In this document: positions 1 through 64,000 of the stretch, piece by piece
Layout of the letters: the number at the start of each line of letters is the position of its first letter
Numbering within the stretch: position 1 is the stretch's first letter
Origin: Chroococcidiopsis thermalis PCC 7203
GTDB lineage: Bacteria > Cyanobacteriota > Cyanobacteriia > Cyanobacteriales > Chroococcidiopsidaceae
Assembly: GCF_000317125.1 (NCBI RefSeq)
Contig: NC_019695.1
Location: 358,336-422,335, forward strand
DNA length: 64,000 bases
Reading direction: 5' to 3'
Translations under genes and position numbers: made by a program
The notes under the pieces: model-generated
What the model saw: only the letters and a program-made list of their open reading frames with translations
What the model was told of the DNA's origin: nothing
Databases searched by the model: none

Positions 1-1172
1 GCGATCGCCCCACCAATGGCTCCTACAGAAGGGATAACGCTTTGCTCTGGGGGAAGGAGCAATCCTGATAGACTTTCTGCCCCAGCTATACCACCGAAGT
101 ACATTCCTACGCCAATTCCAGCTTGATGCGGTGCTACTAACATCAGGACAAAAGGAATTGCACCATTCAGTACAAGATTAAAAGCAACTAGTAACCCGAG
201 GATGGCAAGAATCAAAGTCAACCAACTGGGAATAAATACTGCAATTTGTAACAAGATAGCAGTTGCGATCGCACCTATACATATAGCACGTCGATTATCT
301 AGCCGCAGCGTCCAATCAGCAGTTGGCGGAGCTGCAAGTGCCAGCATAATCCCCACTCCTACCATCAACCAGTCCACGTTATTAATTTCTAGTCGTAGCA
401 TCAGCATTTTGGACAAAGTAACTGTCAAAAACTGCGTTCCCCAAGCGATCGCCATCCCACTTAAAAAAATTAAACTTAAAGCGATTTTGAGTGGTGGATT
501 GTCTGTGCTTTTGTGTTCTATTGCTGCTCTAACGGTTAAATTTGCCCTTGCCAACGTTTCTGGCAAATTGACATATCTTAAAATAGCTGCCGCACCTAGC
601 AATGAAAACGAACCAATCGCAAAAGCAAAAATAGTATCTAAATTTAACACTAAATTGTGAGCAACTGGTCTAAAAGCTGTCAATAATCCGGCTACGAGAA
701 CTAACAAACTATTAGCTAGCACTAATCCCTCTGGAGGGGCATAATTTCTTAGTAAAGATATTGCTGGGCTGTGAAATATTATCATTGCCAGAGTCCAAGC
801 TACCGATACCACGATTGACACCCAACGAAATTCACCTACACCCTTGCCGAAAACAACCACAGTCGGAATTGCTATAAATAGAGTTGATGCCAAAACGATC
901 CCTGCTGCTATGAGCGGAAAACGGCTACCAAACTGCTGTTTATCGCGATCGGATAAGCCTCCCATCAAAGGTTCTAGTACCACTGCCAATCCATTTCCAA
1001 CCACAAGTAGAGCAGAACTAACAGGGGCGGGAAAGTAAGATTCTTCCAGCAATTTAGGCAAATACACGCTATAAATCAACCAAGTTAGTGCGATCGCCCC
1101 TTGCAATCCTGCCAATCCCCATACTTGCAACCACAATACTGGTACGGATAGATCTTCCTCCTGTTTTTCCAT
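1..1172 (-). CDS. Multi-pass membrane transporter (MFS-like), 5' portion; the gene continues past the window start
   Basis: The reverse-complement reading frame is open from the ATG at 1172 (MEKQEEDLSVPVLWLQVWGLAGLQGAIALTW...) to position 1. The translation is hydrophobic and helix-rich with a GxxxDRxxxR-like loop (MGGLSDRDKQQFGSR). The frame is absent from the ORF track because it is truncated by the window edge. The plus-strand ORFs 202-660 and 844-1038 lie inside it and look spurious. Confidence 0.55.
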   Translation of the reverse strand, partial: MEKQEEDLSVPVLWLQVWGLAGLQGAIALTWLIYSVYLPKLLEESYFPAPVSSALLVVGNGLAVVLEPLMGGLSDRDKQQFGSRFPLIAAGIVLASTLFIAIPTVVVFGKGVGEFRWVSIVVSVAWTLAMIIFHSPAISLLRNYAPPEGLVLANSLLVLVAGLLTAFRPVAHNLVLNLDTIFAFAIGSFSLLGAAAILRYVNLPETLARANLTVRAAIEHKSTDNPPLKIALSLIFLSGMAIAWGTQFLTVTLSKMLMLRLEINNVDWLMVGVGIMLALAAPPTADWTLRLDNRRAICIGAIATAILLQIAVFIPSWLTLILAILGLLVAFNLVLNGAIPFVLMLVAPHQAGIGVGMYFGGIAGAESLSGLLLPPEQSVIPSVGAIGGAI

Positions 1173-1600
1173 GCTCTATATCCTTTGTGTCTCAGTCGTT
1201 AGATAAAATTCAAGAACCTAAAATTTAACAACCTGCAATATTTAAAGACACAAACTCACCAAAGCTTTTTCCGGCTAGATGCACTATTTTATGTAAAAAA
1301 TTTGGCAACGCTCAAGGTTTTGATGCTCAATTGTTAAAGTCGATCTATCAACGAGGCTATTTCTATTGTGGGCGATCGCGATTTTATTCTTTAGCTGTAC
1401 CGTCATCCCTCTTTTCTCCCGTGGCTATAAAAAGTATTTCATTTAATGAATGAGTTAAATATTTTTCCAAAAAATAACTTTTCAGAAAACTAAAAAGTAA
1501 TCAATCGACTCATATTACTCAAATTATTGAGCCAAAAATTGAAATTATTATGATTTACTTTAAATCCAATCGTCCGTTTATATCTCAGAATATAAAACTC

Positions 1601-1649
1601 ACCAATTACCAACTACCAATTACCAACTACCAATTACCAACTACCAACT
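1601..1649. repeat. STRR-like heptamer tandem repeat (CCAACTA/CCAATTA)n, about 7 copies
   Basis: Directly visible tandem heptamers in the intergenic region upstream of the PTPS gene. The same family recurs at 4590, 16441, 20460, 20975, 23455 and 25573. Confidence 0.9.
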
Positions 1650-1731
1650 CATTGCTATCGCGGTAGCAATTGGTCTATTCTAGTAAAAGTGTTAAGTTTA
1701 CGAAATTTTACATACTGCTCCCTGTGCGCTC

Positions 1732-2598
1732 ATGCAATGTATAGTTAACCGCCGCGCTCAATTTTCCGCCAGCCATCGCTATTGGTTGCCAGAGCTGAGC
1801 GAAACAGAGAACCAGCAACAATTTGGCTTATGTTCCCGCTTTCCAGGTCACGGACACAACTACGTCTTATTTGTTTCTCTTCTCGGAGAGTTAGATGAAT
1901 ATGGCATGGTTTTAAACCTGTCTGATGTCAAGCACGTAATTAAGCGAGAAGTGACTAGCCAGCTAGATTTTTCCTATCTCAATGACGTTTGGCAAGAATT
2001 TCAGCAAACATTGCCAACAACGGAAAATATCGCCCGCGTCATCTGGCAAAAGCTTGCCTCACACTTACCGATAGTCAAAATTCAGTTATTTGAACATCCT
2101 CAACTTTGGGCAGAATATCAAGGAAATGGCATGGAAGCATACTTAACTATTAGCACTCATTTTAGCGCCGCTCATCGGTTAGCTCATCCCGATCTCAACC
2201 AACAAGAGAATACAGAAATTTACGGAAAATGCGCTCGTCCAAACGGTCACGGTCACAATTACCACTTAGAAGTGACTGTAAAGGGGGAAATTCACCCTCG
2301 TACGGGCATGATTGTAGATTTGAGTGCATTGAACCAAGCGATCGAAGACTTGGTTATTGAACCACTCGACCATACTTTTCTCAACAAAGATATTGCCTAC
2401 TTTGCCAAAGTCGTGCCTACGGCAGAAAATATCGCCGTATATATCTCAAATGTGCTGCAACAGCCAGTGCGAGAGTTAGGCGCAGAACTACACAAGGTCA
2501 AGTTGATTGAAAGTCCAAATAATTCTTGCGAAGTCTACTGTACTCCAGCTGATTCAATCAAGAGCGCAACTAGAGAACCAGCGTTAGCCCAAGTTTAA
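1732..2598 (+). CDS. 6-pyruvoyl-tetrahydropterin synthase family protein (PTPS/QueD-like), tandem two-domain form
   Basis: Two repeated PTPS domains, each with the motif FSA(S/A)HR...C(S/A)R(F/P)(P/N)GHGHNY. The N-terminus MQCIVNRRAQFSASHRYW is typical of the family. Confidence 0.85.
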   Translation: MQCIVNRRAQFSASHRYWLPELSETENQQQFGLCSRFPGHGHNYVLFVSLLGELDEYGMVLNLSDVKHVIKREVTSQLDFSYLNDVWQEFQQTLPTTENIARVIWQKLASHLPIVKIQLFEHPQLWAEYQGNGMEAYLTISTHFSAAHRLAHPDLNQQENTEIYGKCARPNGHGHNYHLEVTVKGEIHPRTGMIVDLSALNQAIEDLVIEPLDHTFLNKDIAYFAKVVPTAENIAVYISNVLQQPVRELGAELHKVKLIESPNNSCEVYCTPADSIKSATREPALAQV

Positions 2599-2687
2599 GT
2601 CGTAGAAGTAGAAATGGTAGCGATCGCGCTCGATCTAAATCAAAGCATCTCGATCGCTATCTATCTTGACAATCGCTTGCTAACCGT

Positions 2688-3497
2688 TTACTGCTTCCAA
2701 GCTTGTGGTTGCTGAAAGGCATAGATGTCTGCAATGACTCGAACCCAACCATCAGCGACCGAGGCAAGGATGCGATCGCCTTTTTCTTTTGTCGCTACGG
2801 TCGGATCGCCTAAAATTCCTGTCTGCGTCAGATCGCGGGTTGCCCAAGCAAAAGGTAATTTCCCTTCCATTGAAAGCAGACTATCTTCAGGTAAGCCGTG
2901 AGGGTATTCTGTCACAGCCGCTTCCATTTTGACTTGTTCTGGTAAAATCGACAGCATCACACTAGTTTCAGCATCACCGGCATGAATCCCAAACTCTTTC
3001 TCGCGATCGGAAAGTAACTCTCCGGCAATGTGGGGAACCCGCCAAGTAAAGAGGGGAAATACGAGAAAATCTGCATATTTGACGTGCAAATCCCGTGCGG
3101 CAATTTCCATAATTTGGGGTTGTCCGCCGTGAGAATTCATCAACACGAATTTGCGAAATCCGGCACGGTAAATACTTTCAGCAACTTCAATTAAAGTCGC
3201 AAGTAAAGTTGACGCACTTAGGGTAATCGTGCCAGGAAAATGCCAATGTTCGTTCGATTTACCGTAGTACAAGGGTGGTAGGGCATAAGCGGGAATGCGA
3301 TCGCTTAATTGAGACAATGCCTTGCCTAAAACTGCCATACCAATTGCAGCGTCCACAATTAACGGTAAATGGGGTCCGTGTTGTTCGATCGCCCCTACAG
3401 GTTGAATGATGACGACATTTTCTTTATCCGGCATCTTTTGAATGTCAGCCCAAGAAAGATAGGGAAAAAATCGATTCGGGGAAATGTAGCCGTGCAT
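2688..3497 (-). CDS. Creatininase-family amidohydrolase
   Basis: 269 aa with the motifs GPHLP, NSHGGQ and HAGDAETS, characteristic of the creatinine amidohydrolase family. Confidence 0.75.
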   Translation of the reverse strand: MHGYISPNRFFPYLSWADIQKMPDKENVVIIQPVGAIEQHGPHLPLIVDAAIGMAVLGKALSQLSDRIPAYALPPLYYGKSNEHWHFPGTITLSASTLLATLIEVAESIYRAGFRKFVLMNSHGGQPQIMEIAARDLHVKYADFLVFPLFTWRVPHIAGELLSDREKEFGIHAGDAETSVMLSILPEQVKMEAAVTEYPHGLPEDSLLSMEGKLPFAWATRDLTQTGILGDPTVATKEKGDRILASVADGWVRVIADIYAFQQPQAWKQ

Positions 3498-3498
3498 C

Positions 3499-3553
3499 AG
3501 TTATCAGTGAAGAAAGGGTGTTGGGAGAATTCGGAATTCGGAATTCGGAATTC
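3499..3553. repeat. STRR-like repeats: (TCAGTTA)2 followed by (GGAATTC)4
   Basis: Visible tandem heptamers. The GGAATTC array recurs at 47757-47790. Confidence 0.8.
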
Positions 3554-3591
3554 ATGCGTGAATGGGTGAATGCGTGAATTGTCTTGCTCCC

Positions 3592-4587
3592 TCAGCTCTC
3601 TTCCCCCTGCTCTCTGCTCCCAGCTCGTCCCTGCTCCCTCATCAGTACATCTTCTGCTAAAGCGACTGCACCCCAAAGTGGCGCTTTATCTCCCAAGGCG
3701 GCGGGGACGATCTCGAAGTGGACTTCGGGTAATGCTGTGGCTCGCGCTATGTGGTGGATAGCATTCCAAAAGCGATCGCCTGCTTTGGTGACGCTACCAC
3801 CTAAAATAAACCGTTGGGGATTGATGAGGTTGGCGACGTTGCCAATCGCTACTCCCAAAGCCCAACCAGCTGTTTCTAATGCCTCGATCGCAATTTTATC
3901 TCCTTGGGTAGCGGCTTGACTGACCATCAGTCCCGTTATCTCATCTAGGTTATCGTGACAAAGCGATCGCAACAGCTTCCCTTTATCTGGATGTAAATTT
4001 AACCGATCCTTGGTCTGTTGGGCGATGTAGGGACCAGAAGCCAGTCGTTCTAAGCATCCACGCTTACCGCACAAACAAACAGGACCAGTCGGATCGACGA
4101 CTACATGTCCGATCTCCCCTGCCATTCCTTCTATTCCCCGCCAAGGGCGATCGTTGAGAATCCAGCCTCCACCTACACCCGTGCTGACAGTAATATAAAG
4201 CAAACTGTTATAACCCATCCCCGCACCATAGCGATGTTCGCCCAATGCCGCGACATTCGCATCGTTGTCCACACTGGCAGGAGCGCCAAATTCTCGCTCT
4301 AGGATCTCCTGTAAAGGCATATTTTCCCACCCGCTGACGTGGTGCGACAGTCTGACTTTACCGCTTGTAGCATCCACAGGTCCACCAAAGCTGACACCGA
4401 TCGCCCTTGGTTCTCTACCTGCTAACAGTTCCCGTGCCAGACTCAACATTATCTCTAGATCGGATTGAGCATGAGGATTTGGCGGTGAAAAAACCCTTTT
4501 GTCACTCAACTGGTGTTTTTCTCCTGAAGCTACCACCGCCGCCGCGTGTTTAGTTCCACCAAAATCTAGCGCCAGAATTAGATTCAT
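3592..4587 (-). CDS. ROK family sugar kinase/regulator
   Basis: N-terminal LDFGGTK ATP-binding motif and the ROK zinc signature CLCGKRGCLE. The C-terminal tail (REQGRAGSREQGEES) is a translation of the repeat DNA, so the true stop may be slightly upstream. Confidence 0.8.
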   Translation of the reverse strand: MNLILALDFGGTKHAAAVVASGEKHQLSDKRVFSPPNPHAQSDLEIMLSLARELLAGREPRAIGVSFGGPVDATSGKVRLSHHVSGWENMPLQEILEREFGAPASVDNDANVAALGEHRYGAGMGYNSLLYITVSTGVGGGWILNDRPWRGIEGMAGEIGHVVVDPTGPVCLCGKRGCLERLASGPYIAQQTKDRLNLHPDKGKLLRSLCHDNLDEITGLMVSQAATQGDKIAIEALETAGWALGVAIGNVANLINPQRFILGGSVTKAGDRFWNAIHHIARATALPEVHFEIVPAALGDKAPLWGAVALAEDVLMREQGRAGSREQGEES

Positions 4588-4589
4588 TG

Positions 4590-4680
4590 AGTGGTAATTG
4601 GTAATTGGTAGTTGGTGAATTCTTCTCTGTCCCTCTGCTCCCTTGTCCCCCTTGTCTCCCTTGTCTCCCTTGTCCTCCCT
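4590..4680. repeat. STRR-like repeats: (GGTAATT/GGTAGTT)n then (CCCTTGT)n
   Basis: Visible tandem heptamers between the ROK and hisZ genes. The CCCTTGT family recurs at 7880, 8395, 39930 and 53530. Confidence 0.85.
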
Positions 4681-5956
4681 ACTCCTTGCTCCCAGCTCGT
4701 CCCTGCTCCCTCTTCAGCGTTTCAATCTCAGCGGAACCGTCATCTTTGAGCCAAGCAATTTGTTGGATGCGGCGCTGGCGGGCGTAGGTGCGGATTTCCT
4801 CTGGTTGGCGATCGCCTAAGTCCATTTCGACTCGCAACCCAGGAGTACAGCGTAACTTTTCTGCATAGGCAAAAGCAGCCGCGTAAGCTGCTGGCGATCG
4901 AGCGACAACGAGCCAATCACTAGCGGGTGTGGCTTGCGGTAAGCGATCGGCAGACAGTAAGGCTTGTTGTAAATCTTCCGTGTTGAGGACAAAGCCAACC
5001 CCCGGAATTGTTTTACCTTGGGGATGATACAGTCCTAAAAGTTGGTCGTAACGACCTCCTTGCCCTAAAATTTGCGGTTGAGCTGTTAGATTGTCGATCG
5101 CTGCATTGCCGATGACTTCAAACACGATCCCCGTGTAATAGTCAAAGGTGCGAATCATGCTCAAATCTAGAATGATTGGAAAGTTTTGCGAGTTTTGGTT
5201 TGAGTCTACACTAAAGCATCGATCCAAAATCTCAACTAGCGATTTGAGTCGGTGTAAAGCTGCTTGTTGTGGTGCGTCTAAACTTAATTTTGTGACTTTT
5301 TGCAATACATCTGCGGGATGTCCGCGCAAATCGAGCATCACTAAAGCTCTAGCTCGTAGATCTTCGCTTAAAGGTAGAGTTTCGAGCGTGACGCGATCGA
5401 GGTGAGCGATCGCCTGTCGAACGCGATCGCGCCCAGATGCGGGGAAAGAAGCTAATAATGATTGGGTAATTTCCGCTTCGCCCAGAATCAGCTGCCAGTT
5501 GTGTAAACCCAATTCATTCAAGCACTCAGCCAGCAGTAATAACACCTCAGCATCAGCCAGCAATCCTTCGCTACCCAGCAACTCCACCCCAGTTTGATAA
5601 AACTCCAACTGGCGGTTGTGACTGCTATCGGGCGTGCGACAAAAGACGTTAGCGTTGTAGTAGAGGCGTTGCGGAAAGGTCGCTCCTGCCATCCGAGTTA
5701 CAGCAGTGCGAGCGATCGAGGCTGTCAATTCTGGACGCAACCCCAATTCTTCCTCGCGATCCTGAACTTGGATCACCGTCGATCGCTGAATTGCTCCTCC
5801 AGCCATCAGCGTATCTAACCGTTCGAGAGTTGAAGTAATGATGCGGTGATAGCCCCAACGATGAAATACCTGCTGCAACCGTTCTTCGACCCAGTGTTTC
5901 TGAGCCACATCTAAGGGTAATAAATCTCTTGCTCCCGCAGGTGATTGGTAGACCAT
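4679..5956 (-). CDS. hisZ: ATP phosphoribosyltransferase regulatory subunit HisZ (HisRS paralog)
   Basis: Class II aaRS-like core with MVYQSPAGARDLLP, ITSTLERLD, LRPELTASIAR and GGRYD. The ITxTLExLD and LRPxxTxxIAR forms fit HisZ better than HisS. The start is placed at the internal Met (MVYQSP) so the gene abuts the upstream stop at 5967. Confidence 0.65.
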   Translation of the reverse strand: MVYQSPAGARDLLPLDVAQKHWVEERLQQVFHRWGYHRIITSTLERLDTLMAGGAIQRSTVIQVQDREEELGLRPELTASIARTAVTRMAGATFPQRLYYNANVFCRTPDSSHNRQLEFYQTGVELLGSEGLLADAEVLLLLAECLNELGLHNWQLILGEAEITQSLLASFPASGRDRVRQAIAHLDRVTLETLPLSEDLRARALVMLDLRGHPADVLQKVTKLSLDAPQQAALHRLKSLVEILDRCFSVDSNQNSQNFPIILDLSMIRTFDYYTGIVFEVIGNAAIDNLTAQPQILGQGGRYDQLLGLYHPQGKTIPGVGFVLNTEDLQQALLSADRLPQATPASDWLVVARSPAAYAAAFAYAEKLRCTPGLRVEMDLGDRQPEEIRTYARQRRIQQIAWLKDDGSAEIETLKREQGRAGSKE

Positions 5957-5966
5957 TGATTTTTGT

Positions 5967-6941
5967 TTATTTTTTCTTGCCTCCAAATAGACCGCCAAAC
6001 ATTCCCCCACTTCCAGATGGCTCTGATGGTTTTTTCGACGCAGTTTTAGATGCAGTTTTATCAGAAGTGGCTGTTTGAGTGCCAGCTTTACTCGCTAGCC
6101 GATCTAACAGTTGTTTTCCTTCTAGGGCGATCGGATCTTTAGGGTCTAATTGTAGGGCTTTGTTAATATGTACCTTAGCCATAGTAGCCTGATTCTGCTT
6201 CAAATAAACCGTGCCAATTAAGCTATGACAGCGACTATTATTTGGCTCTAGCTTCAGCGCATCTTTCAGCTCTACACTCGCTGGGGCGAAGAGATTCTTT
6301 TCCATTAAAGACTGGGCGCGACGAAGATAGGGTTCAGCTGGCGATGGAGGTGACTCTGGCTCAGTTGGGGGAGGCGAAGATGCTGCCGGTCGAGAATGTT
6401 GGTTGGGAACCACAGATGGCACAGTCGTTCTAGCAACCATAAATCCAGTACCACCTTTACGCCCTAAGTAGACTAGGTTTAATTCGCTGATTTGACTAAT
6501 TATAGGGATAATTCTTTCGAGAGATTCATACTGTTGTTTTGTCACTTCAGCGATCGCTTTTTGATAGACTTGGTCGATATCTGTGCTGTGTTGAAGCTGG
6601 ATCGATAGTTCGTTTTTGAGCGAAATGCTGGTTGTTTCCTGAGCTAACCGCTTGCCCATCTCCCGCAGCATCACCATGTATTCAACACGACTGTAATCCT
6701 GGGATAATTTTTTATAAGCGGGATTGACAAGCTTAGACAGAATATGATTTGCCGCTTGTTTATCTGAAATACTTTTAGCCGTGCAAGTATCGGGATGTAA
6801 GCAGCGAGCAATAATCAAATAGCGTTTGCGAATTTCTTTAAAGTCGGCATCAATTGGAACGCCCAAAATTGCATGGCAATCTGTGAAGTCAAATAAAAAT
6901 AATCCGCCATCAATCTTAAAAGACATATGTTTTTGTCTCAC
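5967..6941 (-). CDS. J-domain (DnaJ-like) protein with TPR repeats
   Basis: J-domain with an HPD motif (AILGVPIDADFKEIRKRYLIIARCLHPD), a Pro-rich linker and C-terminal TPR-like repeats. Confidence 0.8.
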   Translation of the reverse strand: MRQKHMSFKIDGGLFLFDFTDCHAILGVPIDADFKEIRKRYLIIARCLHPDTCTAKSISDKQAANHILSKLVNPAYKKLSQDYSRVEYMVMLREMGKRLAQETTSISLKNELSIQLQHSTDIDQVYQKAIAEVTKQQYESLERIIPIISQISELNLVYLGRKGGTGFMVARTTVPSVVPNQHSRPAASSPPPTEPESPPSPAEPYLRRAQSLMEKNLFAPASVELKDALKLEPNNSRCHSLIGTVYLKQNQATMAKVHINKALQLDPKDPIALEGKQLLDRLASKAGTQTATSDKTASKTASKKPSEPSGSGGMFGGLFGGKKK

Positions 6942-7023
6942 CTCTGCCTATTGCACGATCGCTGGAATGTGGTATTAGCGTGGTTTAATTATCACCACCA
7001 ATCTAATAATTCCCAGATTGTGG

Positions 7024-7854
7024 CTAGGGATTATAATGACTCCAAGTTGAGAGTGGTGGCACTTGAAGTAATTCTTGGCTGAGACTTGAATGAATTAGTC
7101 CATTCGTGGCTAAAATCCTGCCAGTTGCTAGGTCGATTGGGCTACCATCATAGGCACTGACTTGACCCCCTGCTGCTTTGAGAATGGCAATTCCAGCAGC
7201 AATATCCCACAGAGAAATTCCCCGTTCCCAGTAGCCATCGATGCGCCCGCTGGCAACATAAGCTAAGTCTAAAGCTGCTGCGCCGCTGCGCCTGACTCCT
7301 TGAGTCAGATGAGTCAAATGACAGAATTCGGCATAGTTATTATCAGCTGTTTCGCGGCGATCGTAGGCGAAACCAGTTACCAGAAGACACTTACTCAGTT
7401 CGGCTGTGGTTGAAACGCTTATAGGTTTGCGGTTACAGGTCGCGATCGCCCCTTTTGCCCCTCGGAACAATTCATCACGATAAGGATCGAAAATGACTCC
7501 AACCTGTGGAACTCCAGCTATTAATAACCCAATTGACACGGCGAAACAAGGATATTGATGCGCGAAATTTGTCGTTCCATCTAAAGGATCGATCGCCCAA
7601 CAAAATTCGCTGTCTGCATTCCCCAGCTTGCCCGATTCTTCCGCTAGAATGGCATGATCGGGAAAATGCCGCTGTAAGACTTCTAAAACTACCACTTCCG
7701 ATGCTCGATCGGCAGCAGTTACTAAATCTCCACCCCGTCCTTTTTCTCTAACTTCTTCTAGCTTACCTAAATAGCTCAGCAAAACCGCACCCGCAGCTAA
7801 GGCGGCTTCTGTAGCAACATCTAAGAATGTTTGGAGTTGTCGATCGTTTGTCAT
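7024..7854 (-). CDS. Inositol monophosphatase family protein
   Basis: IMPase motifs DPLDGTTNF and WDIAAG. Confidence 0.85.
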   Translation of the reverse strand: MTNDRQLQTFLDVATEAALAAGAVLLSYLGKLEEVREKGRGGDLVTAADRASEVVVLEVLQRHFPDHAILAEESGKLGNADSEFCWAIDPLDGTTNFAHQYPCFAVSIGLLIAGVPQVGVIFDPYRDELFRGAKGAIATCNRKPISVSTTAELSKCLLVTGFAYDRRETADNNYAEFCHLTHLTQGVRRSGAAALDLAYVASGRIDGYWERGISLWDIAAGIAILKAAGGQVSAYDGSPIDLATGRILATNGLIHSSLSQELLQVPPLSTWSHYNP

Positions 7855-7905
7855 TTGTCATTTGTCATTTGTCAATATTCTCCCTTGTCCCCCTTGTCTT
7901 CCTTA
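7848..7905. repeat. STRR2-like (TTTGTCA)4 followed by CCCTTGT repeats
   Basis: Visible catttgtcatttgtcatttgtcaa then cccttgtcccccttgtcttcc. Confidence 0.85.
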
Positions 7906-8438
7906 TCCCTCTTCTCCCCGACTCCCGCCATTTGCCGAAATTCAGTCGGGGTTTGCCGCATTGGTTGTTTCACATCCCACACGCCACGCCCCATGATTCT
8001 TGCCCAGGCTTGTGCTTTTTCCAAGCGATCGTCATACTTACGATCGCGCGATCGCCCATCCCACAAAACATATCCCTCTTTCAGTAGTTGCTCGTTCAAC
8101 AATTTGCCATTTTGCCACACATAAGCCCACTGTCGCCCAAATTTATCTGGCTGTCCGTCAAGTTCTAAGGTAACTGTCTTGCCGTTGACCGTTGCTTCTA
8201 GCTGCTGTTTAGCTGCGTGTCCCCAAGGCTGTTGCTGGATATCTGGGGCTTCAATTCCCGCAAGTCTCACTTTGAAAGCCTCCCCTCTACTTATGGCTTC
8301 TAGAGTTTGTCCGCTGACTACACGCACAACCTGCGCTGGCATTCCGTTATCGATCGCACGAAACTGACAACCCTGAATAAACAAGAGTGGGAGAAAGACA
8401 AGGGAGACAAGGAAGACACGGGAGAAACTACTACTCAC
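7872..8438 (-). CDS. Thermonuclease (staphylococcal nuclease-like) lipoprotein
   Basis: Signal peptide with a lipobox-like FIQGC, then an SNase-like core (VVRVVSGQTL...GIEAPD...WAYVW). The signal-peptide codons are themselves built from CCCTTGT repeat DNA. Confidence 0.7.
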   Translation of the reverse strand: MSSSFSRVFLVSLVFLPLLFIQGCQFRAIDNGMPAQVVRVVSGQTLEAISRGEAFKVRLAGIEAPDIQQQPWGHAAKQQLEATVNGKTVTLELDGQPDKFGRQWAYVWQNGKLLNEQLLKEGYVLWDGRSRDRKYDDRLEKAQAWARIMGRGVWDVKQPMRQTPTEFRQMAGVGEKRDKEDKGDKGEY

Positions 8439-8462
8439 TAACTGATAACTGATAACTGATGA
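8436..8462. repeat. STRR-like (ACTGATA)3
   Basis: Visible tandem heptamers. Confidence 0.8.
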
Positions 8463-8825
8463 CTATTCCTCATCCAAAGGTAATCCCGACCTAACTCTAC
8501 CTTTGGCAAAATAACGCCCAAATTGCAGTTCATAAACTTCATCTTCGTCTTGGGTTTCTACTTCCATGTCAGAACGAGCATAACTAACACATAACAGAGC
8601 ATAACCGCGATCGCGTAATTCTGGTGAGAGTCCCATTGCCTCTGGCTGATACACTTCTCCCGATAACACTCTAACAGCGCAAGTCGTACAAGCACCATTA
8701 CGGCAAGAAAATGGTAATTCTACCCCTTGTTGTTCTGCCGATCGCAAAATGTATTGGTCTGCGGGGACTTCGACAGTATGAATTGTACCGTTGGCGCGAT
8801 CGTGTATCCGAATTGTATGTGTCAT
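8463..8825 (-). CDS. Plant-type [2Fe-2S] ferredoxin
   Basis: Cys pattern CRNGACTTCAV...LLCVSY, typical of plant-type ferredoxins. Start taken at the MTHTIRIHD Met. Confidence 0.8.
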   Translation of the reverse strand: MTHTIRIHDRANGTIHTVEVPADQYILRSAEQQGVELPFSCRNGACTTCAVRVLSGEVYQPEAMGLSPELRDRGYALLCVSYARSDMEVETQDEDEVYELQFGRYFAKGRVRSGLPLDEE

Positions 8826-8954
8826 AAGCAATTTTGAATTTTAGATTTTGGAGCCACTGCCTTGCGGAGGTTTCATCCGTTAGAGCAAGTGACACGATTT
8901 TAGATTGGTTTGAAAATATTCTTTTCTATTGTATGATGGGAGATCGCGACACCT

Positions 8955-9041
8955 GGAGAGGTGGCCGAGTGGTTGAAGGCGCAGCACTGGAAATGCTGTT
9001 TGGGGGCAACTTCAACGTGGGTTCGAATCCCACCCTCTCCG
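8955..9041 (+). tRNA. tRNA-Ser (anticodon GGA), class II with a long variable arm
   Basis: Hand-folded: acceptor GGAGAGG/CCTCTCC, D-arm with GG, anticodon stem CAGCA/TGCTG with loop CTGGAAA, long variable arm, T-arm GGGTTCGAATCCC. Confidence 0.85.
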
Positions 9042-9063
9042 TTGAAATTTCATACGTCGATTA

Positions 9064-9096
9064 AAAGTAGGGGCGCATATTTGTGCGCCCCTACTA
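9064..9096. terminator. Bidirectional rho-independent terminator hairpin
   Basis: Perfect inverted repeat GTAGGGGCGCA-N-TGCGCCCCTAC followed by a T-rich tract. It lies between tRNA-Ser (+) and the convergent minus-strand gene. Confidence 0.7.
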
Positions 9097-9141
9097 AATT
9101 TACGTTCCACTAAAATTAATCTGTGGTCTTACCGCATCAGC

Positions 9142-10182
9142 CTAGCTGACAACGCCCATTTCTTGTTGCGCTTTGGCTTTAGCAGCTTTGAAGTCGCTAG
9201 CCATTTGCTCGCTTTGGTCGCTACTGAGGTTGTTACGAATTGCGGTAAACATGTCGAACTCTTCTTGACGAATGTGATCGCCCACAGCATCCATCAGTTG
9301 CTTAACTTTATCTTTGAACTGCGAATTAGAAGGATCGATCGCTTTAATCTCATCTAATTTGGTTCTGAATTCAGCTTGCTCGCTGTAGAGTTCTTGAACT
9401 TTGTCTTCTGGATAGAAAGCACGCACTCTAGGATAGACTACTTCCTCTTCTGCGATCGAATGAGCCAACAGATCTTTGTAAATTTGACCGAAGTACTCTT
9501 GGATCTTCTGAGGATTGTCACTCTGCAACAACTCGGTGAACAGTGTATTCACTTTGCTGTGATCTGCACGAATCAGATCTTGGACGTTCATATCCTTCTT
9601 ATCAGAAGTTTGGGTAACGGCACTACCGACTACGCCAGAGAAAGCCGCAACCGCATCTTGTACGCGCGCCCACAGCCCTTGGTCTGCATCCTTGCCAGTC
9701 AGCTCGCGAGTCCCAACTTGCTCTAAGATCCCTTTGAGTTGTTCTTGGTGCGCTCTGTTTTCAAAGTTAACTGTATTCAAAGGACCGAACGCTATATCGA
9801 CATCTGCACCTACGACTTGAGCAGCTTTGTGCAGCATGATACCAGTCATTGCTTGTCCGTGTTTGAGCAGTTCGTGCTGAGCGAACTTGTCATACAAAGA
9901 CAATTCAGAGCCTTGCATCATTTGCTTGGTCTTTTCGATTAGCTCTTGTGTAACCTTTCTGGGTTCTCCCTGAATGCCATATTGTACGATGACAGTCTCA
10001 ATAACGCCCAAGTTCTTGCGATCGGAATCGAGCATTTCTTGAAGCCGCTTTTGAATTTCCGAATCGTTGATTTGTCCTAGCAGTGTTTCTTCGTTAGAAA
10101 TAATTAACTCTTGTAGAGCTTTCACGTCAGCTAGTTTAACCGCAATAGCAGAACGCTTGGTATCGTCTAATGTTACGACCAT
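9142..10182 (-). CDS. Hemerythrin (HHE cation-binding) domain protein
   Basis: C-terminal region with H/E-rich helices (DLLAHSIAEEEVVYP, DHIRQEEFDMFTAIR) resembling the hemerythrin-like fold. The N-terminal half could not be identified. Confidence 0.55.
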   Translation of the reverse strand: MVVTLDDTKRSAIAVKLADVKALQELIISNEETLLGQINDSEIQKRLQEMLDSDRKNLGVIETVIVQYGIQGEPRKVTQELIEKTKQMMQGSELSLYDKFAQHELLKHGQAMTGIMLHKAAQVVGADVDIAFGPLNTVNFENRAHQEQLKGILEQVGTRELTGKDADQGLWARVQDAVAAFSGVVGSAVTQTSDKKDMNVQDLIRADHSKVNTLFTELLQSDNPQKIQEYFGQIYKDLLAHSIAEEEVVYPRVRAFYPEDKVQELYSEQAEFRTKLDEIKAIDPSNSQFKDKVKQLMDAVGDHIRQEEFDMFTAIRNNLSSDQSEQMASDFKAAKAKAQQEMGVVS

Positions 10183-10549
10183 CTTTTCCAGTTCCTCTCA
10201 AGATTTTTGGATGTATCGGCTACATCTTTTAGGTTGTCACGCAGATTGCCCAATTCCATCTTTCTTTTGATGGATCGGTAGCATAGTTAGAAAAAACCAG
10301 TCAAAAGGTGGAAAAAGGCTCAGAGATAGCTAATTAATTCGGCTTATAGGTGATATTTCTTGTCAGGCTTTCTCAAGCAGAAAAAATTAAAATTTGTTTA
10401 AGGAAGATTTGTCTATTGACTAAAAATCTGCTGACGTTTTGATATAGGTTGACTCAACGTAGAATCTCCTCCACCACAAGACAGATACACAACGTTTGAC
10501 AAATCGTTAGATTGACTCAAGAGGAGCAAACTAAGGGTATAAGATTCGG

Positions 10550-11290
10550 ATGTCAGAACAACAAGGATTGGGAGAACAAGCGCTGAATAAAGCAGCAGAA
10601 ATCGGATTGTCTAGTCAACTCGATGAAGTAGAAAAGTTAGATGTAGATATTAAAACAGATCCGCTCAAAGCATTGCAAGGACAAGTAGACTCGGTGGCGA
10701 TCGCAGGTGAAGGAATGGTGATGCAAAAAGACCTGCGAGTAGAAAAGATGGATATGCAGGTGGATAGCGTTGCCATTAACCCCCTCAGTGCGGCAATGGG
10801 TAAAATCGAACTTACTCAACCAACCCAAGGTAAGGCTCGCGTGGTTTTGACAGCAGCAGACATCAATCGTGCTTTCAACTCCGAGTACATCCGTCAGCAA
10901 CTGCAAGCCACAAAAATTGAGATTAACGGGCAACAGATGACCGTAGTTCCGCAGCAGGTAGATTTCCAACTACCAGGTGAAGGAAAAGTGTCCCTGAATG
11001 CCAACATCCGCTTGCAGGAAACTAACGAAACAAAGCAAGTAGCTTTTACTGCCGTACCGGAAGTTGCATCTGGAGGGCAAACTGTCACCTTAAAAGACGT
11101 GCAATATGGAGACGAACAAGCACAATCTCCAGAGTTAACTAAGGCTTTAGTAGATGCAACCAGTGAAATTTTGAATCTGAGCAACTTTGACCTCGAAGGG
11201 ATCTCCCTCCGTATCAAAAATTTACAGGTCGAAGCAGGAAAGATCGCCCTAATTGCAGAGGCTAATGTTACGCAAATTCCATCAGCATAA
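10550..11290 (+). CDS. DUF2993 (LmeA-like) family protein
   Basis: 246 aa with the repeated beta-rich pattern typical of DUF2993. Assigned from memory of the family, not from a search. Confidence 0.5.
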   Translation: MSEQQGLGEQALNKAAEIGLSSQLDEVEKLDVDIKTDPLKALQGQVDSVAIAGEGMVMQKDLRVEKMDMQVDSVAINPLSAAMGKIELTQPTQGKARVVLTAADINRAFNSEYIRQQLQATKIEINGQQMTVVPQQVDFQLPGEGKVSLNANIRLQETNETKQVAFTAVPEVASGGQTVTLKDVQYGDEQAQSPELTKALVDATSEILNLSNFDLEGISLRIKNLQVEAGKIALIAEANVTQIPSA

Positions 11291-11295
11291 CCTGT

Positions 11296-11335
11296 AATTT
11301 GAGGTATTAGGGGTTAGCACTAACCCCTAACCCCT
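11296..11335 (+). terminator. Stem-loop after the DUF2993 gene
   Basis: Inverted repeat TTAGGGGTTAG-cac-CTAACCCCTAA. There is no clear U-tract, so confidence is low. Confidence 0.4.
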
Positions 11336-11400
11336 AAACGTCAGTTGCTATAACGGGGTAACTCCCGCAACGCACTGGCTCCCCATAACCACTCACTCTT

Positions 11401-11946
11401 ATGGACACACAACAAAAAACAGGAACGCCACCATATCCTGACATTCCTGCCCTGATTGAGAATGACGAGCGCGAATACCGCGATCCTGGTATACCTAGTA
11501 CAGTGGCAGTGTTGGGTCATCCGATCCACCCATTGCTTGTGACCTTACCGATCGCTTTTCTATTGGCATTGGCTGTCACTGATGCAGTCTATTGGTTGAA
11601 TAAAGACTCTTTCTGGGCAAGAGCATCTTTTTGGTTAGTAGTGGCTGGGTTTGCCACGACTTTACCAGCAGCCCTGACAGGTTTGATGGACTTCTTGAGA
11701 ATCGATCGCGTGCGTAAGCGTACTGCTGGTTTGGCGCATTTGGTTCTCAACATTACTATTATTGTCTTGACGGGTATTAATCTCTTACTCCGGCTTAACA
11801 ATGTAGTAGGGGCTATTTTGCCTACAGGCTTGACACTTTCACTCATTACTGCAACACTTTTAGGACTGTCCGGCTGGTATGGCGCAGAGCTAATCTATCG
11901 ACATAAAATTGCTGTAATTGGCAACAGTAGCCGTTCAGAACCATAG
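11401..11946 (+). CDS. DUF2231-like integral membrane protein
   Basis: Four predicted TM helices with a conserved HP(I/L)HP motif (LGHPIHPLLVTLPIAF). Confidence 0.55.
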   Translation: MDTQQKTGTPPYPDIPALIENDEREYRDPGIPSTVAVLGHPIHPLLVTLPIAFLLALAVTDAVYWLNKDSFWARASFWLVVAGFATTLPAALTGLMDFLRIDRVRKRTAGLAHLVLNITIIVLTGINLLLRLNNVVGAILPTGLTLSLITATLLGLSGWYGAELIYRHKIAVIGNSSRSEP

Positions 11947-12239
11947 TTAGCAAATATCTATTCTTGAGGTAAGCTAATATTTGCGATCGCCGCTTACCTT
12001 TAGTTTTGAGTCCATGTTACCGAACTCTACTCAAACCACATACATAACTATTTCAATGCTCGTCGTTTCTACGATGGGCTTTCTTTTATTGTGACCTCCT
12101 TCTCTGTTGGAAAAGAGCTGCTCTACTCTCTTAGAGCAGGCATGACTCGGCTCCATCTTTTCTTGGTGGAACTTTCCCTAGTATATATTAGGCTGTTTTT
12201 TAGGATGGTTGTGGTTGCGGCAATTAGAGACGAAAGAAA

Positions 12240-12464
12240 ATGCATAAGAAAGTTAAAGTGACACCAAATTCCAAGCATCCAGCTATTAAAGAAGAACCTG
12301 ATGGCAGTTTAACGGTTCATTTGAAATCTCCGCCCATAAATGGTAAAGCTAACCAAGAATTAATTCAACTATTAGCTAAAAAATTTGAAATCCCAAAAAC
12401 TCGAATTAAAATTAAATCCGGCTTGGTATCCCGTCAAAAATTAATTGAAATTGACTTGAATTGA
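12240..12464 (+). CDS. DUF167 (YggU) family protein
   Basis: 74 aa; [26 protein letters not shown] matches the YggU/DUF167 pattern (..V.PGA..G.AN..L...LA). Confidence 0.6.
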
Positions 12465-12947
12465 AATATTTAAAATCATAAATAAAAATATCCATACAAA
12501 TGCAGAAACAGTTTCGTCGAAAATCTATACTTTTAATTGAAGCACTCAACAAACAGAATTTACAAAAATAATTATGCAGCAAGTATAGTCATCTTCCACC
12601 AAACAGCAAAATTAGGCGATCGCTGGCAACTAACAACTGATAACTGTACGGGCGAGTTTAGCAAATAGATGGACAGCCTTAGCGAGTAAAGCTGTGCTTC
12701 ATACCTACCCCGACAATAACTGATAACTGTATTCCGTAAGATCGCGTAATCATCCTAATATTACAGAAAATTAATAGAAAAATCAGTGAATTCAAGGATG
12801 CTCGCCTAACTGACGCACAGTTAAATATAAAAGTTAAATATGTAAAACAGGGAACTTTGTAGGCTTTAACGCTATAAAAAGTTAGCCTCGCGCTAGAAAC
12901 TACACGGAAGAATCACCCGATTTTTCATGCATAGGAGTATTTTTTAA

Positions 12948-13670
12948 ATGGTTATCTCGTCCGACAATTTGCTCTTTTCTACTCACTCAAAACCAGGTAC
13001 ACAAGCAGAATATTCCTTAAAGAAGAAGTATCCCCAGAAGCACGACCATTACAGCTTTGATGACTACTTCCAATTTCAACCGAACACGGGCATTGTCACC
13101 GATTGGCACGACCAGCGCCATCTATTTGCCACAGAAGACTTCATCGTAGGATTAATTGAGGGATTGGAAGAAGAAGTCGGTAGCGCTTCTACAGTCTTGA
13201 TGTACAACATTGGCTTCGAGTGGGGAACCAGGGATGCCAAATTCTTTCAACAGTGGTTTGAGCAGGAATATGGCAAGAACGTCAAAGAAGTCAATTCCCT
13301 GTACATGCTAGAAGCATGGTGGTGGCCCTTCACCGCTCAAGGCTGGGGCAACTGGGAAGTCGATATGAGCGACCATAAAAACGGGTTCATGTTCGTCAAC
13401 ATCTTCGATTCTGCCGTAGCTAGAACATTGGGCGATGTTGGTAAACCAGTTTGTCATATCTATGCGGGATTATTTGCTGGATTCTTTAGCGATCTCGTTA
13501 AAAAAACCTTGAGTTGCATTGAAATTCAGTGCTACTCAATGGGAGAAACATACTGTAAATTCCTCTTGGGTACAAAAGACCGGATTGATGCTGCTGCCTT
13601 CTGGCACAACGAAGGTGCTACAGCTCGCGATATTGAAAAGCGGCTGCGTCATGGAGAACGGTTAGGATGA
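12948..13670 (+). CDS. V4R-domain protein (operon gene 1)
   Basis: C-terminal PVCHIYAGLFAGFFSDLVKKTLSCIEIQCYSMGETYCKFLLG matches the V4R consensus PVC....G...G........E..C...G...C.F. Paralogous to gene 4 (14742-15410). Confidence 0.6.
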   Translation: MVISSDNLLFSTHSKPGTQAEYSLKKKYPQKHDHYSFDDYFQFQPNTGIVTDWHDQRHLFATEDFIVGLIEGLEEEVGSASTVLMYNIGFEWGTRDAKFFQQWFEQEYGKNVKEVNSLYMLEAWWWPFTAQGWGNWEVDMSDHKNGFMFVNIFDSAVARTLGDVGKPVCHIYAGLFAGFFSDLVKKTLSCIEIQCYSMGETYCKFLLGTKDRIDAAAFWHNEGATARDIEKRLRHGERLG

Positions 13671-14188
13671 GGAATCGAAATGTTTTGCTGTGCCAATCGG
13701 TACAGCAATTTTTGCACTCTTGTAACTGGGACGGACAAGAGATTGAGGATGCCGATTACCCGCAACATCAACTTAGCGAGGAATTCCTATCTTCTTGGGA
13801 ATGCTTGACAGTTCAACAATTCTTGCGGCTTTGTGGATGGGAAGGAGAACAACAGCCAGCCAAGAGTGATGTGCCGATTCCAGCGCCACTACAAAATCAA
13901 TCGCCGCTACAGCATTTTACTCCCATCGCCAATCCTCATGCAGCTTGGTTGCGGCTTTCCGTCAAAAAATTCTTCAGCCATTGCAATTGGCAAGGGCGAC
14001 CAGTTGAGGATGTTAACTGGGGACAACTAGACCCCTATGCCCGAATGAAACAACGAGTCAGAGATTGTTTTGGGTATCTTCCTTGGGAAGGGAATCCAGA
14101 AATTGGAACTCTGCCCAAGTCTGCGACTAAGCTACCGCCACCTTTAGCTCCCGAACCGACCTTTTCAGACTTATCAGATCTATTCTAA
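13667..14188 (+). CDS. Cys/Trp triple-repeat protein (operon gene 2)
   Basis: Three copies of a ~14-aa motif: SVQQFLHSCNWDGQ, TVQQFLRLCGWEGE, SVKKFFSHCNWQGR. ATGA overlap with gene 1. Confidence 0.5.
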   Translation: MRNRNVLLCQSVQQFLHSCNWDGQEIEDADYPQHQLSEEFLSSWECLTVQQFLRLCGWEGEQQPAKSDVPIPAPLQNQSPLQHFTPIANPHAAWLRLSVKKFFSHCNWQGRPVEDVNWGQLDPYARMKQRVRDCFGYLPWEGNPEIGTLPKSATKLPPPLAPEPTFSDLSDLF

Positions 14189-14200
14189 AGCTGCAAATTT

Positions 14201-14686
14201 ATGTACCCAGAAATCAGAGCCATACTTGATGATGCTGAAGAACGCTATCTTAGGCTAGAAGAAATAGTTGCTTTGAAGCATCATGTTTCATCCTTTGCCC
14301 AACGCTTGCAAGTTTATGAAGTGCTGCGGGATAACGAAATTGCTATTTTTCAACCGATCGCTGACCAACTGCTCGTAGCTTTTCCCCAACACAAACAAGA
14401 AACCATCGAACGCGCCTTAAAAAATTGGCTGGGAACGCTACGTTACTGTGCAATGGCAATGCTGTTGAATAATCCCATGTTTCTCCAACATCGTTTGCTG
14501 GAATGGCTGACGGACATCATTCAAGTTCACCAAACACAAGGCATTGATACAACCCTTTATCAGTTCCTCATAACTCGCCTGCCAGAAATTTTGGCTGAGG
14601 AACAAATGGCTCTGCTGCAACCGTTCTTAGCTCAAGTGGAACAAGCTGTCATGGGAACTTGTAGTGCAGCCACAGTGCCAGCATAA
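14201..14686 (+). CDS. Phycobiliprotein-fold (globin-like) protein lacking the Cys-81 equivalent (operon gene 3)
   Basis: 161 aa and all-helical, with DAEERYLRLEEI and LGTLRYCAMAML segments aligning to phycobilisome-protein helices. No Cys at the bilin-attachment position. Confidence 0.5.
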   Translation: MYPEIRAILDDAEERYLRLEEIVALKHHVSSFAQRLQVYEVLRDNEIAIFQPIADQLLVAFPQHKQETIERALKNWLGTLRYCAMAMLLNNPMFLQHRLLEWLTDIIQVHQTQGIDTTLYQFLITRLPEILAEEQMALLQPFLAQVEQAVMGTCSAATVPA

Positions 14687-14741
14687 GTATCACTCGTCAG
14701 CATAACTCACTATCAAACAAGCAGAAGCAACAGACAAAATC

Positions 14742-15410
14742 ATGATTACTGTCGCCGATTTAATCAAAGACGAACGCTTACCAGGAAATTATTTTGCCTT
14801 TGATGCCTACATTCAGGGTGATTTTGAATCAGGTTTGCTGGAAAATCGCCACGGCGATCGCCTCATAGCAATTCCAGACACGCTGATTCAATCGATTTAC
14901 ACCGCACTCAACCAAGAAACAGGTCAAGCTTCCGGTGTAGTACTTGCCAATTGCGGGCGCTGGTGGGGCAAAAATTTCTACGCTCGGTTCGTCGAACAAG
15001 TTAGCGAGTACTACTCTAAACCGATCGATCAAATGGAGATGGTTGAGTTTACTCAGTGTCTCAGACAGTGTTGGAAAGCTCATGGTTGGGGAACTTTTGA
15101 ATTAGATTTGAGCTACTACCAACAAGGATTTTTAGTCGTCAAAACCCAGAATTCTCCCTACGCCAAGCAAGCACCCCAGAGCAAAAGACCAGTATGCTAT
15201 TTTGAAGCAGGTATCCTCCGCGCTTTCTTCAGCCAACTGACAGGACGAGAACTTCACTGCCTGCAAACAACCTGCGAATCTCTCGGAGCTGAGTACAACC
15301 ACTTTGTTCTAGGCTTAGCACAACGAATCAAACCAGCCGATGCTTGGTTAGAAGAACAGCAAGAGCATGAAATTATCATGCACCGACTCTGCAATAGTTC
15401 TAATCAATAA
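14742..15410 (+). CDS. V4R-domain protein (operon gene 4, paralog of gene 1)
   Basis: PVCYFEAGILRAFFSQLTGRELHCLQTTCESLGAEYNHFVLG is a V4R-like C-terminus. The N-terminal half also aligns with gene 1. Confidence 0.6.
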   Translation: MITVADLIKDERLPGNYFAFDAYIQGDFESGLLENRHGDRLIAIPDTLIQSIYTALNQETGQASGVVLANCGRWWGKNFYARFVEQVSEYYSKPIDQMEMVEFTQCLRQCWKAHGWGTFELDLSYYQQGFLVVKTQNSPYAKQAPQSKRPVCYFEAGILRAFFSQLTGRELHCLQTTCESLGAEYNHFVLGLAQRIKPADAWLEEQQEHEIIMHRLCNSSNQ

Positions 15411-15439
15411 AGCAATTAGCAATTAGCAATTAGGAAAAC

Positions 15440-15922
15440 ATGGCAAAGACTGTCAGACTAGAACCAATCGGTGAAGAAACCTCCATTCAAACGAATGGCA
15501 ACATCCTATCTGTTCTGTTAAAAAACGAACTGAATGTGTTGCATGAGTGTGGCGGTCGAGGAATGTGCGCTACCTGCCATGTTTACATCAAAAGTGGTAT
15601 GGAAAGCTTATCTTCACCCAGCCGACGCGAACGGCGGACAATTGAGGTCATTACTTCTGCCAACAATCATTCTCGCCTCGCTTGTCAAGCTTTAGTGATT
15701 GGTGAAGGTGTAGTCGTTGAATTACCTGCTGGTACGTATGTCAGTGCAATTGATGATATTGAGTCTCTCATCGGCACGCGGGCAGAACAAAACATCCTTC
15801 ACCCTCTAGACGGTAGAATCCTTGTGGAAGCAGGTAAGTTAGTTACCCGTTCGATGATTACTCAACTTCAAGATACTCGTACTGAGGTTTCTGAGTATAT
15901 GAATCATGCCAGCGATGCTTAA
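15440..15922 (+). CDS. [2Fe-2S] ferredoxin, adrenodoxin/putidaredoxin type (operon gene 5)
   Basis: CGGRGMCATCHVYI ... LACQA cysteine pattern, plus a ~60-aa C-terminal extension. Confidence 0.7.
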   Translation: MAKTVRLEPIGEETSIQTNGNILSVLLKNELNVLHECGGRGMCATCHVYIKSGMESLSSPSRRERRTIEVITSANNHSRLACQALVIGEGVVVELPAGTYVSAIDDIESLIGTRAEQNILHPLDGRILVEAGKLVTRSMITQLQDTRTEVSEYMNHASDA

Positions 15923-15967
15923 GCGCTAATAGTCAAGATTTTTTATTGTCCAGGAGGAGAAAAGTTT

Positions 15968-16441
15968 ATGTTAAGTCAGTTAGCCCGCTTAACCGTAGAA
16001 GCGGACGGTCGCTACGCTACTTCAGAAGAACTTCAGTTTCTTAAAGATTACATTGAGTCTCTTGATACTCGTGCAAGCGCATATCAAAAAATCCAAGCTG
16101 CTGAGGCAGAAGTTCTCAGTCAGTTGGAGGCAAAGTGGGCTGCTAACGAGAATTTGTTTGGGCAAGGTAACAATAAACTCAATGTTTCAACCTGCCAACG
16201 CGATCTGAAAAATATGATACGTTACACAGCCACAACTGTATTGAGTAGCGACCTCGATCGCCTGCGAGAAAGTTGTTTGCTTTGGTATCAAACTATCGTT
16301 CGTGCTTACAAATACGGACATATTGCTAACATCACATATCCATTACTAAATGAGTTGATGAAACAGTTTCTATCTGCTGAAGAAGCAGCGCTTGCATCTC
16401 CAGTTTTAGGACTCAACCAAGTGATTTTGGGTAAAACATAA
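15968..16441 (+). CDS. Allophycocyanin-like phycobiliprotein-fold protein retaining the Cys-81 equivalent (operon gene 6)
   Basis: ADGRYATSEELQF resembles the N-terminal phycobiliprotein helix (ADARGEFLS.EQL). STCQRDLKNMIRYTATTV aligns with AACLRDMEIILRYV, the bilin-binding Cys region. There is an AGGAGGA RBS 8 nt upstream. Confidence 0.6.
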   Translation: MLSQLARLTVEADGRYATSEELQFLKDYIESLDTRASAYQKIQAAEAEVLSQLEAKWAANENLFGQGNNKLNVSTCQRDLKNMIRYTATTVLSSDLDRLRESCLLWYQTIVRAYKYGHIANITYPLLNELMKQFLSAEEAALASPVLGLNQVILGKT

Positions 16442-16475
16442 CTGGTAGTTGGTAATTGGTAGTTGTTAGTTATTT
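16441..16475. repeat. STRR-like (GGTAGTT/GGTAATT)n
   Basis: Visible tandem heptamers. Confidence 0.8.
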
Positions 16476-16539
16476 ATCGATCGCCATTACCCATTACCCC
16501 GTTACCATTTCCTTAATTGAAAATTCAAAGTAAGTTACT

Positions 16540-17526
16540 ATGCAAGACAATTTCACAGCACCAGCAAATAAATATCCTTGGTTAGAAAAGGTAGAAATCG
16601 CATCGGTCGTTGGTTCAATTGGTGGCGCGATCGCTTCTTTCATGCTCAACCAGGCAGCAGTTGCCGCAATTCCGCTCTCTGTAACTGTCGCGCTCAACTT
16701 AACTAATCGACGGATACTGTTAGATCATTTAAAACAACACAATTTAGCCACGATCGCTCAAGTTTTGCAAGAGCAGGTCAAAACTCAATCTAATCTAGAA
16801 AGACTGAGTGAAGAATTGGGAACATTCGAGCAACAAACAGAGAAAAAGCACGGTGAAGCGCAAGCTGGAATTAAGTTGTTAGACGAACATCTTCAGCTAA
16901 CAAATAATAACTTGCAACAAGCGCGAGAAAATAGCGATCGCAGTATTGCTCAACTCCAACAGCAAGACGCAAACATTCAAAATCAGTTACAAACGCAACT
17001 AGAAACGCTCAACCAGCAGCTAGAGCAGCTCCAGCAACAAACTAATATGCTAGTACAGGAGCAAAACAACCGTTTAATGAACGAACAAGCTAAGATTGCT
17101 AGAACTGTAGATGCTTTGCGCGATATCGAGACTTGCACTCAAAGTTTGCGGATCAATCCGATTTCTGCTAATGCTTTCTTCAATCGCGGTTTGAGTTATC
17201 AACGTTTGGGCGATCGCGAAGCAGCAGTTGGCGATTTTACAGAAGCAATTCGAGTTAATCCTCAATATGCAGAAGCTTTTCAAAGTCGCGGTCTTGCCCA
17301 TGCCGATCTCGGTGATAAAAAAGCGGCAGTACGGGATTTACGCGAAGCCGCCAGACTATTTTTTGAGAGCGGTGAGATTGATAAATATCAAATTGCTCGC
17401 GACCTCGGTAAGAAGTTTCACGATTTAGATTCGCCTAGTGAAGCAGAAGCGCTCACAGAGGTAGCTTACGAAAGCTCAATGGCAGGCTCGTTTGAAGATA
17501 TTGCCTTAGAGTCTTTGTTCTCTTAA
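16540..17526 (+). CDS. Coiled-coil / TPR-repeat protein with an N-terminal TM segment
   Basis: Q/L-rich coiled coil followed by TPR-like repeats (AFFNRGLSYQRLGDREAAVGDFTEAIRVNPQYAEAFQSRGLAH). Confidence 0.65.
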   Translation: MQDNFTAPANKYPWLEKVEIASVVGSIGGAIASFMLNQAAVAAIPLSVTVALNLTNRRILLDHLKQHNLATIAQVLQEQVKTQSNLERLSEELGTFEQQTEKKHGEAQAGIKLLDEHLQLTNNNLQQARENSDRSIAQLQQQDANIQNQLQTQLETLNQQLEQLQQQTNMLVQEQNNRLMNEQAKIARTVDALRDIETCTQSLRINPISANAFFNRGLSYQRLGDREAAVGDFTEAIRVNPQYAEAFQSRGLAHADLGDKKAAVRDLREAARLFFESGEIDKYQIARDLGKKFHDLDSPSEAEALTEVAYESSMAGSFEDIALESLFS

Positions 17527-17633
17527 TTTAGGTCAATTGGGAGGCGATCGCGCCGTAACGAAATCTGCCCGATCTATGTAACGTCATTTTTGTTTAGTCC
17601 AAAACTAAGCAGGACTTACGCAGTCGATCCCCC

Positions 17634-17700
17634 AAACCCCCTTAAAAAGGGGGGACTTTAAGCCCCCTTTTTAAGAGGGGAACCAGGGGGGATCGAGATC
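17634..17700. repeat. Dispersed palindromic element GATCCCCC...CCCCTTAAAAAGGGG...GGGGGGATC
   Basis: Visible nested inverted repeats with G/C runs around TTAAAAA cores. Related copies sit at 35078-35112 and 47804-47912. Confidence 0.75.
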
Positions 17701-17746
17701 TCAGATTTTCTTGTGCGTAACTCCTGACTAAGGCAAAGTTGACCAA

Positions 17747-17785
17747 AATGAATTGGGGTTACATGACCCCAATTCTCAGTTATTT
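17747..17785 (+). terminator. Stem-loop GAATTGGGGT-tacatg-ACCCCAATTC followed by a T-rich tract
   Basis: Perfect 10-bp inverted repeat followed by tcagttatttt. Confidence 0.5.
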
Positions 17786-17984
17786 TCAATTTTTGAGCTG
17801 TCAGTCAGTGGATCGAGCCTGTTTTGGTATTTCAAGCATTTATAGAAACTCCGCTAAAAGACTAATATCTAAAATTAAAACTAGCAGATAGCAGAGCAGT
17901 CATAACAGATTTGATACAAAGCATTATATCGCTCTAATCGTTGTAACCGACACAAAAATTAAGATACTTTTTATCCTAAAAACT

Positions 17985-18863
17985 ATGAGTGAAACTTTAC
18001 CAATTTCCTCCAAATATCATATTTTAAAGCTAGTTGGACAAGGGCAATTCGGACGAGTCTACTGTGCTATTGATAAAAAAAATGGTAAAACTGTAGCACT
18101 TAAAGAACTCGACCAACAAAAGTTTCCCACGAAAAAGTTTTTACGAGAATTACATTTCTTATCTAGCTTGCAGCATCCAAATATCATTTCTTTCCAAGGT
18201 ATAGAGCATATAAAAAATGCAAGATTTCTGGTTATGGACTATTGCGAAGCCGGAACTTTGCGTAATTTCATGCAAAGCGATGACTTTAATCTCATTCACG
18301 GTTTGAAATTTATTACAGATATTCTTGCTGGACTGGGACACGCACACACTCGTGGTGTCGTTCACTGCGATATTAAGCCAGAAAATATTTTAATTAGTAT
18401 AGGTTCTACTAGCTACTTAGCTCGGATTTCTGATTTTGGTTTAGCAAGAGTTTGTCAAGAAATTTCTACAGATAAAATTATCTGTACTGGTTCTCCTGCA
18501 TATATGGCTCCAGAAAGATTTTATGGTAAATCTTCTCCAGCGTCAGATCTTTATGCAGTTGGAGTCATGCTGTACGAGTTGGTTTTGGGTTTTCGTCCTT
18601 TTTCAGGAATGCCAGGAGAATTGATGACAGCTCACATGAATCAAGCTGTGGAAATTCCTAGCGCTGTTCCGCTCTTACTACGTTCTACAATCTCCACTGC
18701 CATGCAAAAATTCCCTAACAAGCGGTTTCCATCAGCAGCTGAGATGATGAAGTCAGTGCAATTAGCCATAGAAGTAGAAAAAGTAACGTACGGTAATATT
18801 CCTCCTCTAAATATACCTTCTAATATTCCTTCATTCTCTTACCTAAATAGTACGCAAGCCTAG
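17985..18863 (+). CDS. Hanks-type Ser/Thr protein kinase
   Basis: GQGQFGRVY...ALKEL (ATP-binding Lys), HCDIKPENIL, DFGLAR, GSPAYMAPE. Locally AT-rich. Confidence 0.85.
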   Translation: MSETLPISSKYHILKLVGQGQFGRVYCAIDKKNGKTVALKELDQQKFPTKKFLRELHFLSSLQHPNIISFQGIEHIKNARFLVMDYCEAGTLRNFMQSDDFNLIHGLKFITDILAGLGHAHTRGVVHCDIKPENILISIGSTSYLARISDFGLARVCQEISTDKIICTGSPAYMAPERFYGKSSPASDLYAVGVMLYELVLGFRPFSGMPGELMTAHMNQAVEIPSAVPLLLRSTISTAMQKFPNKRFPSAAEMMKSVQLAIEVEKVTYGNIPPLNIPSNIPSFSYLNSTQA

Positions 18864-18962
18864 TAAACTAATAAGCTAATCAATTGCGATCGCCACATTT
18901 TTTGTTTAAGAATCTACTTATTTTTTGACGACATCACGTTACCTTTACTATCAATTAATATC

Positions 18963-19685
18963 ATGAGCTACTTAGTTAAACCTGGATTCTCGACTTGTTA
19001 TTATATTCGTAAACTCTTGCTACAAAACGAAGAGGAATTGAAAACAATCTTGAGTCAAAAAGCCGGCTTTTGTTTCAACACACAAGAAACTTTAGAAAAG
19101 CTTTTAAGAGGAATTTATCTGGAAGAAACGATCGAACAACTTTTACAAACTCTTTATGCCGATACTACTGAAATTTCTACTAAAGTTGAAAAACTGGAAG
19201 TGTTAGTAGCCAATCATCAAAGAATTTCTGTAGAAAGTCCCCATAACTATCAAGGATTAGGCGAGATTAAACGCCAGATCTTATGGATATTAGGTTTTAA
19301 GCGAGTAGCTGTCAAGATTGAAGATATAGTTCAAGCCCTGGTTCAATTGAATGAATATAGTATCAATTACATAGGGCGCACGTTGACTATCAACACATGG
19401 AAATCAACTCGTCCTGATTTTGAATGGCTAAATTTATTTGAATTCGATCGGTTTGGCAAAATCACCTTTGCTGGACAAGGAAAGGATGTAGCCAATGTCG
19501 AACAACTCAATTGGTTACAAGAATGGATCGTTGGCTACGTCTGTCAAGTTGCTCAGTTCATCCGCGACTTTACAACTACAATTGAATATAAAAAAATTGG
19601 TGAATTACCGGAAGGGGTATTAATTACTCAAGTTACTTCTTACTCTCACTGGGTTGCTGCAAAACCGCGATCGGCACAAGTTTGA
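18963..19685 (+). CDS. Hypothetical protein, probably co-transcribed with the kinase
   Basis: 240-aa ORF with no recognisable motif. Same strand and the same AT-rich composition as the kinase. Confidence 0.4.
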   Translation: MSYLVKPGFSTCYYIRKLLLQNEEELKTILSQKAGFCFNTQETLEKLLRGIYLEETIEQLLQTLYADTTEISTKVEKLEVLVANHQRISVESPHNYQGLGEIKRQILWILGFKRVAVKIEDIVQALVQLNEYSINYIGRTLTINTWKSTRPDFEWLNLFEFDRFGKITFAGQGKDVANVEQLNWLQEWIVGYVCQVAQFIRDFTTTIEYKKIGELPEGVLITQVTSYSHWVAAKPRSAQV

Positions 19686-19689
19686 CAGT

Positions 19690-19800
19690 TAACAGTTATC
19701 AGTCATCAGTGACTAGTGACAAGAATTGAATCTGATTCCACTAGTCACTAGCCACAAGCCACTCACTAAACCCCACTCCCGACTCCCGACTCCCCAACAC
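19690..19800. repeat. Composite repeats: CAGTTAT, GTCACTAGTGAC palindrome, (CCCGACT)n
   Basis: Visible; located at the convergent junction with the NUDIX gene. Confidence 0.7.
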
Positions 19801-19808
19801 AAAGTTAT

Positions 19809-20360
19809 TTATTGGGAAGGAAATAAAAACGGTTTAGCTAGGACAAAACTAGCAATAGATTTAGCATCTATTGGTTGTCCGACGAGAATGGCTTGTTCAA
19901 ATTCCTGGGGTGTCATGAAGACTGTTTCTATATCTTCGTCCGCATCCTGACTAGGAGGCGCATCCAAAGGAACTAAATCTTGCGCTAAAAAACTATAAAT
20001 AATTTCATCAGAATAACCAGGGGCAAGAAAGAATTGTCCTAGTTTTTGCCATTTTTGAGCGCGATAGCCTGTCTCTTCCTCAATTTCTCTTTGAATCGTG
20101 TCAAACGGTTCTTCGTTTGGCTCTACAGTCCCGGCAGGGAATTCTAAAATTCTGCCTTGTGTGGCAAAGCGATATTGCCACAATAAAATTAATTTACCTT
20201 CTGGAGTAATAGGAACAGCTAAAGCGCCTCCCGGGTGACGGACGCATTCCCAATCGCCTTCAACTTGGTTAGGTAAACGATAGCGATTGACTTCAAAACT
20301 AAATTTACGCCCTTGGTAAAACAGGCGATGTTTGAGCAATTGTGGCGGTTCTTGCATCAT
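19809..20360 (-). CDS. NUDIX hydrolase (ADP-ribose pyrophosphatase-like)
   Basis: Nudix box GTVEPNEEPFDTIQREIEEETG. Start taken at MMQEPPQ rather than the upstream in-frame Met, which lies in repeat DNA. Confidence 0.75.
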   Translation of the reverse strand: MMQEPPQLLKHRLFYQGRKFSFEVNRYRLPNQVEGDWECVRHPGGALAVPITPEGKLILLWQYRFATQGRILEFPAGTVEPNEEPFDTIQREIEEETGYRAQKWQKLGQFFLAPGYSDEIIYSFLAQDLVPLDAPPSQDADEDIETVFMTPQEFEQAILVGQPIDAKSIASFVLAKPFLFPSQ

Positions 20361-20399
20361 GTGAGGGAGTAGGGAACAAAATTCAAAATTCACGCATTG

Positions 20400-20525
20400 G
20401 GACAAGCACAAGTCGCAAGTCACAAGTTGCATTTAAAATACGCACCACTTAACAACCGTCAACTGTCAACCAACTACCAACTACCAATTACCATTTTTCA
20501 CTGATAACTGTTCACTGATAACTGA
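20400..20525. repeat. STRR-like arrays: (ACAAGTC)n, (CAACTGT)n, (CCAACTA)n, (CACTGATAACTGTT)2
   Basis: Visible tandem repeats. Confidence 0.8.
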
Positions 20526-20980
20526 CTCCAGTACAGTCTACAGCTTGAAGTAGCGTGGCGATCGCTTTACCAGATACAGGATCGATCCAATTGGGGGCAA
20601 TTTCTGCTAATGGGACGAGAACAAAAGCGCGTTCTCTCATGCGGGGATGAGGTAGGGTAAGGTTAGGAGTATCGAGAATAAGATCGTCGTACAACAGCAG
20701 GTCAATGTCAAGCGTCCTCGCGCCCCAACGTTCTTGGCGCACGCGCCCAAATTTTGCTTCAGTTGCCAGTAGAATATCTAACAATTCCTGGGGAGACAGT
20801 TGAACCTGAAGTACTGCACAACCATTAATATAGTCTGGCTGAGGTGGTCCCACTGCTTTCGTGCGATACCAGCTAGACTTTGCTGCGATCGCAATCTCAG
20901 GCATCTCGGCTAAAGTTGCTAAAGCAGCCTCCACAATAGCCAAAGAATCACCAAGATTACTTCCCAGGGCGATCGCGCAA
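20512..20980 (-). CDS. folK: 2-amino-4-hydroxy-6-hydroxymethyldihydropteridine pyrophosphokinase (HPPK)
   Basis: IALGSNLGDS near the N-terminus, then RTLDIDLLLYDD and PHPRMRERAFVLVPL. The annotated ATG start (MTNYQLPITNYQLPITN) is a translation of the CCAATTA/CCAACTA repeat array, so the real start is probably further in and may be non-ATG. Confidence 0.75.
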
Positions 20981-21060
20981 TTAGTAATTGGTAATTGGTA
21001 ATTGGTAATTGGTAGTTGGTAGTTGGTCACTGATAGCTGATAACTGACAACTGATAACTG
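20975..21060. repeat. STRR-like (GGTAATT)4(GGTAGTT)2 + (CTGATAA)n
   Basis: Visible tandem repeats. Confidence 0.85.
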
Positions 21061-21163
21061 TTTAATAGTGTGTCACTTAAGACTCAAATCTTAAACAGGG
21101 ATTAAAATATGCAAGACGGTTATAGCTTTGAAATGGGATTCGTAGTAGTTACGCGCGATCGCG

Positions 21164-23419
21164 TTGGTGCGATCGGATTTATCCGCTATTTTGAGGAGTG
21201 AGCAACCAAAGCTGATGGAACCAGATTCAACAGGGCAAAGTCCATCTGGAAAATTTTCCGATCGCCATCATGGGCGATCTTCAGGCAGTTCCCAGAAATC
21301 GTCTATTAAATCTCGCTACAAACCCCTCTATTTTCGGTTCTGGTTTTGGTTGCTTGTGGGTTTTGGCGGCGGGCTAGCGGCATTGAGTAGTGTTTGGTTA
21401 TCTATAGAGGGTAGTCTACCACCAGCCAATGAACTATTGGCTACTGTGCGGAGTCAAACCCTAACGATCGCGGCTGGAGATGGCACAATTTTACAGCAGC
21501 AAGGACCTGCAACTAGAGAACCGTTGAAAATAGAGCAAATTCCCAAACCTCTAGTTCAAGCTTTTATTGCTTCGGAAGACAGGCGCTTTTATCAACATCG
21601 CGGTTTCGATCGCCAGGGAATTTTCAGGGCAGTCTGGGCGAATTTGCGTTCGGCTAATTTGGTGGAGGGTGGTAGTACCATTACCCAACAATTGGCACGA
21701 ATTCTCTTTTTAAATCAAGAGCGGAGTTTGTGGCGCAAACTGAAAGAGATCCGCGTTGCCATGAAGATTGAGGAGAATTTAAGTAAAGACCAAATTTTAG
21801 AGCGTTATCTCAACTCAGTTTATTTGGGACAAGGGGCTTATGGCGTAGCAGATGCGGCTTGGGTTTATTTCAGCAAGTCAGTTAACCAGCTGACACTATC
21901 TGAGATGGCAACAATTGCCGGATTAGCGCCAGCACCAAATTTTTATTCTCCTACAGTGAATAAATCGGCAGCAATTGGGCGGCGCAACATGGTATTGCAG
22001 CGGATGCAGGAGGATGGAGTCATTCATGCATCTGAGGCGATGGCAGCGAAAAATGCACCTTTAACGGTAAAAACAAGTTCTCCTAAACGGCTTCAAGCTA
22101 AAGCTTCTTACTTTACTACCTACATTCAACGAGAACTACCCAAATACGTTCCTGCGGATGTCCTTAAAGCAGGCGGACTGACTGTAGAAACTAGCCTCAA
22201 TCCTAAATGGCAGCAAGCAGCGGAAGCAGTTGTGTTAAAAACTGTAACCGAGAATGGGAAATGGCAAAGATTCGGGCAAGCAGCACTAGTGGCGATCGAT
22301 CCCCGTAACGGCGAAGTCAGGGCAATGGTAGGGGGGACGGATTTCGGCAAACATCAGTTCAATCGCGCTACTCAAGCCCAAAGACAACCAGGATCGACAT
22401 TTAAAGGATTTGTCTATACAGCTGCGATCGCTAGCGGTCTTTCTCCTTACAAACAATACCTTGACTCTCCCTTCAAAGTCGATGGTTACGAACCGAAAAA
22501 CTTCAGCGAGAGATTTCGGGGCGAAATGTCGATGCGGGATGCTCTGGCTGCTTCAATTAACGTAGTCGCAGTCAAGGTGTTAATGGATGTAGGCTTCGAC
22601 CCTACAATTAAACTCGCCCAATCGATGGGAATTAAATCGCCTTTAATCCCTGCTTATTCTTTAGCTTTAGGTTCGGCAGAAGTCAATTTGTTGGAATTGA
22701 GCAGCGCCTATGGTTCTTTGGCAACTGGGGGAATGCATACAGAAGCTCATGGCATCCGGCGAATCCGCGATCGCAGTGGTAATATTATCTACGATGCTAA
22801 ATTTACATCTCGGCGCGTTTTAGACCCAGACAGCGCGGCGATCGCAACTTGGATGTTAAGAAATGTCATCACTGCTGGAACTGGCGGTGCGGCAGCTTTG
22901 GTAGATCGTTCTGTTGCAGGTAAAACTGGGACATCGGATAAAGCTCGCGATTTATGGTTTGTCGGATACATTCCCCAACTTGTCACCGGAGTTTGGTTAG
23001 GAAACGATAACAATCAACCCACGGCAGGTAGTAGTAGTACAGCAGCCTATGCCTGGAATCGGTTTATGGTGCAAGCCGTGGAAGGCATGGAAGTAGAGAA
23101 ATTTGCCGCTTTACCTAACTTAGACAACCGCAAACCTACGATTAAACGACAACCAGTTAAACCCAGAAGAATATCGATTGGCAAAATCACCGACCAAAAT
23201 AGCGAAGGTGGTTCTCTACGCCAAGGAGAAAACTCAGAAAATTACCAACCTACCCGCAGAAGACGCAGACGCGATCGACAAAGCCAACTGCGGGGCAGTC
23301 TTTGGCGATCGCGCTTGCAGCGTCAAACCCCCGCCGATCCACAACGCTACAATCGACTCATGGATCGCTTGCGTCAAAACCGCATTCCACGCCAACCAAC
23401 CCTTGACAGTGACCAGTGA
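21164..23419 (+). CDS. Class A penicillin-binding protein (PBP1A-type transglycosylase/transpeptidase)
   Basis: Transglycosylase motifs (EDRRFYQHRGFD, ITQQLAR) and transpeptidase motifs (STFK, SIN, KTGT), with a basic R-rich C-terminal tail. The exact start is uncertain; MEPDSTG is an alternative. Confidence 0.85.
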   Translation: MVRSDLSAILRSEQPKLMEPDSTGQSPSGKFSDRHHGRSSGSSQKSSIKSRYKPLYFRFWFWLLVGFGGGLAALSSVWLSIEGSLPPANELLATVRSQTLTIAAGDGTILQQQGPATREPLKIEQIPKPLVQAFIASEDRRFYQHRGFDRQGIFRAVWANLRSANLVEGGSTITQQLARILFLNQERSLWRKLKEIRVAMKIEENLSKDQILERYLNSVYLGQGAYGVADAAWVYFSKSVNQLTLSEMATIAGLAPAPNFYSPTVNKSAAIGRRNMVLQRMQEDGVIHASEAMAAKNAPLTVKTSSPKRLQAKASYFTTYIQRELPKYVPADVLKAGGLTVETSLNPKWQQAAEAVVLKTVTENGKWQRFGQAALVAIDPRNGEVRAMVGGTDFGKHQFNRATQAQRQPGSTFKGFVYTAAIASGLSPYKQYLDSPFKVDGYEPKNFSERFRGEMSMRDALAASINVVAVKVLMDVGFDPTIKLAQSMGIKSPLIPAYSLALGSAEVNLLELSSAYGSLATGGMHTEAHGIRRIRDRSGNIIYDAKFTSRRVLDPDSAAIATWMLRNVITAGTGGAAALVDRSVAGKTGTSDKARDLWFVGYIPQLVTGVWLGNDNNQPTAGSSSTAAYAWNRFMVQAVEGMEVEKFAALPNLDNRKPTIKRQPVKPRRISIGKITDQNSEGGSLRQGENSENYQPTRRRRRRDRQSQLRGSLWRSRLQRQTPADPQRYNRLMDRLRQNRIPRQPTLDSDQ

Positions 23420-23500
23420 CCAGTTATCAGTGACCAGCTATCAGCGCTCTCTTGCCAACTACCAACTACCAATTACCAATTACCACTCCTCACTGATAAC
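23400..23500. repeat. STRR-like (GTGACCA/GTTATCA)n + (CCAACTA/CCAATTA)n + CTGATAA
   Basis: Visible. Partly translated as the C-terminal tail of the PBP ORF. Confidence 0.8.
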
Positions 23501-23597
23501 TGACGTTTAAGGAATTCGTAAGAGTCCAAAAAAACATGACGAGCTAGACTGAAGGGGAACTCTTCCTTGGAAAGTGCAGAGCTTAGCGTAGAATCTT

Positions 23598-25094
23598 ATG
23601 GCACAGCAAAGCTTTGGTGTGATTGGACTAGCGGTAATGGGTGAAAACCTTGCCCTAAACGTCGAGCGTAATGGTTTTCCCATCGCAGTTTACAATCGCA
23701 CTCCCGAAAAAACCAATGCATTCATGACAGAGCGGGCGCAGGGCAAAAATGCCGTTGCTACCTACTCTTTAGAAGAATTTGTCAATGCGCTAGAACGCCC
23801 CCGCAAGATTTTGATCATGGTTAAAGCTGGTGCGCCAGTGGATGCAGTAATTCAGCAGCTCAAACCCTTGTTGGATGAAGGCGACATTATCATTGATGGG
23901 GGCAACTCGCTGTATGACGATACGGCGCGACGCACTCGCGAATTAGAACCAGAAGGCTTCCGCTTTATCGGTATGGGCGTAAGTGGAGGTGAAGAAGGGG
24001 CATTGAATGGTCCTAGCTTAATGCCAGGGGGAACGAAAAGTTCCTACGAATATTTGTCACCGATTTTTAATAAAATTGCCGCTCAAGTAGAAGACGGTCC
24101 CTGCGTGACTTATATCGGTCCTGGGGGCGCAGGTCACTACGTCAAAATGGTTCACAATGGCATTGAGTACGGCGATATGCAGTTGATTGCCGAAGCCTAC
24201 AGCCTCCTCAAAGATGGTTTGGGTTTGGATAATCGGCAACTGCACGAAATTTTTGCCGAGTGGAATACTACCGAAGAACTCGATTCCTATTTGATTGAAA
24301 TCACTGCAGATATTTTCCGCTATATCGACCCCGACACCAAAAATCACTTGGTCGATATGATTCTCGATTCTGCCGGACAAAAAGGTACGGGGCGCTGGAC
24401 GGTGCAAAGTGCTTTGGAGTTTGGCGTATGTATTCCCACGATTACGGCAGCGGTGAACGCGCGGATTATGTCCTCTTACAAGCAAGAGCGAGTAGCTGCA
24501 TCCCAAATGTTACCCGGTCCTACAGGCACGTATCAAGGCGATCCGAAGGCATTCATCAATATGGTGCGGGATGCATTATATTGTTCTAAAATCTGCTCTT
24601 ATGCTCAAGGAATGGCGCTGTTAGCGACAGCATCCAAAGAGTATTCTTATGACCTGAATTTGAGCGAAATGGCGCGGATTTGGAAAGGCGGCTGTATTAT
24701 TCGCGCTAGATTTTTAGGTAAGATTCAGAGTGCTTTCATTGAAAATCCGAACTTACCCAACTTGCTGTTGGCTCCAGAGTTTAGACAAACAATTCTCGAT
24801 CGCCAAGATGCATGGCGGGAAGTTTTAGCAGCGGCGGCGAAACTCGGCATTCCCGTACCTGCATTTAGTGCGTCGTTAGATTATTTTGACAGCTACAGAC
24901 GCGATCGCTTGCCCCAAAACCTGACGCAAGCTCAACGCGACTACTTCGGCGCTCACACTTACGAACGTACTGACAAAGAAGGCTTCTTCCATACCGAGTG
25001 GACGAAGTTCTCTGAGGAATCGGTACAAACTTCTACCCCAGAACCGCTACAAGCAGATCAGCCAACGACTCCTCAACCAACGGGAAGTCGTTAG
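23598..25094 (+). CDS. gnd: 6-phosphogluconate dehydrogenase, decarboxylating
   Basis: N-terminal [19 protein letters not shown] fold; GxSGGEEGA and [16 protein letters not shown] motifs. Confidence 0.9.
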
Positions 25095-25103
25095 GAAAGA
25101 TAC

Positions 25104-25137
25104 AGGGTGCGTTATCAACGCACCCTTTAAGTATTAT
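25104..25137. terminator. Bidirectional terminator hairpin AGGGTGCG-ttatcaa-CGCACCCT + T-rich
   Basis: Perfect 8-bp stem lying between the convergent gnd gene and the small secreted protein gene. Confidence 0.65.
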
Positions 25138-25140
25138 TGA

Positions 25141-25479
25141 TTAAAAACCAATTCTAATCTGCACGGAATTACGGCGTGGATAGTAGTATCGTCCGTGCCT
25201 GTAGCGGCGATGATATCTTTTACCATATCTATAAGGATCGTAGAAGCGATCGTACCCATACCAATCGGGACGATAAAGTCGATAGCGCGGACGGCGATGC
25301 CAATCGCGTCTGTAGTGTCGATGATAGTCACGGTCGCGCCATCGGGAGGGAACGACAATAATTCCCGCGCGATCGCCAATCGTGACACCAAAATCTACGC
25401 CAGTTTCGGCTTTCGCGGGTGCTGCGGTGCAAATTGTCAGTAATGCAGTCAGGGCGAGGATTTTAGCTTTCATTGCCAC
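25141..25479 (-). CDS. Small secreted Arg/Tyr/His-rich protein
   Basis: Signal peptide (MAMKAKILALTALLTICTAAPAKA) followed by highly basic RY/H-rich repeats (RWRDRDYHRHYRRDWHRRPRYRLYRPDWYGYDRFYDPYRYGKRYHRRYRHGRYYY). Confidence 0.5.
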   Translation of the reverse strand: MAMKAKILALTALLTICTAAPAKAETGVDFGVTIGDRAGIIVVPSRWRDRDYHRHYRRDWHRRPRYRLYRPDWYGYDRFYDPYRYGKRYHRRYRHGRYYYPRRNSVQIRIGF

Positions 25480-25664
25480 TCACCTCAAATTTTAGCGAGG
25501 ATGAGAATGCTGTTTAATTTATACTCTCAGTGTATCAGTTATTAGGGAGCAGGGAGCGCACGAGCAGAGAACAGCGATCGACAACCAACTACCAACTACC
25601 ACTACTCACTTCTCCGCGACCAAATATACAATAGATAAAATCTATCTTAGGGAAGACATGATGT

Positions 25665-26699
25665 ATGTCCCTTGCTGTTGAGTTAGATGCTGCTGAGGAA
25701 AGTACTGTAGTTAAAGTTAGGAGTGCGATCGCTCACGCAGTGGCGGGACGGTTGCGATTGCGCTTGCTCCAGCCAATCGAAGATGCAGCTTATGCTCAAT
25801 TAGAGCAGCAAATTCGATCTTTAGCATTTGTTGAAAGCATTAGAGTCAATCCTACAGTGGGTTGTCTGACCATTACTTATGAAGTAACTCAGTTTGCAAG
25901 CACTCCTATCCCGCCCTTGGAATTGCTAGCAGCGATCGCACAGGTAAGCAATTTACAAATAGATTTAGGTACAAATATATCAGATAGCATGAATTCCGAT
26001 CGCCAGCCTGACGCGGCTCAGTCACAGTTGAGAACATTTGGTGCAACTTTGGTTGGTGGAGCGGTAGGAGATATGTTTGGCGGCGCTATCGGTGCTACAG
26101 CGGGAGCGATCGTCATGGGACCCGCAGGTGCTATTTTGGGAGGTCAGATTGGTGTTTTTGTTGGTAGCATTATTGGCGCTCAAATTGGCGCTGAAACCGT
26201 TCATCATGTTGACCAGTTTGTATCATTAGCTAATATTCAAGGAACTGGACTAACAGCAGAAAAAATTGCTCAAACCCTGCAAAAGAGAGCAAGCGAAAAA
26301 ATGGGCGAAACTACTGGGCAAATTTTTGGCGCAGTTGCGGGTAAGGTAGTTTTAGGTCCAACAGGGGCAGTTTTTGGTTCAATTTTAGGTGGAGCTATTG
26401 GCGCTCAGCTAGGAGAAGACACGGCGACTGCAACCAATCCCCAGAGATTGCCAGCAACGACTCAGCAATGGTTCGTTCAGACAACTCAAAAGTTTGTCGG
26501 TGAAACCGCAACAGTAACGGTAGGAGGGGCTGTTGGTAAAATCGTGCTTGGTTCTCCAGGTCAACAGATGGGTTTGAAGTTGGGCAAGCGCATTTCTAAA
26601 ATAGTAGAGTGGGATACAACACCACACCGAGTTGTAGATATTACGCCTACGCCACAGTTATTGGGAGAAACACAAACAGGCGATCGCCAATCCTACTAA
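25665..26699 (+). CDS. Glycine-zipper (GxxxG-rich) membrane-associated protein
   Basis: Multiple GxxxGxxxG tracts (GGAVGDMFGGAIGATAGAIVMGPAGAILGGQIGVFVGSIIGAQIG). Confidence 0.5.
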   Translation: MSLAVELDAAEESTVVKVRSAIAHAVAGRLRLRLLQPIEDAAYAQLEQQIRSLAFVESIRVNPTVGCLTITYEVTQFASTPIPPLELLAAIAQVSNLQIDLGTNISDSMNSDRQPDAAQSQLRTFGATLVGGAVGDMFGGAIGATAGAIVMGPAGAILGGQIGVFVGSIIGAQIGAETVHHVDQFVSLANIQGTGLTAEKIAQTLQKRASEKMGETTGQIFGAVAGKVVLGPTGAVFGSILGGAIGAQLGEDTATATNPQRLPATTQQWFVQTTQKFVGETATVTVGGAVGKIVLGSPGQQMGLKLGKRISKIVEWDTTPHRVVDITPTPQLLGETQTGDRQSY

Positions 26700-26783
26700 G
26701 CTGTCACATATTCAATTTGCATTATCAGGGCAATTAATGCTATTTGCCTTAGACATTTTGACTTTTGACTTTTAACTTTTGAC

Positions 26784-27800
26784 TTGCTTTGTAGATTCAG
26801 CAGTAAGATCGGGAAGTCGCTCGACTTTTTGGCTGTGCTGGGCATTCTGATAGTTCTCCTATCTTCCTTTGTCTTATCTTTCCACAACATCACCGTTCGA
26901 GTTCTATTTGCAGAGCATCTCGTTCTCGGTTTATTTCTTTTGGGTGGATACGTTAAACCCGATTTGCCTCATTCGTTCTTGCTGATGTTCATGCGAATGC
27001 TGTTAGTGGTTCCACTCATGGCATTTCTCGCACCCAAGTTGTACCCGTCTGCATGGAAAGAATGCCAAAACTTATTCCACCGCGATCGCCGCGATGTTCT
27101 GGTGCAGGCATTTGGCTGTGGAGTATTGATGTTTGTCTATGTTGCCTCACTCTACGTTGCCATTGGGTTGATTCCAACTGGCATCGCCATGACGCTATTT
27201 TTCACCTATCCCATATTCACAGCACTATTAGCTTGGCAATTTTTTGGCGATCGCCCAACACTGTTTCGCTGGGTCGTTATGGGCATCATTTTAGTAGGTA
27301 GTGCCTTTACAATTCCTCAATCTACGCCTACTCAGAATAGTTATGCAATTGCGATCGGCATTCTTGCCAGCGTCGGCTCTGGAGTTGTTTATGCTCTTTA
27401 TACAGTCATTGCCCAAAAATGCTTTGAAAAACTGCATCCCATTCCCTTCACCTGGATCAGTTTTGCTACCACGCTGCTATTTTCTGGCATGAGTCTGTTA
27501 TTTTGGCAACTCCCCTATACCAATCTTGCCTGGACACCTTTATGGATTGGCGGCATATTTTCAGGGTTAGTGAGTTTTCTCGGACACATTTTGAATAATA
27601 TTGGTATTCGCTCGATTGGTGCAACCGCTGCCTCTATAATTGGTTCTAGCAGTCCGGCATTGACAGCATTAGTTGCTTGGCTAATAATTCACGAAACCTT
27701 AAATACAGTTCAAATTTTAGGGATTGGTATTGTCACGTTGGGTATTGCTTTGTTGAGTGGTGAACGAGCTTTAATTAAGCGATCGCATCACCCTAACTGA
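26784..27800 (+). CDS. DMT-superfamily (EamA-like) transporter
   Basis: About 10 TM segments with duplicated EamA-like halves. The true start may be at a downstream Met. Confidence 0.6.
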   Translation: MLCRFSSKIGKSLDFLAVLGILIVLLSSFVLSFHNITVRVLFAEHLVLGLFLLGGYVKPDLPHSFLLMFMRMLLVVPLMAFLAPKLYPSAWKECQNLFHRDRRDVLVQAFGCGVLMFVYVASLYVAIGLIPTGIAMTLFFTYPIFTALLAWQFFGDRPTLFRWVVMGIILVGSAFTIPQSTPTQNSYAIAIGILASVGSGVVYALYTVIAQKCFEKLHPIPFTWISFATTLLFSGMSLLFWQLPYTNLAWTPLWIGGIFSGLVSFLGHILNNIGIRSIGATAASIIGSSSPALTALVAWLIIHETLNTVQILGIGIVTLGIALLSGERALIKRSHHPN

Positions 27801-27802
27801 AA

Positions 27803-28531
27803 TTAAACATTATCAAAACTACTAATAACGGGAAACCCTTCCGAATCTGATGTCCGATTGCCCGATCGCAGAGAAAAAAGCGTTCGCATTCCCGCTGCCT
27901 TAGCTGCTTTTAGTTCTGCCGTCACATCTGAAATAAACAGAATTTGTGTTGGTAACACTCCGATCGCTTGAGCAATCTTGCGATAACTTTCTGCCTCTTT
28001 TTTTGAGCCAGTTTCAGTATCAAAATAACCGCTCAAAAACCGAGTTAAATCGCCTGCTTCAGAATATTGAAATAACAATTTTTGTGCTTGAACGCTACCT
28101 GACGAAAAGATATACAATCGCTTACCCTCACGAATCCAACGTTCAAATGAAGGTTTAACATCGGGAAAAAGTTGCGATCGCAGCGTTCCATCTCGATAAC
28201 CGCTTTCCCAAATTTTCCCCTGTAACGATTTGAGTCCGGTAGATTTGCGATCGGTTGCTATTAAATAATGAATGTAAGGTACGGCGGCGGTTGCTGAATT
28301 ATCCACCCATTCAGGTACATTCAACCCCTGAGCAAAATCGGCTGCATACTCTTGCCGCAATCGCTCTAAATCTGCTTGTACTGCACTTTCCTGAAAATGA
28401 GTTTGCAAAAATGCTTCTACCTGCTTTTGAGCAAAAGGAAACAACACGCCGAAAACGTAATCAATCGGGGTTGTGGTTCCTTCAATATCGAGCAAAATAA
28501 TATCTGCACGAGCAGAATAGCGATCGGGCAT
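27803..28531 (-). CDS. mtnC: Enolase-phosphatase E1 (acireductone synthase), HAD family, methionine salvage
   Basis: N-terminal ILLDIEGTTTPI HAD motif I and FSSGSV motif. The length and C-terminal motifs match MtnC. Confidence 0.75.
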   Translation of the reverse strand: MPDRYSARADIILLDIEGTTTPIDYVFGVLFPFAQKQVEAFLQTHFQESAVQADLERLRQEYAADFAQGLNVPEWVDNSATAAVPYIHYLIATDRKSTGLKSLQGKIWESGYRDGTLRSQLFPDVKPSFERWIREGKRLYIFSSGSVQAQKLLFQYSEAGDLTRFLSGYFDTETGSKKEAESYRKIAQAIGVLPTQILFISDVTAELKAAKAAGMRTLFSLRSGNRTSDSEGFPVISSFDNV

Positions 28532-28687
28532 GGTTACACAGAAATAATTACATGCATCAACCCGATCCAGTATACATATAGGGAATACAGATATGGCAGT
28601 CCTACCTAATTTATGAAACTCAAGCTTTTTTAGCTACTCCCTGCTATATTTGCTAACACACCCTTTTCGTTACAATGAGAATATCTG

Positions 28688-28996
28688 TTGCAATACTTCT
28701 CTATGAGTCAACCTACTGCATCGATCAACACCAAACTCATTGACTCTCTGGCTCAAATTATCCTTTCCCTCACCGACGAGGAGCGCCAACTTCTGGCGCA
28801 AAAAATTCAACATTCACCGTTGTCTGAGGAAGAGCATCAACATAAAAAAGAAGCTTTACAACGAGATATTACTTTGGGTGTGGAACAACTCAAGAACGGC
28901 GACTACACCGAGTATAACGATTCCTCACTACCCAACTTATTTGAAAATATTAAGAGACGCGCTAAACAAAGACTTGAGCAGGAGCCAGCTCAGTGA
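28688..28996 (+). CDS. parD: ParD-family type II antitoxin
   Basis: GVEQLKNGDYTEYNDSSLPNLFENIKRRAKQR resembles the ParD/CC2985-type antitoxin C-terminus. ATGA overlap with the downstream toxin. Confidence 0.6.
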   Translation: MQYFSMSQPTASINTKLIDSLAQIILSLTDEERQLLAQKIQHSPLSEEEHQHKKEALQRDITLGVEQLKNGDYTEYNDSSLPNLFENIKRRAKQRLEQEPAQ

Positions 28997-29283
28997 ATCG
29001 CTTCCGTCTTTCACAACAGGCAGAACAAGACTTGGAAGATATCTGGGTTTATCTAGCACGACAGAATGAACTTTTAGCGGACAAACAGATTGCCCAAATA
29101 TTAGACCGATTCCCTATGTTATCTCAATTTCCTGATATGGGTAAACAGCGTAACAATTTACTCCCTGGACTTCGGAGCTTTCCCGTTCAGCCCTACATCG
29201 TTTTTTATACTAAAATTGCGGATGGCATCGAAATTGTTAGAGTCTTGCACCAATTTAGAGATATTGACAGCCAGTTGTCGTAA
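28993..29283 (+). CDS. parE: RelE/ParE-family type II toxin
   Basis: 96 aa; the QAEQDLEDIWVY...IVFYTKIADGIEIVRVLH pattern is typical of ParE toxins. Confidence 0.7.
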   Translation: MNRFRLSQQAEQDLEDIWVYLARQNELLADKQIAQILDRFPMLSQFPDMGKQRNNLLPGLRSFPVQPYIVFYTKIADGIEIVRVLHQFRDIDSQLS

Positions 29284-29376
29284 TTTGGCGATCGCATTAG
29301 TAGAATGAGCAGCGCCTTCTACATTAATTAAATCAGTAACTTACTACAGGAGTGCCAGTAGCTACCAGAGAAAAGT

Positions 29377-30420
29377 ATGGTTGTTAAACATCAAGCTACT
29401 ATTCCACGCTTAACTGAAGGTAGTATCGAACAGTTACGCAAGAGAGGATTACCTGAATGCAACACTGATGAAGAAATAGCATTAGCAATGGGAATCAGCG
29501 TCGAAAAGCTGCATTTTTTAGCTGGCGATCGCTCTATATCTTCTACTTCACTTTATTCCCGCTTTCAGATTTCCAAAAAAACAGGTGCAGCGAGAACAAT
29601 TACTGCACCAACGCCCGAACTAAAAGCTGCTCAAAGATGGATTTTAAAGCATATTTTAGATAAGATAGAAATTCACGATGCAGCTCATGGTTTTTGTCGC
29701 GATCGCTCTATTGTTACCAATGCCACACCGCATGTAGGTAGAGATGTAATAGTAAAACTCGATCTACAAAACTTTTTTCAATTAATTACATATAAACGTG
29801 TCAAAGAATTATTTCATGGTTTTGGTTATTCTGAAACTGCGGCAACAATTTTTGGATTAATCTGTACGATCGCGACAACAAATAATAGTAATAAAACGAG
29901 CTGTAAAAATATAGAAAAACGTCACTTACCTGAAGGTGCGCCAACCAGCCCTGCTATTTCAAATCTGGTTTGCGATCGCCTCGATACGCATTTAACTAAA
30001 CTTGCCAATAATCTTGGATTTCGCTATACACGTTATGCCGACGATCTAACATTTTCTTGTTATGGAGCAGCTCATAAAGTAGATAAATTAATTCAAGAAA
30101 GTAAATCGATCGTTACTCAAGAAAGCTTTACAGTTAATTCTGATAAAACTCAAGTTTTAAGCAAATCTGTACAACAAATAGTCACGGGTATTGTGGTAAA
30201 CCAACAATTAAATCTATCTCGAAAAACGTTGAAAGCTTTCCGAGCTACTTTGTATCAAATCGAACGAGAAGGTTTATCAGGTAAAAAATGGGGGAATTCA
30301 AATAATTTAATTGCTACAATTACTGGGTTTGCTAACTACGTAGCAATGGTTAACCCCAGCAAAGGCGCAGAATTTTTAGCATCAGTAGAACGGATTAAAC
30401 AGAAATGCGATCGCTCCTAA
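29377..30420 (+). CDS. Retron-type reverse transcriptase (Ec86/retron-Eco1-like)
   Basis: Clear colinear similarity to the Ec86 RT as I recall it: LRKRGLP..ISVEKL, ELKAAQRWILKHILDK, NATPHVGRDVIVKLDLQNFF, LPEGAPTSPAISNLVCDRLD, YTRYADDLTFS (YADD) and the retron-specific VTG motif (IVTGIVVNQ). Confidence 0.85.
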   Translation: MVVKHQATIPRLTEGSIEQLRKRGLPECNTDEEIALAMGISVEKLHFLAGDRSISSTSLYSRFQISKKTGAARTITAPTPELKAAQRWILKHILDKIEIHDAAHGFCRDRSIVTNATPHVGRDVIVKLDLQNFFQLITYKRVKELFHGFGYSETAATIFGLICTIATTNNSNKTSCKNIEKRHLPEGAPTSPAISNLVCDRLDTHLTKLANNLGFRYTRYADDLTFSCYGAAHKVDKLIQESKSIVTQESFTVNSDKTQVLSKSVQQIVTGIVVNQQLNLSRKTLKAFRATLYQIEREGLSGKKWGNSNNLIATITGFANYVAMVNPSKGAEFLASVERIKQKCDRS

Positions 30421-30597
30421 GTTGTGAATAAAATATACAACTTGAGTAATTTCTCGCTTGCTATTTGCGGTTGTTGTGTTAAATTTATACCGAAGTAGTT
30501 GTAAAGTTACAAAGCTGTAGTACGGGTTCTGCATACCCGACTGGTACGCTGACTCATAGTATAAGCGTATACCGCAAAGTACTTTAGCTATTGCACC

Positions 30598-30669
30598 GTT
30601 TGATTAGCTCAGTTGGTAAGAGCGCCTGCTGTATGCGGGATGACCCAGGTTCAAATCCTGTATCAAACC
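30598..30669 (+). ncRNA. tRNA-like element 1 (pseudo-tRNA; anticodon loop reduced to 5 nt)
   Basis: Hand-folded: acceptor GTTTGAT/ATCAAAC, U8, D-arm GCTC-AGTTGGTAA-GAGC, T-arm CCAGG-TTCAAAT-CCTGT. The anticodon arm folds only as CCTGC-tgtat-GCGGG, a 5-nt loop. Confidence 0.5.
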
Positions 30670-30671
30670 CC

Positions 30672-30745
30672 CGAAAGTTAGCTCATTTGGTTAGAGCAAT
30701 CGGTGTATCGCCGATTGGTAGCAGGTTCGATTCCTGTACTTTCTC
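30672..30745 (+). ncRNA. tRNA-like element 2 (non-canonical anticodon loop UGUAUCG, no U33)
   Basis: Acceptor cGAAAGT/ACTTTCt with a mismatched first pair, D-arm GCTC-ATTTGGTTA-GAGC, anticodon stem ATCGG/CCGAT with loop TGTATCG, T-arm GCAGG-TTCGATT-CCTGT. Confidence 0.5.
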
Positions 30746-31207
30746 CAAAATCCCCTCGTCCTGGGTACGGACACCTTGTTAGGGACAAGGCAATTTAACG
30801 GATACAGGTTAGGCGAAGTCTAACGCTGGACGTGTTTGTTTGATGAGTTCGTGAATTACTCTGTCATGCAGGTGTTTTATTGCAGTTCAGGAGCCAGCGC
30901 AAATGTAATTCTCTCTAACTTGAGTATGTCCTTCGTTTTCCCAATCCGATTCTCTACAGAGACTCTGGCACAGGCAAATCGAACGGCGTATTTGAGCGTT
31001 GTTGGCTTTGGTTGAATTACCTTCGGGTGTTCTGGCAAGGTTACAGCACTCTTCATCCAGTTTTGGAGAATCTTTTGCCCGCACCAAGATTGTTAACCCC
31101 TGTACTGGCAGAGTAAAACATATTTTTGTATTATATGTAGTATACCGAAATTATCTTGCTAAGGGTTGTAAGCTCCTGGTTAGTAGCTAAAGCTGCCAAA
31201 AAGACGA

Positions 31208-32794
31208 ATGTTCTTATCTAATCTTCTCCGGCGGGTACAGTTGCCCAAATTATCGATTCAAATTTCTATGTGGAAAACCTTTTACATCAAGCCTAACGAA
31301 ATCGGAATTTTATATTACCGCAGCGATTTTAAGAAGATTTTACAGCCAGGAACTTACACTTATTTGGGTCGCCACTGGCAAGTCAAAACTTATGACTTGA
31401 ACCAGCCAGAAGTTAAGATTGAAAATTTAGAATTATTGCTCAGAACCCACGAAGCCGAATTACAAGAGCATCTATTAATTATTAGAACAGCATTTAACCA
31501 AGCTGCTTTAGTACGCTGCGGTCAAACCTGGATAAGTGTCATGCCAAATCAACTACGTGCTTTTTGGCGTGGCTTTATTGAGGTAGAATCTCATATTTTC
31601 AATTTAGAAGAAAGTCTAGAATTACCTGCTGAATTTGTTCAGCAATTGCGCGGACTTGCCATAAACGGATTGAAAAAATTCCAAATTTCAGAGTATGAAA
31701 TTGGCTTGCTATACGTTCAAAATAACTTTATTAGACCTCTAGAACAAGGGGAATATGCTTTTTGGACTGTAAATCGGGATGTTGCACTAAGAACTCTCAG
31801 CCGGATCGTACCTAACCCAGACTTTCCACTAGAAGATGTAATGATTGAACAACATCCTGAGTTTGTTTCAGCCTATTGCGAAGTCGTACAATTACAAGAT
31901 CGACAAGTAGCAATTGTCCGGTATTTGGGTAAAGTTATTGCTATTTTGCCACCTACAAGCCGCAAGTTATTTTGGCGCGGTGTGGAATTGGAAATGATCG
32001 ATATTAGTAGCAATGCTAAATTATCGCCTAATTTAGTAGCAGAATTGTTGGCAGGTTCTAAAGAAGTTCTATTACTAAGCCATAACAGTTTGCACGTTCG
32101 AGAAGTACCCGCGCAGCACGTTGGTTTATTGTATGTAAATCAAGAATTTCAAGCTTTACTAGAGCCAGGAATACATGCTTGGTGGTTGTATGGACGCTCC
32201 TTTCAAACTGAAGTGATTGACATGCGTTTGCAAAATATCGAGGTATCCGGTCAAGATATTCTATCAAAAGATAAAGTTCCTCTACGCTTGAACTTAACTG
32301 CTGGTTTTCGCATTCAAGATCCGCTGAGAGCAAAAAATGGTTTATCAGATATTTCTAGTTTCTTGTATAAAGAATTACAGTTTGCTTTACGTGCAGCAGT
32401 TGGCGAACAAACTTTGGATGCACTATTAGAAAATAAAGGTGCGATCGATCGCAGTGTTGCTGAATACATTCGTAGCAAAACCGCAGACTATGGAATTGAA
32501 GTTGATTCTGTCGGGGTGAAAGATATAATTTTACCTGGCGAGATTAAGACAATATTGAGCAAGGTAGTAGAAGCGGAAAAAGCTGCTCAAGCAAACGTAG
32601 TTAGACGCAGAGAAGAAACCGCAGCTACTCGCAGTATGTTAAATACTGCAAAAGTGATGGAAGATAACCCTGTTGCTTTGCGTTTGAAAGAATTGGAGGT
32701 ATTAGAACGAATTGCAGAAAAGATCGATCGCATTCAAGTTAATGGCAGTTTAGATAGTATTTTGACCGAATTAATTCAGATTAATCGGCAATAA
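31208..32794 (+). CDS. SPFH/band-7 (stomatin/prohibitin-like) protein with three degenerate N-terminal SPFH-N repeats
   Basis: The C-terminal half is a canonical band-7 domain plus coiled coil (KDIILPGEIKTILSKVVEAEKAAQANVVRRREETAA). The N-terminal 300 aa hold three repeats of an E(I/Y)G(I/L)LY...PG(T/E/I) motif. Confidence 0.75.
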   Translation: MFLSNLLRRVQLPKLSIQISMWKTFYIKPNEIGILYYRSDFKKILQPGTYTYLGRHWQVKTYDLNQPEVKIENLELLLRTHEAELQEHLLIIRTAFNQAALVRCGQTWISVMPNQLRAFWRGFIEVESHIFNLEESLELPAEFVQQLRGLAINGLKKFQISEYEIGLLYVQNNFIRPLEQGEYAFWTVNRDVALRTLSRIVPNPDFPLEDVMIEQHPEFVSAYCEVVQLQDRQVAIVRYLGKVIAILPPTSRKLFWRGVELEMIDISSNAKLSPNLVAELLAGSKEVLLLSHNSLHVREVPAQHVGLLYVNQEFQALLEPGIHAWWLYGRSFQTEVIDMRLQNIEVSGQDILSKDKVPLRLNLTAGFRIQDPLRAKNGLSDISSFLYKELQFALRAAVGEQTLDALLENKGAIDRSVAEYIRSKTADYGIEVDSVGVKDIILPGEIKTILSKVVEAEKAAQANVVRRREETAATRSMLNTAKVMEDNPVALRLKELEVLERIAEKIDRIQVNGSLDSILTELIQINRQ

Positions 32795-32895
32795 CCATAT
32801 TACTGTAGGGGCGGGTTCACTAGAAATTTCCATACACATATGAAGAACTCTATTAACCCGCCCTCATATGATTTGGGATCAACCGATCGCCAGAA

Positions 32896-33999
32896 TTAAT
32901 AATAAAATTTAGCAATTTTTTGGGCGATCGCACCCCATTTAGAATTTTGAGTCACAGCTGCCCAATAAGCAAAGCCGCGAATTGCCATGTTGTGATCGAC
33001 GGCTTTCACCTTGCCAGTTCGTCCGGTTTCCTGCCCTGCGGTGCGAGTATTGCCCTGAGTGCTAATTTCTCCTGAAGCTAAAACTCTGGTTTGCTGCCAT
33101 GCTAAGGCTTTCTCAATCGCTGTTTTTACTTTTGGCGTGAGGGGATCGTCTGGAAAGTAAGTCACCCACCGCTGAGCATACACTACACCTACCATTTGAT
33201 AACTACTATCATGCCCGCCTTTTTCTGGATTAATCCCATTTGGACGCTGTAAAGTTAAGCCTTCCTGAAGTGACTGACGGGCATATTTCATCAACTCTGC
33301 ATCCCCAGTTAGTTTGCTGGTTAACCCCAAGGCTACTGCAACTGCATATCGGCGATGGGTGTAAGGCTGGTTGCGTTTAATTCCCTGTTTCCAGACATCT
33401 TGAGAAATCATCCAACGGGCAGCATGTCTAACCAAAGGCTTGTAACGCGATACTTGTGCTGCATACTTATTTGCTTGGGGAGACTGCTGGATGACTAAGA
33501 GACTATGGGCAACTGCTTGTACAAAGAACGAAGTACTATGGAAAGGATCGCCTGTTCCCTTAAAACTACCGTCCGCAGCCTGTTGCTTGAATCCCCAGTC
33601 AAACATTCTGAATCCCGCTTGGATGGCTTTAGGATTGTTGCTGACTAACCCACCAATCACCAATCCTTCACCGTAGCGTTGCGCTTCAATATACCATTTG
33701 TTTGTCCGATGACGCTCCCAGTCGATGTTGGTACTATGCGCCCCACTCGGTGATATAGCATTATATGACTTAGAAAGGCGACGGTAGAGAGAATTGCTAA
33801 TGAGATTGGATGACTCGTAGTGAAAGTCTGTACGCTTTCTATTTCTCTGAGTTGGGGGAGTTGAAATCGGACGTTTAGCAACATCAAATTGAGATATGCG
33901 ATCGCGTGTATCTGTCAAAATTAATGGAGAGGCGATCGCTTTTTCCCCAATTTGTACTGAGAATAGTAATAGCATCGCCAACAAACTGCGTACTTTCAC
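32896..33999 (-). CDS. Secreted hypothetical protein, possibly polysaccharide-active
   Basis: Signal peptide. The only functional hint is its position at the end of the glycosyltransferase cluster. Confidence 0.4.
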   Translation of the reverse strand: MKVRSLLAMLLLFSVQIGEKAIASPLILTDTRDRISQFDVAKRPISTPPTQRNRKRTDFHYESSNLISNSLYRRLSKSYNAISPSGAHSTNIDWERHRTNKWYIEAQRYGEGLVIGGLVSNNPKAIQAGFRMFDWGFKQQAADGSFKGTGDPFHSTSFFVQAVAHSLLVIQQSPQANKYAAQVSRYKPLVRHAARWMISQDVWKQGIKRNQPYTHRRYAVAVALGLTSKLTGDAELMKYARQSLQEGLTLQRPNGINPEKGGHDSSYQMVGVVYAQRWVTYFPDDPLTPKVKTAIEKALAWQQTRVLASGEISTQGNTRTAGQETGRTGKVKAVDHNMAIRGFAYWAAVTQNSKWGAIAQKIAKFYY

Positions 34000-34009
34000 T
34001 TCCTACTCC

Positions 34010-34978
34010 CTATTTATTCCCTTGTCTAACTTGCTGAAAACCTGTAGAGTCCAACAGTAAAACAACTGCTCCAGGCAAACTTAACATCCAACCCAAAACT
34101 GTAATTGTGAGAGACAACAATAGAGCTTGTTCTACTGAAAGACCAATCCGACTAAATAAATAAGCCCATAATCCTTCTTTTAGTCCAATTCCGCCTAAAG
34201 ATATCGGTAGTAAAGTTACTACTACAATTATTGGAATAAAAACTAAGAGTTCCAAATAAGAAATTGGAATTTTTAACTGATGGGCAACTAAGTAATGATA
34301 ATAAACTATAGCTAACTGTAGTAAAAGTGACAGTCCCATTGATAACAACAAAGCTTGGCGATGTTGGGCAAATGTGCGTAAGAGAATTTGAATTTTTGCA
34401 AACCGAGCCGCTACTGAACTCAGCCGAAACTTGATGAGCCAAGGTTCTGCCCAAATTAATAACTTTGGGCTGGCTATCAGTAAAACTGCTCCGACTAGCG
34501 AACCAACACAAGCTGCAAATAAGAGCAGAATATCCCAGCGTCCAATCAATTTAAAAGCAGGCACTAAGCCAATGACTGCTAACCCAGAAAGGGCAGCAAG
34601 TCCGGTAAATCTTTCTAGAAAAACAGATACAAGTGCTACTTCTGAATCTTTAGTCGATTGCGCGACTCGATAAACTCGATAGACATCTCCGCCTAGTGCG
34701 CCTGGGAGGAAAATATTCAAAAACATTCCAGCGAAATAACTACTGAGTAAACTACTCATTGGTGCAGAATGTCCGCTAGACCACAAAACAACTTGCCAAC
34801 GCCAACAACTCAGCAGTTGACAACCCGTGTAGAATAGCAAAGCAAAGATAATAAAAGATGGAGATAGGTACTGAAATTGTACCCAGACTTGATACAAATC
34901 CATCCGAGTTAATACTAAAGCTAGTATTCCTGCGCTAACAATAATTTTGATTAACAATATTGGTTTTGTCTTCATCAT
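34010..34978 (-). CDS. Lysylphosphatidylglycerol-synthase-TM-region (UPF0104) family membrane protein, flippase-like
   Basis: About 8 TM helices. Proteins of this family are commonly paired with GT2 polyprenyl-phosphate sugar synthases. Confidence 0.55.
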   Translation of the reverse strand: MMKTKPILLIKIIVSAGILALVLTRMDLYQVWVQFQYLSPSFIIFALLFYTGCQLLSCWRWQVVLWSSGHSAPMSSLLSSYFAGMFLNIFLPGALGGDVYRVYRVAQSTKDSEVALVSVFLERFTGLAALSGLAVIGLVPAFKLIGRWDILLLFAACVGSLVGAVLLIASPKLLIWAEPWLIKFRLSSVAARFAKIQILLRTFAQHRQALLLSMGLSLLLQLAIVYYHYLVAHQLKIPISYLELLVFIPIIVVVTLLPISLGGIGLKEGLWAYLFSRIGLSVEQALLLSLTITVLGWMLSLPGAVVLLLDSTGFQQVRQGNK

Positions 34979-35077
34979 TTACCTCAAAAAATGGTAATGT
35001 GCTTTAACAATCAATGGATAGAGATTATAAAAATTTACCAAATAGTACTATCAATTCTTTACGACTACGCCGCAGAA

Positions 35078-35112
35078 GATCCCCCCAACCCCCCTTAAAA
35101 AGGGGGGCTATG
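35078..35112. repeat. Dispersed palindromic element GATCCCCCCAACCCCCCTTAAAAAGGGGGGC
   Basis: Same family as 17634-17700 and 47804-47912. Confidence 0.7.
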
Positions 35113-35156
35113 AGAGACGGATTTTTGCAAGAATAAATAGAATTGGTATGACAAAT

Positions 35157-38100
35157 TTAATAAGCTCCTAAATCTCCCCCTTGATAAGGTACGTGCGGAA
35201 ATACCCCATCTTCTGGTTTCCACAGCCGCACCCGCGCTCCAAAGGTTTCCATAATTGGTTGACCTAAAGTTTCTATGTAGTCGCGAAACACAGGTTCAAA
35301 TCTACCTTCTGTGTGATTATCTACATGCAACCATACGCGCTTAGAATTCTCTAAAATATGGCTCATTTGATCTAAATTACTAATTAGTTTGCCACCACCC
35401 CAGCGATCGATCACTCGACCGTTATTCCAATAGAAAACATCGAAGCGGATATTACCTGGAATAAAGTAATCTAAGCCTCCTAAACCAGTTGAAGCAGCAG
35501 CCGGAGAAGTCGAAATCACAACATCGCCTGCTTGTCTGTGACTGCTAATATATGCGAATGCTTCATTGTTACGCCTAGTGAGTGCGTCGTGATAGCTAGC
35601 TAAAACTCGATTTGGTTCTACGTTCAGAATTAAAAGTAAGAGAACGCTGGCGATCGCAATCCCTCTACTTGGTAATAAATTTCTCGTAAACACCTCAAAT
35701 TTGCTGGCTACACTTTCGGCAATACAAGCAGCACTATAAACAGCAAGTAAAATAAATATGGGATAAATTTGATAGGTGTACCTCGTAGCAATTTGATAAA
35801 TCAAAATAGTGAGTAGTATCAAGTTGATCGAGACGCTACTGAACAAAAACAATGTTTTTCCATCTCGCCGTTTGAGAAAATATATCCAACCTAACAAAAA
35901 GAAAAAACTATAAATAATATGCATTCGACTGGGACCCACAAAGAAATTGTTTGCCAGTCCTGAAATGCTAAAGAAATGAACTTTGAGATAAGCGTCTGTA
36001 CTGTCGGAAAGAGCTACCCAAGGAGTCAAACATCGAATCGAGAAGAAAACAAGATCGTAAGCAATAATTCCCATTGAAACGACGCTACTCATAACAATTT
36101 GCCAATCGTCCGCCCAGCGAAAAGGTCGATAGAAAAATATAAATCCTACTAAAAAGCAAGGCAATAAAGTTACAGTTACCTCTTGATTTAAGATGGTCAG
36201 AGTCAAAGCAATGAAAAATCCGTATTGGTAAGCTCTACCACTGCGATCGACAAATCCTTTGAGGAACAACCAGAAACTTAAGATGCTCAGGCATTGAACG
36301 ACTTGGTAAAACCGAATGAAGCGAGAAAAGTAAACTTGTGAAGGATCGAAAGCTAGAATTGCCGTGACGATGAGAGCTATCCAAGCTTTTCCGGTAATTT
36401 TGCGGGTGAGAACATAAACTAAAACTAGGGTGGCTGTACCCCAAAGTACGGACAAAAAGCGAGCATTCACTACTGAATCCCCTAGCAGCCGCAGCCACAG
36501 AGCCAGCATGTAGTGATAGGCTGGAGAGCGGGTGTACCAAATACCCGATGTTGCTTGGGGCGCACCTGTACGCAGAATTCCCCTCGTTGCATCTAAAGAA
36601 GTATTTTCATCTGCATCGAGATCTACGAAACCCAGGTTATAGGCTCTAACAACAAAACCGATCGCAACGATCGCACCCAGCATCAACCATTGGTTCCAAG
36701 CGGGAGAATACGCTTGGTAAGCTGTCGTCAATCGATTTATGAAGTTGTGTCGCGTGTGGCTGGGAAGTAAAATAAACAGGGCGATCGCCCCAAATCCAAA
36801 CAAAATTAAGCACATACTGATTGGAGATGCTCCAACCCTGCTAACTAAACTCAAGCTGATAAAGGCAGTTAACCCCATAGGCAACCACAACCCCAAGCAA
36901 GCTAGTCTCCTTTCCCGCCAACTCCACAACAGCGTCAGCAACACGACGATTAAAAACCCTAGCAAGATGAGTGAATCGCTTTGTTGTTGAAAAAACAGCA
37001 GTCCCCGTTCTGCTTCTGCATAGCGATGCTTGAGTAAACCAATTCCAATCAGAAAAAGCGTTCCTGGTAATAATAGCTCTGCCCCAGCGCCCAAACTATT
37101 CCACCAGCTAAGGCGATCGCCCAACCAAAATCTACCAAGACTCCAAGCGCTAACCACAGCACAACCTATACCTGCTAATTGCCACAGCCAAAAGTGCCAG
37201 AGATAATCGGGATAATTCAGCAGATATGCATCGCCCTCAAACGTGCGTTCTAACTTTTGTGCGTCTGGCGAACCCAAAACTTGTGCTGCTCGTGCTTCAC
37301 CCTCGCCATTAAACCAGCCAGATACAGGTTGCTCCAGAGTTTTCCAAGTGTTATTCGTGGTAATGGGTGCGATCGCTGCGTGCGACTTAGTTTCTGCCCA
37401 GCCATCCAAGAAAAATCCGAGCGGATTAAAGGGAGCCGCCGCACCAAGTTGGTGCAGGGGTCGAGTCAAATGTACAGCCAGGGTATTGCTGCCAGGTCGG
37501 AGAAAATTTGTCACCTCATACATGTGTAATTGGTTGTTCTGCTCGGCATCGTAGCGGTTGACCAATAAACCGTTAATCAGCAAAGCATACTTCCCATCTC
37601 CGGCAAACCGAATGAAGGCACGGGAAAACTGATGTTGTGGTATCTGCCAATCACTTCTCAGCCACACTTCTCCTTGGGTACTTTCAATTCCAGTAATCCA
37701 ATTTCCCCCTAAGAAGCGATCGAATAGTCTTGGACTGAGGCGCTTATAAGTTCCTTCTTGCACCGAACCAATTGCTTTAGCTGAAGACCAACTTTCATCA
37801 GGAAAATCGCGATCGAACCAAAGCAAACCATTGTGGGCTTCGTTGAGATTTGAAACTACCCACGGTGTTGTACCTGTTGCCAGATCGATCGCGGGTGATG
37901 TAGATAAGGGATAGACAGCGCCCTCAACTACCACACGCGGATTTTGCCGACTCTTTTGCACCTCGATCGCGATCGTATTTCTCCCAGCTTGGAGGTGGCG
38001 AGTCAAGTCAACATAGGTCGTTAATTTCCAATCTTTAGCATTGGCAAGCTGAATCCAATCGTAACCCCGCGAACGGTAAGCAACGCTATCATTCGCCCTT

Positions 38101-38435
38101 TGAAAATCCTCCGAGAATCGACTTCCTAAGCCCAGAGAATGATAGAGAATATTTCTGTCTCTAGCGATCGCCCGTCCGTTAACATAAAGAATGAAATCGT
38201 TGTCGGCACTCAACCGCAACCAGGCTGCTTCGGGAACGTCATTCAGGAAAAAAGACCGACGCGCATAAAAACGGTAAGTTGGCGCTTGGGGTGCAATCCA
38301 CTGTGTTTGGGCAGACCAAGCAACGCGATCGGCAGCAGCAGGGTTTTTATCCCAAACAGAAAAGCCTGATATGCCCAACAAAAAGCCCAAGATTATAACT
38401 AATCCGAGCGATAACCAACGGTTTAAACGATTCAT
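35157..38435 (-). CDS. Giant membrane glycosyltransferase-like protein: N-terminal extracytoplasmic domain + GT-C/PMT_2 (ArnT-like) multi-TM core + C-terminal periplasmic domain
   Basis: About 1090 aa. N-terminal signal/TM segment, then a ~450-aa soluble domain, then more than 12 TM helices rich in aromatics and loops typical of GT39/ArnT-like transferases, then a ~200-aa C-terminal domain. Start placed at MNRLNRW (38435), which directly abuts the upstream stop. Confidence 0.5.
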   Translation of the reverse strand: MNRLNRWLSLGLVIILGFLLGISGFSVWDKNPAAADRVAWSAQTQWIAPQAPTYRFYARRSFFLNDVPEAAWLRLSADNDFILYVNGRAIARDRNILYHSLGLGSRFSEDFQRANDSVAYRSRGYDWIQLANAKDWKLTTYVDLTRHLQAGRNTIAIEVQKSRQNPRVVVEGAVYPLSTSPAIDLATGTTPWVVSNLNEAHNGLLWFDRDFPDESWSSAKAIGSVQEGTYKRLSPRLFDRFLGGNWITGIESTQGEVWLRSDWQIPQHQFSRAFIRFAGDGKYALLINGLLVNRYDAEQNNQLHMYEVTNFLRPGSNTLAVHLTRPLHQLGAAAPFNPLGFFLDGWAETKSHAAIAPITTNNTWKTLEQPVSGWFNGEGEARAAQVLGSPDAQKLERTFEGDAYLLNYPDYLWHFWLWQLAGIGCAVVSAWSLGRFWLGDRLSWWNSLGAGAELLLPGTLFLIGIGLLKHRYAEAERGLLFFQQQSDSLILLGFLIVVLLTLLWSWRERRLACLGLWLPMGLTAFISLSLVSRVGASPISMCLILFGFGAIALFILLPSHTRHNFINRLTTAYQAYSPAWNQWLMLGAIVAIGFVVRAYNLGFVDLDADENTSLDATRGILRTGAPQATSGIWYTRSPAYHYMLALWLRLLGDSVVNARFLSVLWGTATLVLVYVLTRKITGKAWIALIVTAILAFDPSQVYFSRFIRFYQVVQCLSILSFWLFLKGFVDRSGRAYQYGFFIALTLTILNQEVTVTLLPCFLVGFIFFYRPFRWADDWQIVMSSVVSMGIIAYDLVFFSIRCLTPWVALSDSTDAYLKVHFFSISGLANNFFVGPSRMHIIYSFFFLLGWIYFLKRRDGKTLFLFSSVSINLILLTILIYQIATRYTYQIYPIFILLAVYSAACIAESVASKFEVFTRNLLPSRGIAIASVLLLLILNVEPNRVLASYHDALTRRNNEAFAYISSHRQAGDVVISTSPAAASTGLGGLDYFIPGNIRFDVFYWNNGRVIDRWGGGKLISNLDQMSHILENSKRVWLHVDNHTEGRFEPVFRDYIETLGQPIMETFGARVRLWKPEDGVFPHVPYQGGDLGAY

Positions 38436-39889
38436 TCTTGAGCCTCGCCAGAATCCTTCCAAGCTTTGTTGTCAATTGATTGGCGATACTGCTCCCAGGC
38501 TTTTTCAATCTTGCCATCATGGTAGCTCGCCCAAGAGTTATGCAGATATGCTTGCCCCAGTAAAGCCAAATTGCTTTGCTGGGGATACTCTTGCGTTTCA
38601 ATAATTTGTCGCGCCACTGATGCCGAGCGATCGAATTCACCATTAGCGGCTCTAGCCAACATTAAGTCATAAAGCGCTTCAATATGAGCCGGAAAAATCT
38701 GCAATGCCCTTTCAAATCGCTCTATTGCTAATCCTGTCTGGTGGTTTGTGGGGCTATTCGGACCATTAAAATAAGTCACTCCTTGATTTAAGATACTTGT
38801 CGTGAGATACTCCCTCACTAAAAAGTTTTGAGGTTGCGTTGCCAATGCATTTTGAAAATACTCTTCAGCGCGGATGAAATCTTTGCGTCGATAGCTTTCT
38901 AATCCCTTGACAAATGCGATCGCATCTGAATCTAGCTGGTTAGCATAAAATCCGGCTTCTGCCTCACGTCGCAGAAATTCCGTGTCGCCTTGCAAGGGAG
39001 GATAACAAGTTTTTAAAATCTTGCTAAGAGTAACCACTGGACGATACTGACCTTGAGCATATAGCGTATCTATGTGGCGATCGATGAAATTGGGTAAAAG
39101 CATTGAGACAACTAGTAAGGCGATCGCAACTCCTGCCCAAGGCAAAAACTTAGCTATATCTGTTATCAAAGCGTTGAAACCCCGCTCTGCTAATCCTAAA
39201 TAACAAGCCATTAAACCAATAACTAAACCAGCAACAGTAGCACTCCAACCACGACCGATGTAGGCAAAAAAATTGTTACTATAACCAAATCCTTCGACCC
39301 AAATTAGATCCCAGGATGACATTTGAAAAAAGCGACTATCTTTAATAGAAAAAGAAGCGATTGATTTGAGTGGATCGGGTTGGCTTAATGTTATATTCTG
39401 TTTCCACTGAGACTGAATTTTCGGAAAATTTCTTTGGACGTGATGAGTGGCTTCTACCCCTTGTTTGTAATAAGCCGCACTCAAAAAAGCCACGGTAGGC
39501 GACCAGGTAGTAATAAAGTAAGGAAAAAGTAGCACGGCAACTAAGCCGCTCCAGAACAGCATTCGAGCGGCGCGACTGCGACTAAACCAGAGTGCGATCG
39601 CCCCAGCTAAAAGCGCAAACAATAAAGCAATAACCCTACCTGCACTGGCGATCCTAAGATTAGTGTCAAATGCCTCTAAAGCTTCGGGAGGTAAACTATA
39701 CCAAGGAGATTTTACCCCTAAAAATAAAGTAAAAGATGCAACCAAAAAAGTAAGTCTCGTGCGCTCAAACCAGTTATACCAAACCTCTTTTTTAACTTGA
39801 TTTTGACTAATTATTCCTGTTTCAGTCACAGGTAATATATTAGTAAATCTGAGTCGAATGGTATTCAGGTAATAGAGCAAATTATTCAT
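38432..39889 (-). CDS. Polytopic membrane protein with C-terminal TPR repeats
   Basis: N-terminal TM bundle followed by TPR-like repeats (AEEYFQNALATQPQNF...YDLMLARAANGEFDRS). Confidence 0.55.
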   Translation of the reverse strand: MNNLLYYLNTIRLRFTNILPVTETGIISQNQVKKEVWYNWFERTRLTFLVASFTLFLGVKSPWYSLPPEALEAFDTNLRIASAGRVIALLFALLAGAIALWFSRSRAARMLFWSGLVAVLLFPYFITTWSPTVAFLSAAYYKQGVEATHHVQRNFPKIQSQWKQNITLSQPDPLKSIASFSIKDSRFFQMSSWDLIWVEGFGYSNNFFAYIGRGWSATVAGLVIGLMACYLGLAERGFNALITDIAKFLPWAGVAIALLVVSMLLPNFIDRHIDTLYAQGQYRPVVTLSKILKTCYPPLQGDTEFLRREAEAGFYANQLDSDAIAFVKGLESYRRKDFIRAEEYFQNALATQPQNFLVREYLTTSILNQGVTYFNGPNSPTNHQTGLAIERFERALQIFPAHIEALYDLMLARAANGEFDRSASVARQIIETQEYPQQSNLALLGQAYLHNSWASYHDGKIEKAWEQYRQSIDNKAWKDSGEAQE

Positions 39890-39894
39890 AAGAA

Positions 39895-39990
39895 GTCAGT
39901 GGCTAGTGGCTAGTGGCTGGTGGCTGGTGGCTAGATTTTCTCCCTTGTCTCCCTTGTCTTCCTTGTCCCCCTTGTCTTCAGTTTTGACTT
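39895..39990. repeat. STRR-like (GTGGCTA/GTGGCTG)5 + (CCCTTGT)4 + (TTTTGACTTCTGAC)
   Basis: Visible tandem heptamers. Confidence 0.85.
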
Positions 39991-41480
39991 CTGACTTCTA
40001 AGCGATCTCCTGGATTTATCCCTCTAGGAGAAAGTACAACCTGTTCCCCAGGCATCAAACCCGATATAATTTCTCGTTGATTGTCGAAAATTCTGCCCAT
40101 TTGGACTGGTTTGACAACTGCTTGACCTGCCTCGGCAACCATCACCATGCCTTCGCCACCAGATAAATGAATGACTGCACTTTCTGGAATTGCTAAATTA
40201 GCTTTGTCCTTATTGAATTGAACGTATCCCTGCAAGCCAGCTGCCATTTGCAGATCGTCAACGGCAATCCAAACGGAGTAAGTATAGCGGCGATCGATCC
40301 CACCTTTAGGACGTTTGCCCGCACTAGTTAAAATGGTTGGGTTGAGTCGAATCACTTTCCCTTGGAAGGTGCGACCAGGATAAGACATCAAACGTATCGT
40401 CGCGAGATCTCCAACTTTAATCGCGTTGATTTGCGCTTGGTCGATATAAGCCCTAATCGCAAAATCTTTAGATATACTAACCAGCGGACGGCTAGCACGT
40501 ACCCCTGCTAATTCACCGCGATCGATATTAACCCAACTAACTAAACCATCCATCGGTGCGTAAAGCACTGTATTGTGTAAATTTTTTAGCGCATTTTGTA
40601 GGGCTATTTTGTCGTTTTGCAGTTTCAGACGAGCATTCCCTAGTTCGTTATCGATCTCTTGTTGCGTGTGTGCTAGTTCTTGTTGAGCGCCAAGCAAGTT
40701 TTGTTGCAAAGTTGTATAAAAGTCTTGGCTACCGTAGAGCTGAATTTGGGCGTTAATCGTTTGCCGTTTGGTTGAATCTAAGTCTTTCTTCCGCGCTAAA
40801 TAACTATCTTGAATGTCGTAGAGCTGAAATTTAGAAATAGCTCCTGCTTGGACTAAGGAATTCATTTGTTGCAGTTTCTTTTGAGCGATCGCCAGCCGAT
40901 GCTGACCATCAGCAACTTGGTCTTTGAGTTCTTTATCAACCAAGGAATTCATATCTTGCACTTTAGTTGAGGCGATCGCCAGCCGATGTTTGGCAAGTTC
41001 GACATCAGTTTTTAGCTTGGCTAATTTCACTGGCGCTGACTTTTGTAAGTTCAGCAGAGCCATTTCCGAAATAGCGGCATTGTTACGGGCAGCATCAACG
41101 GCATTTTTATAGGGTTCTTGCTGGAACTGAACCAATGCCTGTCCTTTTCGTACCGACTGCCCTTCCTCAACGTAAACCTGTTCTACTGGTCCCGATACCT
41201 GTGGGCGGAGGTCTATTTTATGCAACGCCACCGACTCCCCAGGTGCAGCTACGTTATCCTCTAGAGTTTTTGGCGCTACGGCTACAGTTTTCACCGCGAT
41301 CGGTTTACCCGTTAATCGTTGCAATGCTGGATAACCAATGCTAGAAGCGTAGATTTTCGACTCTGGATTTTTGGTCGCTGGCACGAGTACGGCGATCGAT
41401 AGAACCGCCATAATCCCCAACGGCGCTGCTACTAGAGTTGTCAACACAGCACGAGAAAATAATGGATGAGAACGAATCAT
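39978..41480 (-). CDS. HlyD-family membrane fusion / periplasmic adaptor protein
   Basis: N-terminal TM anchor, long coiled-coil (repeated LAIA..KLQ.MNSLV), biotinyl/lipoyl-like beta flanks and a C-terminal beta-barrel domain. ATGA overlap with the upstream GT4 gene. Confidence 0.7.
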   Translation of the reverse strand: MIRSHPLFSRAVLTTLVAAPLGIMAVLSIAVLVPATKNPESKIYASSIGYPALQRLTGKPIAVKTVAVAPKTLEDNVAAPGESVALHKIDLRPQVSGPVEQVYVEEGQSVRKGQALVQFQQEPYKNAVDAARNNAAISEMALLNLQKSAPVKLAKLKTDVELAKHRLAIASTKVQDMNSLVDKELKDQVADGQHRLAIAQKKLQQMNSLVQAGAISKFQLYDIQDSYLARKKDLDSTKRQTINAQIQLYGSQDFYTTLQQNLLGAQQELAHTQQEIDNELGNARLKLQNDKIALQNALKNLHNTVLYAPMDGLVSWVNIDRGELAGVRASRPLVSISKDFAIRAYIDQAQINAIKVGDLATIRLMSYPGRTFQGKVIRLNPTILTSAGKRPKGGIDRRYTYSVWIAVDDLQMAAGLQGYVQFNKDKANLAIPESAVIHLSGGEGMVMVAEAGQAVVKPVQMGRIFDNQREIISGLMPGEQVVLSPRGINPGDRLEVRSQN

Positions 41481-42694
41481 AATTTCACTGTTTGAGAGAG
41501 CGTCGGCACAGTATTAGCCAAGGCGGAGCTAAACACCTCTTGCCATAGAGGAACGATCCGCGACCAGCCAAACCGAACTTGAACATCTTGCAAGCCTCTT
41601 CGTCCTAATTGTTGAGCCAGATTGGGGTCAGCCAGTACTTTCAAAATGGCGGCTGCTAGCGCTTCAGGGTCTTTTTGGGGTACTAACAGACCAGTAACTC
41701 CAGAACGGATGACATCGCCAATGCCACCAACTGCACTAGCAATTACAGGCTTTTCATGTGCTAAGGCTTCTATCATCACGATTCCTAAGCCTTCGGTATC
41801 GCCTTTGCTATCGACAATGGCAGGTAGGACAAAGATATCGCAGGAAGCGTATGCATCTGCCAATTCTTCTTTGCTGACAAAACCGAGGAATTCTACCACT
41901 TGATCTAAACCCAATGTATGACACTGAGATTTAATCTCTGTTTCTAGGATTCCCTTACCAACCACCTTTAAGCACACGGGCTGCTGTTTTAAAATCAGTG
42001 TCAAAGCCTGCAAAAGATACCGCAATCCTTTACGTTCGTCCAATCTGCCAACAAAAAGTAATTGGGGAATCTCCCCTGCTGCACGTTGTTTGGGCGGTTT
42101 TGCTTCAATCGTCAAGCCGTAAGGAATTACGGTAACTGCGCCTGAATAAATTTTGCGTACCAATCCCAGCGTGAAAGAAGAATTGGCAGTGACGCTGTTT
42201 GCATGGGGCGTGAGCCAGCGCAGAATTGACGAGACAAAGCGAAATTTATTTGCCAGTAAAAGTTCGGCTCCGTGAAAACTGAACACCATCGGAATGCCGA
42301 GAATCTTACTAGCAGGGAATGCCATCAATCCGTGTGGAAAAGCCCAGTGAACGTGAAGTAGGGCTGGTTTTTCCTTGCAGCATACCAGAAACAACCTAAT
42401 CGTACCCAGAAGGATGTAAAGAGCCGCAGCGAGTAAATAAAGCGGCTGTTTTTGCAACTTAGTCGGCGCTCCATCTCGGACGAGATTTTCAAACCGTTTG
42501 AAACAATAACGAAAACGATAAACTTTTATGCCATCTAGCATGTAGCTTTTACTACCTTCGTAGGCTGGGGCAAAAACCGAGAATGTCGTTTCCGCAGATT
42601 GACAGCGTAAAATTGCTTCTCGCACAAAGGCTCCGTGGTTGCCTTCTGCATTTTGAGGATATACCGAACTGATAACTAATATATGTTTGTTCAT
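41477..42694 (-). CDS. Glycosyltransferase family 4 (GT-B, retaining)
   Basis: C-terminal E-x7-E-type motif region (SKGDTEGLGIVMIEALAHEKPVIAS...GGIGDVI) typical of GT4. Confidence 0.75.
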   Translation of the reverse strand: MNKHILVISSVYPQNAEGNHGAFVREAILRCQSAETTFSVFAPAYEGSKSYMLDGIKVYRFRYCFKRFENLVRDGAPTKLQKQPLYLLAAALYILLGTIRLFLVCCKEKPALLHVHWAFPHGLMAFPASKILGIPMVFSFHGAELLLANKFRFVSSILRWLTPHANSVTANSSFTLGLVRKIYSGAVTVIPYGLTIEAKPPKQRAAGEIPQLLFVGRLDERKGLRYLLQALTLILKQQPVCLKVVGKGILETEIKSQCHTLGLDQVVEFLGFVSKEELADAYASCDIFVLPAIVDSKGDTEGLGIVMIEALAHEKPVIASAVGGIGDVIRSGVTGLLVPQKDPEALAAAILKVLADPNLAQQLGRRGLQDVQVRFGWSRIVPLWQEVFSSALANTVPTLSQTVKL

Positions 42695-42783
42695 TGGAGA
42701 ATGGGGAGTCGGGAATGAAGGGGAATTGTAGAGACGTTACATGTAACGTCTCTACATAAATTTATGTAACGTCTCTATATAAA

Positions 42784-43608
42784 TTAAGAATTACTCGCTA
42801 CGCGATCGCGATTAACTTGCATGTCGAAAGCTTCTTTACCAGCACGAAACCCAACATCAACTGCTTTGAACATCGCCGGAATGTATTGAAATGGTAAGAG
42901 CAAGCGATTTTCAATATGAAACCACCACCAAGTGCGGGAAAAGTTCATGGCGGATGTCACCAGCCGTCCGCGTCCAAATTTACTCTGACCGGAAAAACGT
43001 GGATGCCAAGGAGTAGCAACCTCTGTAATGTTATATCCCCAACCTGCTAAGATTGCCAAAAGGTAGCGATGGGTCACAACATCAAACGGTACTTTGGTGA
43101 GAATGTCGCGGCGCACGAGTTTGATCCAATTCATATCATGAATTTTCAAACCAAAGGACATCCGACAGGCAAGATTAGCAAATTTAGAAGCCATGACTTT
43201 GCCATCACCGCGTTGCTGTCGCCATCCGGCAACGCCGTCAACTCCTGGTACGCAAGCTTCTAATAATAAAGGTAAGTCACTCTGAAAATCAGATTCTAGA
43301 TCGGCTTGTCCCCAAAATACCCATTCTGTATTAACGTGGGCGATCGCAGTTTTCCAAACTCCGGTAACACCGCGCTTTTGAGGATGTCGAATCGTTTTTA
43401 AATAAGCATATTGACAGCATAACTGTGTCAGAATTTGAGGAGTTTGATCTGTACTGCCATCGTCAATTAAAAGTACTGGCAGAGTAAAGCCTAGATTTTG
43501 AAAAGTGCGATCGAGCGTATAGAAAAGTTTTTCCAAATTACCTTCTTCATTCAAGCAAGGAATTACGATTGTGACGGAGTGACTTAAGGCGGGAGGTGCG
43601 AATAACAT
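42784..43608 (-). CDS. Glycosyltransferase family 2 (polyprenyl-phosphate sugar synthase-like)
   Basis: Motifs VTIVIPCLNEE and LLIDDGSTDQT (DXD). Confidence 0.75.
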   Translation of the reverse strand: MLFAPPALSHSVTIVIPCLNEEGNLEKLFYTLDRTFQNLGFTLPVLLIDDGSTDQTPQILTQLCCQYAYLKTIRHPQKRGVTGVWKTAIAHVNTEWVFWGQADLESDFQSDLPLLLEACVPGVDGVAGWRQQRGDGKVMASKFANLACRMSFGLKIHDMNWIKLVRRDILTKVPFDVVTHRYLLAILAGWGYNITEVATPWHPRFSGQSKFGRGRLVTSAMNFSRTWWWFHIENRLLLPFQYIPAMFKAVDVGFRAGKEAFDMQVNRDRVASNS

Positions 43609-44281
43609 GCGGCAGAGAGAAATGTAAAAGTTTTGTTAAAAAACATCATGGCTGCGTAATGTATTGATTTAGTTCGGTAGAAGTACTTGAATCTTTATGT
43701 TTTTTGTTAAAGAATTTGTGAAGAGAAAGACAAGTTAGAGCAAAACTTAAAAAATAGTAAAAATTCTCTAGCGATCGCCATTAAATCTATGCCAATTTGT
43801 GTAATTTTACCGAGGTTCGGTTTTATTTTGAAACGCAAGTTGTTGTCAAAAAAATTTACTTTTACATAGAATCCGTAATTCAACATATTGAATTCTTAAT
43901 TGCAGTGTAAACACATAAGTGTAGTCTGCACGCATCTCAGTAGCGATCGCTACAGATTTTTTGTCAAGCGTGTAAATTGCACGATTCCATAGTCATTTTA
44001 GAAAAACGATCGGTAATTGCACTGAATTTTTAGTCCAAATTAAACTCATCTATGCAGAATTCAGTTGCGATCGAAGTATATCTATTGAAAATAAATTCAG
44101 TGTTTGTCTTCAGGTAGTTTACAACCATCTCGGACAAGATAAATCTGTAGTAAATTCGACCTCTACCTCAAGACTGAAGTTTGGCACTACTAAAAAGGAG
44201 ATTTCGAGAAAATATTATTTTGCTGCGGCTTCTCAGCTCAAATTTTGTCACGGTCTTGCTGAGAAAACCTCAGCTATGAGT

Positions 44282-44337
44282 TTTGTCTAACTGTGTAATT
44301 TGTCTAACGGTGTGAGACTAACCCGACGGTGGTTAGT
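44282..44337 (+). promoter_or_regulatory. Direct repeat TTTGTCTAAC (x2, 17 bp apart) followed by hairpin ACTAACC-N7-GGTTAGT, 30-80 nt upstream of the first giant surface-protein gene
   Basis: Visible in the sequence: gttttgtctaactgtgtaatttgtctaacggtgtgagactaacccgacggtggttagt. Confidence 0.3.
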
Positions 44338-44364
44338 TATTGAAGATCTGAACCCTGTGGAAAT

Positions 44365-47055
44365 ATGAACACTCAAACCAAACGGCTTTATCGCCAACTG
44401 CTTGTAGCTACCTTATTAATGGGTGGCACTTTTAACATGACTGCACCTGTTTTGGCGCAGGCTGTACCGACTGCACCACTCACGGGTGCGGGAACTGAGA
44501 TCAAAAACAAAGCGACTGCTACTTATGAAGACCCCAGTAACCCTGGTACGATAAATGCAACTTCTAACGAAGTGACTATCACAGTAGCAGAGGTTGCAGG
44601 TATCGCTGTTGTTGGTTCGACACCTGTTGACAGGAACGGTAGTAGTGTCTCCAACGGAGATATTTTAGACTTCGACTTTACAATTACTAACGTCGGTAAC
44701 GATACCACTGCTATCTACATTCCAGGCAAGACAATCCTAAATACAGGAGGTCGTATTGTCGGCGGTCAAATCGGTAGTACAGCTGGAGCCAATAGCGTTT
44801 ATATCGTTAGAATTAACGGCAACACGCTGACAACTCCAGTTGCCGTTCCTGATGCTGGCGTTCAATCAGATAATGCTGCATTTATCCTAGCTATTCAAGG
44901 CGCAGGCTATGCTGCTTTTGATGGCTCGATTGATGTCAACCAAGAGATAGTAGTACGAGTTCCTGTCACAGTGACAGAAACCGTAGCAACTAATCCAATT
45001 AGCGTGCAATTCGGTAACACTGCCGATCCTGGAACGCAGAATCGCCAGAACATCCTATATGCAGCCGATGCCACTACTGATGATGATGTGCGGACTGCTG
45101 ACATATCCGAACCGGCTCCTAGAAATTTAGGTCCTGCAAATGGAGAACGGGAAGCAGCAGCATTCCAATCGATTCCTTTAGGAACGCAGGTCACTACCCG
45201 CGCTCTAGCAACTGTACTCAAGACTCGCTCTCTACATACTCCTAATACTTCAGCGCTCGATGACGACCAGATTCGTTACCGTTTAGACTTGCGCGTTGAA
45301 GGCTCCTATCCCAATGCCTCCTCCTTTGCTGTAGGTAACTTGGAAGGAACGGCTCTGGCTAACGCCATTACGGGTGCAGGCGCTCCTACTGGAGCTGTGA
45401 TTTTAGTTTCTGATGTCATTCCTACAAATACAGTTTTGGATGCTGGCTTCTTACCAACCGCACCTTCAGGCTGGACTGTAGTGTATAGTAATGACGATCC
45501 TGCGGCGGCTAACGCTACAGCCCTCAGTGCCAACTGGACAACCACTGCACCTACAAATCAGGCTCAGGCAGATTTAGTGAAGCGGATTGGTATTGTCCGT
45601 ACTGGCTCAATGACTGCTGGATCTTCTACACTTACCGATACAAATGGCTTCCAGTTCCAGGTAAGGACAGCCACGGGCTTCGCTGGTGGTCAAATCCTCA
45701 ACATTGCTCAAGCCTTCGGTCATACCCAAGGAGATAGCGATCTTAACCGGATTATCTATGATGAGTCCGGCGACCAATTCCCCAATAACTTTGAGGGTAC
45801 GACAACTCCTTACGCTGACGGTGCAGGTGGCTTCGATCCTGCTAATGATGACGGTATAGCTCTTGCTACTTACGGTAGTGACCCCAGCAACCAACCTGTA
45901 AATAACCCACAGAGTAACCTGGGTACGGGTAGTGATGGTGAAGTTAACCTACTTTCCATTGACGCACCTGGTAGCATTTTGACCGGACCTAGAGGAGTTC
46001 CAGGGGCAACAGGTCCAGGAAACTCCAATCAGACTGACTACGTGAACCAGTCAATTTCGCCGCCAGTGGGTAAAGATCCTGCCGTTGCGCTCACAAATGC
46101 AGAAACTCTCGATCTTGTTTTCAATAACACGGTCAGAAACCCCAACTCGCTTGGACTCAACAACGTAGTTCTGAAGCCAATTCCCGCTGAACAAGCCGAT
46201 TACGCAGCAGATAACACGGCTGCTAACCAGCAAGACCCCAATACTGGTTATGGTACGAATGCAACCTTACCAAATGGTACGACTGTCAAGATCGAGTATG
46301 GTGGACAATCAGCCACTTATACATGGAATGGCAGTACCTTTAGCACTACTGATACACCAATTAAAATTACTACGCTCAACGGTCAGGTCAGCCTTGACTA
46401 CACAGTAACAGTAAATCTTGGCGATGGCGCTGCTCAAAATGCTGCATATCCAGTAGCGATCGTGGCATTTGTCGATGAAGATAATAACAATGAGTTTAGC
46501 CGGAATTCAACGACTCCCACGGCTGAAAGTATCTTCAACTTGAAGGTCGATCGAACCTATACGGGTTTCGTGAAGCTGACGAAAGAAGCTCGGATTTTGG
46601 ATGATGCTGGTAATCCAATTACTGTAGATGCAACTGGTGCTGCGATCGCAGATCCTGATGGATTTACAACGAATCCAGCTAGACCTCAACCCGGTTGGAA
46701 GATCGAGTATCGGATTTCCTACGAAAACATCTCGACACCTGCTTCTACTGGTGGTAGCGGTAGCGTTCAATTAAGTGCTAGCAACTTCAAAATCTTTGAA
46801 GATGGTACTGGCGATACGACAAACCCCAGAAATGGTACTTGGGCTGCAACTACAGAACACGTACAGACAAAGGCAGTTGGTACACAGGGAACAGTCAGCT
46901 TCTACAATACGACGATCGATACGATCAATCCTGGTTCTGGCGTACCTGAAGCTTTGACGAATACTGGTTATGTCAACTTTATCGGTAGTTTAGCTCCGAA
47001 TGGTACAGCAGGAACACCACAAGGAAACTTCAAGTTCCAGCGTTTAGTGAAATAG
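44365..47055 (+). CDS. Secreted T/N/G-rich surface protein with DUF11-like (conserved repeat domain) modules
   Basis: Signal peptide (LLVATLLMGGTFNMTAPVLAQA); low-complexity T/N/G/A-rich beta repeats; DUF11-like segments (GDILDFDFTITNVGND). Confidence 0.6.
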   Translation: MNTQTKRLYRQLLVATLLMGGTFNMTAPVLAQAVPTAPLTGAGTEIKNKATATYEDPSNPGTINATSNEVTITVAEVAGIAVVGSTPVDRNGSSVSNGDILDFDFTITNVGNDTTAIYIPGKTILNTGGRIVGGQIGSTAGANSVYIVRINGNTLTTPVAVPDAGVQSDNAAFILAIQGAGYAAFDGSIDVNQEIVVRVPVTVTETVATNPISVQFGNTADPGTQNRQNILYAADATTDDDVRTADISEPAPRNLGPANGEREAAAFQSIPLGTQVTTRALATVLKTRSLHTPNTSALDDDQIRYRLDLRVEGSYPNASSFAVGNLEGTALANAITGAGAPTGAVILVSDVIPTNTVLDAGFLPTAPSGWTVVYSNDDPAAANATALSANWTTTAPTNQAQADLVKRIGIVRTGSMTAGSSTLTDTNGFQFQVRTATGFAGGQILNIAQAFGHTQGDSDLNRIIYDESGDQFPNNFEGTTTPYADGAGGFDPANDDGIALATYGSDPSNQPVNNPQSNLGTGSDGEVNLLSIDAPGSILTGPRGVPGATGPGNSNQTDYVNQSISPPVGKDPAVALTNAETLDLVFNNTVRNPNSLGLNNVVLKPIPAEQADYAADNTAANQQDPNTGYGTNATLPNGTTVKIEYGGQSATYTWNGSTFSTTDTPIKITTLNGQVSLDYTVTVNLGDGAAQNAAYPVAIVAFVDEDNNNEFSRNSTTPTAESIFNLKVDRTYTGFVKLTKEARILDDAGNPITVDATGAAIADPDGFTTNPARPQPGWKIEYRISYENISTPASTGGSGSVQLSASNFKIFEDGTGDTTNPRNGTWAATTEHVQTKAVGTQGTVSFYNTTIDTINPGSGVPEALTNTGYVNFIGSLAPNGTAGTPQGNFKFQRLVK

Positions 47056-47067
47056 CTGGAGCGAATA

Positions 47068-47104
47068 GAATTCGCGACTACGATTGTGTAGTCGCGAATT
47101 TTAG
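47068..47104 (+). terminator. Rho-independent terminator
   Basis: GAATTCGCGACTAC-gattgt-GTAGTCGCGAATT followed by TTTT. Confidence 0.75.
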
Positions 47105-47200
47105 GCTCAAGTGCTTTGCAATATTCCTACCTCTCTGTTACATCCGTGCCTTGAATGGGCAAATTAATGGATGGATTTGAATCATCAGGAGACTGTCACA

Positions 47201-47758
47201 ATGAAACATTTGTCAATGTTTGGCGTAGCTGTCGCCGTATTATTATCTGCACCTCTAGGCGATCGCATCGTTAGCGCCCAACAACAGCCAAAAGCAACAG
47301 TTCAAAACATTCAATCTCAACGCCCCGTACAGTTAAATCTGATGGCAGAAAAGAAAGTCATGCAGAAAGACGCGCAGGGCAAGCCAAAAGCAACTTGGCA
47401 AGCAATGCGGGGAAAAGTTACAGTTTTTCCAGGGGATGTGATTCGCTATACCGTGCGCGGTGCTAACAGTGGCGATCGCCCAGTCAAAAATCTCGTCTTA
47501 ACTCAACCAATTCCCAAGCAGACGACATATATTTTGAATTCTGTTACGATTAACCATCCTGGGGTTGCGGTTACGTACAGTATTGATAATGGCAAGAGTT
47601 TTGTCGAAAAACCAACTGTAAAAGTCAAATTAGCTGACGGTAAGGTTAAAACCGAGCCAGCACCAGCAGAACTCTACACTCACATTCGCTGGAAATTTGA
47701 CAAAGCAGTTGATTCTAGCCAGTTGGTTGGTGCAGCTTATCAAGTCAAGGTGAAATAA
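47201..47758 (+). CDS. Small secreted DUF11-domain protein (candidate fibre/pilin-like subunit)
   Basis: Signal peptide (MKHLSMFGVAVAVLLSAPLG) and a single DUF11-like core (GDVIRYTVRGANSGDRPVKNLVLTQPIPKQTTYI). Confidence 0.55.
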   Translation: MKHLSMFGVAVAVLLSAPLGDRIVSAQQQPKATVQNIQSQRPVQLNLMAEKKVMQKDAQGKPKATWQAMRGKVTVFPGDVIRYTVRGANSGDRPVKNLVLTQPIPKQTTYILNSVTINHPGVAVTYSIDNGKSFVEKPTVKVKLADGKVKTEPAPAELYTHIRWKFDKAVDSSQLVGAAYQVKVK

Positions 47759-47912
47759 ATTCGGAATTCGGAATTCGGAATTCCGAATTTTTACATGAGC
47801 GTCGATCCCCCTAAATCCCCCTTTTTAAGGGGGACTTGGAAAGGTTGAACCACCCTTTTTAAGGGGGACTTGGAAAGGTTGAACCCCCCTTAAAAGGGGG
47901 GCAGGGGGGATC
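47757..47912. repeat. (GGAATTC)4 array followed by a tandem-duplicated GATCCCCC...GGGGGATC palindromic element
   Basis: Visible. CCCTTTTTAAGGGGGACTTGGAAAGGTTGAAC occurs twice. Confidence 0.8.
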
Positions 47913-48015
47913 TAAAAGCTCTACTAGGTCAAAACAATACTGCTCAAATCTCTTCTTAAATAATAGCGATCGCCATTGCACAATTGACCTAAATCAACAT
48001 CGGCTTGTCCTCCAA

Positions 48016-49578
48016 TTGCGGACAAATAAAATAATTATCCAAACGCAGATGCAACCTCCGAACCGATTTTTGAATTATTGGTTGCGACCAATAGCAACAG
48101 CTCTTTTAGCTGGAGCTGTCTCACAAACTTTACTAACTGGTCTAATTCAAGTAGGGGTAGCAATTGAAATCACTAATCAAGCAACTTATAGTTATGAGTT
48201 TAATAACGATAAATCAGAGATTAAACAATCAATCCAAACGACAACAAATAAACTTTCTACCTCAGTAGTCACCACAGATTTAATAGATCCTTTAGGAAAA
48301 ATCACAGGCTGTACTGGTGAAACTTTGCCTGATTATACAGGATTTAGTATTGGTTTGTACGAGCCAAATTCTCAAGATGCAACAACAACAGAAATTGCCG
48401 AACCTGTATCTCTCACTCGTACAGAATCACCAGATATTGCTAACAATAATATTCCCAGAGGATTAGAGCCAAATACAGAAAATAGCAATCCTTTTTTCCT
48501 CACCAATGGCAAAGAAGGAACTTATAATTTCCTTCTCGATCCTCAGCGGGGTCAGTTGGATCGCGGTAAAACTTATATTTTATTAATTCATCCCCCCGAT
48601 AAATCAATTTATGACGAGCGCCGCATCAAGCTCACAATTGGAGAACGGGACGATAGAGTTGTTGCTTATACCGCTACCTCTTTAGACGGCAAACCAATTA
48701 GTGCTACTGACAATCGCACGTCTATTAACGGAACGATTGACATTGAAAATGCCGAACGAATTGGATTAGTCTTAGCCGTTTTGGATTTGGATACAAGCGT
48801 TTGTCAAGCTCAAGAAGTACAAGTTGTCAAAACAGGCGATCGCGCTACAGCCGAACCTGGAGATACAGTTATCTATCGTCTCTCAGTCAAAAATCTCAGC
48901 AGCAGCCCGCTGAAAAATATCGTCGTCACCGATACCTTACCTCTAGGTTTTACCTTTATACCTAAATCCGTGCGGGCAGAGTTGGGCAAATCTCCAGTTG
49001 CGATCGCCTCTAGTCACGATGGCAGAACGATCTCTTTACGTGCAGAAGGAATAGAACTACCAAGTAACGCCACCAACGAGCAAGTTCTGAATATAGCTTA
49101 TGCCGCAGTCCTCACGGCTGACGCAGTTCGCGGCACGGGTGAAAACCTGGCAAACGTGACCGGACAGCGCATTGATAACAACCAAACAGTCAAAGATGGT
49201 CCCGCCGTTCACAGATTACGGATTAATCCAGGCATTTTGTCAGATTGCGGCACGCTGATCGGACGAGTATTCGTAGATAAAAACTTTGATGGCGAACAGC
49301 AACCAGGAGAACCAGGAGTTCCCAATGCGGTGATTTTCATGGATGACGGCAACCGCATTACTACCGATATTCAAGGACTATTTTCTGTTGCCAATGTCAT
49401 TTCTGGTTATCGCACGGGAGTTTTAGATTTCAGTAGCGTACCTGGCTACACCTTGGCTCCCAACCGCCGTTTTATCGAACGCAACAGTCAATCTCGTTTA
49501 GTGCATTTAGAACCTGGTGGAATGGCGCGGATGAATTTTGCTGTGACTCCGATCGCGAAGGAGGCAAAACCTAAATGA
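48016..49578 (+). CDS. Secreted protein with a C-terminal DUF11-like domain
   Basis: N-terminal TM/signal segment. VVKTGDRATAEPGDTVIYRLSVKNLSSSPLKNIVVTDTLPLGFTFI is a DUF11-like core. ATGA overlap with the next gene. Confidence 0.55.
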   Translation: MRTNKIIIQTQMQPPNRFLNYWLRPIATALLAGAVSQTLLTGLIQVGVAIEITNQATYSYEFNNDKSEIKQSIQTTTNKLSTSVVTTDLIDPLGKITGCTGETLPDYTGFSIGLYEPNSQDATTTEIAEPVSLTRTESPDIANNNIPRGLEPNTENSNPFFLTNGKEGTYNFLLDPQRGQLDRGKTYILLIHPPDKSIYDERRIKLTIGERDDRVVAYTATSLDGKPISATDNRTSINGTIDIENAERIGLVLAVLDLDTSVCQAQEVQVVKTGDRATAEPGDTVIYRLSVKNLSSSPLKNIVVTDTLPLGFTFIPKSVRAELGKSPVAIASSHDGRTISLRAEGIELPSNATNEQVLNIAYAAVLTADAVRGTGENLANVTGQRIDNNQTVKDGPAVHRLRINPGILSDCGTLIGRVFVDKNFDGEQQPGEPGVPNAVIFMDDGNRITTDIQGLFSVANVISGYRTGVLDFSSVPGYTLAPNRRFIERNSQSRLVHLEPGGMARMNFAVTPIAKEAKPK

Positions 49579-52500
49579 AGTGGAGAACGCGATTTTTCAA
49601 TGCCTTCCTAGTAATTACTACAGTGAATGCGATCGGTTTGTTGATTCTGCCTAAAACTGCTAGAACAGAACCACTACAAACTCAAACAGAATTTGGTACT
49701 TACGTAGCAGCATTACCAATCGAATTGAGACAAGTACAGCGATCGGTGACAGAAAAGCGCTGGCACGATTATATTGTGGCATTACTTGCCCAACCTAAGA
49801 CATCTGTACCTGTAGAGAATACGCAGGAATTCGGCACTTACGTAGCAGCGTTACCGATTGAAGCCGTTGCAACACCACCCTCAGAAACAGATCAACAGTT
49901 GCAACAACTGCTGGTGGCGTTCCTCGCTGCACCAGGGACAACAACAGTAGCTACGCCAGATTTCGGGAACGACACAGTTGCATTACCGATCGCCTTAAAT
50001 CGAGAACAGACAGTTACGGATTTTCCTGAAGCTGAAGTTGCATTACTCTCTTTGCCAGCAGCATCAGATGTCATCGAAAATACTCACACTTCACCTCAGG
50101 ACGTACCATCAGGAGCGATCGAACAAAATACAAATATCCCATCCCAGAGCGTACCGCAATCTGAAGCAGAGCAAAAGTATGCTAACTACTTGGTTGCTTT
50201 ACGGGAACAAAACCAGTCACCAAACTCGGAAAATATCGATTCCCAGACAACTTCCACTCCAAGCCCAAATGACCTAAAATTTCTTTCGCCGCGATCGAGC
50301 CAAGTCTTGGATGTGCCAGCTACTACGGTAACTGTGCAGTCTCCCGCAAATATTCCTGTTGAACTGTCAGTAAATGGTGAACTAGTCGATACATCTTTAA
50401 TTGGTGGTACAGAAACAAACAACACGGCGAATTCCGTGACGCAGACATGGTATGGCGTGCCACTCCAGCAGGGAGAGAATCACCTCACACTTAAAATTAA
50501 GACTGGCGATCGCGCTGGAGAATCAACGACAGTTAAAGTATACGTGCGCGGTAATACTAAACAAATCACCGTCCAAACGCAAGAATCGCGAATTCCCGCC
50601 GATGGACGTTCGACGGCAACGATTGAAGGGCAGCTACTCGATGACAAAGGCAATCGCACCAACGAAGATGCGATCGTCACTCTTGATGCTAGTGCTGGGG
50701 AGTTTGTCGGTAAGGATGCTAAGCCCGATATCCCAGGATTTCAAGTCCTGGCACGCAAAGGACAATACTCGGCTGAACTGCGATCGGGACTACAAGCGCA
50801 AACAGTCAGAATTCGCGCTGAAGCTTTTCAGCTAGAAGCATATACCCAATTTCAATTTGAAACGAATCTGCGCTCTAGTCTAGTTACGGGTGTTGTTGAC
50901 TTGCGTTTAGGTGCGAGAGGCACTGATTTTTACAAGAGTTTTCGCGACTTTTTGCCCCCCGATGAAGACAACCGCACCGAACTGAGTTTTCATACAGCAG
51001 TTTTTGCCACAGGTAAAATTGGCGAATGGTTGTTTACAGGAGCATATAACAGCGATCGCACCCTGAATCAAAAATGCGACGGCACTTCGGGTTTGTTTCG
51101 AGATTACCAAGTCTGCGATCGCAACTATCCCGTTTACGGCGATAGTTCTAAAGTCGAGGCTGTCACCCCTTCTCAAGATAGTTTATATCTGCGCTTTGAG
51201 CGATCGGCATCCATTCCTGGCGCTGAGCCTGACTATGTGATGTGGGGTGACTACGATACAAAAGAGTTTGCTCGCTCCTCACAAGAATATACTGCGACTT
51301 CTCGTAACCTCCACGGATTCAAAGCAAATTATAATCTAGGAGATTTTCAACTTTCAGTATTCTATGGCGATAACGTTGAAGGTTTTCAACGCGACACGAT
51401 CCCGCCTGATGGTACGAGCGGTTATTATTTCCTCTCGCGACGCTTGCTTATACCTGGAAGTGAAAACATCTCGATTGAAGTCGAAGAACTCAATCGCCCA
51501 GGTACGGTATTGTCACGTCAACAACTGGTTCGGGGTACGGACTACGACATCGACTACGATCGCGGCACGTTGTTATTTCGCGAACCAATTTTCCGCACGG
51601 CTGTAGATGAAAACGGACAAGTTTTGGTGCGGCGAATCGTTGCCACCTATCAGTATGAGAGCCAAGAAAAGGACAATCGCATCTACGGTGGTAGAGTTCA
51701 GTACAACATCTCGCGACAACTTGAGAATGAAAGTTGGCTCGGTGCAACATATTTAAAAGAAGAACGCGGCATTCGCGACTTTGAACTTTACGGTGCAGAC
51801 GCGCAAATTGCGATAAGTGACAAGATACATTTGATTGCCGAATACGCTCACTCTCAAAATGATTCAGAAATGATGGGAGAAGTCAGCGGTTCGGCTTATC
51901 GGTTAGAGGCTGAGGGAGAGATTGCCAAAGGGATTCAAGGTCGAGCTTATTGGCGCTCTACCGATACAGGTTTTAGTAACAACGCGACAACTAGCTTTGT
52001 CCCAGGACAAACTCGTTATGGAGCGCAGGTTACAGGACAGGTCGCTGCAAAAACTAATGTTCGGTTGCAGTACGACCATGAAGACAATCGCGGCATAGCA
52101 CCTCAACCGTTAGATAATTTTACCGATTTATTTTCACCCCGTTCGGAGGCGATTCCAGGTAGTAAGGTTGACAACTCGCTGACAACGATTACAGCCGGAG
52201 TACAGCAGCAGATTGGTAAAGCCGACCTCACATTAGATTGGGTACATCGGCATCGAGAAGACCGGATCGAACCGAATGCTTTGAGCGGTACTTCAGACCA
52301 ATTGCGATCGCGTCTCAAGTTACCTTTAACTGAAACTCTCACTTTTTTAGCCCAAAACGAACTGACCATTTCTAATGAAGAGGATGCTGTTTATCCAGAC
52401 CGAACGATTGTAGGTTTAGATTGGAAAGTTGCACAAGATTTGAGTATTCGCTTATCGCAACAGTTTTACAGTGGCAGTCAGAATGATGGTAACTCGATTA

Positions 52501-53741
52501 CCAGTCTCGATTTTATTGGCGAACGCAAATTCGGTACGGATACCACTGTCAACGGGCGTTACTCCATTTTAAATGGAGGTGACGGGATGACAACACAGGG
52601 TGCGATCGGGATAAAACAAGGTCTGACCATTGCCCCTGGGTTAAAGCTGGACTTGGGATACGAGCATGTATTTGGTAGTTTCTTCAATCGGACTGGAGCA
52701 GGTAAGCAGTTCGTGCAACCTTTTACAGCGGGACAAAGTGCCTCTTCAATTGGCGTTGACTCCGGCGATAACTACCATATTGGCTTAGCATACACGCCTA
52801 GCGACGATTTCAAAGCTAGCGCTCGTTACGAACATCGGAATTCTTCTGGTGGTTCTAATACAGTTATTTCTGCAAATGTAACCGGAAAAATTTCTCCCGC
52901 GCTAACGGGTTTGGTTAACTATCAACAGGCGAATGCTTCTAACCAAAGACTCTCAGGGTTGGGAGATACGGCTCACTTAAAAGTGGGTCTAGCATATCGC
53001 GACCCGAATAACGATAAATTTAATGCTTTGTTACGTTATGAATATCGCAAGAATCCTTCTACAATTCCCGATACGATTTTACTCGGCAGCGGTACGGGTT
53101 CCAAAGACCATACTTTTGCTCTAGAAACTATTTATGCTCCTAACTGGCGATGGGAACTTTACGGCAAGTATGCGATTCGCCACAGTACCTCTTACTTAGC
53201 AGCAGATTTAGTTAATTCCAGTACGATTAATTTGGGACAATTACGAGCGACTTATCGCTTGAACGACAAAATCGATTTGGTCGGTGAAGCTCGCTGGATT
53301 AATCAACCTTCAGAAGATCGCAGCGAGACGGGTTTTGTTGCTGAAGCAGGCTACTACCTGACACCAAATCTGCGGTTATCGGCAGGATATGCTTTTGGTC
53401 AGGTGAATGATGACGATTTTAGCGGCTCTCGTTCTGCTGGTGGGGCTTATTTTGGTTTAACCGTGAAATTGAACGAATTGTTTGATGGTTTTGGGTTGCA
53501 AAAACCCGTTCCTGCATCGAAGAAAGCACAGGAGCAGGGGAGCAGGGGAGCAAGGGGGCAAGCGACCCCCCTAACTGAGCTTAAAAAGGAGGGCGAAAGT
53601 CGTTCGATTCCGCCTCAAGCAAATCCAAAGGCGATCGCTCCTAATACTCTTCCAGAAAGTAAGGAGGAAACAACTCAGGTTCAGTCATATTTAGACAGAG
53701 AAATAAATTCAACTTCGTTAGAATCTATCGCAAGGGAATAG
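49575..53741 (+). CDS. Giant outer-membrane protein: N-terminal (EFGTYVAALPIE)-type repeats, Big_1 Ig-like domain, ~900-aa predicted beta-barrel
   Basis: Signal peptide. Three copies of a QTEFGTYVAALPIE-like motif. An invasin/intimin-type Ig-like segment (TVQTQESRIPADGRSTATIEGQLLDDKGNRTNEDAIVTLDASAGEF). Then a long stretch of alternating hydrophobic residues with a C-terminal aromatic signature (GGAYFGLTVKLNELF), characteristic of OM beta-barrels. Confidence 0.5.
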   Translation: MKWRTRFFNAFLVITTVNAIGLLILPKTARTEPLQTQTEFGTYVAALPIELRQVQRSVTEKRWHDYIVALLAQPKTSVPVENTQEFGTYVAALPIEAVATPPSETDQQLQQLLVAFLAAPGTTTVATPDFGNDTVALPIALNREQTVTDFPEAEVALLSLPAASDVIENTHTSPQDVPSGAIEQNTNIPSQSVPQSEAEQKYANYLVALREQNQSPNSENIDSQTTSTPSPNDLKFLSPRSSQVLDVPATTVTVQSPANIPVELSVNGELVDTSLIGGTETNNTANSVTQTWYGVPLQQGENHLTLKIKTGDRAGESTTVKVYVRGNTKQITVQTQESRIPADGRSTATIEGQLLDDKGNRTNEDAIVTLDASAGEFVGKDAKPDIPGFQVLARKGQYSAELRSGLQAQTVRIRAEAFQLEAYTQFQFETNLRSSLVTGVVDLRLGARGTDFYKSFRDFLPPDEDNRTELSFHTAVFATGKIGEWLFTGAYNSDRTLNQKCDGTSGLFRDYQVCDRNYPVYGDSSKVEAVTPSQDSLYLRFERSASIPGAEPDYVMWGDYDTKEFARSSQEYTATSRNLHGFKANYNLGDFQLSVFYGDNVEGFQRDTIPPDGTSGYYFLSRRLLIPGSENISIEVEELNRPGTVLSRQQLVRGTDYDIDYDRGTLLFREPIFRTAVDENGQVLVRRIVATYQYESQEKDNRIYGGRVQYNISRQLENESWLGATYLKEERGIRDFELYGADAQIAISDKIHLIAEYAHSQNDSEMMGEVSGSAYRLEAEGEIAKGIQGRAYWRSTDTGFSNNATTSFVPGQTRYGAQVTGQVAAKTNVRLQYDHEDNRGIAPQPLDNFTDLFSPRSEAIPGSKVDNSLTTITAGVQQQIGKADLTLDWVHRHREDRIEPNALSGTSDQLRSRLKLPLTETLTFLAQNELTISNEEDAVYPDRTIVGLDWKVAQDLSIRLSQQFYSGSQNDGNSITSLDFIGERKFGTDTTVNGRYSILNGGDGMTTQGAIGIKQGLTIAPGLKLDLGYEHVFGSFFNRTGAGKQFVQPFTAGQSASSIGVDSGDNYHIGLAYTPSDDFKASARYEHRNSSGGSNTVISANVTGKISPALTGLVNYQQANASNQRLSGLGDTAHLKVGLAYRDPNNDKFNALLRYEYRKNPSTIPDTILLGSGTGSKDHTFALETIYAPNWRWELYGKYAIRHSTSYLAADLVNSSTINLGQLRATYRLNDKIDLVGEARWINQPSEDRSETGFVAEAGYYLTPNLRLSAGYAFGQVNDDDFSGSRSAGGAYFGLTVKLNELFDGFGLQKPVPASKKAQEQGSRGARGQATPLTELKKEGESRSIPPQANPKAIAPNTLPESKEETTQVQSYLDREINSTSLESIARE

Positions 53742-56700
53742 CCATGCGCAAGGTTCAATTTTACAGTGTGCTAGGGACTCTAAAGCTTGAAGAGAAAGCG
53801 ATCGCAATCCATCTATATTCCGGTAAGTTCGAGCTGGCAGCTTTTGTCTGCACCTTCATCTTATGTATTCTCGGCTATTGGACGCAGCCAGCCCAAGCTG
53901 AAGGTAGTAAAGAACTCAACTCTAGTAGTGGCAAGAGAGCTTATACTGAGTGGGATACCGTACAAACAACAGCTGGGATTGCTCGGAAAAGCACGCTCAA
54001 AGTTTACGTGAATGCTGGAGAAAAGATTAATCTTGGCTCTAGTGTCTACAACAGTGCTGGAGGAGGGACTCAAGATATTGTCTACCGCAGTCCTAATGGA
54101 GGACAGGATGGTTCTTGTGATGTCCTCCAAACGGGCTTCGGCTTGATTGATACAACCACTAAAGAAGCTAACGGACCATTTCCTAGTGCAGGCGGATATA
54201 CTCCTTGCCAAATTACTGCAACTGAAACTGGAATCTACGAAGTAGAATTTCATGCTCCACTTTCAGATGGAACTGGTCAAAACCCGCTCATGATTGCTAC
54301 AACCACTGCCTTTGCCACAGATGCAACTCAAAGAGCAACAGTAGCAGCTTGGGACATTACTGTAACTAATAGTTCCGCTCAAGCTATTCCTGGTCGGGTA
54401 TTTGCGAATTACCTAGCTCTCAACATAGGTAATAATACGAATGACTCGATAGGAGCTTTGAGTTCTGCTGTATTTGTCAAAACCGCAGATGGTTATTTAT
54501 ACAGAATAGATTTCAACGGCTTAGATCCCTTTGGATTTATCATGCTATCCAATCCACAAGGGTTTACTTCAGGAGGAAATCGACTCTACAAATCCGTTCA
54601 ACTTGGGAGTGGTGATAGTTTACCGAGTGGAGGCGCGATCGATAGCTCCGTAGCAGGGACTAATAAAATATTTTTTAATCCTCCAAGCATGGACTTACCA
54701 GCTACGGCTTCGCTACCTAGCGGTGGTTCGACATGGCTCCAGTCTTTAGTCGCTCCTCCTCCTGCTGCACCGACTAACTTTGAGTTCGTCGGCAAAGAAG
54801 CAAACACTCCTGGTAAAGCAGGTACATTTCCTTTGGGTGGTTATTTCAAATTTAATGTGGCTCAAGCAGGACGTTACCGAATTTTTCTAGACTTCAACGG
54901 TAATGGTACTTTTGATAGCAACGATCGCATCTTATCTGGAATTTCCACAGTTGGGACTAATTCTGTGGAATGGGACGGTAAGGATGGATTGGGTGTGGCT
55001 CTCAGACCCGATGCGACTGGATATCGTGCTAGTATTGCGGTCACGGTTGATGTTGGTGAAGTCCACTTTCCCTTTATTGACGCTGAGAACAACCCCAGAG
55101 GCATCATCGTAACGCGACAGAATTGTACTCTCAGCGAGCCATTAGCCGGGTGTACGATTGTCTACTACAACGATACTGGATTAATTGGAGGAACTGTACC
55201 CAATCCTATTGCTGCTAAGGGTGGAATTGACAGCAGTACAGGCGCTCATGCTTTTAGTAGCTCTTTTGGCGATCACAAAGGAATCGATACCTGGACGAGC
55301 GTTCCATCTACCTCTGACTCTATAGAATCTGGTGGCATCGTTCTCCGAGAAGCTGACCTGCAAGTGACGAAAACACATAGTTTTTCCAATGTTGTTGGTA
55401 GCCAAATTACTTACACAGTCACCGTAACTAACAAAGGTCCCAGCGATACAAGCGATATTGTCGTTACTGACAATATTCCTGGCACTGTTACTAATGTCAC
55501 TTGGACTTGTGCAATTACTAATGATGTTGCTGGTAGTCTCGCTAATGCTTGTGGTGCAGCCAATGGTTCGGGGAACAACCTCAATACCACATTAACGCTT
55601 AATAAAGATGCAGTTGCCACTTTTACTATTACGGGTACTGTTCCTAGTTTTGCAGACTTGTCGAATTCAGTTACTGCTAAAACTCCACTAGATGTGACAG
55701 ATCCGAATACAACCGCTAACGATTCTCACACTAACACTGTTACCGATACCTTTATATTTGGTACTCCTCCTACTGTAACTAAAACTGACGTGCTTGCTAT
55801 TGATGGCGATCGTTCTGGTGGTACAACTCCTTTAGCAAACCAAGCTGTTACCCCAGGGGATACTTTAGAGTACAGGATTACTGTGACCAACCCTAGCACA
55901 AATACAGCAATTAGCAACGTCATACTGACCGATACCATTCCTACCAATACGACTTATGTTTCTGGTACTTTAAGAGTTGCTGCGGGAGCTAATACCGGAA
56001 ACAAAACTAATAGTCTAGATACCGATCAAGCAGAAATCATTAACAACAATACTAATGTTATCTTTCGTCTGGGAACAGGAGCAAACGGCACATTAGGGGG
56101 AAGTTTGACTGCTGGGCAAAGCACTACAGTCACATTTCGCGTTCGGGTTAACAATCCTTTTCCGAATGGTGTGTCTCAAGTGTCTAATCAAGCATTTGTT
56201 GCTAGCGACAAATTTCCGAGTCTTAAAAGTAACGATCCTGATACTTCTACAGCAGACGATCTGACTGTTACTCGTATAGCAGCACGGCTACGCTTAGTTA
56301 AACGAATTACAGCCATTAATACCACAAATTTTACTAATGTTGTCGATCCTACTACAACTAGCGATTTAAATGACAATAGTAATGTGAGATGGTTGTCTAA
56401 CTATTTACAAGGCAAAGTCTTTGATACTACGCAACCTGGAGACGAAATTGAATATACAATCTACTTTATTTCGGATGGAGCGAATTCAGCAAATAATACA
56501 GCTTTGTGCGATCGCATTCCTACGAACACCAGTTTTATTTCTAATACCTTTAATAGTGGTTACACTGCTAATAGTTTAGGTTTATCAGGAACAGATAGAG
56601 GTATTCTCTGGCAATACAGCGGCACGACTCAATCGTTAACAAATCTCAGTGATGGAGATGCCGCAACCTATTTTCCCCCAGGAGTTGAGCCGAGTAACGT

Positions 56701-56776
56701 TTATCCCAATATTAATTGTCAGGGCAGTAATACCAATGGGGCGATCGTGGTTAATTTAGGTAGTTTACCCAATCTT

Positions 56777-57979
56777 AGATCTTGCACCAGTACAGATACT
56801 CTAGTTGCGAAAGAGTAGGTTTCAATGAGAGAAAAGGGCGTGAAACCAATTGAATGCAAGAACGATGGAAACCCTTCTTGCCCACGCCCAAGGGCTAGTC
56901 TACACCCTACTTGATTTGATGCCGAGCCACTATCAACGAGATAGCCTACAAGCCTTGCTGGGATTATTTTTACAAGCTCAAGGACATCCTCTGCCCCAAC
57001 AATGCAAAACTAAATCAGCCAGTGCCTTAAGTCGGTTTCTCAACGTCTACCCCTGGTCAACTCGTCGGCTGATTCGTAGTACCCGCTCCTTTGTCCTGCA
57101 GCAAATTCTGTCACAGCCACGAATTGGACGTAGACCCATCTTACAAGTCATCATCGACTTAACCACCCTAGAAAAACGCGGCAAGTTCAAGCTGTTGGAT
57201 GGATTAGTGCGAGTCTTCCATAGCAAACGTGGGCTACACCTAGTCGTGATGTATCTAGTAGTGGGTCAATGGCGCGTGCCGTGGAATTTTCGAGTTTACC
57301 GAGGGAAAAATCATTCCTCACCAGCACAGTTGGGGCTACGACTTGTACAAAGCTTACCTTCATTGCTGAGTCAACACTTTCAGCTCATGATTTTAGTAGA
57401 TACAGCCTTTGGTAGTGCCGAATTTTTACATGGTATACGTAAATTAAAATATCACGCCATTGCCGGAGTACGCTGTGACCGCAAGCTACAAGATGGGCGC
57501 AATGTTAAGCAACTATGCAGGCGGGGACAACAAGTGCGACTGGTAAAATTAAAGTTTCCAGTTTCACTGTCTTGGTACTATCTCAAGCGTGACGACGGTA
57601 GGCTGGAAAAGCGCTTTGTCCTCTCTACCAAACCACTTAAAGCTAGTACTATCAATTACTGGGGCAAAAAGCGTTGGCAGATTGAGGGATGGTTCAAAAC
57701 TGCTAAACATCGGTTTGGATTAGACCAATTTGGTCAGGGCACATTGCTAGGTGTCTACCGTTGGCTGGTATTGTCACTTTTAGCTTATTTGTTAGCACAT
57801 TGGGCTTATTTGTCTACTGCATCTACCGACTCACCTGATTGGGGTAAGGCGGCTCAACTGGCACTTGAAGCATTACTGCCTCAACTAGTGGTGTTGCTCC
57901 TGCTGCTGGAGAGCAAACGCCTCACACCCCTAGCACGCTCCCTTGGTTTTGACATTCAAATCACTTGCTGCAAGATCTG
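56777..57979 (+). mobile_element. IS4-family insertion sequence, about 1.2 kb
   Basis: Terminal inverted repeats AGATCTTGCAcCAgtAc (56777-) and, as reverse complement, AGATCTTGCAgCAagTg (-57979). Contains one DDE transposase ORF. Disrupts the host ORF. Exact ends and TSD are ambiguous; a 4-bp ATCT duplication would restore the host frame. Confidence 0.7.
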
Positions 57980-57980
57980 A
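56850..57980 (+). CDS. IS4/IS701-like DDE transposase
   Basis: 376 aa containing LMILVDTAFGSAEFL and KRWQIEGWFKTAKHRFGLDQF, both typical of IS4-superfamily transposases. Confidence 0.75.
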   Translation: MNARTMETLLAHAQGLVYTLLDLMPSHYQRDSLQALLGLFLQAQGHPLPQQCKTKSASALSRFLNVYPWSTRRLIRSTRSFVLQQILSQPRIGRRPILQVIIDLTTLEKRGKFKLLDGLVRVFHSKRGLHLVVMYLVVGQWRVPWNFRVYRGKNHSSPAQLGLRLVQSLPSLLSQHFQLMILVDTAFGSAEFLHGIRKLKYHAIAGVRCDRKLQDGRNVKQLCRRGQQVRLVKLKFPVSLSWYYLKRDDGRLEKRFVLSTKPLKASTINYWGKKRWQIEGWFKTAKHRFGLDQFGQGTLLGVYRWLVLSLLAYLLAHWAYLSTASTDSPDWGKAAQLALEALLPQLVVLLLLLESKRLTPLARSLGFDIQITCCKI

Positions 57981-58477
57981 GCAATGCAACGGGTGCAGGT
58001 ACGCCAATTAATTCCTACGGCTTCATTCGTTTTCGGGCTAAGGTGCAATAAGAAAAATAGCAGCACGAAATTTAAAGTAGGCGATCGCTGTTATACGTAC
58101 ACGTAGTTGGAGCGGACATAGAGTTTTGAACTGGAGCAGTTTTACATTATGTCTATACATAATTTACTTGTGAAGAATATACCTGAATCAAAATTATTGT
58201 ACTGAAAGATATCTAATTCTAACTGGGCAAGCTAAATCATACGATCGGTTATGAGTTTTTACTAAAAGTTACAATACTTAGAAATTTTCAAATGTTCATA
58301 AACGAAAACCACTGTAAAACTGCTGATAGCTACCTTATCAATCGTATCTATCGATTGCTAGCTGCCAAAAAACGATTCAATGACCGCAGATTCAATAAAA
58401 CTACAATGATTAAAAAAATGAATTGCAGTCAATAAAGCTGGCGCGATCGCCACAATTTACTCAGGCTGGAAGAAGGA

Positions 58478-61400
58478 TTGGCAATTATTATGAATAAACC
58501 TGTAATGTTAAAAAAACTTGCTCCAATTACCTTAACCGTTGTTGGAGTACTTTTATGTTGTCCCCTAAAAGCAAATGCCACTCCCAACTTACAAATTAAA
58601 CCCATTTCCTGGGACATTATCGGTCTAGATAGTAATAAACCTGATATTGAAGGACCCAATGTTTTTAATATTGGAGCTAGAGTTTGTAATCTCGGTACAT
58701 CTGCCGCTAAAGATATACAAGCGAAGATTAACTTGGGTTCGGGAACGGGTAGTGCTTATATTTCACTTCTCGGTCTGAATACTTTAAATATTAACTATCT
58801 ACCTGCTGGCGGTGCTGGATCGACATTTCATAATATTGGTAATACTGGCGCAACTCCAGCTTACTGCACAGATTTTTATTTCAACATTCAAGTTCAGCGA
58901 CTTCTAGCTGCTCAAAACACGTATCGAGAATATTATATTGAGGCAACTGGTAAAGATTTAAGCGGTACTCAGCTAGCGACAATTACAACTCCTCAACCTC
59001 GCCGTTTATACGTTGAAAAATTAGTCGAGCAGAATCGTAATAAGGTACTCACTTTCACAGGCACAACCACCGTACAATCAGGAGATATTGTAGATTATAC
59101 GGTAACTGGTCAGACAGCAACTGGAGGTTATGAACAATTAGTTTTTGCTACTAACTTTCCCAACACTGTTTTTCAGGTTCTTAAAGTTAATACCAATTAT
59201 ACAACTCCCTCTGGTACAACTAATAATTCCATTTATGGTGATGCCTGTGGTTGGGATTCAGATCCTAATTCTAGTTATTACCGAACTTGCGATAATCTGA
59301 GTATTTCTGATGGTTATACAGGTGGAAAAGTTGGCGATGACTTTACTGCAAGATACAAAGTAAAAATTATTGCTACTCAGAATCAAACAATTGGTGTTTC
59401 TAGTTTAGTTTATGATAAATCTGGCTCTAGTTATCACTACAATACAACTTATAAAATTCCACCCGACTATGACATTAATATTAATGTTACTCCTGCTGTA
59501 ACAGCAGATTTAAGTTTAACTAAGACAGTCAATAAATTACTGCCTAATGTAGGGGAAAATGTCACCTTTACGATTAATGTAAAAAACGATGGTCCTGACA
59601 ACGCTACAAATGTCAAGGTTCAGGATATCTTACCTACTGGAATAACCTACGTTTCCTCGAATGCCTCTGTCACCTTTGGCGCTACGACTCCTACTTATCT
59701 CAGTGTCAGCGATTACAACGGAGGTGTTTACATTTCTAGTACGGGGATGTGGGATATAGGTACGCTTCCCAAAGGCGCTACTGCAACGCTTCAGATTGTG
59801 GCAACAGTAAATACCACTAATGCCATTACTAATATTGCTGAAGTCAACGCCAGCGACCAAACCGATCCTGACTCTACTCCGAACAACAATAACGTCAACG
59901 AAGACGATCGCGCTGCTGTAACTTTTAATCAAAGGGTATCCATTTCTGGTACGGTGTTTGAAGATGTTAACTATGGTGGTGGTGTAGGGCGCGACTATAC
60001 GACTGCTAACAATTCAGCCGCACTCTCCGGCTTCGCTACAGGTGTAATTCGCCGCCCAAACGTACGGGTAGAGTTATATAGCTCGGCAGGCAATTTCTTG
60101 ACTTCCACTCTCACTGATACTAACGGCGCTTACAGCTTCACCAATCAGCCAGGAAATACAAGTTACACGGTGCGCGTGGTTAACGGTACTGTAACTTCTG
60201 CCCGTCCCAGTTCGGGAGGTACGCTCATCCCGGTACAGACTTATCGTACCGATGCCACTACGGGAACTATAACTGCGGTTGCGGATCGGGTGGGGGGAGA
60301 AAACCCGACATTAGTTGATGCGGGCAATGGTAGTACCACGTTAGCCGCACTCACTACCGCTACAACCGCTGCTCAATCGATCGCCCAAATTAATGCTGGT
60401 GCTGGTAATATCACGGGTATAGACTTCGGCTTTAACTTTGACACCATAGTCAGTACGAGAGATTCCGGTCAGGGCAGCTTACGCCAGTTCATTATTAACA
60501 GTAATACTCTCAACAATACGAGTCTGGCTCAAGTTGGAGTGCTTTCCGGTAGGGAGGAGAGTATCTTCATGATTTCAGATGGTGCAGCTCATCCCGGTTT
60601 ACGGGCGGGGTTACCTAACCAATTTAGCGGTGGTGTCGCCACAATTACTTTAGCAACTGCTCTACCCGCGATCGCAAATGCAACTAGTACTAACGCTAAC
60701 CGTACTAGTATTGATGGTAGAACCCAAACTGCCTTAACTGGAGACACTAACGCACCAATATTTAACAACACGACTGGACCAGAAATTGTTCTCAACGTCG
60801 CCGCCGGTCCTGGGCTGGAAGTGCAAGCTAGCTTTACTTTTATTAAAAATATCGGTATTACTGGTGCTAACGGTGTAGGTACGGCAGGTGTGGGAGTCTA
60901 TTTCAATGGTGCGGGGGCAGCGAACTCGCGGCTAGAAGATGCTACTATTTTTAGCAATGATAACTCAGGCGTAAAGTTTCAAAGTGCCACTAGCGCTTAC
61001 GTTAATTCCAATATCATTCGTAATAATGGCGTGACCGATCCTCTTGCTGATGGGGTCGAACTGATTGGCTCTAGTAGCAATAACGTGACTGAGAATATCA
61101 TCATCAACAACCCAGGTTACGGGATCGATCTACATACGACTACCAACAACAGCAACAACCTGAGTAGTAACCAGATTATCAACAATGGCGCACCCGACGA
61201 CACTCAGGATGCTGGAATTGGTATCCGCTTAGGAAGCAACAACCTGATCGGTCAAAATACGATCGCTAACAATCTCGGTGATGGTATTGTCGTTGCTGCG
61301 GGAACGGGCAACACAATGACTGAAAACTCGATTTATAGCAACGGTGGACTTGGCATCGATTTGGGTGGTGGTAGCGAAGGTAATGGGGTGACGCTTAATG

Positions 61401-62410
61401 ACAGTGGCGATCTCGATACGGGTGCAAATGGTCTATTTAACTTTCCGATTTTAGAGAGCGCTCAGCTTTCAGGTGGTAACCTAGTCGTTAAAGGCTTTGC
61501 TCGCCCTGGCTCGAAAATAGAATTTTTTGTCAAACAACCCGACCCCTCAGGTTTTGGTGAAGGACAAGAATATCTCGTGACGTTGGTTGAAGATTCGGCA
61601 GACGATGCCGATGCGACAACTGGCACTTATACTAGTCCGTTCAATGGTCTCAACCAAGGTACTGACACCACAAACCGATTTGAATTTTCGATCCCGTTAG
61701 GCAGTCTGCCGAATACAGTCACAACCGCTGACACGCTCACTGCTACTGCTACCTGTCTCAACAGCGAAAACTGCACTAGCGCCCCAAATGGCAGTACTTC
61801 AGAATTCAGCGGTAATATTACCATTACTGGCAGCCCTCATCTATCACTCGTCAAGCGCATTACTGCCATCAATGGCGTTCCTTTTTCTGGGTTTGATGGT
61901 ACTGCTACTGACCCGAATAATAATGGCGATCTCGATGAAGATGTGAACTGGGGTTTACCGCTGGATGACTCCTTGAGAGGACAGATCGATGGCGGTTTTG
62001 TCCAACCGGGAGAAGAAGTCGAATACACGATTTACTATCTCTCTACTGGTGCGACTACAGCTCAAAATGTGTTGTTTTGCGATCGCGTTCCCGCAAATAT
62101 GAGTTTTCTTGCTACTGGGTTCGATAGCTATCCCGTGCAAGCATCTGGAGGTTTACAAGGAGTAGCACGGGGGATTCTCTGGCAATATAACGGGACGACT
62201 GAATCGTTAACAAATGTCAGCGATGGAGATACGGCAATGTATTTTCCCCCAGGAGTTGAGCCGAGTAGTGTTTATCCTAGTGTTAATTGTCAGGGTAGCA
62301 ATACCACTGGGGCGATCGTGGTTAATTTAGGCGATTTAATCAATGCGACTGCGCCTGGAATTCCTGCAAATGCCTATGGATTTGTGCGGTTTAAAGCTAA
62401 GCTCAACTAA
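58478..62410 (+). CDS. Giant secreted adhesin-like protein: DUF11 module, parallel beta-helix repeats, conserved C-terminal domain shared with the 53744 gene
   Basis: Signal peptide; T/N/G-rich sequence. DUF11-like core (LSLTKTVNKLLPNVGENVTFTINVKNDGPDNATNVKVQDILPTGITYV). PbH1-like repeats (NNGVTDPLADGVELIGSSSNNVTENIIINNPGYGIDL...). C-terminal ~190 aa closely similar to the C-terminus of the IS-disrupted paralog. Confidence 0.65.
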   Translation: MAIIMNKPVMLKKLAPITLTVVGVLLCCPLKANATPNLQIKPISWDIIGLDSNKPDIEGPNVFNIGARVCNLGTSAAKDIQAKINLGSGTGSAYISLLGLNTLNINYLPAGGAGSTFHNIGNTGATPAYCTDFYFNIQVQRLLAAQNTYREYYIEATGKDLSGTQLATITTPQPRRLYVEKLVEQNRNKVLTFTGTTTVQSGDIVDYTVTGQTATGGYEQLVFATNFPNTVFQVLKVNTNYTTPSGTTNNSIYGDACGWDSDPNSSYYRTCDNLSISDGYTGGKVGDDFTARYKVKIIATQNQTIGVSSLVYDKSGSSYHYNTTYKIPPDYDININVTPAVTADLSLTKTVNKLLPNVGENVTFTINVKNDGPDNATNVKVQDILPTGITYVSSNASVTFGATTPTYLSVSDYNGGVYISSTGMWDIGTLPKGATATLQIVATVNTTNAITNIAEVNASDQTDPDSTPNNNNVNEDDRAAVTFNQRVSISGTVFEDVNYGGGVGRDYTTANNSAALSGFATGVIRRPNVRVELYSSAGNFLTSTLTDTNGAYSFTNQPGNTSYTVRVVNGTVTSARPSSGGTLIPVQTYRTDATTGTITAVADRVGGENPTLVDAGNGSTTLAALTTATTAAQSIAQINAGAGNITGIDFGFNFDTIVSTRDSGQGSLRQFIINSNTLNNTSLAQVGVLSGREESIFMISDGAAHPGLRAGLPNQFSGGVATITLATALPAIANATSTNANRTSIDGRTQTALTGDTNAPIFNNTTGPEIVLNVAAGPGLEVQASFTFIKNIGITGANGVGTAGVGVYFNGAGAANSRLEDATIFSNDNSGVKFQSATSAYVNSNIIRNNGVTDPLADGVELIGSSSNNVTENIIINNPGYGIDLHTTTNNSNNLSSNQIINNGAPDDTQDAGIGIRLGSNNLIGQNTIANNLGDGIVVAAGTGNTMTENSIYSNGGLGIDLGGGSEGNGVTLNDSGDLDTGANGLFNFPILESAQLSGGNLVVKGFARPGSKIEFFVKQPDPSGFGEGQEYLVTLVEDSADDADATTGTYTSPFNGLNQGTDTTNRFEFSIPLGSLPNTVTTADTLTATATCLNSENCTSAPNGSTSEFSGNITITGSPHLSLVKRITAINGVPFSGFDGTATDPNNNGDLDEDVNWGLPLDDSLRGQIDGGFVQPGEEVEYTIYYLSTGATTAQNVLFCDRVPANMSFLATGFDSYPVQASGGLQGVARGILWQYNGTTESLTNVSDGDTAMYFPPGVEPSSVYPSVNCQGSNTTGAIVVNLGDLINATAPGIPANAYGFVRFKAKLN

Positions 62411-62506
62411 CCTAACCTTTACCTAGTGGTAGTTTTTCCCTTAATGGCTAATTGCCTGTTAAATCTGGGAAGACTAAATATAGACTCCATAAGCCGATCC
62501 CCAGAT

Positions 62507-64000
<1,494 letters not shown>

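Follow-up and report, generated by a model that had tools for sequence, protein, structure and literature searches.

The window analysed here is a 64,000-nt stretch of DNA from Chroococcidiopsis thermalis PCC 7203, in which the gene of a retron-type reverse transcriptase (RT) is followed by a slipin gene in the same orientation. The spacer between the two genes is 787 nt long and does not contain a conserved open reading frame. The genes and the features of the spacer are as follows:

27803-28531, minus strand: HAD hydrolase gene
28704-28996 and 28993-29283: pair of small ParD/ParE-like genes (ParE_toxin called for the orthologue)
29377-30420, plus strand: retron-type RT of 347 aa, short subclade of the type XIII lineage (PADLOC, Pfam RVT_1)
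30421-30474, plus strand: 3' flank of the RT and upstream promoter region, unconserved outside close relatives
30458-30463, plus strand: putative -35-like element, TTGCTA
30477-30485, plus strand: extended -10 element, TGnTAAATT (TG at 30477-78, hexamer at 30480-85), called from conservation
30492-30594, plus strand: A domain, a 5' domain of five helices (RNAalifold and pair counts)
30492-99 with 30587-94: A helix 1
30504-07 with 30581-84: A helix 2
30514-15 with 30574-75: A helix 3
30518-27 with 30535-43: A helix 4
30544-49 with 30565-70: A helix 5
30598-30671, plus strand: tRNA-like domain 1 (called Tyr GTA; short variable arm, constricted anticodon loop; ARAGORN and Rfam)
30672-30746, plus strand: tRNA-like domain 2 (called Ile TAT; G at position 33; ARAGORN and Rfam)
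30757-30791, plus strand: two small hairpins (GTCC/GGAC and CCTTGT/ACAAGG), kept in type-1 copies
30792-30856, plus strand: variable linker, 46% identical to close relatives, with indels
30857-31115, plus strand: B domain, a multi-helix domain of about 260 nt (pair counts)
30857-30872 with 31099-31115, plus strand: long-range closing helix of the B domain, 16 bp
31136-31143, plus strand: TrcR-type operator/-10 box, TGTAGTAT, its sole match in the 64-kb window
31208-32794, plus strand: slipin/SPFH (Band_7) gene, 528 aa (Pfam Band_7, E=7.8e-29)

The slipin protein is highly conserved, with about 79-95% amino acid identity across cyanobacterial orders and a dN/dS of 0.07-0.10. Five small ORFs can be found between the RT and slipin genes, and stops or frameshifts already interrupt all of them in close relatives; a protein-coding reading of these ORFs was therefore dropped. 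The 177 nt that directly follow the RT (30421-30597) had been regarded as non-coding in a first-pass annotation of the sequence, and the interruption of the small ORFs agrees with this. The close comparison set consisted of three syntenic relatives, whose RTs are 78-82% identical in amino acids to the window RT and whose synonymous divergence (dS) from the window is 0.28-0.50. Nucleotide identity to two relatives is 93-97% in 30475-30597, 97-99% in the tRNA-like domains, and 88-94% in 30857-31121, whereas the RT coding sequence, at 85-86% to the same two relatives, is well below these blocks of the spacer. Divergence of the A domain and the tRNA-like domains by just 1-7%, despite a dS of 0.28-0.50, points to selection on these parts.

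The conservation has a sharp boundary just 5' of the -10 element, and the conserved block opens at yTGTGyTAnATT. In this pattern, T3, G4, T6, A7, T10, and T11 are invariant in 28-29 homologues and correspond to an extended -10 element, TGnTAnnnT. The first 54 nt after the RT stop, including the 5' arm of an inverted repeat that is treated below, are unconserved outside the closest relatives. A promoter and terminator scan from the RT to slipin returned nothing usable, with the extended -10 just under the threshold of the tool and the -35 weak. Judged from its conservation, the element at 30477-30485 probably functions as a promoter in the window.

Conserved secondary structure was found directly downstream of this element. 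For the A domain, the RNAalifold fold and pair counting were applied to 29 distinct A-region sequences. The fold comprises 28 pairs, with 96.0% of the cells paired and 12 pairs changed on both sides; none of 500 shuffles matched these values, and slid registers paired in 24-46% only. Examples of covarying columns are 51/67 (UA11, CG9, UG7), 52/66 (GC18, AU9), and 33/113 (GC19, UA6). One palindromic segment singled out in the first-pass annotation, GTACGGGT...ACCCGAC...GGTAC, is partly real: its CGGGU/ACCCG core forms the tip of the covarying helix 4, but the outer GTAC/GTAC register is unsupported. The B domain behaves in the same way as A. Its 52 pairs are formed in 95.8% of the cells, 20 of them are changed on both sides, no match was obtained in 500 shuffles, and slid controls paired in 37-46%. 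Four further helices are located inside the closing helix. The fold of B is branched and its loops are invariant, unlike an msr followed by a long msd hairpin. Pairing of the A hairpin loop with the anticodon loops, or of A with B single strands, was also considered; complementarity searched by eye gave lineage-limited matches, none of them covarying consistently, and the idea was dropped.

Two abutting tRNA-like elements lie between these domains, as the first-pass annotation had indicated for the region 3' of the 177 nt (30598-30671 and 30672-30746; ARAGORN, Rfam). They score 44.8 bits (domain 1) and 44.3 bits (domain 2) in the Rfam tRNA model, for which the gathering score is 29, and the homologous domains of Nostocales score 52-72 bits and have a canonical look. 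The cloverleaf of domain 2 covaries in alignment A4 (243/251, GC17 AU11; 262/276, UA18 CG9), and so does the hairpin pair 398/411 (UA19, CG9). Domain 1 is missing from some homologues, such as the downstream copies of Nostoc, and the number of tRNA-like domains per copy ranges from one to three among lineages. The anticodons called in one conserved body include GTA, TAT, CAT, GTT, TAA, TCC, GCG, and GAG, and further ATT, AAT, TCT, GTC, CTG, TGA, and GAT; several of them are non-standard or incompatible with the short variable arm. A canonical 7-nt anticodon loop with U33 and one consistent amino-acid identity would be expected of a decoder, and in the window copies the loop is instead constricted or of 5 nt, or has G33. 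Because both the number of domains and their anticodons vary freely between lineages, the tRNA-like domains are treated here as probable structural or processing modules, recognized by RNase P/Z or other tRNA-binding factors, and not as decoders. Some of them may nevertheless be charged.

The same four-block order, A (30475-30597), one to three tRNA-like domains, small hairpins, and B (30857-31118), was found in many cyanobacterial loci by blastn and nhmmer, and is referred to below as the module. A scan of metagenomes by the B-domain pattern added 20 loci. The B-domain pattern had no match in viral contigs, and phage and plasmid collections gave generic tRNA matches only; a mobile or viral origin of the RNA was rejected on these grounds. 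Rfam 15 has no family over 30475-30597 or 30857-31115 of the window at E<=10, and nothing for the homologous A and B parts of two other loci (L003 and L108) at E<=1. Searches of the literature for retrons with tRNA-like elements and for slipin with tRNA-like elements gave no description of the composite RNA, and the sRNA catalogue of PMC4734099 has no entry at its coordinates. The composite RNA is thus without a family in Rfam 15 and is undescribed as a structured RNA in the literature searched.

Evidence for a transcript comes from Nostoc sp. PCC 7120, in which the module is located between alr0738 and alr0739 and no RT is present at the locus. A published transcription unit, TU00468, covers 860584-861138 on the forward strand (554 nt; TSS gTSS_860584f; gene 'allrt08'; PMC10287535, supplementary sheet 'TU'). 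The mapped start at 860584 is 8 nt past the homologous -10 hexamer and aligns to the first paired base of A helix 1, and TU00468 ends within the 3' strand of the helix that closes B. The two ends of TU00468 coincide with the boundaries of A and B, and therefore the composite RNA is a discrete transcript in PCC 7120. By homology to these ends, the RNA of the window would extend from about 30492 to about 31115, and a promoter of its own probably drives its transcription in C. thermalis PCC 7203. The composite RNA of the window may alternatively be a product of read-through from the RT.

The 177-nt interval would accordingly be divided into three parts: the unconserved 3' flank of the RT (30421-30474), the extended -10 element (30477-30485), and the A domain (about 30492-30594), the fold of which appears to start at the first transcribed nucleotide. 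The predicted order of the whole RNA is A, two tRNA-like domains, two small hairpins, the variable linker, and B closed by its 16-bp helix, and 3' of B are the TrcR-type box and the slipin gene. Very probably, then, the interval represents the promoter and the folded first domain of a conserved cyanobacterial composite RNA of about 620 nt (30492-31115).

The RNA is not restricted to genomes with an RT at the locus. All five RT-less reference genomes tested contain the module (PCC 7120 in two assemblies, Gloeothece PCC 7424, Fischerella, and Calothrix NIES-2098). It is located upstream of slipin or ydeI(OmdA)-slipin in PCC 7120, Gloeothece PCC 7424, and Fischerella; in Calothrix NIES-2098, the full module is followed by a histidine-kinase gene, and only a degenerate remnant is found before ydeI-slipin. 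Three metagenome loci (L096, L104, L106) likewise combine the module with slipin and no RT, and type-1 modules without RT occur in another locus (L101) and in PCC 7424. Since the RNA is kept in genomes without a nearby RT, its primary role is likely to be independent of the RT. Nearly every locus examined has a co-oriented gene about 10-650 nt 3' of the module; none was identified in L087, L089, and L094.

The gene that follows the module in PCC 7120 belongs to a known stress response. Deletion of trcR raises the expression of the alr0739-0740 genes 72-fold and 42-fold, and chloramphenicol and erythromycin also induce them, along with rtcB, HNH endonuclease genes, and the plasmid tRNA array (PMC10272220, PMC9938897). 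TrcR binds the alr0739 promoter at a box of approximately TGTAGTAT, which overlaps the -10 (PMC10272220, PMC9938897). In most homologues of the module, TGTAGTAT or its reverse complement is located 15-25 nt 3' of B. The TrcR-type box stands between B and slipin, and the RNA therefore ends just before a stress-regulated promoter. It seems probable that the composite RNA is functionally part of the adjoining TrcR translation-stress regulon.

The phylogeny of the B domain tracks the host lineages, and the upstream and downstream copies of one genome cluster together. This pattern, as read from the B sequences, fits vertical descent with duplication or gene conversion and not a mobile RT-RNA cassette; loss of the RT by recombination between flanking repeats is plausible. 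A horizontally moving cassette composed of the RT and a type-1 module was considered and rejected, because the B cores cluster by host and type-1 modules also occur without RT. From the B phylogeny there is no separate indication of joint movement of the RT and the RNA.

The window RT itself is a clear member of its lineage (PADLOC RT_XIII, E=3.4e-148; Pfam RVT_1). The NAxxH, VTG, and YADD motifs are invariant among 20 RT homologues (alignment A1), and a dN/dS of 0.18-0.44 indicates purifying selection. RTs of the short subclade are 347-368 aa long and are devoid of the N-terminal extension of about 120 aa of canonical type XIII RTs (about 470 aa). A sample of 80 related RT loci, from cyanobacteria, Acidobacteriota, Myxococcota, and other phyla, was compared; 62 of them have the canonical type XIII ncRNA (about 200 nt) upstream of the RT (nhmmer, down to E about 1e-58). 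The profile of this ncRNA had no match in loci with a short-class RT or the module, and only noise in the 64 kb of the window (E=4.3). Neither A nor B has homology to the type XIII ncRNA by blastn or nhmmer. A CTTGAGT heptamer is common to the module and the type XIII ncRNA and was judged coincidental. The absence of a retron ncRNA upstream of the RT, which had been remarked upon in the first-pass annotation, is therefore real: the ParE-like stop and the RT ATG of the window are separated by only 93 nt, and the 93-130 nt upstream of RTs of this kind are unconserved. The gene neighbours of the window RT are the HAD, ParDE-like, slipin, and LPG synthase genes, with no SWIM or HEAT/ARM gene in the flanks examined. 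SWIM genes adjoin long-class cyanobacterial RTs, and none was found in the flanks of short-class RTs examined.

In place of these partners, the module adjoins the short-class RT in the same orientation in all of the approximately 15-20 independent loci examined, which represent about five orders (Chroococcidiopsidales, Nostocales, Oscillatoriales, Oculatellaceae, Chamaesiphon). The arrangement is RT-module-slipin in the window and in L081-L086, and module-RT-module-slipin in Nostoc, Oscillatoria PCC 7112, and Aulosira. Either the RT stop is located 58-128 nt before the start of the module, or the end of B is 13-53 nt before the RT ATG. The RT ORF of Nostoc-type loci starts 13-16 nt after B, inside the TGTAGTAT box, and its N-terminal residues are conserved. 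The RT mRNA of these loci must start further upstream, because the ORF start abuts B and the N-terminus is conserved. A long-class RT without canonical ncRNA (L099) is also found beside the module.

The structure originally proposed for the 177 nt was a compact msr/msd of 100-200 nt, placed downstream of its RT, closed by an a1/a2 repeat, and carrying a branching G immediately after a1. The motifs of the RT are indeed those of a retron, an ncRNA is indeed missing upstream of it, and the 8-nt inverted repeat does exist: TTTGCGGT at 30464-30471 and ACCGCAAA at 30571-30578 are perfectly reverse-complementary. When the 177 nt were shuffled 2000 times with dinucleotides preserved, however, 28% of the shuffles contained one or more perfect inverted repeats of 8 nt, and the repeat thus does not exceed chance. 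The three syntenic relatives all keep the 3' arm unchanged, but the 5' arm belongs to the least conserved patch of the intergenic region, where the relatives read CTCGCAGT, ATTGCAGT, and ACCGTGGT; the pairing is broken in all three, with no covariation or compensation. The 5' arm would lie in the promoter spacer, upstream of the predicted transcription start, which would explain its variability. It precedes both the conserved -10 and the start mapped in the PCC 7120 homologue, and the nucleotides that would contain the branching G (30472-30474) are likewise in the unconserved stretch upstream of the -10. The CG within the 3' arm pairs with the GC at 30514-15 in the covarying fold and not with 30464-71. 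RNA folding and comparison with retron ncRNA models had been suggested as checks. The single-sequence MFE fold of the 177 nt is ordinary (z = -1.06), no match was obtained to the type XIII profile or to any Rfam retron model, and the covarying folds of A and B contain no long msd-type hairpin. Moreover, genomes that have no RT nearby retain the RNA in a single copy at a conserved locus. Canonical msr/msd identity is rejected for the stretch, and the compact unit that had been proposed is most improbable as a description of it. What had been noticed is a real structured RNA, found for the wrong reason: a conserved fold does begin inside the interval, downstream of the RT, but it differs from the proposed one, and the a1/a2 pair is a chance repeat.

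How the composite RNA is related to its neighbours can be explained in several ways. It is possible, but doubtful, that the composite RNA or its B domain is the working ncRNA of the RT in a non-canonical, retron-like system, a suggestion that comes from the gene neighbourhood. The RT would prime on or copy part of the RNA, with the closing helix of B in the role of a1/a2 or with a tRNA-like 3' end for initiation. Co-occurrence of the short-class RT and the co-oriented module in 100% of the loci examined argues for it, as do the lack of a canonical msr-msd with these RTs and of a SWIM gene in their flanks examined, the module beside the long-class RT that has no canonical ncRNA, and the end of the Nostoc-type B at about 15-20 nt before the RT ATG, which is the position of a retron ncRNA. 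Yet the RNA is equally conserved and discretely transcribed where no RT is nearby, B is branched and has invariant loops where an msr and a long msd hairpin would be expected, and the alignment contains no invariant unpaired G 3' of the 5' strand of the closing helix. As an unlikely alternative, the conserved structure could act in cis on slipin, ydeI, or the RT, as an attenuator or riboswitch-like leader of the gene that follows it, and not be a free-standing RNA. The co-oriented gene about 10-650 nt downstream in nearly all loci examined is consistent with a leader, and so is the RT mRNA of Nostoc-type loci, which must begin upstream of an ORF start near B. The transcript of PCC 7120, however, stops at the B helix and has an entry separate from that of alr0739-0740, the TrcR operator/-10 sits between B and the gene, and in Calothrix another gene separates the module from slipin.

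Quite unlikely is a transcript of stress tRNA genes unrelated to the RT, in which A would be a structured 5' leader and B a 3' trailer. The unit could be such an unusual pre-tRNA transcript at least in Nostocales, in which copies occur whose anticodon loops are canonical (CUCAUAA or CUGUUAA) and whose CCA is encoded. Scores of the tRNA domains above the Rfam gathering score, the annotation of the PCC 7120 unit as the tRNA gene allrt08, and the stress-induced tRNA array in the neighbouring regulon (PMC10272220) are in its favour. Against it, A and B are conserved like the tRNA parts and show strong covariation; the anticodons include non-standard or class-incompatible ones (Tyr GTA and Leu TAA, both with short variable arms, and Ile TAT, Ile AAT, Asn ATT, Arg GCG); the anticodon loop of the window copies has 5 nt or carries a G33; and a short-class RT is always adjacent to the module. 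In the main reading, the RT would be a lineage-specific accessory that acts on the composite RNA as partner or template, in replacement of the msr-msd. The RT might copy or prime from the composite RNA upon tRNA-directed damage or phage attack, and slipin might be the output. The arrangement of genes tentatively suggests, with the odds against it, a retron RT subclade that has lost its msr-msd and SWIM effector and works instead on a structured, tRNA-like-bearing RNA of about 620 nt, which the host encodes as part of the TrcR regulon.

Some known systems resemble parts of this locus. Mx162, Mx65, Ne144, and Sa163 are type XIII retrons (Mestre et al. 2020, PMC7736814). The window RT is of the same lineage (RT_XIII, NAxxH/VTG/YADD) and also adjoins an RNA gene; unlike in these retrons, there is no msr-msd of about 200 nt, no SWIM/HEAT/ARM partner in the flanks examined, and no N-terminal extension of the RT, and the RNA is three times longer, branched, tRNA-like-bearing, and also found independently of an RT. 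YrlA, a bacterial Y RNA-like family (RF02553), is likewise an ncRNA with an embedded tRNA-like domain in a context of RNA repair and translation stress, and rtcB is co-regulated with the alr0739-0740 operon in Nostoc (PMC10272220). The similarity to RF02553 is, however, driven by the tRNA part and below the threshold (18.6 bits in the window and 31.7 in L003, against a gathering score of 69), no rsr/Ro60 gene neighbours the composite RNA, and size and flanking domains are quite different. OLE, GOLLD, and ROOL are comparable as highly conserved, multi-helix RNAs of several hundred nt. tRNA genes are often found beside GOLLD and ROOL, and OLE acts together with membrane proteins during stress. 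The composite RNA differs from all three in having no Rfam match over A or B at E<=10, a different phylum, internal tRNA-like domains, and a fixed chromosomal locus beside slipin. Other RTs make use of tRNA-like structures, such as the 3' tRNA-like end of the Mauriceville retroplasmid and the tRNA primers of LTR elements. Here, too, the RT gene adjoins tRNA-like domains, and the Nostoc-type RT is flanked by direct repeats that contain them; the RT, by contrast, is of the retron type, and the locus is single-copy and syntenic, with a host-following B phylogeny and no phage or plasmid copies.

If the main reading is correct, a large multi-domain RNA, undescribed as such, is present in many cyanobacteria, including the model strain Nostoc PCC 7120. 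It would stand in front of an operon that translation inhibitors turn on along with rtcB and a spare-tRNA array, and would provide a genetically tractable entry into the sensing and repair of damage to the translation apparatus in cyanobacteria. The locus would also offer an example from nature of a retron-lineage RT in which purifying selection and intact catalytic motifs go along with the lack of an msr-msd, and which is invariably found beside another structured RNA. Learning what this RT copies would test how fixed the partnership between RT and ncRNA is in retrons. Should the RT operate on the composite RNA, the system would have derived from a retron but would have as its RNA partner a conserved RNA of the cell, one that also has a role apart from the RT, and it may yield a new RT/template pair for DNA-writing tools.

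The body of the tRNA-like domains is nearly constant across lineages, yet at least 15 different anticodons were called among the window copies (30598-30746) and the homologous domains of comparison loci L001-L003, L010, L014 and L108-L114. Non-standard anticodons (ATT, AAT, TAT and GCG) were among those called. Within one module, the two tRNA-like domains tend toward an identical loop, such as UGUAU in the window and CUCAUAA in Nostocales.

In an Oculatellaceae genome (L113, 5713-8833), a group II intron ORF with RVT_N, RVT_1, GIIM and HNH domains splits a second module copy, separating its A/tRNA-like part from the B domain. In Chamaesiphon (L010, 5073-6194, minus strand), the short-class RT is separated from its module by a DDE transposase gene; this is the only RT-module gap of more than 1 kb that is accounted for by an insertion sequence. 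In Calothrix NIES-2098 (L111), a histidine-kinase gene is preceded by a full module that has three tRNA-like domains, and a degenerate remnant of the A and B domains immediately precedes ydeI-slipin:

L111 1218-1935: full module
L111 4145-4342: A/B remnant

At many canonical type XIII retron loci, the msr-msd element (about 200 nt) is present upstream of the RT in two tandem copies, and at L060 in three. The copies are spaced about 300-320 nt apart (loci L020, L025, L030, L016, L034, L035, L040, L041, L056, L060 and L071). At another comparison locus (L019, 2902-3579), a long-class type XIII RT is preceded, at a distance of 35 nt, by an RNase III gene (rnc); the canonical ncRNA and the SWIM gene are found about 2 kb beyond rnc, still farther upstream.

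The slipin encoded beside the window module (31208-32794) contains three mutually similar internal segments (residues 22-68, 158-199 and 301-342), positioned before and inside the Band_7 domain and sharing the pattern W/F-x-I-x-x-x-E-x-G-[IL]-L-Y... This similarity suggests that an N-terminal SPFH-like unit was triplicated.

Upstream of the window RT lies a gene pair:

28704-28996 and 28993-29283, plus strand: small, overlapping ParD-like/ParE-toxin pair flanked by the HAD gene and the RT

The pair also occurs in Scytonema millei (L081/L082) and is missing in TDX16 and L084-L086, where the HAD gene directly precedes the RT. The pair appears to be a toxin-antitoxin unit that was recently inserted upstream of the RT. 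The HAD-RT divergent promoter region holds a motif, TAGTAT/CAGTATACATA, that is similar to the TrcR box/-10 (L083 and L084, about 3905-3920; window, about 28560-28580), and its window copy lies upstream of the apparently inserted pair. The presence of this TrcR-box-like sequence hints that stress regulation may extend to the RT.

Follow-up and report, generated by a model that had tools for sequence, protein, structure and literature searches.

In the 64,000-nucleotide stretch of Chroococcidiopsis thermalis PCC 7203 DNA that was analysed (the window), two tandem tRNA-shaped elements downstream of a retron-type reverse transcriptase (RT) gene are conserved tRNA mimics with non-decoding anticodon arms. 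They are modules A and B of a structured RNA of about 630 nt (the unit), of which 46 distinct copies were found across cyanobacteria; judged by its sequences, the unit is a large and widespread structured RNA family of these bacteria, apparently one that is so far undescribed. The reading that we favour, at somewhat better than even confidence, is that the modules act as handles for RNase P and for factor recruitment in an RNA lying 5' of a stress-inducible SPFH gene, and that the RT has co-opted this RNA.

The two elements lie on the plus strand and were delimited by ARAGORN, Rfam alignment and RNAfold. Element 1 (30598-30669) has an A-type body and begins 177 nt 3' of the RT stop codon at 30420; element 2 (30672-30745) has a B-type body and follows after a CC spacer (30670-30671). 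ARAGORN reported two neighbouring tRNA genes (30598-30671 and 30672-30746), and the Rfam tRNA model (RF00005) scored 44.8 bits for 30598-30669 and 44.3 bits for 30672-30745 (E about 3e-6 in the 64-kb window), both above the gathering score; the bona fide tRNA-Ser at 8954-9042 reached 64.4 bits under the same model. Each element folds into a cloverleaf with U8, G18G19 and a T-loop of the form TTCRANY (TTCAAAT and TTCGATT, respectively), the acceptor stems being GUUUGAU/AUCAAAC in element 1 and nGAAAGU/ACUUUCn in element 2, and both share a TGTAT core. The anticodon arm of element 1 is CCUGC-UGUAU-GCGGG, with a 5-nt loop (30630-30634) on which the Rfam alignment and RNAfold agreed; its variable loop is also 5 nt. 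In element 2 the arm is AUCGG-UGUAUCG-CCGAU, its loop (30704-30710) has G33 and C37 and can tighten to a UAU triloop in RNAfold, and pair 1:72 is a C1:U72 mismatch. The combination of a 7-nt loop, U33 and a purine at position 37 that a decoding tRNA needs was found in neither. The 3' ends are followed by CCCC and CCAA, with no encoded CCA, and neither an ARAGORN tmRNA call nor an Rfam tmRNA match was obtained. These results bore out, down to the 2-nt spacing, the description in the earlier note of two tRNA-derived elements in which the anticodon arm is defective and the other three arms are intact, the first restricted to a 5-nt loop and the second having a 7-nt UGUAUCG loop without U33 and a mismatched first pair. 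That note had also left its hand folding open to correction by standard tools; ARAGORN did call both elements tRNAs, but by forcing non-canonical features, the "Tyr-GTA" call for element 1 requiring the closing C:G pair to be opened.

The unit spans approximately 30488-31120 and consists of a 5' domain, one to three tRNA-like modules, a linker and a 3' rod; the order in the window is 5' domain, module A, module B, linker and 3' rod, and nhmmer placed the 5' domain, linker and 3' domain on the flanks of the modules in every case. The 5' domain (30488-30597, plus strand; 94.9 bits in nhmmer) is a three-way junction with hairpins CGGGU-UCUGCAU-ACCCG (30523-30539) and GGUACGC...GCGUAUACC (30543-30574), in which RNAalifold and pair counts revealed compensatory changes from GGG/CCC to AGG/CCU, and it is separated from the first module by only 0-3 nt. 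The linker AAAAUCCCCUCGUCCUGGGUACGGACACCUUGUUAGGGACAAGGC (30747-30791, plus strand; 41.5 bits in nhmmer) is kept in all units of the d flavour and contains two small, pseudoknot-capable hairpins. The 3' domain (30856-31120, plus strand; 244 bits in nhmmer) is a rod of about 265-270 nt, defined by structure and covariation, with a 16-bp closing stem (30858-30873 with approximately 31098-31114), inner helices and a three-way tip. Pairing reached 97.3% in the fold of the whole unit, where two-sided changes affected 21 pairs versus 10.9±2.2 in shuffles; these values come from alignment A2, used in place of a fixed-cut-point alignment that had misaligned the u-flavour insertion. Just 5' of the first helix, where conservation of the unit starts, the motif TGnTA[ACG]ATT is conserved, and in the window TGT-TAAATT (30477-30485, plus strand) is a putative extended -10 promoter. 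A 10-nt repeat (I22) at 30741-30750 and 31061-31070 of the window is not conserved in the other units, and an NtcA site (GTA-N8-TAC) was seen in the tail of some Nostoc units only.

Other readings of these domains were discarded. A small ORF in the 3' domain was rejected, since no periodicity of codons was seen (0.203/0.211/0.192) and the length of 746 of the 768 gap runs was not a multiple of three. T-box-like pairing of NCCA with UGGN of the 3' domain was inconsistent across flavours, and a plasmid or phage origin was dismissed, the matches being only generic stretches of about 60 nt from tRNA arms in unrelated taxa. Rfam searches at the gathering threshold and at E≤5 returned only tRNA and a sub-threshold YrlA match, with no family for the unit, and no earlier description of it turned up in literature searches on type XIII retrons, SPFH-retron pairs and cyanobacterial tRNA-like RNAs.

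Covariation supports the cloverleaves of the modules as well as the flanking domains. Over 51 distinct elements, cloverleaf pairing was 95.9%, versus 77.6% in shuffled and at most 42% in slid controls; 16 of the 21 pairs showed two-sided changes, and the covariation score was 0.551 (0.196 in shuffles, at most 0.123 in slid controls). Position 1:72 is unpaired in 31 of the 51. Hardly any variation is seen in the acceptor, D and T arms or at the nucleotides of the tertiary contacts, while the anticodon arms vary in sequence and in loop length (3-7 nt), with more than 12 different loops or "anticodons" found on the same A and B bodies at orthologous positions. Among 24 distinct A-type orthologues, eight have loops of 4-6 nt; 39 distinct B-type orthologues were collected, and in all 18 units of the d flavour the B-type element has a UGUAUCG-like loop. 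In Gloeothece PCC 7424, module A has a CCUGC-(5 nt)-GCGGG arm identical to that of the window and module B has ATGGG-UGUAUCC-CCCAT where the window has ATCGG-UGUAUCG-CCGAT, a compensatory change, and in Anabaena and Fischerella little of module A is left beyond the acceptor stem. Units of the u flavour keep the canonical C-U-NNN-A-A frame of the anticodon loop, and their B elements present CAU, GUU, GAU, CAG, UAG, UCU, UUU or UCC on one constant body, most of them with an encoded 3' NCCA; these elements score 60-70 bits, like genuine tRNAs, and might be aminoacylated. Conservation of the modules extends through Chroococcidiopsis, Gloeothece, Nostoc, Kamptonema, Chamaesiphon and many metagenomic lineages, including loci free of an RT.

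The modules have an intact 7-bp acceptor stem stacked on the T arm and an anticodon arm that can be dispensed with, which is the arrangement of mascRNA-type signals. The conservation of the arms and the shrunken module A fit selection on the "top half" of the tRNA shape, which is the part read by RNase P, RNase Z and the CCA-adding enzyme. Within each flavour, however, the loops are conserved; a signal for processing alone would have no need of this, so they probably carry an additional role. Kissing between GUAUC of the anticodon loop and GGUAC of the linker could form 5 bp in all d-flavour units, with loops that are near-invariant and few, mixed variants; these variants fit a triloop closed by G33 and N37 better. 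No co-variation between the B loop and the hairpin loop of the 5' domain was seen by inspection.

Every unit is co-oriented with, and directly 5' of, a gene for an SPFH, RT, OmdA-like or VIT-vWA protein, at a distance of 6-650 nt. The commonest of these is a conserved SPFH or "slipin" gene, found in housekeeping contexts; its spacing from the unit varies, and in Anabaena a whole OmdA-like gene intervenes. In the window it codes for a 528-aa SPFH/Band-7 slipin family protein (31208-32794, plus strand; Pfam Band_7 7.8e-29) that is 100% identical to the C. thermalis PCC 7203 entry, is about 80% conserved across cyanobacteria and is the orthologue of Anabaena alr0740. An AF2 model and fold searches gave its architecture as two homologous N-terminal beta modules (repeat homology 2e-10), the SPFH domain and long helices at the C terminus; a transmembrane segment is not obvious. 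A VIT+vWA protein, with the domain pair of PARP4, is encoded 3' of one unit. None of the SPFH, OmdA and VIT-vWA proteins has a model in PADLOC.

A motif scan of the unit tail located two TrcR-type operator/-10-like motifs, TGTATTAT and TGTAGTAT (31127-31134 and 31136-31143, plus strand), 65 nt 5' of the SPFH start codon. Such a motif occupies a fixed position in 31 of the 46 unit tails, whereas its background frequency is 0.047 per kb per strand, and TGTAGTAT is the TrcR operator sequence in Anabaena (PMC10272220); the window copies are thus candidate operators of the TrcR regulon at the level of sequence match. The unit of Anabaena 7120, at approximately 860,580-861,150 of BA000019.2, is followed by alr0739 and alr0740, which are derepressed 72- and 42-fold by deletion of trcR, are bound by TrcR in EMSA, and are induced by chloramphenicol together with the trn tRNA operon and rtcB; TrcR, a functional equivalent of RtcR, also controls rtcB (PMC10272220). 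Given this TrcR-type promoter at the unit tail, the SPFH mRNA may start 3' of the unit, and the unit could be a separate RNA tied to the SPFH gene by position only. The earlier note had pointed to the aberrant tRNAs of cyanobacterial tRNA arrays; what survives of that connection is the shared TrcR and translational-stress regulation (PMC10272220), and no sequence relation to plasmid-borne DNA was found.

The RT gene (29377-30420, plus strand) codes for a 347-aa protein of a short clade within the type XIII family, the RTs of clade 10 (PADLOC RT_XIII 3.4e-148; Pfam RVT_1), in whose translation the NAxxH, YADD and VTG motifs can be read. A tree placed it in the short clade, and it lacks the N-terminal extension of about 120 aa of canonical type XIII RTs. 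A unit adjoins all 24 short RTs of the clade and also an independent long-RT lineage (L089/L107), which suggests that retron-type RTs were recruited next to the unit twice independently. The canonical type XIII msr motif, present in at least 32 long-RT loci, is absent from the window and from all unit-adjacent RT loci, as is the msd hairpin; no a1/a2 inverted repeats were found around the RT and the unit. These results ruled out a classical retron ncRNA. Genes for SWIM_XIII and WGR/HEAT-ARM_XIII are both present in long-RT loci, whereas PADLOC matched neither partner in the 10 neighbouring ORFs (25.6-38.4 kb), and the RT, named the retron RT in the earlier note, is not part of an ordinary retron, lacking both the partner proteins and the msr-msd. 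Conversely, canonical type XIII loci gave no nhmmer match to the unit. The majority of units lack an RT, genomes with none near the unit including those of Anabaena 7120, Gloeothece 7424 and Fischerella, and in Nostoc the unit occupies the position of a retron ncRNA, ending about 17 nt before the RT ATG. By this distribution the RT is most likely a secondary add-on. It most likely uses the unit RNA as its cognate RNA in place of the msr-msd, although the unit has no a1/a2-type closing repeat spanning msr- and msd-like hairpins, which counts against RT priming on it. The earlier suggestion that the elements are components or regulators of a neighbouring system came closest, with the unit and the SPFH gene, rather than the retron RT, as the primary partner.

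Under the favoured reading, the unit would be transcribed from its own extended -10 promoter (approximately 30477-30485), and its L-shaped modules would be read by enzymes that sense tRNA shape and not the anticodon. Cleavage by RNase P would fall at the start of each module (30598 and 30672/3) and yield a 5' domain whose 3' end is defined, one or two tRNA-like RNAs of about 72 nt, and the linker with the 3' domain; a 5' domain abutting a tRNA-like module is the geometry of the MALAT1/mascRNA processing signal. The modules would further serve as tRNA-shaped handles for tRNA-binding factors in the translational-stress response, their anticodon arms acting as compact hairpins with no decoding function. 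The RT clade, in which the N-terminal extension has been lost along with the two partner proteins and the msr-msd of type XIII, would have adopted the unit as its cognate RNA. A bolder version, to which we give little credence, joins the unit RNA and the SPFH, OmdA-like, VIT-vWA and RT proteins in a stress-induced ribonucleoprotein: a cage or ring of SPFH protein would surround the large RNA or be loaded with it, the tRNA mimics would dock the RNA to the translation or tRNA-repair machinery, and in RT strains, where the msr-msd would have been swapped for a tRNA-tagged RNA, reverse transcription would begin from the tRNA-like start. If true, bacteria would possess an equivalent of Ro/Y-RNA or vault-type particles, and their RT would offer an extant example of a tRNA-like "genomic tag" at work.

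Several other explanations were weighed against this reading. That the elements are ordinary decoding tRNA-Tyr(GUA) and tRNA-Ile(UAU), as the ARAGORN calls and the above-threshold Rfam scores would have it, is highly improbable and already contradicted by the sequence: the loop of element 1 has 5 nt unless a C:G pair is broken, its "Tyr-GTA" reading would give U37, and its variable loop is short whereas bacterial tRNA-Tyr has a long variable arm; element 2 combines G33, C37 and the C1:U72 mismatch; the scores are 44-45 bits versus 64 for tRNA-Ser; and the same bodies bear more than a dozen "anticodons" at orthologous positions. Scarcely credible is the view, close to the pseudo-tRNA option of the earlier note, that integration of an RT island left the elements behind as pseudo-tRNAs in decay or as remnants of an attachment site. 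The RT region, with a ParDE-like module at its flank, is somewhat AT-rich (GC 0.39-0.41 at 29-33 kb), but GC is as low or lower in several other places in the window, so that the supposed AT-rich island does not stand out, and neither an integrase nor direct-repeat borders were found. Above all, the supposed defects are conserved across cyanobacterial orders with compensatory changes in the stems, at RT-free loci as well, which contradicts an integration scar.

Three further explanations concern what the unit does. Were it primarily a retron-like template or primer, with the tRNA-like 3' ends or another part of the unit priming or templating cDNA synthesis by the RT, as in tRNA-primed retroelements or with the tRNA-like 3' tag of the Mauriceville retroplasmid, the RT-less copies would be relics or be served by an RT encoded elsewhere. 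The adjacency of RTs in the short clade and in one independent long-RT lineage, the disappearance of the canonical msr-msd from all unit-adjacent RTs, the Nostoc arrangement and the NCCA after most u-flavour B elements all fit, yet most units have no RT for several kb and are still under strong purifying selection with covariation, the window elements have no encoded CCA, there is neither an a1/a2 architecture nor a conserved unpaired G after the closing stem, and the tRNA-like 3' end was seen to have no complement of the PBS kind; we regard this explanation as unlikely. Equally, it seems improbable that the modules are decoys or sensors for enzymes that damage or target tRNA (anticodon nucleases, phage or toxin tRNases), so that a mimic being cut or bound would report an attack on translation and set off an SPFH or RT response. 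Loops that mimic many anticodon identities on a constant body are what swapping of specificity would produce, the downstream genes share the TrcR translational-stress regulon with rtcB, an RNA-repair ligase, and both a ParE toxin gene and a retron-type RT lie in the neighbourhood; against this, none of the known anticodon loops is mimicked by the window loops UGUAU and UGUAUCG, which can close tightly, the housekeeping contexts and the conservation of SPFH are unlike those of fast-evolving defence genes, and PADLOC offers no model for it or for the OmdA and VIT-vWA proteins. A cis-acting leader, in which the downstream gene is controlled, for instance, through an mRNA stability that RNase P raises or lowers or through binding of a translation factor, would explain why the unit is always co-oriented and 5' of a gene, and the start codon of u-flavour RTs, about 17 nt past the 3' domain, means that these genes must be transcribed through the unit. 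It is quite unlikely: SPFH spacing is variable and an entire gene can intervene, the TrcR-type -10/operator between unit and gene suggests a separate promoter, and 630 nt with three structured domains is far above the size of known leaders.

These findings matter in three respects. This tRNA-mimicking RNA sits at a locus that is among the most strongly derepressed in the Anabaena trcR deletion mutant, and at a TrcR-regulated SPFH locus it is an obvious candidate player. A type XIII-family RT that, apparently twice independently, gave up its msr-msd and partners and moved beside a tRNA-like RNA is a natural experiment, through which the use of a non-retron, tRNA-tagged RNA by a retron RT becomes directly testable. 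Finally, elements of this kind will be labelled tRNA-Tyr, tRNA-Ile(UAU), tRNA-Met, tRNA-Asn and the like in cyanobacterial genomes, and the mislabelled copies will skew analyses of tRNA sets and codon usage.

Among known systems, YrlA and the other bacterial Y RNAs (RF02553; Salmonella rsr-yrlBA-rtcBA) resemble the unit in being non-coding RNAs with a tRNA-mimicking module in a translational or tRNA-damage stress operon, and YrlA is the only non-tRNA Rfam family with any match to the window RNA. However, that match is 18.6 bits versus a gathering score of 69 (E = 2.6), no TROVE match (Ro60) was found among the ORFs neighbouring the unit, and the cyanobacterial RNA has one to three full four-arm cloverleaves, large extra domains and an SPFH partner gene. 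MALAT1/mascRNA, mitochondrial tRNA punctuation and RNase P sites in bacterial operons likewise combine a non-decoding tRNA shape, a reduced anticodon arm and a structured 5' neighbour; the modules described here differ in being tandem, bacterial and placed between two domains, in having a processing that is predicted, and in loops whose conservation within flavours suggests functions beyond a cleavage signal. With type XIII retrons (Mx162, Mx65, Ne144, Sa163) the locus shares the RT family and, in Nostoc, the position of the ncRNA, whereas the unit-adjacent RT is without partner proteins, N-terminal extension, msr motif, a1/a2 stem and msd hairpin, and the unit RNA also exists without any RT. 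The "trn" operon (L-array) of Anabaena 7120 has unusual tRNA-type genes, membership of the TrcR/translational-stress regulon and an adjacent TGTAGTAT-type operator in common with the unit, but comprises about 26 decodable tRNAs, in contrast to one to three elements within a structured RNA that has no detectable similarity to plasmid DNA and whose window copies cannot decode.

In the 3' tags of the Mauriceville retroplasmid and the tRNA primers of LTR elements, an RT and a tRNA-shaped RNA also occur together, often with an encoded CCA; here, by contrast, the RT is of retron type, most units are RT-free and priming is conjectural. GOLLD and ROOL are large, ornate bacterial RNAs that adjoin tRNA genes. 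They are like the unit in size (over 500 nt), in their multi-domain build and in their tie to tRNA-type sequences, and the unit differs in being chromosomal and cyanobacteria-wide rather than phage-borne, linked to one protein gene and without an Rfam match. The proteins of a preprint on bacterial MVP differ from the SPFH protein and were set aside. The eukaryotic vault (MVP, PARP4, TEP1 and vault RNA) offers another comparison: Foldseek aligned MVP over the whole SPFH protein (570-650 columns, E about 1e-13), one unit precedes a VIT+vWA gene, and in both cases a structured RNA is associated.

ARAGORN called one gene as 'Tyr-GTA' (30598-30671) and, adjoining it, another as 'Ile-TAT' (30672-30746), and the corresponding elements 1 (30598-30669) and 2 (30672-30745) matched the Rfam tRNA model with 44.8 and 44.3 bits, respectively; tRNA-Ser(GGA) (8954-9042, +), the sole genuine tRNA of the window, was used as internal reference and scored 64.4 bits. 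This confirmed the proposal of the earlier note that two tandem, tRNA-derived elements are present. Its hand folding was reproduced by both Infernal alignment and RNAfold: in element 1 the 7-bp acceptor (GUUUGAU/AUCAAAC) is perfect, the D and T arms are normal and the anticodon loop has 5 nt (CCUGC-UGUAU-GCGGG), and element 2 has the loop UGUAUCG, with G33 (instead of U33) and C37, and a mismatched C1:U72. RNAfold also allowed further closure of the latter loop via U32·G38 and G33-C37, leaving a UAU triloop. Both elements were thus accepted as tRNAs by a standard program, but the Tyr and Ile identities were obtained only by non-canonical readings and not from canonical loops. The supposed AT-rich island was not supported, the base composition of the region not being distinctive.

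The elements lie in a 787-nt spacer between the genes for a 347-aa retron-type reverse transcriptase (RT; 29377-30420; PADLOC RT_XIII, 3.4e-148; NAxxH, YADD and VTG motifs) and a 528-aa SPFH/Band-7 protein (31208-32794). The latter is 100% identical to the protein of C. thermalis PCC 7203, which together with HIP1 palindromes identifies this strain as the source. Directly upstream of the RT is a ParDE-like pair (28688-29283, +), composed of a ParE_toxin ORF (28993-29283, +; Pfam 3e-20) and an overlapping 102-aa ORF (28688-28996, +) that is probably the antitoxin. This pair is kept with the RT in Chroococcidiopsis FACHB-1243 (locus L001); Nostoc-type loci lack it and carry a second RNA-unit copy in its place. 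A 367-aa ORF (32896-33999, -), convergent with the SPFH gene, had no match in Pfam, NCBIfam or PADLOC.

The entire RT-SPFH spacer is conserved across genera at the DNA level, and it contains a structured RNA unit (approximately 30488-31120 in the window) in which a 5' three-way-junction domain is followed by one to three tRNA-like modules and these, via a linker, by a 3' rod of ~270 nt with a 16-bp closing stem. RNAalifold predicted 127 pairs for the whole unit; pair counting gave 97.3% paired (at most 46% in slid controls) and 21 pairs changed on both sides (10.9±2.2 in shuffles; 0/500). Many of the pairs are G·U, which assigns the unit to the + strand, and its 3' domain is non-coding. Rfam contained nothing for the unit except tRNA and a sub-threshold YrlA match. 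An unbiased metagenome scan, queried with the 3'-domain signature and with neither protein nor tRNA-like part, recovered ~28 true units, the other ~14 matches equalling the chance expectation; pooling all sources gave 46 distinct unit sequences. In Nostoc loci the unit (~560-760 nt) is present as two paralogous copies: the copy upstream of the RT has a tandem A+B pair of modules with canonical CUCAUAA loops, and that between RT and SPFH a single B element with the loop UGUAUCG, as in element 2. At L105:3863-5298 (+), two complete units stand in tandem before one SPFH gene, with GGGCATT/GGTCATC short repeats after the first.

Arm-by-arm parsing distinguished three module bodies, with 24 and 39 distinct sequences for A and B and four sequences for C; their acceptors are GUUUGAU/AUCAAAC in A, nGAAAGU/ACUUUCn in B and UGCGGAA/UUCUGCC in C. 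Type C, which occurs in some units (L030:6545-6618, L042:3099-3173, L110, L112), has a swapped D stem (GAGC/GCUC), the anticodon stem UUGGG/CCCAA and the loops CUUGUC, CUAAUAA, UUCAAAA and UUGAUAA. Over 51 distinct elements the cloverleaf was 95.9% paired, with both-sided changes in 16 of 21 pairs and a covariation score of 0.551 (0.196 in shuffles, at most 0.123 in slid controls); position 1:72 was unpaired in 31 of them, making this a family trait. The acceptor, D and T arms hardly vary, and the anticodon arms occur as discrete variants with covarying stems. A elements frequently have loops of 4-6 nt (UGUAU, CUAAA, ACCAA, GAAGA, AGCAA, AGAA, GAGUAA), and B loops sort perfectly by linker flavour: they are UGUAUCG-like in 18/18 d-flavour units, the window's included, and keep a canonical C-U-NNN-A-A frame in u-flavour units (most commonly CAU, also GUU, GAU, CAG and UCC-type). 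Loops UAG, UCU and UUU were found in elements outside typed units. Gloeothece PCC 7424 has an A+B pair like the window's, in which A (CCUGC-CUAAA-GCGGG) keeps the window stem with another 5-nt loop and B (AUGGG-UGUAUCC-CCCAU) has a compensated stem and a conserved loop. The 'defects' of the window's elements are thus conserved traits of d-flavour units, and loop conservation inside each flavour means that there is more to learn about the modules. In Anabaena 7120 (L082:4845-4905) and Fischerella (L085:5375-5405) module A is reduced to a remnant: most of its interior is gone and the acceptor helix GUUUGAU/AUCAAAC has been retained, a pattern resembling a natural series of 'minihelix' deletions. 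The common A/B anticodon arm GAGCGAUCGACUCAUAAUCGAU (e.g. L004:3468-3490) contains a HIP1-like GCGATCG, and judging from this motif the stems may owe their shape to HIP1-type sequence.

Each unit precedes, by 6-650 nt and in the same orientation, a gene from a small set: SPFH in most cases, RT, OmdA/YdeI-like or, once, VIT+vWA. Across cyanobacteria the SPFH 'slipin family' protein shows ~80% conservation. Its gene stands in housekeeping contexts free of any RT in three cases, Anabaena PCC 7120, Gloeothece PCC 7424 and Fischerella, and the unit is present upstream of it there too; the OmdA/YdeI-like gene, also ~80% conserved, lies between them in Anabaena. The unit therefore belongs first to the SPFH gene and not to the RT. 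An AF2 model of the SPFH protein (pLDDT 75.8) showed two beta-rich N-terminal modules, mutually homologous (2e-10), followed by the SPFH domain and long helices. Variants of 640-675 aa (P0122, P0124, P0136, P0138, P0142; ~65-75% identical over 95-100% of the query) have ~130 extra residues that might be a further repeat module. In Foldseek, stomatin, prohibitin and HflK/C aligned over ~230 columns, whereas Major Vault Protein aligned to the full-length protein (570-650 columns, E ~1e-13, TM 0.28). The VIT+vWA case is L112, where a three-module unit (A, B-like, C; 5043-5807, -) is followed after 38 nt by a gene for a 761-aa protein (2720-5005, -) instead of SPFH; this domain pair is that of the vault component PARP4. 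Together with the MVP alignment, this single neighbour offers an intriguing analogy to vault particles, to be read as analogy only.

The RT link is real but secondary. Among 80 loci of RT relatives, tRNA-like genes were confined to those of the closest, short RTs, where an SPFH gene (77-83% identity) always follows. The 24 short RTs (323-369 aa as called, plus one truncated copy) form one clade in a neighbour-joining tree and all 24 adjoin a unit. Long RTs (464-703 aa) are unit-free with the exception of a nested lineage (L089 and L107:4211-5665, +), whose full-length 484-aa RT (RT_XIII, 1.5e-200) independently came to lie beside a unit, followed by an OmdA-like gene, and has neither SWIM/ARM partners nor the msr motif. 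Upstream are a NUDIX protein matching PADLOC candidate PDC-S07 and a 303-aa ORF without family matches; the corresponding place in L043 is taken by an ORF of similar size. Ordinary long-RT loci are, in contrast, textbook type XIII retrons, with WGR/HEAT-ARM_XIII, SWIM_XIII (1.8e-237) and a ~270-nt gap in which an a1/a2 stem of 25-30 bp is accompanied by a conserved msr motif and a long msd hairpin. The msr motif was detected in at least 32 long-RT loci and in 0/24 unit-adjacent RT loci; PADLOC found no SWIM or ARM genes among the window's 10 neighbouring ORFs at 25.6-38.4 kb, nor was retron-like a1/a2 geometry found in the unit. In Nostoc the unit occupies the position of a retron ncRNA, and the RT ATG lies ~17 nt past the 3'-domain closing stem, so those RTs must be transcribed through the unit. 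That msr-less RT lineages twice came to adjoin the unit argues that its RNA is their RNA partner.

The genes after the Anabaena 7120 unit are alr0739 (OmdA-like) and alr0740 (slipin). Deletion of trcR derepressed them 72- and 42-fold, and chloramphenicol induced them more than 8-fold, alongside rtcB, rsgA, the trn tRNA operon with its 26 genes and others; TrcR bound the alr0739 promoter fragment in EMSA (PMC10272220). The TrcR operator resembles TGTAGTAT and overlaps with -10 boxes, C. thermalis PCC 7203 is among the listed species with a conserved trcR promoter, and the authors consider TrcR the functional equivalent of RtcR; long non-coding RNAs were, by its own statement, outside that study's analysis (PMC10272220). 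The motif TGTA[GT]TA[TC] was present at a fixed position, ~14 nt past the closing stem, in 31/46 unit tails, and a motif scan located it in the window at 31127-31134 and 31136-31143 (background, 0.047 per kb per strand). In the conserved 5' domain, TGTAGTAC (30516-30523, +) resembles the TrcR operator, most other units having TGTAGTT; by this resemblance it is a candidate DNA operator for the promoter of the unit itself, or may simply belong to helix 5.

The best-supported reading is that both elements mimic tRNA and are under selection for its shape, not for decoding. That they are real tRNAs is very improbable. The u-flavour elements score 60-70 bits, as real tRNAs do, and most of their B elements are followed by an encoded NCCA, which is absent after the window's elements; d-flavour elements score 44-52 bits. 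Integration scars are the least credible explanation for modules with such covariation. A role of the unit as a cis-acting leader would suit its co-orientation with the downstream gene, and we regard it as quite unlikely. A primer or template function for the RT, which the unit-adjacent RTs could favour and the RT-free units do not, is an unlikely alternative; the modules are also unlikely to be a decoy or sensor for tRNA-targeting nucleases.

As tRNA mimics, the modules would be recognition sites most likely for RNase P and possibly for RNase Z or the CCA-enzyme; processing at them would divide the unit, setting tRNA-like RNAs of ~72 nt apart from a 5'-domain RNA and from the 3' domain. The modules may in addition dock tRNA-binding factors during the TrcR translational-stress response, and the RT has probably co-opted the unit RNA in replacement of its msr-msd.

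Regarding known systems, tRNA mimicry by non-coding RNAs and retron RTs are already known; the literature searched contained no description of this RNA family, no account of how it is linked to a stress-regulated SPFH gene and no retron RT clade with its msr-msd swapped for this RNA. In Salmonella, the operon under RtcR control contains the genes for Ro60 and for the Y RNA YrlA, which includes a tRNA-like module. Because it combines this control with such an RNA, that operon is the closest conceptual analogue of the unit.

Follow-up and report, generated by a model that had tools for sequence, protein, structure and literature searches.

A conserved cyanobacterial gene cluster around a lectin-bearing GT-C glycosyltransferase, possibly serving glycan assembly and export at the periplasmic face

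What is made, and on which acceptor, by a bacterial gene cluster that encodes several glycosyltransferases beside an export adaptor? The question is raised by positions 32896–43608 of the window, by which we mean the whole 64,000-nucleotide stretch of Chroococcidiopsis thermalis PCC 7203 analysed here, where seven intact, co-oriented genes lie on the minus strand. The first-pass annotation had named six gene types in this interval (GT2, GT4, a HlyD-type adaptor or MFP, a TPR membrane protein, a giant GT-C and a flippase-like protein), and profile matches place each of them on the minus strand, at the coordinates given below; a seventh conserved gene (32896–33999, minus strand), coding for a secreted protein of 367 residues, was absent from its title. 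Two junctions are translationally coupled: the GT4 stop and the MFP start overlap by 4 bases, and the TPR stop overlaps the GT-C start codon in an ATGA. We found no published study of this gene cluster in the literature.

The same seven genes are found together in about 35–45 of 53 loci from other genomes, a co-occurrence far beyond chance (GT2 is present in 36 loci, GT4 in 42, and the LPG_synthase_TM and TPR genes in 45 each, the TPR gene being in every case the immediate upstream neighbour of the GT-C gene). The full set occurs in cyanobacteria of many orders and in one MAG of Planctomycetota, and diverged versions occur in other bacteria, in genomes of 38%, 57% and 65% GC. Most likely, the seven genes form one widely conserved cyanobacterial envelope machine.

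The giant secreted DUF7925/DUF11 proteins encoded next door do not belong to the conserved set. They had been proposed as its acceptors. In such a model the GT-C, with the TPR protein as its substrate-binding partner, would glycosylate Thr/Asn-rich secreted proteins at O or N before export, and their signal peptides, Ser+Thr contents of 19–22% and richness in Asn speak for it. The cluster is not upstream of their locus in the transcriptional sense, as had been stated, since the two are divergently transcribed across a 756-bp spacer. DUF7925/DUF11 flanks were found in only two Chroococcidiopsis loci, 95% identical to the window, while an orthologous cluster of 88% identity is flanked by other genes throughout, 68% orthologs lack the adjacency over the extent of their short contigs, and secreted-protein genes are not among the conserved neighbours in any locus. 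Because the adjacency is confined to the species group of the window, and is gone in the 88% ortholog and all other loci, the link to these acceptors is unsupported.

The largest gene of the cluster encodes the lectin–GT-C fusion (35157–38435, minus strand). The longest open reading frame begins with TTG at 38462, the likelier start being the ATG at 38435, which gives 1092 residues. From N to C terminus the protein comprises an anchor, a periplasmic tandem β-sandwich, about five extra TM helices, an ArnT/PMT-like core and a periplasmic domain; topology and model yield about 380 N-terminal and about 150 C-terminal extracytoplasmic residues, besides the extra helices, and not the roughly 650 first supposed. 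Its assignment as a GT-C, by contrast, was upheld by the profile search that had been suggested for it, in which PMT_2 (PF13231) scored 38.9 bits against a Pfam gathering score of 26.1, as well as by its ArnT-like core fold and the DE motif of its first loop on the periplasmic side. In Foldseek searches with an AF2 model of moderate confidence (pLDDT 69.8), the best match was ArnT (5ezm; E 9e-10; TM-score, relative to the target, 0.58). STT3, PglB, ALG9/12, Pmt4 and AftB came next, with Pmt4 and Pmt1–Pmt2 ranking far below ArnT. PDB searches returned no match to ArnT at the sequence level, Pfam detected the PMT family (PF02366) weakly and under the cut-off and no MIR domain, and a distant relative weakly matches TMEM260-like. 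Full-length homologs of 44–95% identity occur across cyanobacteria; one source labels one of them 'RgtA/B/C/D-like'.

The first periplasmic loop, DADENTSLDATRGILRT (36567–36617, minus strand), carries the DE motif and fits 'PDETRYAEISREMLASG' of E. coli ArnT, the pattern common to both being DE-x4-[DE]-x-[ST]-R-x-[MI]-L-x-[ST]-G. Over the 27 homologs for which conservation was scored, D609, S613 and D615 never vary, and E610 is kept in 90% or more. Topology prediction was also among the checks proposed earlier, and helix counting in the model places this loop in the periplasm.

The tandem β-sandwich (about residues 28–410; 37206–38354, minus strand) resembles CBM67 and mushroom lectins. Foldseek matched it to the rhamnosidase SaRha78A (3w5m, E 8e-14) and the Pleurotus ostreatus lectin (6li7 and 6t1d, E about 2e-12), a profile search likewise found 3w5m (E 2e-6), and Pfam gave weak matches to Bac_rhamnosid_N and GH2_N. 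In the first sandwich, HMMER aligned a SADND motif (residues 76–80; 38196–38210, minus strand) to the 'SADN' at residues 177–180 of 3w5m; across the 27 homologs S76 and D78 are invariant, and A77, N79 and D80 reach at least 90%. Two adjacent conserved acidic residues hold the sugar-binding Ca2+ in POL/CBM67 lectins (PMC11512411), and the SADND dyad is a candidate for the Ca2+/sugar-binding site of this sandwich. The two versions of the cluster that have diverged most (L061 and L062) have lost the SADN dyad. Lectin-like β-sandwiches are also known as non-binding structural domains.

The GT2 (42784–43608, minus strand; PF00535, E 3e-18) has 274 residues and no predicted TM segment, and its significant PDB sequence matches are ArnC, at the top, Pyrococcus DPMS and Synechocystis GtrB sll0501 (E 3e-11 to 3e-9), the weakest and only other match being the putative glycosyltransferase 3bcv (E 0.007). 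As already suspected in the first-pass annotation, it is predicted to be a polyprenyl-phosphate sugar synthase; its NCBIfam matches to PgfS (E 9e-10, 38 bits for a cut-off of 500) and archaeal AglJ are weak. The GT4 (41477–42694, minus strand; Glycos_transf_1, E 1.5e-42) is a cytoplasmic, 405-residue protein of GT-B fold that reaches no equivalog cut-off in NCBIfam and whose PDB matches, PimA, PimB' and BshA among them, are generic. The LPG_synthase_TM/UPF0104 protein (34010–34978, minus strand; PF03706, E 1e-36), with 322 residues and about 7–8 TM helices, scores 64.7 bits with the NCBIfam 'flippase-like domain' model TIGR00374 (cut-off 43.2), which supports its reading as a flippase-type partner, and in three split clusters (L040, L051 and L046) its gene stays with those of the GT2 and GT4.

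The MFP (39978–41480, minus strand; TIGR01730, 127 bits for a cut-off of 94.9) has 500 residues and an N-terminal anchor, with one TM segment at residues 15–33; Pfam finds HlyD_D23 in it (E 6e-14), its best PDB matches are EmrA and MacA, and it weakly matches the NCBIfam model for DevB. Analysis of TM segments and the positive-inside rule makes the TPR protein (38432–39889, minus strand; TPR_19, E 7e-7) an inner-membrane protein with 4–5 TM helices and an 87-residue loop in the periplasm, where its C-terminal TPR domain lies as well, and PDB profile searches return only TPR proteins for it, at profile positions 290–440. The suggestion that these two proteins couple the cluster to export gains strength from two distant versions (L059 and L062), in which a TolC-family OEP gene lies within the cluster beside the HlyD-type adaptor; neither the window nor any of the 53 cyanobacterial loci has one. 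The cluster encodes no energy source for export and none of the known polymerase types (no Wzy, processive GT2 synthase or ABC transporter).

The 367-residue family has no sequence match in Pfam, NCBIfam or the PDB. Its modelled fold is an (α/α)6 barrel of the carbohydrate-enzyme type, with neighbours that are nearly all glycoside hydrolases, lyases and epimerases, and it is predicted to be a periplasmic glycan-processing enzyme. In L062 a secreted GH42-like protein stands in place of the barrel and a Polysacc_synt (Wzx-like) protein in place of the flippase, and a lipid A acyltransferase-family gene (Lip_A_acyltrans) lies within the cluster; the L061 version is flanked by a UDP-sugar dehydrogenase. 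Accessory genes found within the cluster include SAM and FkbM methyltransferases, an extra GT2 and a further set of GFO oxidoreductase, DegT aminotransferase and acetyltransferases, all of sugar-tailoring types. Taken together, the lectin module, the glycosidase-like barrel, the cytoplasmic tailoring enzymes and the pairing of MFP and TolC suggest that the substrate is a carbohydrate or a glycolipid.

We propose that the products of the seven genes build a polysaccharide, or a glycan anchored to lipid, where the inner membrane faces the periplasm and then export it, and give this reading an even chance of being correct. At the cytoplasmic face the GT2 would load a sugar onto polyprenyl phosphate, as its similarity to ArnC, DPMS and GtrB suggests, and the GT4 might extend the lipid-linked sugar or make a primer of glycolipid nature; the intermediate may, in other lineages, be tailored in the cytoplasm by methyltransferases, 2OG oxygenases or amino-sugar enzymes that the cluster encodes. 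The LPG_synthase_TM protein would flip it, a role we infer from its family, its co-migration with the GT2 and GT4, and its Wzx-like replacement in one distant version. In the next step the core of the GT-C, whose fold, motif and topology are established above, would transfer the sugar, by means of the first-loop DE motif, to a putative carbohydrate chain that its own CBM67-like lectin module may hold. The TPR protein and the HlyD-type adaptor could form a periplasmic scaffold or conduit toward a TolC-family outer-membrane channel, encoded elsewhere in cyanobacteria and inside the cluster in the two distant relatives, and the secreted barrel, judging from its fold, might trim or clear the glycan, like AlgL and BcsZ elsewhere. 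Among GT-Cs of the ArnT and PMT type, those with a characterised activity transfer one sugar only and make no polymers, which counts against glycan assembly. Eukaryotic TMTC protein O-mannosyltransferases combine TPR domains with a PMT-like GT-C, and since the TPR partner beside a PMT-like GT-C recalls them, some room is left for a protein acceptor.

A largely overlapping reading, distinguished solely by what the product is and which protein partners the MFP, is the export of a glycolipid: the GT4, in some lineages with an acyltransferase, would make it, the LPG_synthase_TM protein, as inner-membrane partner in a tripartite conduit with MFP and TolC, would carry it to the outer membrane, and the GT-C would only decorate it on its way. 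LPG_synthase_TM is also the domain of flippase type in MprF, a protein that moves modified lipid, and cyanobacterial heterocyst glycolipids leave via DevBCA and a TolC homolog; the MFP matches DevB weakly. The order MFP, LPG_synthase_TM, OEP in L059 is that of a classical tripartite pump operon, the lipid-directed PimA and PimB' are among the GT4 matches, and the acyltransferase of L062 belongs to a family that includes PatA. We nevertheless consider this unlikely: in the window the MFP gene adjoins, and is co-conserved with, the TPR and GT-C genes and not the flippase gene, and the conserved barrel and large lectin module go unexplained.

Modification of LPS in the manner of Arn or Rgt, in which GT2, flippase and GT-C would add a periplasmic sugar to lipid A, core or O-antigen and the other genes would be accessory to envelope remodelling, is a more doubtful alternative. 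The fold and near-identical loop motif of ArnT, the top matches of the GT2 to ArnC, the Rgt-like name of one homolog and the lipid A acyltransferase-family gene of L062 favour it, as does a three-gene logic equal to that of ArnC/ArnEF/ArnT and GtrA/B/V (PMC11127046). It has no need, however, of the MFP, TolC-family factor, TPR protein, GT4 and glycosidase-like enzyme, which are conserved with the GT-C here, and nothing in ArnT corresponds to the five additional TM helices or to the 380-residue lectin module. LPS is, moreover, transported by the Lpt pathway, not TolC. Least probable of all is the protein glycosylation described above, for which the PMT_2 and weak PMT matches, the weak TMEM260-like match of a distant relative, the weak resemblance of the GT2 to AglJ and to PgfS of Streptococcus adhesin glycosylation, and the TPR domains of TMTC enzymes may be adduced. 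Against it, the nearest relative of the GT-C in structure and motif, ArnT, takes a lipid acceptor, with Pmt4 and Pmt1–Pmt2 much lower, PF02366 below the cut-off, MIR absent, no conserved candidate acceptor in the neighbourhood, and a barrel, lectin module and tailoring genes unexpected for simple protein mannosylation.

Among known systems, the nearest precedent for protein acceptors is Pgf of Streptococcus mutans (PgfS/PgfM1/PgfE/PgfM2), where a GT2 and GT-C-type membrane proteins glycosylate the Thr-rich surface adhesins Cnm and WapA; the GT2 of the cluster stays far from the PgfS equivalog cut-off, and no conserved adhesin gene lies beside it. For the glycan assembly and export that we prefer, mycobacterial PIM/LM/LAM synthesis (PimA/PimB' GT4, PatA, Ppm1 GT2, and GT-C mannosyl- and arabinosyltransferases) offers the same succession of a cytoplasmic GT4 acting on lipid, a GT2 making polyprenyl-P-sugar, flipping and periplasmic GT-C extension, as well as a PatA-family acyltransferase as in L062. 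This is a likeness and not shown orthology, the GT4 matches being generic, and the cluster belongs to a diderm, with MFP and TolC and a single, lectin-bearing GT-C. Synthase-dependent exopolysaccharide systems (alginate Alg8/Alg44/AlgK/AlgL/AlgE, Bcs, Pel, Pga) use a membrane-embedded processive synthase, a c-di-GMP receptor and a β-barrel porin, all lacking here, whereas the donor chemistry of the cluster would proceed via a lipid-linked sugar and the GT-C. An export precedent is the system proposed for cyanobacterial cellulose, where XcsA (GT2 synthase), the HlyD-like XcsB and an endoglucanase likewise unite glycosyltransferase, adaptor and hydrolase-type protein, with a TolC-type channel as the proposed exit (PMC12430437). 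The cluster differs in having no processive BcsA-type synthase or PilZ, its GT2 being of a 274-residue soluble type, in using a GT-C as periplasmic transferase, and in adding a TPR membrane protein and a flippase.

With ArnT (GT83), which transfers 4-amino-arabinose to lipid A, the GT-C shares core fold, first-loop pattern and C-terminal periplasmic domain; the GT-C is twice as long, and no Ara4N pathway genes occur in its genomic context. The overall plan recalls that of the three-component systems, GtrA/GtrB/GtrV O-antigen glucosylation, ArnC/ArnE-F/ArnT, Gram-positive CsbB/GtcA/YfhO and Citrobacter GT136 (PMC11127046, PMC8035078), in which genes for three proteins stand together: a polyprenyl-phosphate sugar synthase of GT2 type, a candidate flippase that is a small membrane protein, and a GT-C with its active loop toward the periplasm. 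In the cluster, the flippase candidate is LPG_synthase_TM/UPF0104 and not GtrA, SMR or MATE, the GT-C is fused to about five extra TM helices and a lectin-like module of 380 residues, genes for making an acceptor polymer do not form a set of their own nearby, and a GT4, an MFP, a TPR protein and a secreted barrel, in relatives also a TolC-family factor, are added. It is best read as a variation on this three-component periplasmic glycosylation scheme, coupled to export.

The cluster comprises seven co-oriented open reading frames on the minus strand of the window, from 32896 to 43608, which are separated by short intergenic gaps or overlap one another. In transcription order, these encode a GT2 glycosyltransferase (42784-43608, 274 aa, PF00535), a GT4 glycosyltransferase (41477-42694, 405 aa, Glycos_transf_1, E 1.5e-42), a HlyD-type membrane fusion protein (MFP; 39978-41480, 500 aa), a TPR membrane protein (38432-39889, 485 aa, TPR_19), a giant PMT_2 protein (35157-38462, 1101 aa as the longest ORF), an LPG_synthase_TM protein (34010-34978, 322 aa) and a secreted protein of 367 aa (32896-33999) without a Pfam or NCBIfam match. 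The first-pass annotation had listed the same set except for the last gene and, apart from this addition and minor corrections to its domain arithmetic, its gene content holds. The GT4 and MFP genes overlap by 4 bases, and an ATG at 38435 overlaps the stop codon of the TPR gene as ATGA; the giant gene more probably begins at this ATG, which makes its product 1092 aa long. All residue numbers of the giant protein refer to this form, except for the PMT_2 span (residues 645-795), which is numbered on the longest ORF. Scans for promoters and terminators gave the same counts as shuffled controls, and no Rfam family was found within window positions 32000-45000.

Full-length homologs of the giant protein occur throughout the cyanobacteria at 44-95% identity (120 listed, the best in Scytonema millei at 95%), and searching 1.84 billion representative proteins with a profile gave 363 relatives with an E-value of 1e-30 or lower, mostly of 1000-1200 aa, with the sampled distant ones retaining both the β-sandwich and PMT_2. 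By tblastn and ORF clustering, all seven genes are found together, mostly in the same order, in about 35-45 of 53 genome loci, while every other gene family occurs in at most 12; the loci were collected with two peptide patterns, so that these numbers count presences and say nothing of absence elsewhere in the cyanobacteria. The set is kept in most cyanobacterial orders sampled and extends to other phyla. Where the cluster is split, as in loci L040 (a Planctomycetota MAG), L046 (a Crocosphaera MAG) and L051, MFP-TPR-GT-C and GT2-GT4-flippase travel as blocks. Lineage-specific insertions are cytoplasmic tailoring enzymes, including SAM and FkbM methyltransferases, a PF13640 2OG-Fe(II) oxygenase and an extra GT2; L040 carries an inserted oxidoreductase/aminotransferase/acetyltransferase set. 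The prolyl-hydroxylase-like PF13640 oxygenase is inserted in 12 of the 53 loci, including those of Nostoc and of Pseudanabaena (two copies), and also in L055 (e.g., L006:6154-6999, L033:6820-8536 and L055:3819-4571). Its recurrence raised the idea of hydroxyproline glycosylation, which we set aside because these oxygenases have neither a signal peptide nor a TM helix and are thus cytoplasmic.

Two individual loci deserve mention. In the genome of Chroococcidiopsis sp. FACHB-1243 the cluster is present twice, as paralogs (L002 and L009), and the second copy has MHYT, extra TPR, SnoaL-like and STAS genes inserted. The GT4 of this second copy is 94% identical to that of the window; among its remaining six genes, five show only 44-68% identity and a truncated GT2 match 75%, a pattern that suggests recent gene conversion or replacement. 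In L046, the HlyD and TPR genes are absent from the neighbourhood, and a protein of 390 aa, which has matches to thrombospondin C-terminal-type and PA14 models, is encoded between the GT-C and GT4 genes (L046:9450-10619).

We consider three distant versions of the cluster the most informative evidence on the system. L059 (GCA_964347455.1, 38% GC) has the order GT2-GT4-MFP-LPG_synthase_TM-OEP-TPR-GT-C, followed by a homolog of the 367-aa protein, where OEP is a TolC-family outer-membrane gene (PF02321, E 7e-27) split solely by a run of N; an oxidoreductase and an aminotransferase lie directly upstream of its GT2. L061 (65% GC) reads GT2-GT4-flippase-MFP-TPR-GT-C with a homolog of the 367-aa protein adjoining, and L062 (57% GC) reads GT4-methyltransferase-MFP-OEP (477 aa)-lipid A-type acyltransferase-Polysacc_synt (Wzx-like)-TPR-GT-C, followed by a secreted GH42-like protein. 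The gene content of L059 and L062 suggests that an outer-membrane factor belongs to the system; at tblastn sensitivity, no TolC-family gene was found in the window or in the cyanobacterial loci. In L062, moreover, a Wzx-type protein stands in for the flippase and an unrelated glycosidase-type protein for the periplasmic barrel, and such swaps for analogous but unrelated proteins argue that selection keeps the roles of flipping a lipid-linked glycan and of cutting a glycan. A group II intron-type reverse transcriptase (RVT_1 and GIIM) is also encoded near this cluster (L062:22011-23081).

The giant protein reaches 38.9 bits with PF13231 (PMT_2; cut-off 26.1 bits), and a precomputed PMT_2 domain is present in most of the 120 listed homologs. 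An AF2 model of moderate confidence (pLDDT 69.8 overall and 65-90 over the core, pTM 0.60), combined with hydropathy, gives, in order, an N-terminal anchor (residues 9-27), a periplasmic β-rich region (about 28-410), some five TM helices (411-557), a polar helix on the cytoplasmic side, a helical core of GT-C type (578-940) and a C-terminal α/β domain (950-1092) predicted to be periplasmic. Foldseek searches of the PDB with this model returned two groups of matches, one to the N-terminal region and one to the membrane core. The best match of the core is ArnT (5ezm, E 9e-10, target-normalised TM-score 0.58); STT3, PglB, ALG12, ALG9, Pmt4 and AftB come next. The first extracytoplasmic loop of the core, after helix 578-598, reads DADENTSLDATRG / DADENTSLDATRGILRTG; across 27 homologs its D609, S613 and D615 do not vary, and its E610 is kept in at least 90%. 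In E. coli ArnT the same place reads PDETRYAEISREM / PDETRYAEISREMLASG, and the patterns agree. This comparison was made by eye, because an hhalign run of the giant-family profile against the single E. coli ArnT sequence gave a meaningless alignment (probability 0.4). By helix count in the model, the loop with its acidic (D/E) motif is predicted to face the periplasm.

With PMT_2 above cut-off, a GT-C fold closest to ArnT and an ArnT-like acidic motif in the first loop, the giant protein carries the GT-C signature on which the first-pass annotation had made its model depend. The expected profile match stands for PMT_2 and fails for PMT proper (PF02366, GT39), which scores 19.7 bits against a cut-off of 22.7; Pfam found no MIR domain in the giant protein. 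Since, in addition, Pmt4 and Pmt1-Pmt2 rank far below ArnT in the fold search, the label "family 39" borne by some homologs is weaker than it appears. The names given to the gene in the sources are all generic (family 39, ArnT family, plain glycosyl transferase or hypothetical protein). A PDB sequence search with the giant protein alone returned nothing useful, and the giant-family profile matched PDB entries over the lectin-like part alone, with no GT-C match.

This lectin-like part is the N-terminal region, for which Foldseek returned the CBM67-containing rhamnosidase 3w5m (E 8e-14) and a two-domain lectin from Pleurotus ostreatus (6li7, E about 2e-12). The most conserved peptide of the family, WLRLSADNDF, was aligned to the SADN of 3w5m by the profile search of the PDB; within SADN(D), S76 and D78 are invariant among giant-protein homologs, and A77, N79 and D80 are at least 90% conserved. 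We take the aligned residues of 3w5m to be Ca2+ ligands. In lectins of the POL/CBM67 family, the Ca2+ in contact with the sugar is bound by a pair of neighbouring acidic residues that are conserved (PMC11512411). The SADN(D) region is thus probably a carbohydrate-binding site, as yet putative, fused to the transferase.

Among the partner proteins, GT2 has as its significant PDB relatives ArnC, the Pyrococcus dolichol-P-mannose synthase and Synechocystis GtrB, and besides these a single, weakest one, the putative glycosyltransferase 3bcv (E 0.007). It has no TM helices and is without the TM hairpin found at the C-terminus of ArnC and GtrB, scores below every NCBIfam equivalog cut-off and is co-conserved with GT-C in 36 loci. 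The GT-C may draw on a polyprenyl-phosphate-linked sugar donor, as the ArnC/DPMS/GtrB-like GT2 encoded with it indirectly suggests. The MFP matches TIGR01730 above threshold (127 bits, cut-off 94.9) and EmrA and MacA in the PDB, and the TPR protein has 4-5 TM helices and a TPR domain that is predicted to be periplasmic by the positive-inside rule. The LPG_synthase_TM/UPF0104 protein (PF03706, E 1e-36) belongs to the family described as "flippase-like" in TIGR00374; a PDB sequence search with it gave nothing useful, and flippases of the GtrA, SMR or MATE type are absent from the cluster. The 367-aa protein is an (α/α)6 barrel of a family without a Pfam or NCBIfam model: Pfam at E up to 1 gave noise alone for 34 homologs, the family profile found nothing useful in the PDB, residues D151, E259 and D264 are invariant, and its homologs are nearly always named hypothetical (names were looked up for the giant and 367-aa proteins only).

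We are evenly divided on whether these seven genes encode one machine in which periplasmic glycan or lipoglycan assembly is coupled to export, which is nonetheless the reading we favour. In it, GT2 would make a polyprenyl-phosphate sugar, as its relatives suggest, and GT4 and the accessory enzymes may lengthen or modify an intermediate carried on a lipid, or else produce a glycolipid primer. LPG_synthase_TM would flip the intermediate, given its family, its co-migration with GT2 and GT4 and its substitution by a Wzx-like protein. GT-C, whose fold, motif and topology are described here, would pass the sugar to an acceptor that we infer to be a glycan gripped by the lectin module of the enzyme itself. 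A link from this step to a TolC-family channel would be made by the TPR protein and the MFP, as the gene content of L059 and L062 suggests and as may hold by extension in cyanobacteria, and the (α/α)6 barrel, judged by its fold, might process the glycan.

Three other readings seem to us improbable. In the first, quite unlikely, the exported product would be a glycolipid; the primer that GT4 may make and the acyltransferase of L062 fit it, and the glycan-cutting role kept across the distant versions sits better with the favoured reading. Less likely still is a modification of LPS in the manner of Arn or Rgt, for which the relatives of the GT-C core (ArnT) and of GT2 (ArnC) speak, set against the conserved MFP and TPR partners. 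Protein glycosylation, the model of the first-pass annotation, we hold to be the least likely, as the gene order that had pointed to an acceptor gives no support for a functional link.

The acceptors that had been proposed, giant Thr/Asn-rich secreted proteins, are indeed encoded beside the cluster: the plus strand of window 44365-62410 holds genes for secreted Thr/Asn/Gly-rich proteins, one with DUF7925 (896 aa) and others with DUF11 (195, 520, 1024 and 1310 aa). Such flanks are, however, confined to two Chroococcidiopsis loci 95% identical to the window. An 88%-identical ortholog keeps the seven genes and is flanked by TonB-receptor fragments, a Crp-type regulator and a TetR/EamA/UDPGT set, and the 68% orthologs show no DUF7925/DUF11 neighbours within the reach of their short contigs. 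Being limited to one lineage, the adjacency lends no support to a functional link, and we caution against reading the DUF11 giants as substrates from the gene order of one lineage. The row itself has further features. The 1024-aa and 1310-aa proteins share the C-terminal motif CQGSNT.GAIVVNLG, and a 1388-aa protein in the row (49575-53741, plus strand), which is Invasin_D3/Ig-like towards the N-terminus and has a Porin_4/DUF2490 β-barrel towards the C-terminus, may anchor the DUF11 proteins in the outer membrane or be their usher-like partner; as a candidate for this role, it suggests that the DUF11 locus has an export logic of its own. A DDE transposase gene interrupts the row (56850-57980). 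On the other side of the cluster, the plus strand encodes a 347-aa reverse transcriptase (29377-30420, RVT_1 E 4e-24), a candidate retron, group II intron or DGR-type element, with the gene of a 528-aa Band_7/SPFH protein just downstream (31208-32794). The transposase and the reverse transcriptase are consistent with local rearrangement; that reverse transcriptases lie near both the L062 and the window clusters is probably a coincidence.

Cyanobacterial sheaths, slimes and exopolysaccharides underlie desiccation tolerance, motility, biofilms and soil crusts, and the pathways that assemble these glycans have been partly mapped to three textbook routes (Wzx/Wzy, ABC and synthase). We know of no system in which a lectin-fused GT-C, an MFP, a TPR membrane protein, a UPF0104 flippase-like protein and (α/α)6 barrels work together. 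If the favoured reading is true, this seven-gene set, or eight with TolC, would define a testable new glycan pathway, provide a function for the UPF0104/LPG_synthase_TM proteins found alongside glycosyltransferases and give a role to an MFP without a pump.

Open-access text yielded no published study of the cluster; the literature it did offer was of a general kind, on three-component systems, cyanobacterial cellulose and hormogonium polysaccharide. An identity with the hps loci of the latter was rejected, as the HpsE, HpsO and HpsP models score far under their cut-offs. With tripartite export systems, built of an ABC, RND or MFS pump, an MFP and TolC, the cluster shares the MFP, and no such pump was found in the window cluster, in the conserved families of the 53 loci or in L059, L061 and L062. 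Unlike in synthase-dependent systems (Alg, Bcs, Pel, Pga), its GT2, with 274 aa and no TM helices, is not a processive synthase; Pfam found no PilZ domain, and the PelF model reached 44 bits against a cut-off of 100. The seven proteins have no match to the families of the Wzx/Wzy pathway (initiating phosphoglycosyltransferase, Wzx, Wzy, PCP and OPX/Wza), Polysacc_synt occurring in L062 only. Without a synthase, Wzy, PCP, OPX or pump, the cluster therefore fails the defining tests of all three kinds of system. The absence of an energy source, for which we have no explanation, leaves room for a secretion route driven by polymerisation, and we put forward as a long shot that the cluster represents a hitherto unrecognised form of glycan secretion. 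In such a route, an ArnT-like GT-C, tethered to its growing product by its lectin module, would polymerise sugars from polyprenyl-phosphate donors in the periplasm, where an MFP-TolC conduit has its base. Polymerisation alone, without ATPase, synthase or Wzy/Wza, would push the chain out of the cell, and LPG_synthase_TM, GT-C, MFP and TolC, though unrelated to them, would fill the roles of Wzx, Wzy, PCP and OPX.

For export, the Alg44/AlgK/AlgL trio offers one analogy to the cluster. The core of the cluster corresponds to a three-component periplasmic glycosylation system (Kelly et al., 2024; PMC11127046) with GT2 as the putative polyprenyl-phosphate glycosyl synthase, and differs from it by a flippase of another family and by four or five additional partners that are conserved. 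The closest export analogy is the arrangement of cellulose synthase, HlyD-like protein, endoglucanase and TolC proposed for cyanobacteria (PMC12430437).

Follow-up and report, generated by a model that had tools for sequence, protein, structure and literature searches.

A giant β-barrel-type protein encoded in a CLIPPER/DUF11 cassette of Chroococcidiopsis thermalis PCC 7203, a probable pore or anchor for surface fibres

A CLIPPER/DUF11 Cassette Surrounds the Barrel Gene

The window, that is, the whole 64,000-nucleotide stretch of C. thermalis PCC 7203 DNA analysed here, contains a gene for a protein with a giant β-barrel-type domain at the fourth position of a cassette of CLIPPER/DUF11 genes (Table 1). 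The position of gene 1 is matched in the Calothrix, Synechocystis PCC 7509, Aphanothece, and T. variabilis loci, and the mature N-terminus of its product carries a shared motif, GTxIxNxAxAxYxD..SNxVxxxV, which was found in 57 of 64 fused barrel proteins, in all six DUF7925 proteins, and in 27 of 57 other CLIPPER proteins. In 62 of 84 loci from different phyla, a homologue of gene 2 (165–230 aa) lies near the barrel gene, nearly always on its upstream side; the conserved motifs are PGDxIxYT, SIDxGKTF, YTHIRW, and a C-terminal FKVKVK. No PDB relative of this protein was found; it is a candidate for the repeating subunit. The stop codon of gene 3 overlaps the ATG of the barrel gene by 4 nt (ATGA), an overlap kept in relatives, and the best PDB sequence match of its product was 9IFR (E = 0.013).

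Downstream of the barrel gene, gene 5 matched DUF11 (78.3 bits), TIGR01451 (99.1 bits), TIGR04226 (36.3 bits), and DUF7927, and its orthologues (936–1053 aa) also come after the barrel gene in relatives. Gene 6 encodes a candidate distal or adhesive component, and the last 190 aa of its product share 53% identity with gene 5. Relatives of this protein come after the barrel gene in the Synechocystis PCC 7509, Aphanothece, Balneolaceae, and Thiobacillus loci. Domains of pilin or adhesin type occur in the partners (isopeptide fimbrial TIGR04226, SpaA_4, and β-helix). Domain searches of the window ORFs revealed no further outer-membrane or secretion gene in the cassette, which also encodes no chaperone-like gene or energy source; a PapD-like chaperone domain was absent from every cassette ORF, both in this window and in A. 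junii.

Table 1. Features of the cassette and of the barrel gene. Positions are those of the window.
Feature	Position (nt)	Strand	Remarks
Cassette gene 1, 896-aa secreted protein, DUF7925	44365–47055	+	Pfam DUF7925, 178 bits
Cassette gene 2, 195-aa secreted protein, single CLIPPER-like domain	47171–47758	+	Weak DUF11 match
Cassette gene 3, 520-aa CLIPPER (DUF11) and SdrD_B protein	48016–49578	+	DUF11 40.4 bits; TIGR01451 61.8 bits; SdrD_B sub-threshold
Barrel gene (position of cassette gene 4), 1388 aa	49575–53741	+	ATG start
Signal peptide, about aa 1–31	49575–49667	+	Read from sequence; boundary approximate
Variable repeat linker, aa ~32–230	49668–50264	+	Conserved in closest relatives only
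EFGTYVAALPIE, copy 1, aa 39–50	49689–49724	+	
EFGTYVAALPIE, copy 2, aa 85–96	49827–49862	+	
DFGNDTVALPIAL, degenerate third copy, aa 129–141	49959–49997	+	7/12 positions match EFGTYVAALPIE
Ig-like β-sandwich domain 1, aa ~234–324	50274–50546	+	AF2 model 1, pLDDT ~80–85; conserved in relatives
Ig-like β-sandwich domain 2, aa ~329–429	50559–50861	+	Invasin_D3/Big_1/GH2_C5 type
β-barrel-type domain, aa ~436–1299	50880–53471	+	~40 long antiparallel strands, ~38 in wall; last strand ...GLTVKLNELF
Conserved inserted β domain, aa ~600–701	51372–51677	+	DGTSGYYFLSRR..GSE..IEVEELNRPG..DYDIDYDRGTLLFREPI; on long hairpin between wall strands
C-terminal tail, aa 1300–1388, plus stop codon	53472–53741	+	Variable, charged
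Cassette gene 5, 1024 aa, three CLIPPER domains and isopeptide-forming fimbrial domain	53744–56818	+	3' end severed by IS insertion
IS element	56774–57981		16-nt inverted repeats, 56774–56789 and 57966–57981
DDE transposase ORF inside IS element	56850–57980	+	
Displaced native 3' end of cassette gene 5, NATGAGTPINSYGFIRFRAKVQ*	57983–58051	+	Matches C-terminus of 58478–62410 paralogue
Cassette gene 6, 1310 aa, CLIPPER, SdrD_B, right-handed β-helix (NosD-like)	58478–62410	+	

N-Terminal Part of the Barrel Protein

The reading frame proposed in an earlier sequence-only reading was borne out, and its length of 1388 aa from the ATG is kept among homologues that are up to 94% identical. The protein comprises, in order, a signal peptide, a repeat linker, two Ig-like domains, the giant β-barrel-type domain, and a C-terminal tail. 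The proposed signal peptide is plausible from the residues themselves (MKWRTRFF, a hydrophobic stretch, then PKTARTE), and the N-termini of relatives are equivalent. Three direct repeats had also been described; two are exact copies, but the third is degenerate. A pattern search found three copies in P0001 and P0002, one in P0003, and none in the other 117 relatives, a count that leaves aside the variant EFGNYLASLPIE of P0004, which falls outside the search pattern. Other family members have different short tandem repeats in linkers of 27–314 aa. Because the repeat is confined to the closest relatives and the repeats of other members differ, the region is a lineage-specific, fast-evolving linker and not a family feature, and we rejected the repeats as a functional family motif.

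A single Big_1-type Ig domain had been announced; it is present as domain 2, but a second Ig-like sandwich precedes it. Both lie ahead of the barrel, confirming the proposed order, which is opposite to that of intimin and invasin. Both domains probably face the periplasm. In the distant relative P0182, SLH domains separate the CLIPPER portion from the Ig domains, and some other relatives have a C-terminal OmpA domain; this suggests that the barrel-adjacent region is periplasmic, whereas the N-terminal CLIPPER arrays might lie on either side of the outer membrane.

The C-Terminal Region Has a Giant β-Barrel-Type Fold

The AF2 model of the barrel domain consists of 40 long strands with almost no helix (pLDDT 76, pTM 0.69). 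Two Pfam outer-membrane-barrel families matched above their cutoffs, namely DUF2490 (36.7 bits, cutoff 29.8) and Porin_4 (38.9–42.3 bits, cutoff 27), although the latter match spans only profile positions 177–303 of 310 and not the full 16–18-strand trimeric porin model, lies within aa 1060–1200, and occurs in only some relatives; it reflects similarity at the level of barrels. Foldseek lists consisted almost wholly of transmembrane barrels, the best matches being SlpA, FimD, LptD, MtrB, TonB-dependent transporters, and SprA, each with a probability of about 1. With single-sequence and profile searches of the PDB, the sole match was a de novo designed barrel (E = 0.0025 and 0.03).

The last barrel strand is conserved with an aromatic residue at its end (GPYLGLTVKLNELF; GPYVKLRFKF in distant relatives). 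GLTVKLNELF had been read as the terminus of the protein; it is indeed the last barrel strand, but a variable 89-aa tail follows it. We take this aromatic-ended strand to resemble the BAM β-signal. Together with the signal peptide and the long amphipathic antiparallel meander, it belongs to the generic traits of outer-membrane β-barrels.

These data support the earlier view of a barrel-like region of about 900 aa whose size, at about 38–40 strands, goes far beyond that of porins or ushers; the AlphaFold check suggested at that time yields a barrel-type fold of about 40 strands that would be closed. Weak closure couplings (see below) and the pTM of 0.49 of a first AF2 model might nevertheless speak for a soluble or periplasmic all-β repeat protein, an open sheet or solenoid scaffolding the CLIPPER proteins; given the two Pfam families, the fold matches, the conserved last strand, and the better second model, we hold this to be quite improbable.

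Covariation was analysed in an alignment with a Meff of only 221 for 876 columns. Mean coupling was 0.249 between adjacent strands versus 0.106 for non-adjacent pairs, and 20 of the 39 adjacent pairs exceeded the 99th percentile of the non-adjacent ones, in keeping with one continuous meander. Two tandem barrels (e.g., of 22 and 18 strands) were rejected, because the junction of strands 22 and 23 is strongly coupled, which argues against separate barrels, and a 23–40 closure coupling is at background. Among non-neighbours, strand 40 pairs best with strand 1, in an antiparallel register that is consistent but weakly coupled (94th percentile). A coupling of strand 1 to strand 22 (99th percentile) has no explanation so far, and residue-level covariation between the N- and C-termini was too noisy to judge closure.

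Between wall strands ~7 and ~8, the AF2 model and the covariation both place an inserted β domain, which is delimited by the strand couplings 7–10 and 8–9. It shows five short strands in the AF2 model and the couplings F172-G281, G174-I279, T184-V265, I208-A266, F244-I264, and L227-Y270. It is also the densest run of invariant columns in alignment A1, and several of its columns remain conserved in the very diverse alignment A2 and in A4.

The Barrel Family Is Linked to CLIPPER Proteins across Phyla

The family comprises 2185 clusters at 50% identity, with members in Syntrophales, Desulfobacterales, Nitrospirota, Wallbacteria, Elusimicrobia, Balneolaceae, Limisphaerales, Pyrinomonadaceae, Burkholderiales, and Acinetobacter. 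Gene order is constant and the flanks differ in Calothrix PCC 7507, Synechocystis PCC 7509, an Aphanothece MAG, and T. variabilis, and the distribution of the cassette is patchy and island-like. In most of the distant, non-cyanobacterial relatives, the equivalent of gene 3 residues ~260–511 is fused N-terminally of the Ig domains and barrel, and up to about 2400 aa of CLIPPER-type domains precede the barrel in P0228 and P0182. As to whether homologues always neighbour DUF11 proteins, a question raised with the sequence-only reading, they always adjoin them or are fused to them. The barrel gene is one part of a phylum-spanning CLIPPER/DUF11 cassette. Synteny and fusion demonstrate a functional linkage, not transport. 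We found no literature on this family or its cyanobacterial members and no experimental data for any member.

CLIPPER domains, the type found in the cassette partners and in the barrel-fused modules, are known to form the stalks of fibrillar adhesins at the cell surface (PMC12617251; PDB 9IFR). That study covers the CLIPPER stalk domain and its isopeptide bond; the terms "barrel" and "outer membrane" are absent from its text, and porins come up once, in an unrelated passage on archaea.

Comparison with Known Outer-Membrane Systems

Many homologues are named TonB-dependent receptors by NCBI, and such transporters are among the best Foldseek matches, but their scores were no better than those for LptD, FimD, or SlpA (TM ≤ 0.2). 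A Pfam search of the target's barrel fragment and six relatives gave no match to Plug (PF07715) or TonB_dep_Rec (PF00593) at E ≤ 10, and no NCBIfam model for TonB-dependent receptors matched the barrel protein. The AF2 models contain no mixed α/β plug, and there are about 38–40 strands rather than 22. An energised nutrient importer was therefore rejected as hardly credible. A TonB box would be positioned near the mature N-terminus, which is a variable linker without a family-wide conserved motif.

Membership among ushers, autotransporters, two-partner or inverse autotransporter systems, LptD, or SprA was also rejected, with no HMM matches and only generic structural similarity. The likeness to FimD/PapC ushers lies in a large outer-membrane barrel within an operon of Ig-fold fibre subunits, in accessory Ig-like domains on the barrel polypeptide, and, by analogy only, in a β-sandwich inserted between strands, as the usher plug is between β6 and β7. 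FimD was among the best Foldseek matches (E = 1.8e-7 to 5.8e-7), but with a TM of only 0.21–0.26; Usher, PapC_N, and PapC_C did not match at E ≤ 10, the strands number ~38 versus 24, Ig domains are N-terminal only, a PapD-like chaperone gene is lacking, and the subunits contain CnaA-like CLIPPER domains in place of incomplete-Ig pilins.

Fused relatives have the passenger-to-C-terminal-barrel order of type Va autotransporters, and the cyanobacterial pair of a CLIPPER protein and a barrel with N-terminal periplasmic-type domains mirrors TpsA/TpsB of two-partner secretion (Vb). However, type V barrels have 12 or 16 strands, the cassette has several more cargo-like proteins, and no HMM for Autotransporter, Bac_surface_Ag, POTRA, or ShlB matched the barrel protein. 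In contrast to intimin and invasin, the Ig domains precede a barrel of ~865 aa that does not match the 12-stranded IAT_beta, and LysM is absent. LptD (26 strands, OstA/β-jellyroll) differs in that no OstA or LptD HMM matched and Foldseek TM was 0.13–0.20. The 36-stranded SprA of the T9SS differs in its length (~2400 versus 865 aa), TM (0.17), and lack of an SprA HMM match; the cassette has no T9SS genes, and its ORFs no Por_Secre_tail sorting domains. The barrel family is also present in phyla that lack a T9SS.

A giant envelope protein resembling SlpA/OmpM, tethering the outer membrane to the cell wall with CLIPPER and Ig domains as a periplasmic strut, or a large diffusion porin, was also considered. 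SlpA of Deinococcus radiodurans is a 30-stranded SLH-barrel, but the TM to it was only 0.25, and SLH, coiled-coil, and OmpA domains are lacking in the target as well as in its cyanobacterial relatives. Close linkage to β-helix and isopeptide-fimbrial adhesin- or pilin-type proteins is unexpected for a housekeeping porin, and the cassette lies in islands whose flanks vary by genome. SlpA is not known to have a CLIPPER cassette. This explanation is improbable in our opinion.

Proposed Function

Because the barrel is always encoded beside, or fused to, CLIPPER/DUF11 surface-fibre proteins, it probably serves as pore or anchor in a system for assembling surface fibres that has yet to be described. 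More specifically, we give an even chance to an integral outer-membrane protein whose C-terminal ~865 residues form one very large β-barrel-type sheet of ~38 wall strands, serving as dedicated pore and anchor of a CLIPPER fibre.

An anchoring role alone, for a single fibrillar adhesin and with other cassette proteins reaching the surface by general pathways, is unlikely in our opinion. The N-terminal CLIPPER array of the barrel protein itself would then act as the stalk, a part played in cyanobacteria by the separate 520-aa protein. Arrays as long as those of P0228 and P0182 are typical of surface stalks (PMC12617251) and too long for the periplasm, and a passenger ahead of the barrel follows the classical autotransporter order. 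However, 8–16 strands, not ~38, would suffice for an anchor, the conserved insert suggests a gated lumen, and a ~175-aa protein and at least two more signal-peptide CLIPPER proteins are kept beside the barrel across phyla that differ greatly in general secretion repertoires.

As a dedicated pore and anchor for a CLIPPER surface fibre or adhesin, the barrel would be the sole membrane component of a self-contained cassette whose other products would all be Sec-exported CLIPPER/DUF11 proteins (isopeptide-type, CnaA-like), and would unite the function of an usher with that of an autotransporter or two-partner translocator. The CLIPPER and SdrD_B module, a translationally coupled 520-aa protein in cyanobacteria and barrel-fused elsewhere, may be the basal subunit, engaging the barrel via both Ig-like domains. 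The wide lumen would let the single-CLIPPER protein of ~190 aa and the large CLIPPER, β-helix, and DUF7925 proteins pass the outer membrane, to be assembled on this base, while the conserved domain of ~100 residues, looped out between two wall strands, may gate or plug the pore.

More tentatively, the family may represent a phylum-spanning and so far unrecognised pathway by which diderms secrete isopeptide-stabilised CLIPPER fibres across the outer membrane and assemble them, built on the largest single-chain β-barrel yet seen (~38 strands) with its own gating domain. Needing neither sortase nor chaperone, subunits would perhaps be joined via the shared GTxIxNxAxAxYxD..SNTV strand module at their N-termini, either through an intermolecular isopeptide bond or through complementation of the donor-strand kind.

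How Gram-positive-style, isopeptide-bonded CnaA/CLIPPER stalk proteins cross the diderm outer membrane is largely unexplained, and the barrel gene points to a dedicated machine. This candidate spans cyanobacteria to Acinetobacter and is accessible to genetics in cultured hosts. If true, a single-chain barrel of ~38 strands widens the size range known for BAM substrates. Finally, dozens of "TonB-dependent receptor" database entries appear to be misannotated, which affects inventories of cyanobacterial iron uptake.

Domain organization of the 1388-aa protein

The 1388-aa ORF proposed from sequence alone is present exactly as claimed (+ strand, ATG start) and is intact, its nearest database relatives being 94% and 87% identical and 1389 and 1377 aa long, respectively. 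As also proposed, it starts with a typical Sec-type signal peptide, directly followed by a linker (aa ~32-230). The triple repeat described in this linker was slightly overstated, because EFGTYVAALPIE occurs in exactly two copies (aa 39-50 and 85-96) and the third, degenerate copy, DFGNDTVALPIAL (aa 129-141), agrees at only 7 of 12 positions. The repeat is no family feature: out of 120 homologues, a pattern search detected it in 3, and homologue P0004 carries a close variant, EFGNYLASLPIE, outside the search pattern. Homologues have linkers of anywhere between 27 and 314 aa, and those of other members contain other short tandem repeats (VALLSQP, QPFQPAxxTxLPRGLxKIA, and ELAPVEPI).

For the Big_1 Ig-like domain of the sequence-only reading, the Pfam models Invasin_D3, Big_1, and GH2_C5 all matched aa 328-422, but below threshold; Invasin_D3 exceeded its cutoff in a relative, P0018. 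The C-terminal part matched Porin_4, at 38.9 bits in the whole protein and 42.3 in the barrel fragment against a cutoff of 27, and DUF2490, at 34.6 and 36.7 bits against a cutoff of 29.8. No NCBIfam model matched the protein. A second structure model, of the barrel only (aa 425-1300) and based on a far more diverse alignment of 85 sequences, reached a pLDDT of 76 and a pTM of 0.69, with 40 long strands and 5 short strands (fragment residues 207-253), almost helix-free. The fold class of the C-terminal domain is clear, and the overall geometry of the model has no counterpart among solved structures. The GLTVKLNELF strand, previously read as a terminal aromatic strand, is conserved family-wide but is not the protein end, as a variable tail of 89 aa lies behind it.

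Covariation within the barrel

Strand pairing was analyzed by mean-field DCA on 354 non-redundant family sequences aligned to the protein (Meff 221). Mean coupling was 0.249 for sequence-adjacent strands versus 0.106 for non-adjacent strands, and 20 of 39 adjacent pairs exceeded the 99th percentile of non-adjacent pairs. Since adjacent strands couple far above non-adjacent ones, these results support a continuous beta-meander. Strong coupling at the junction between strands 22 and 23 (I521-Y541), together with a 23-40 closure coupling no higher than background, makes two tandem barrels unlikely.

Couplings F172-G281 and G174-I279 join strands 7 and 10, T184-V265 joins strands 8 and 9, and I208-A266, F244-I264, and L227-Y270 connect the short strands. 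A single long hairpin thus carries a beta domain (fragment residues ~176-277, aa ~600-701), and ~38 strands remain for the wall. This insert contains the densest block of invariant columns of the cyanobacterial alignment (DGTSGYYFLSRR..GSE..EELNRPG..DYxIDYDRGTLLF), several of which are still conserved in cross-phylum alignments.

The covariation signal for barrel closure is weak. Outside its neighbours, strand 40 couples best with strand 1, and the register is consistently antiparallel (i+j = 883-890), but the coupling reaches only the 94th percentile. Two other register-consistent, non-adjacent couplings at the 99th percentile, 1-22 (aa 436-447 vs 942-953) and 2-21 (aa 468-482 vs 922-931), do not fit the meander of one simple barrel; the N-terminal hairpin may, for instance, be packed on the wall or within the lumen. 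A soluble all-beta scaffold would agree with the weak closure signal, but beside the Porin_4 and DUF2490 matches we regard it as highly improbable.

A conserved gene cassette

The barrel gene is the fourth in a same-strand cluster, and every non-IS product of this cassette has, by inspection, a signal-peptide-like N-terminus.

Features of the cassette and its surroundings in the window
Feature	Position	Remark
Envelope/polysaccharide-type gene cluster	35157-43608	- strand, divergent, upstream of the cassette; GT2, GT4, HlyD-family membrane-fusion protein, TPR protein, 1101-aa PMT_2 glycosyltransferase-like protein
DUF7925 protein	44365-47055	
195-aa single-CLIPPER protein	47171-47758	
Intergenic region	47759-48015	tandem GGAATTC heptamers; CCCTTTTTAAGGGGGACTTGGAAAGGTTGAACC in two direct copies; GCGATCGC (HIP1-like) sites
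520-aa CLIPPER+SdrD_B protein	48016-49578	stop overlaps barrel ATG by 4 nt
Barrel protein	49575-53741	
1024-aa protein	53744-56818	three CLIPPER domains and isopeptide-fimbrial domain
IS element	56774-57981	16-nt inverted repeats (56774-56789, 57966-57981)
IS transposase	56850-57980	DDE transposase ORF
Displaced C-terminus of the 53744-56818 gene	57983-58051	NATGAGTPINSYGFIRFRAKVQ*
1310-aa CLIPPER + beta-helix protein	58478-62410	

The IS element inserted ~20 codons short of the end of the gene encoding the 1024-aa protein, whose native C-terminus is still readable behind it. This protein and the 1310-aa protein have ~190 C-terminal aa in common (53% identity; aa 832-1010 vs 1103-1289), and may be paralogues or carry a common C-terminal module. 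The repeats in the intergenic region ahead of the 520-aa gene are of the short kind typical of cyanobacteria. A cluster like the divergent one upstream was not found in the cassette flanks of the other genomes examined.

The cassette order, including the 4-nt overlap, is repeated in Calothrix PCC 7507, Synechocystis PCC 7509, an Aphanothece MAG, and Trichormus variabilis, with unrelated flanking genes in each; because the order recurs while the flanks do not, the cluster is a self-contained cassette. The question of whether homologues neighbour DUF11 proteins was answered positively: in 62 of 84 loci the 195-aa protein has a homologue near the barrel gene, nearly always upstream. Additional CLIPPER proteins, 600-3000 aa long, are also encoded on the flanks of the barrel gene.

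Fused forms and relatives in other phyla

An exhaustive HMMER search matched the barrel to 2185 clusters at 50% identity, of which 1657 had E <= 1e-10. Relatives with ~30% identity are proteins of 800-3290 aa that carry the barrel as their C-terminal domain and whose N-terminal parts contain DUF11/CLIPPER, DUF7507/DUF7619, CarboxypepD_reg, and SdrD_B domains. Residues ~260-511 of the 520-aa protein align inside the same polypeptide as the barrel in distant relatives, in the order CLIPPER+SdrD_B, Ig1 and/or Ig2 (where detected), barrel; the cyanobacterial gene pair is thus a split form of a protein fused elsewhere. Fused forms were found in Smithella and other Syntrophales, Desulfobacterales including the cultured Desulfatibacillum alkenivorans, Nitrospirota, Candidatus Wallbacteria, Elusimicrobia, Balneolaceae, Limisphaerales, Pyrinomonadaceae, Thiobacillus, Gallionella, Polaromonas, and many Acinetobacter species.

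A ~35-residue module (GTxIxNxAxAxYxD..SNTVxxxV) occupies the mature N-terminus of 57 of 64 fused barrel proteins and occurs in 6/6 DUF7925 proteins, 27/57 other large CLIPPER proteins, and none of 57 small proteins, against a loosely estimated background of 15%. In the window, it was noted in the DUF7925 and 520-aa proteins, as well as in loci L006-L084 of relatives. The module resembles a pair of orphan CLIPPER-type strands and might serve to join one subunit to another.

Dozens of NCBI and UniRef entries of the family (homologues P0015-P0120) are named 'TonB-dependent receptor'. No plug or receptor model matches, and the family lacks every defining feature of such receptors that the analysis covered. 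A receptor of this type is extremely improbable, and the naming is probably a systematic misannotation.

Peptidoglycan-binding domains, either SLH or a C-terminal OmpA, occur occasionally among distant barrel relatives and hint at a barrel tethered to the cell wall there. In homologue P0182, three SLH domains separate the CLIPPER part from the Ig domains, and the OmpA domain is present in P0185 and in relatives of ~1400 aa (P0335-P0349). SprA or SlpA are nearest to the barrel in size. We consider an SlpA/OmpM-like structural protein or porin quite improbable; SLH is absent from the protein studied here.

Proposed function

CLIPPER (DUF11) is a CnaA-like domain, often with an intramolecular isopeptide bond, and makes up the stalk in fibrillar adhesins of the cell surface (PMC12617251). 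The cassette encodes Sec-exported CLIPPER proteins and, as its sole membrane-type protein, the barrel, which in most phyla is physically fused to one of them. We therefore conclude, at roughly even odds, that the barrel is the outer-membrane pore for a CLIPPER surface fibre or adhesin and also its anchor, with transport role, topology, and closure inferred. In kind, it would be an outer-membrane barrel platform for surface-fibre proteins. The same fusions would suit an adhesin for which the barrel serves as anchor only, which we consider unlikely. Under the pore-and-anchor reading, the CLIPPER+SdrD_B module would be the basal subunit and the Ig pair a docking platform; the subunit that repeats would likely be the small protein, and the conserved insert domain would act as a gate.

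In this proposed mode of working, an usher or type V translocator would be nearest. Membership in the usher, type V translocator, SprA, or SlpA families was rejected: HMM matches were lacking, strand number differs, and TM was <= 0.3. The chaperone, POTRA, SLH, and plug of known systems are likewise absent. Full-text literature searches and term searches within papers turned up no account of this barrel family or of any system that combines CLIPPER proteins with a barrel. That it represents a truly new secretion and assembly pathway is possible but less likely than not.

Among the Acinetobacter loci, L045 (Acinetobacter junii CIP 64.5, 1905-18248) contains CLIPPER proteins, a 2030-aa fused barrel, and a 1350-aa protein bearing a SpaA_4 prealbumin-like pilin domain. 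A 164-aa ORF takes the small-protein position; its homology was undetected, though related Acinetobacter loci do match. A. junii CIP 64.5 is a tractable cultured host that carries the cassette.
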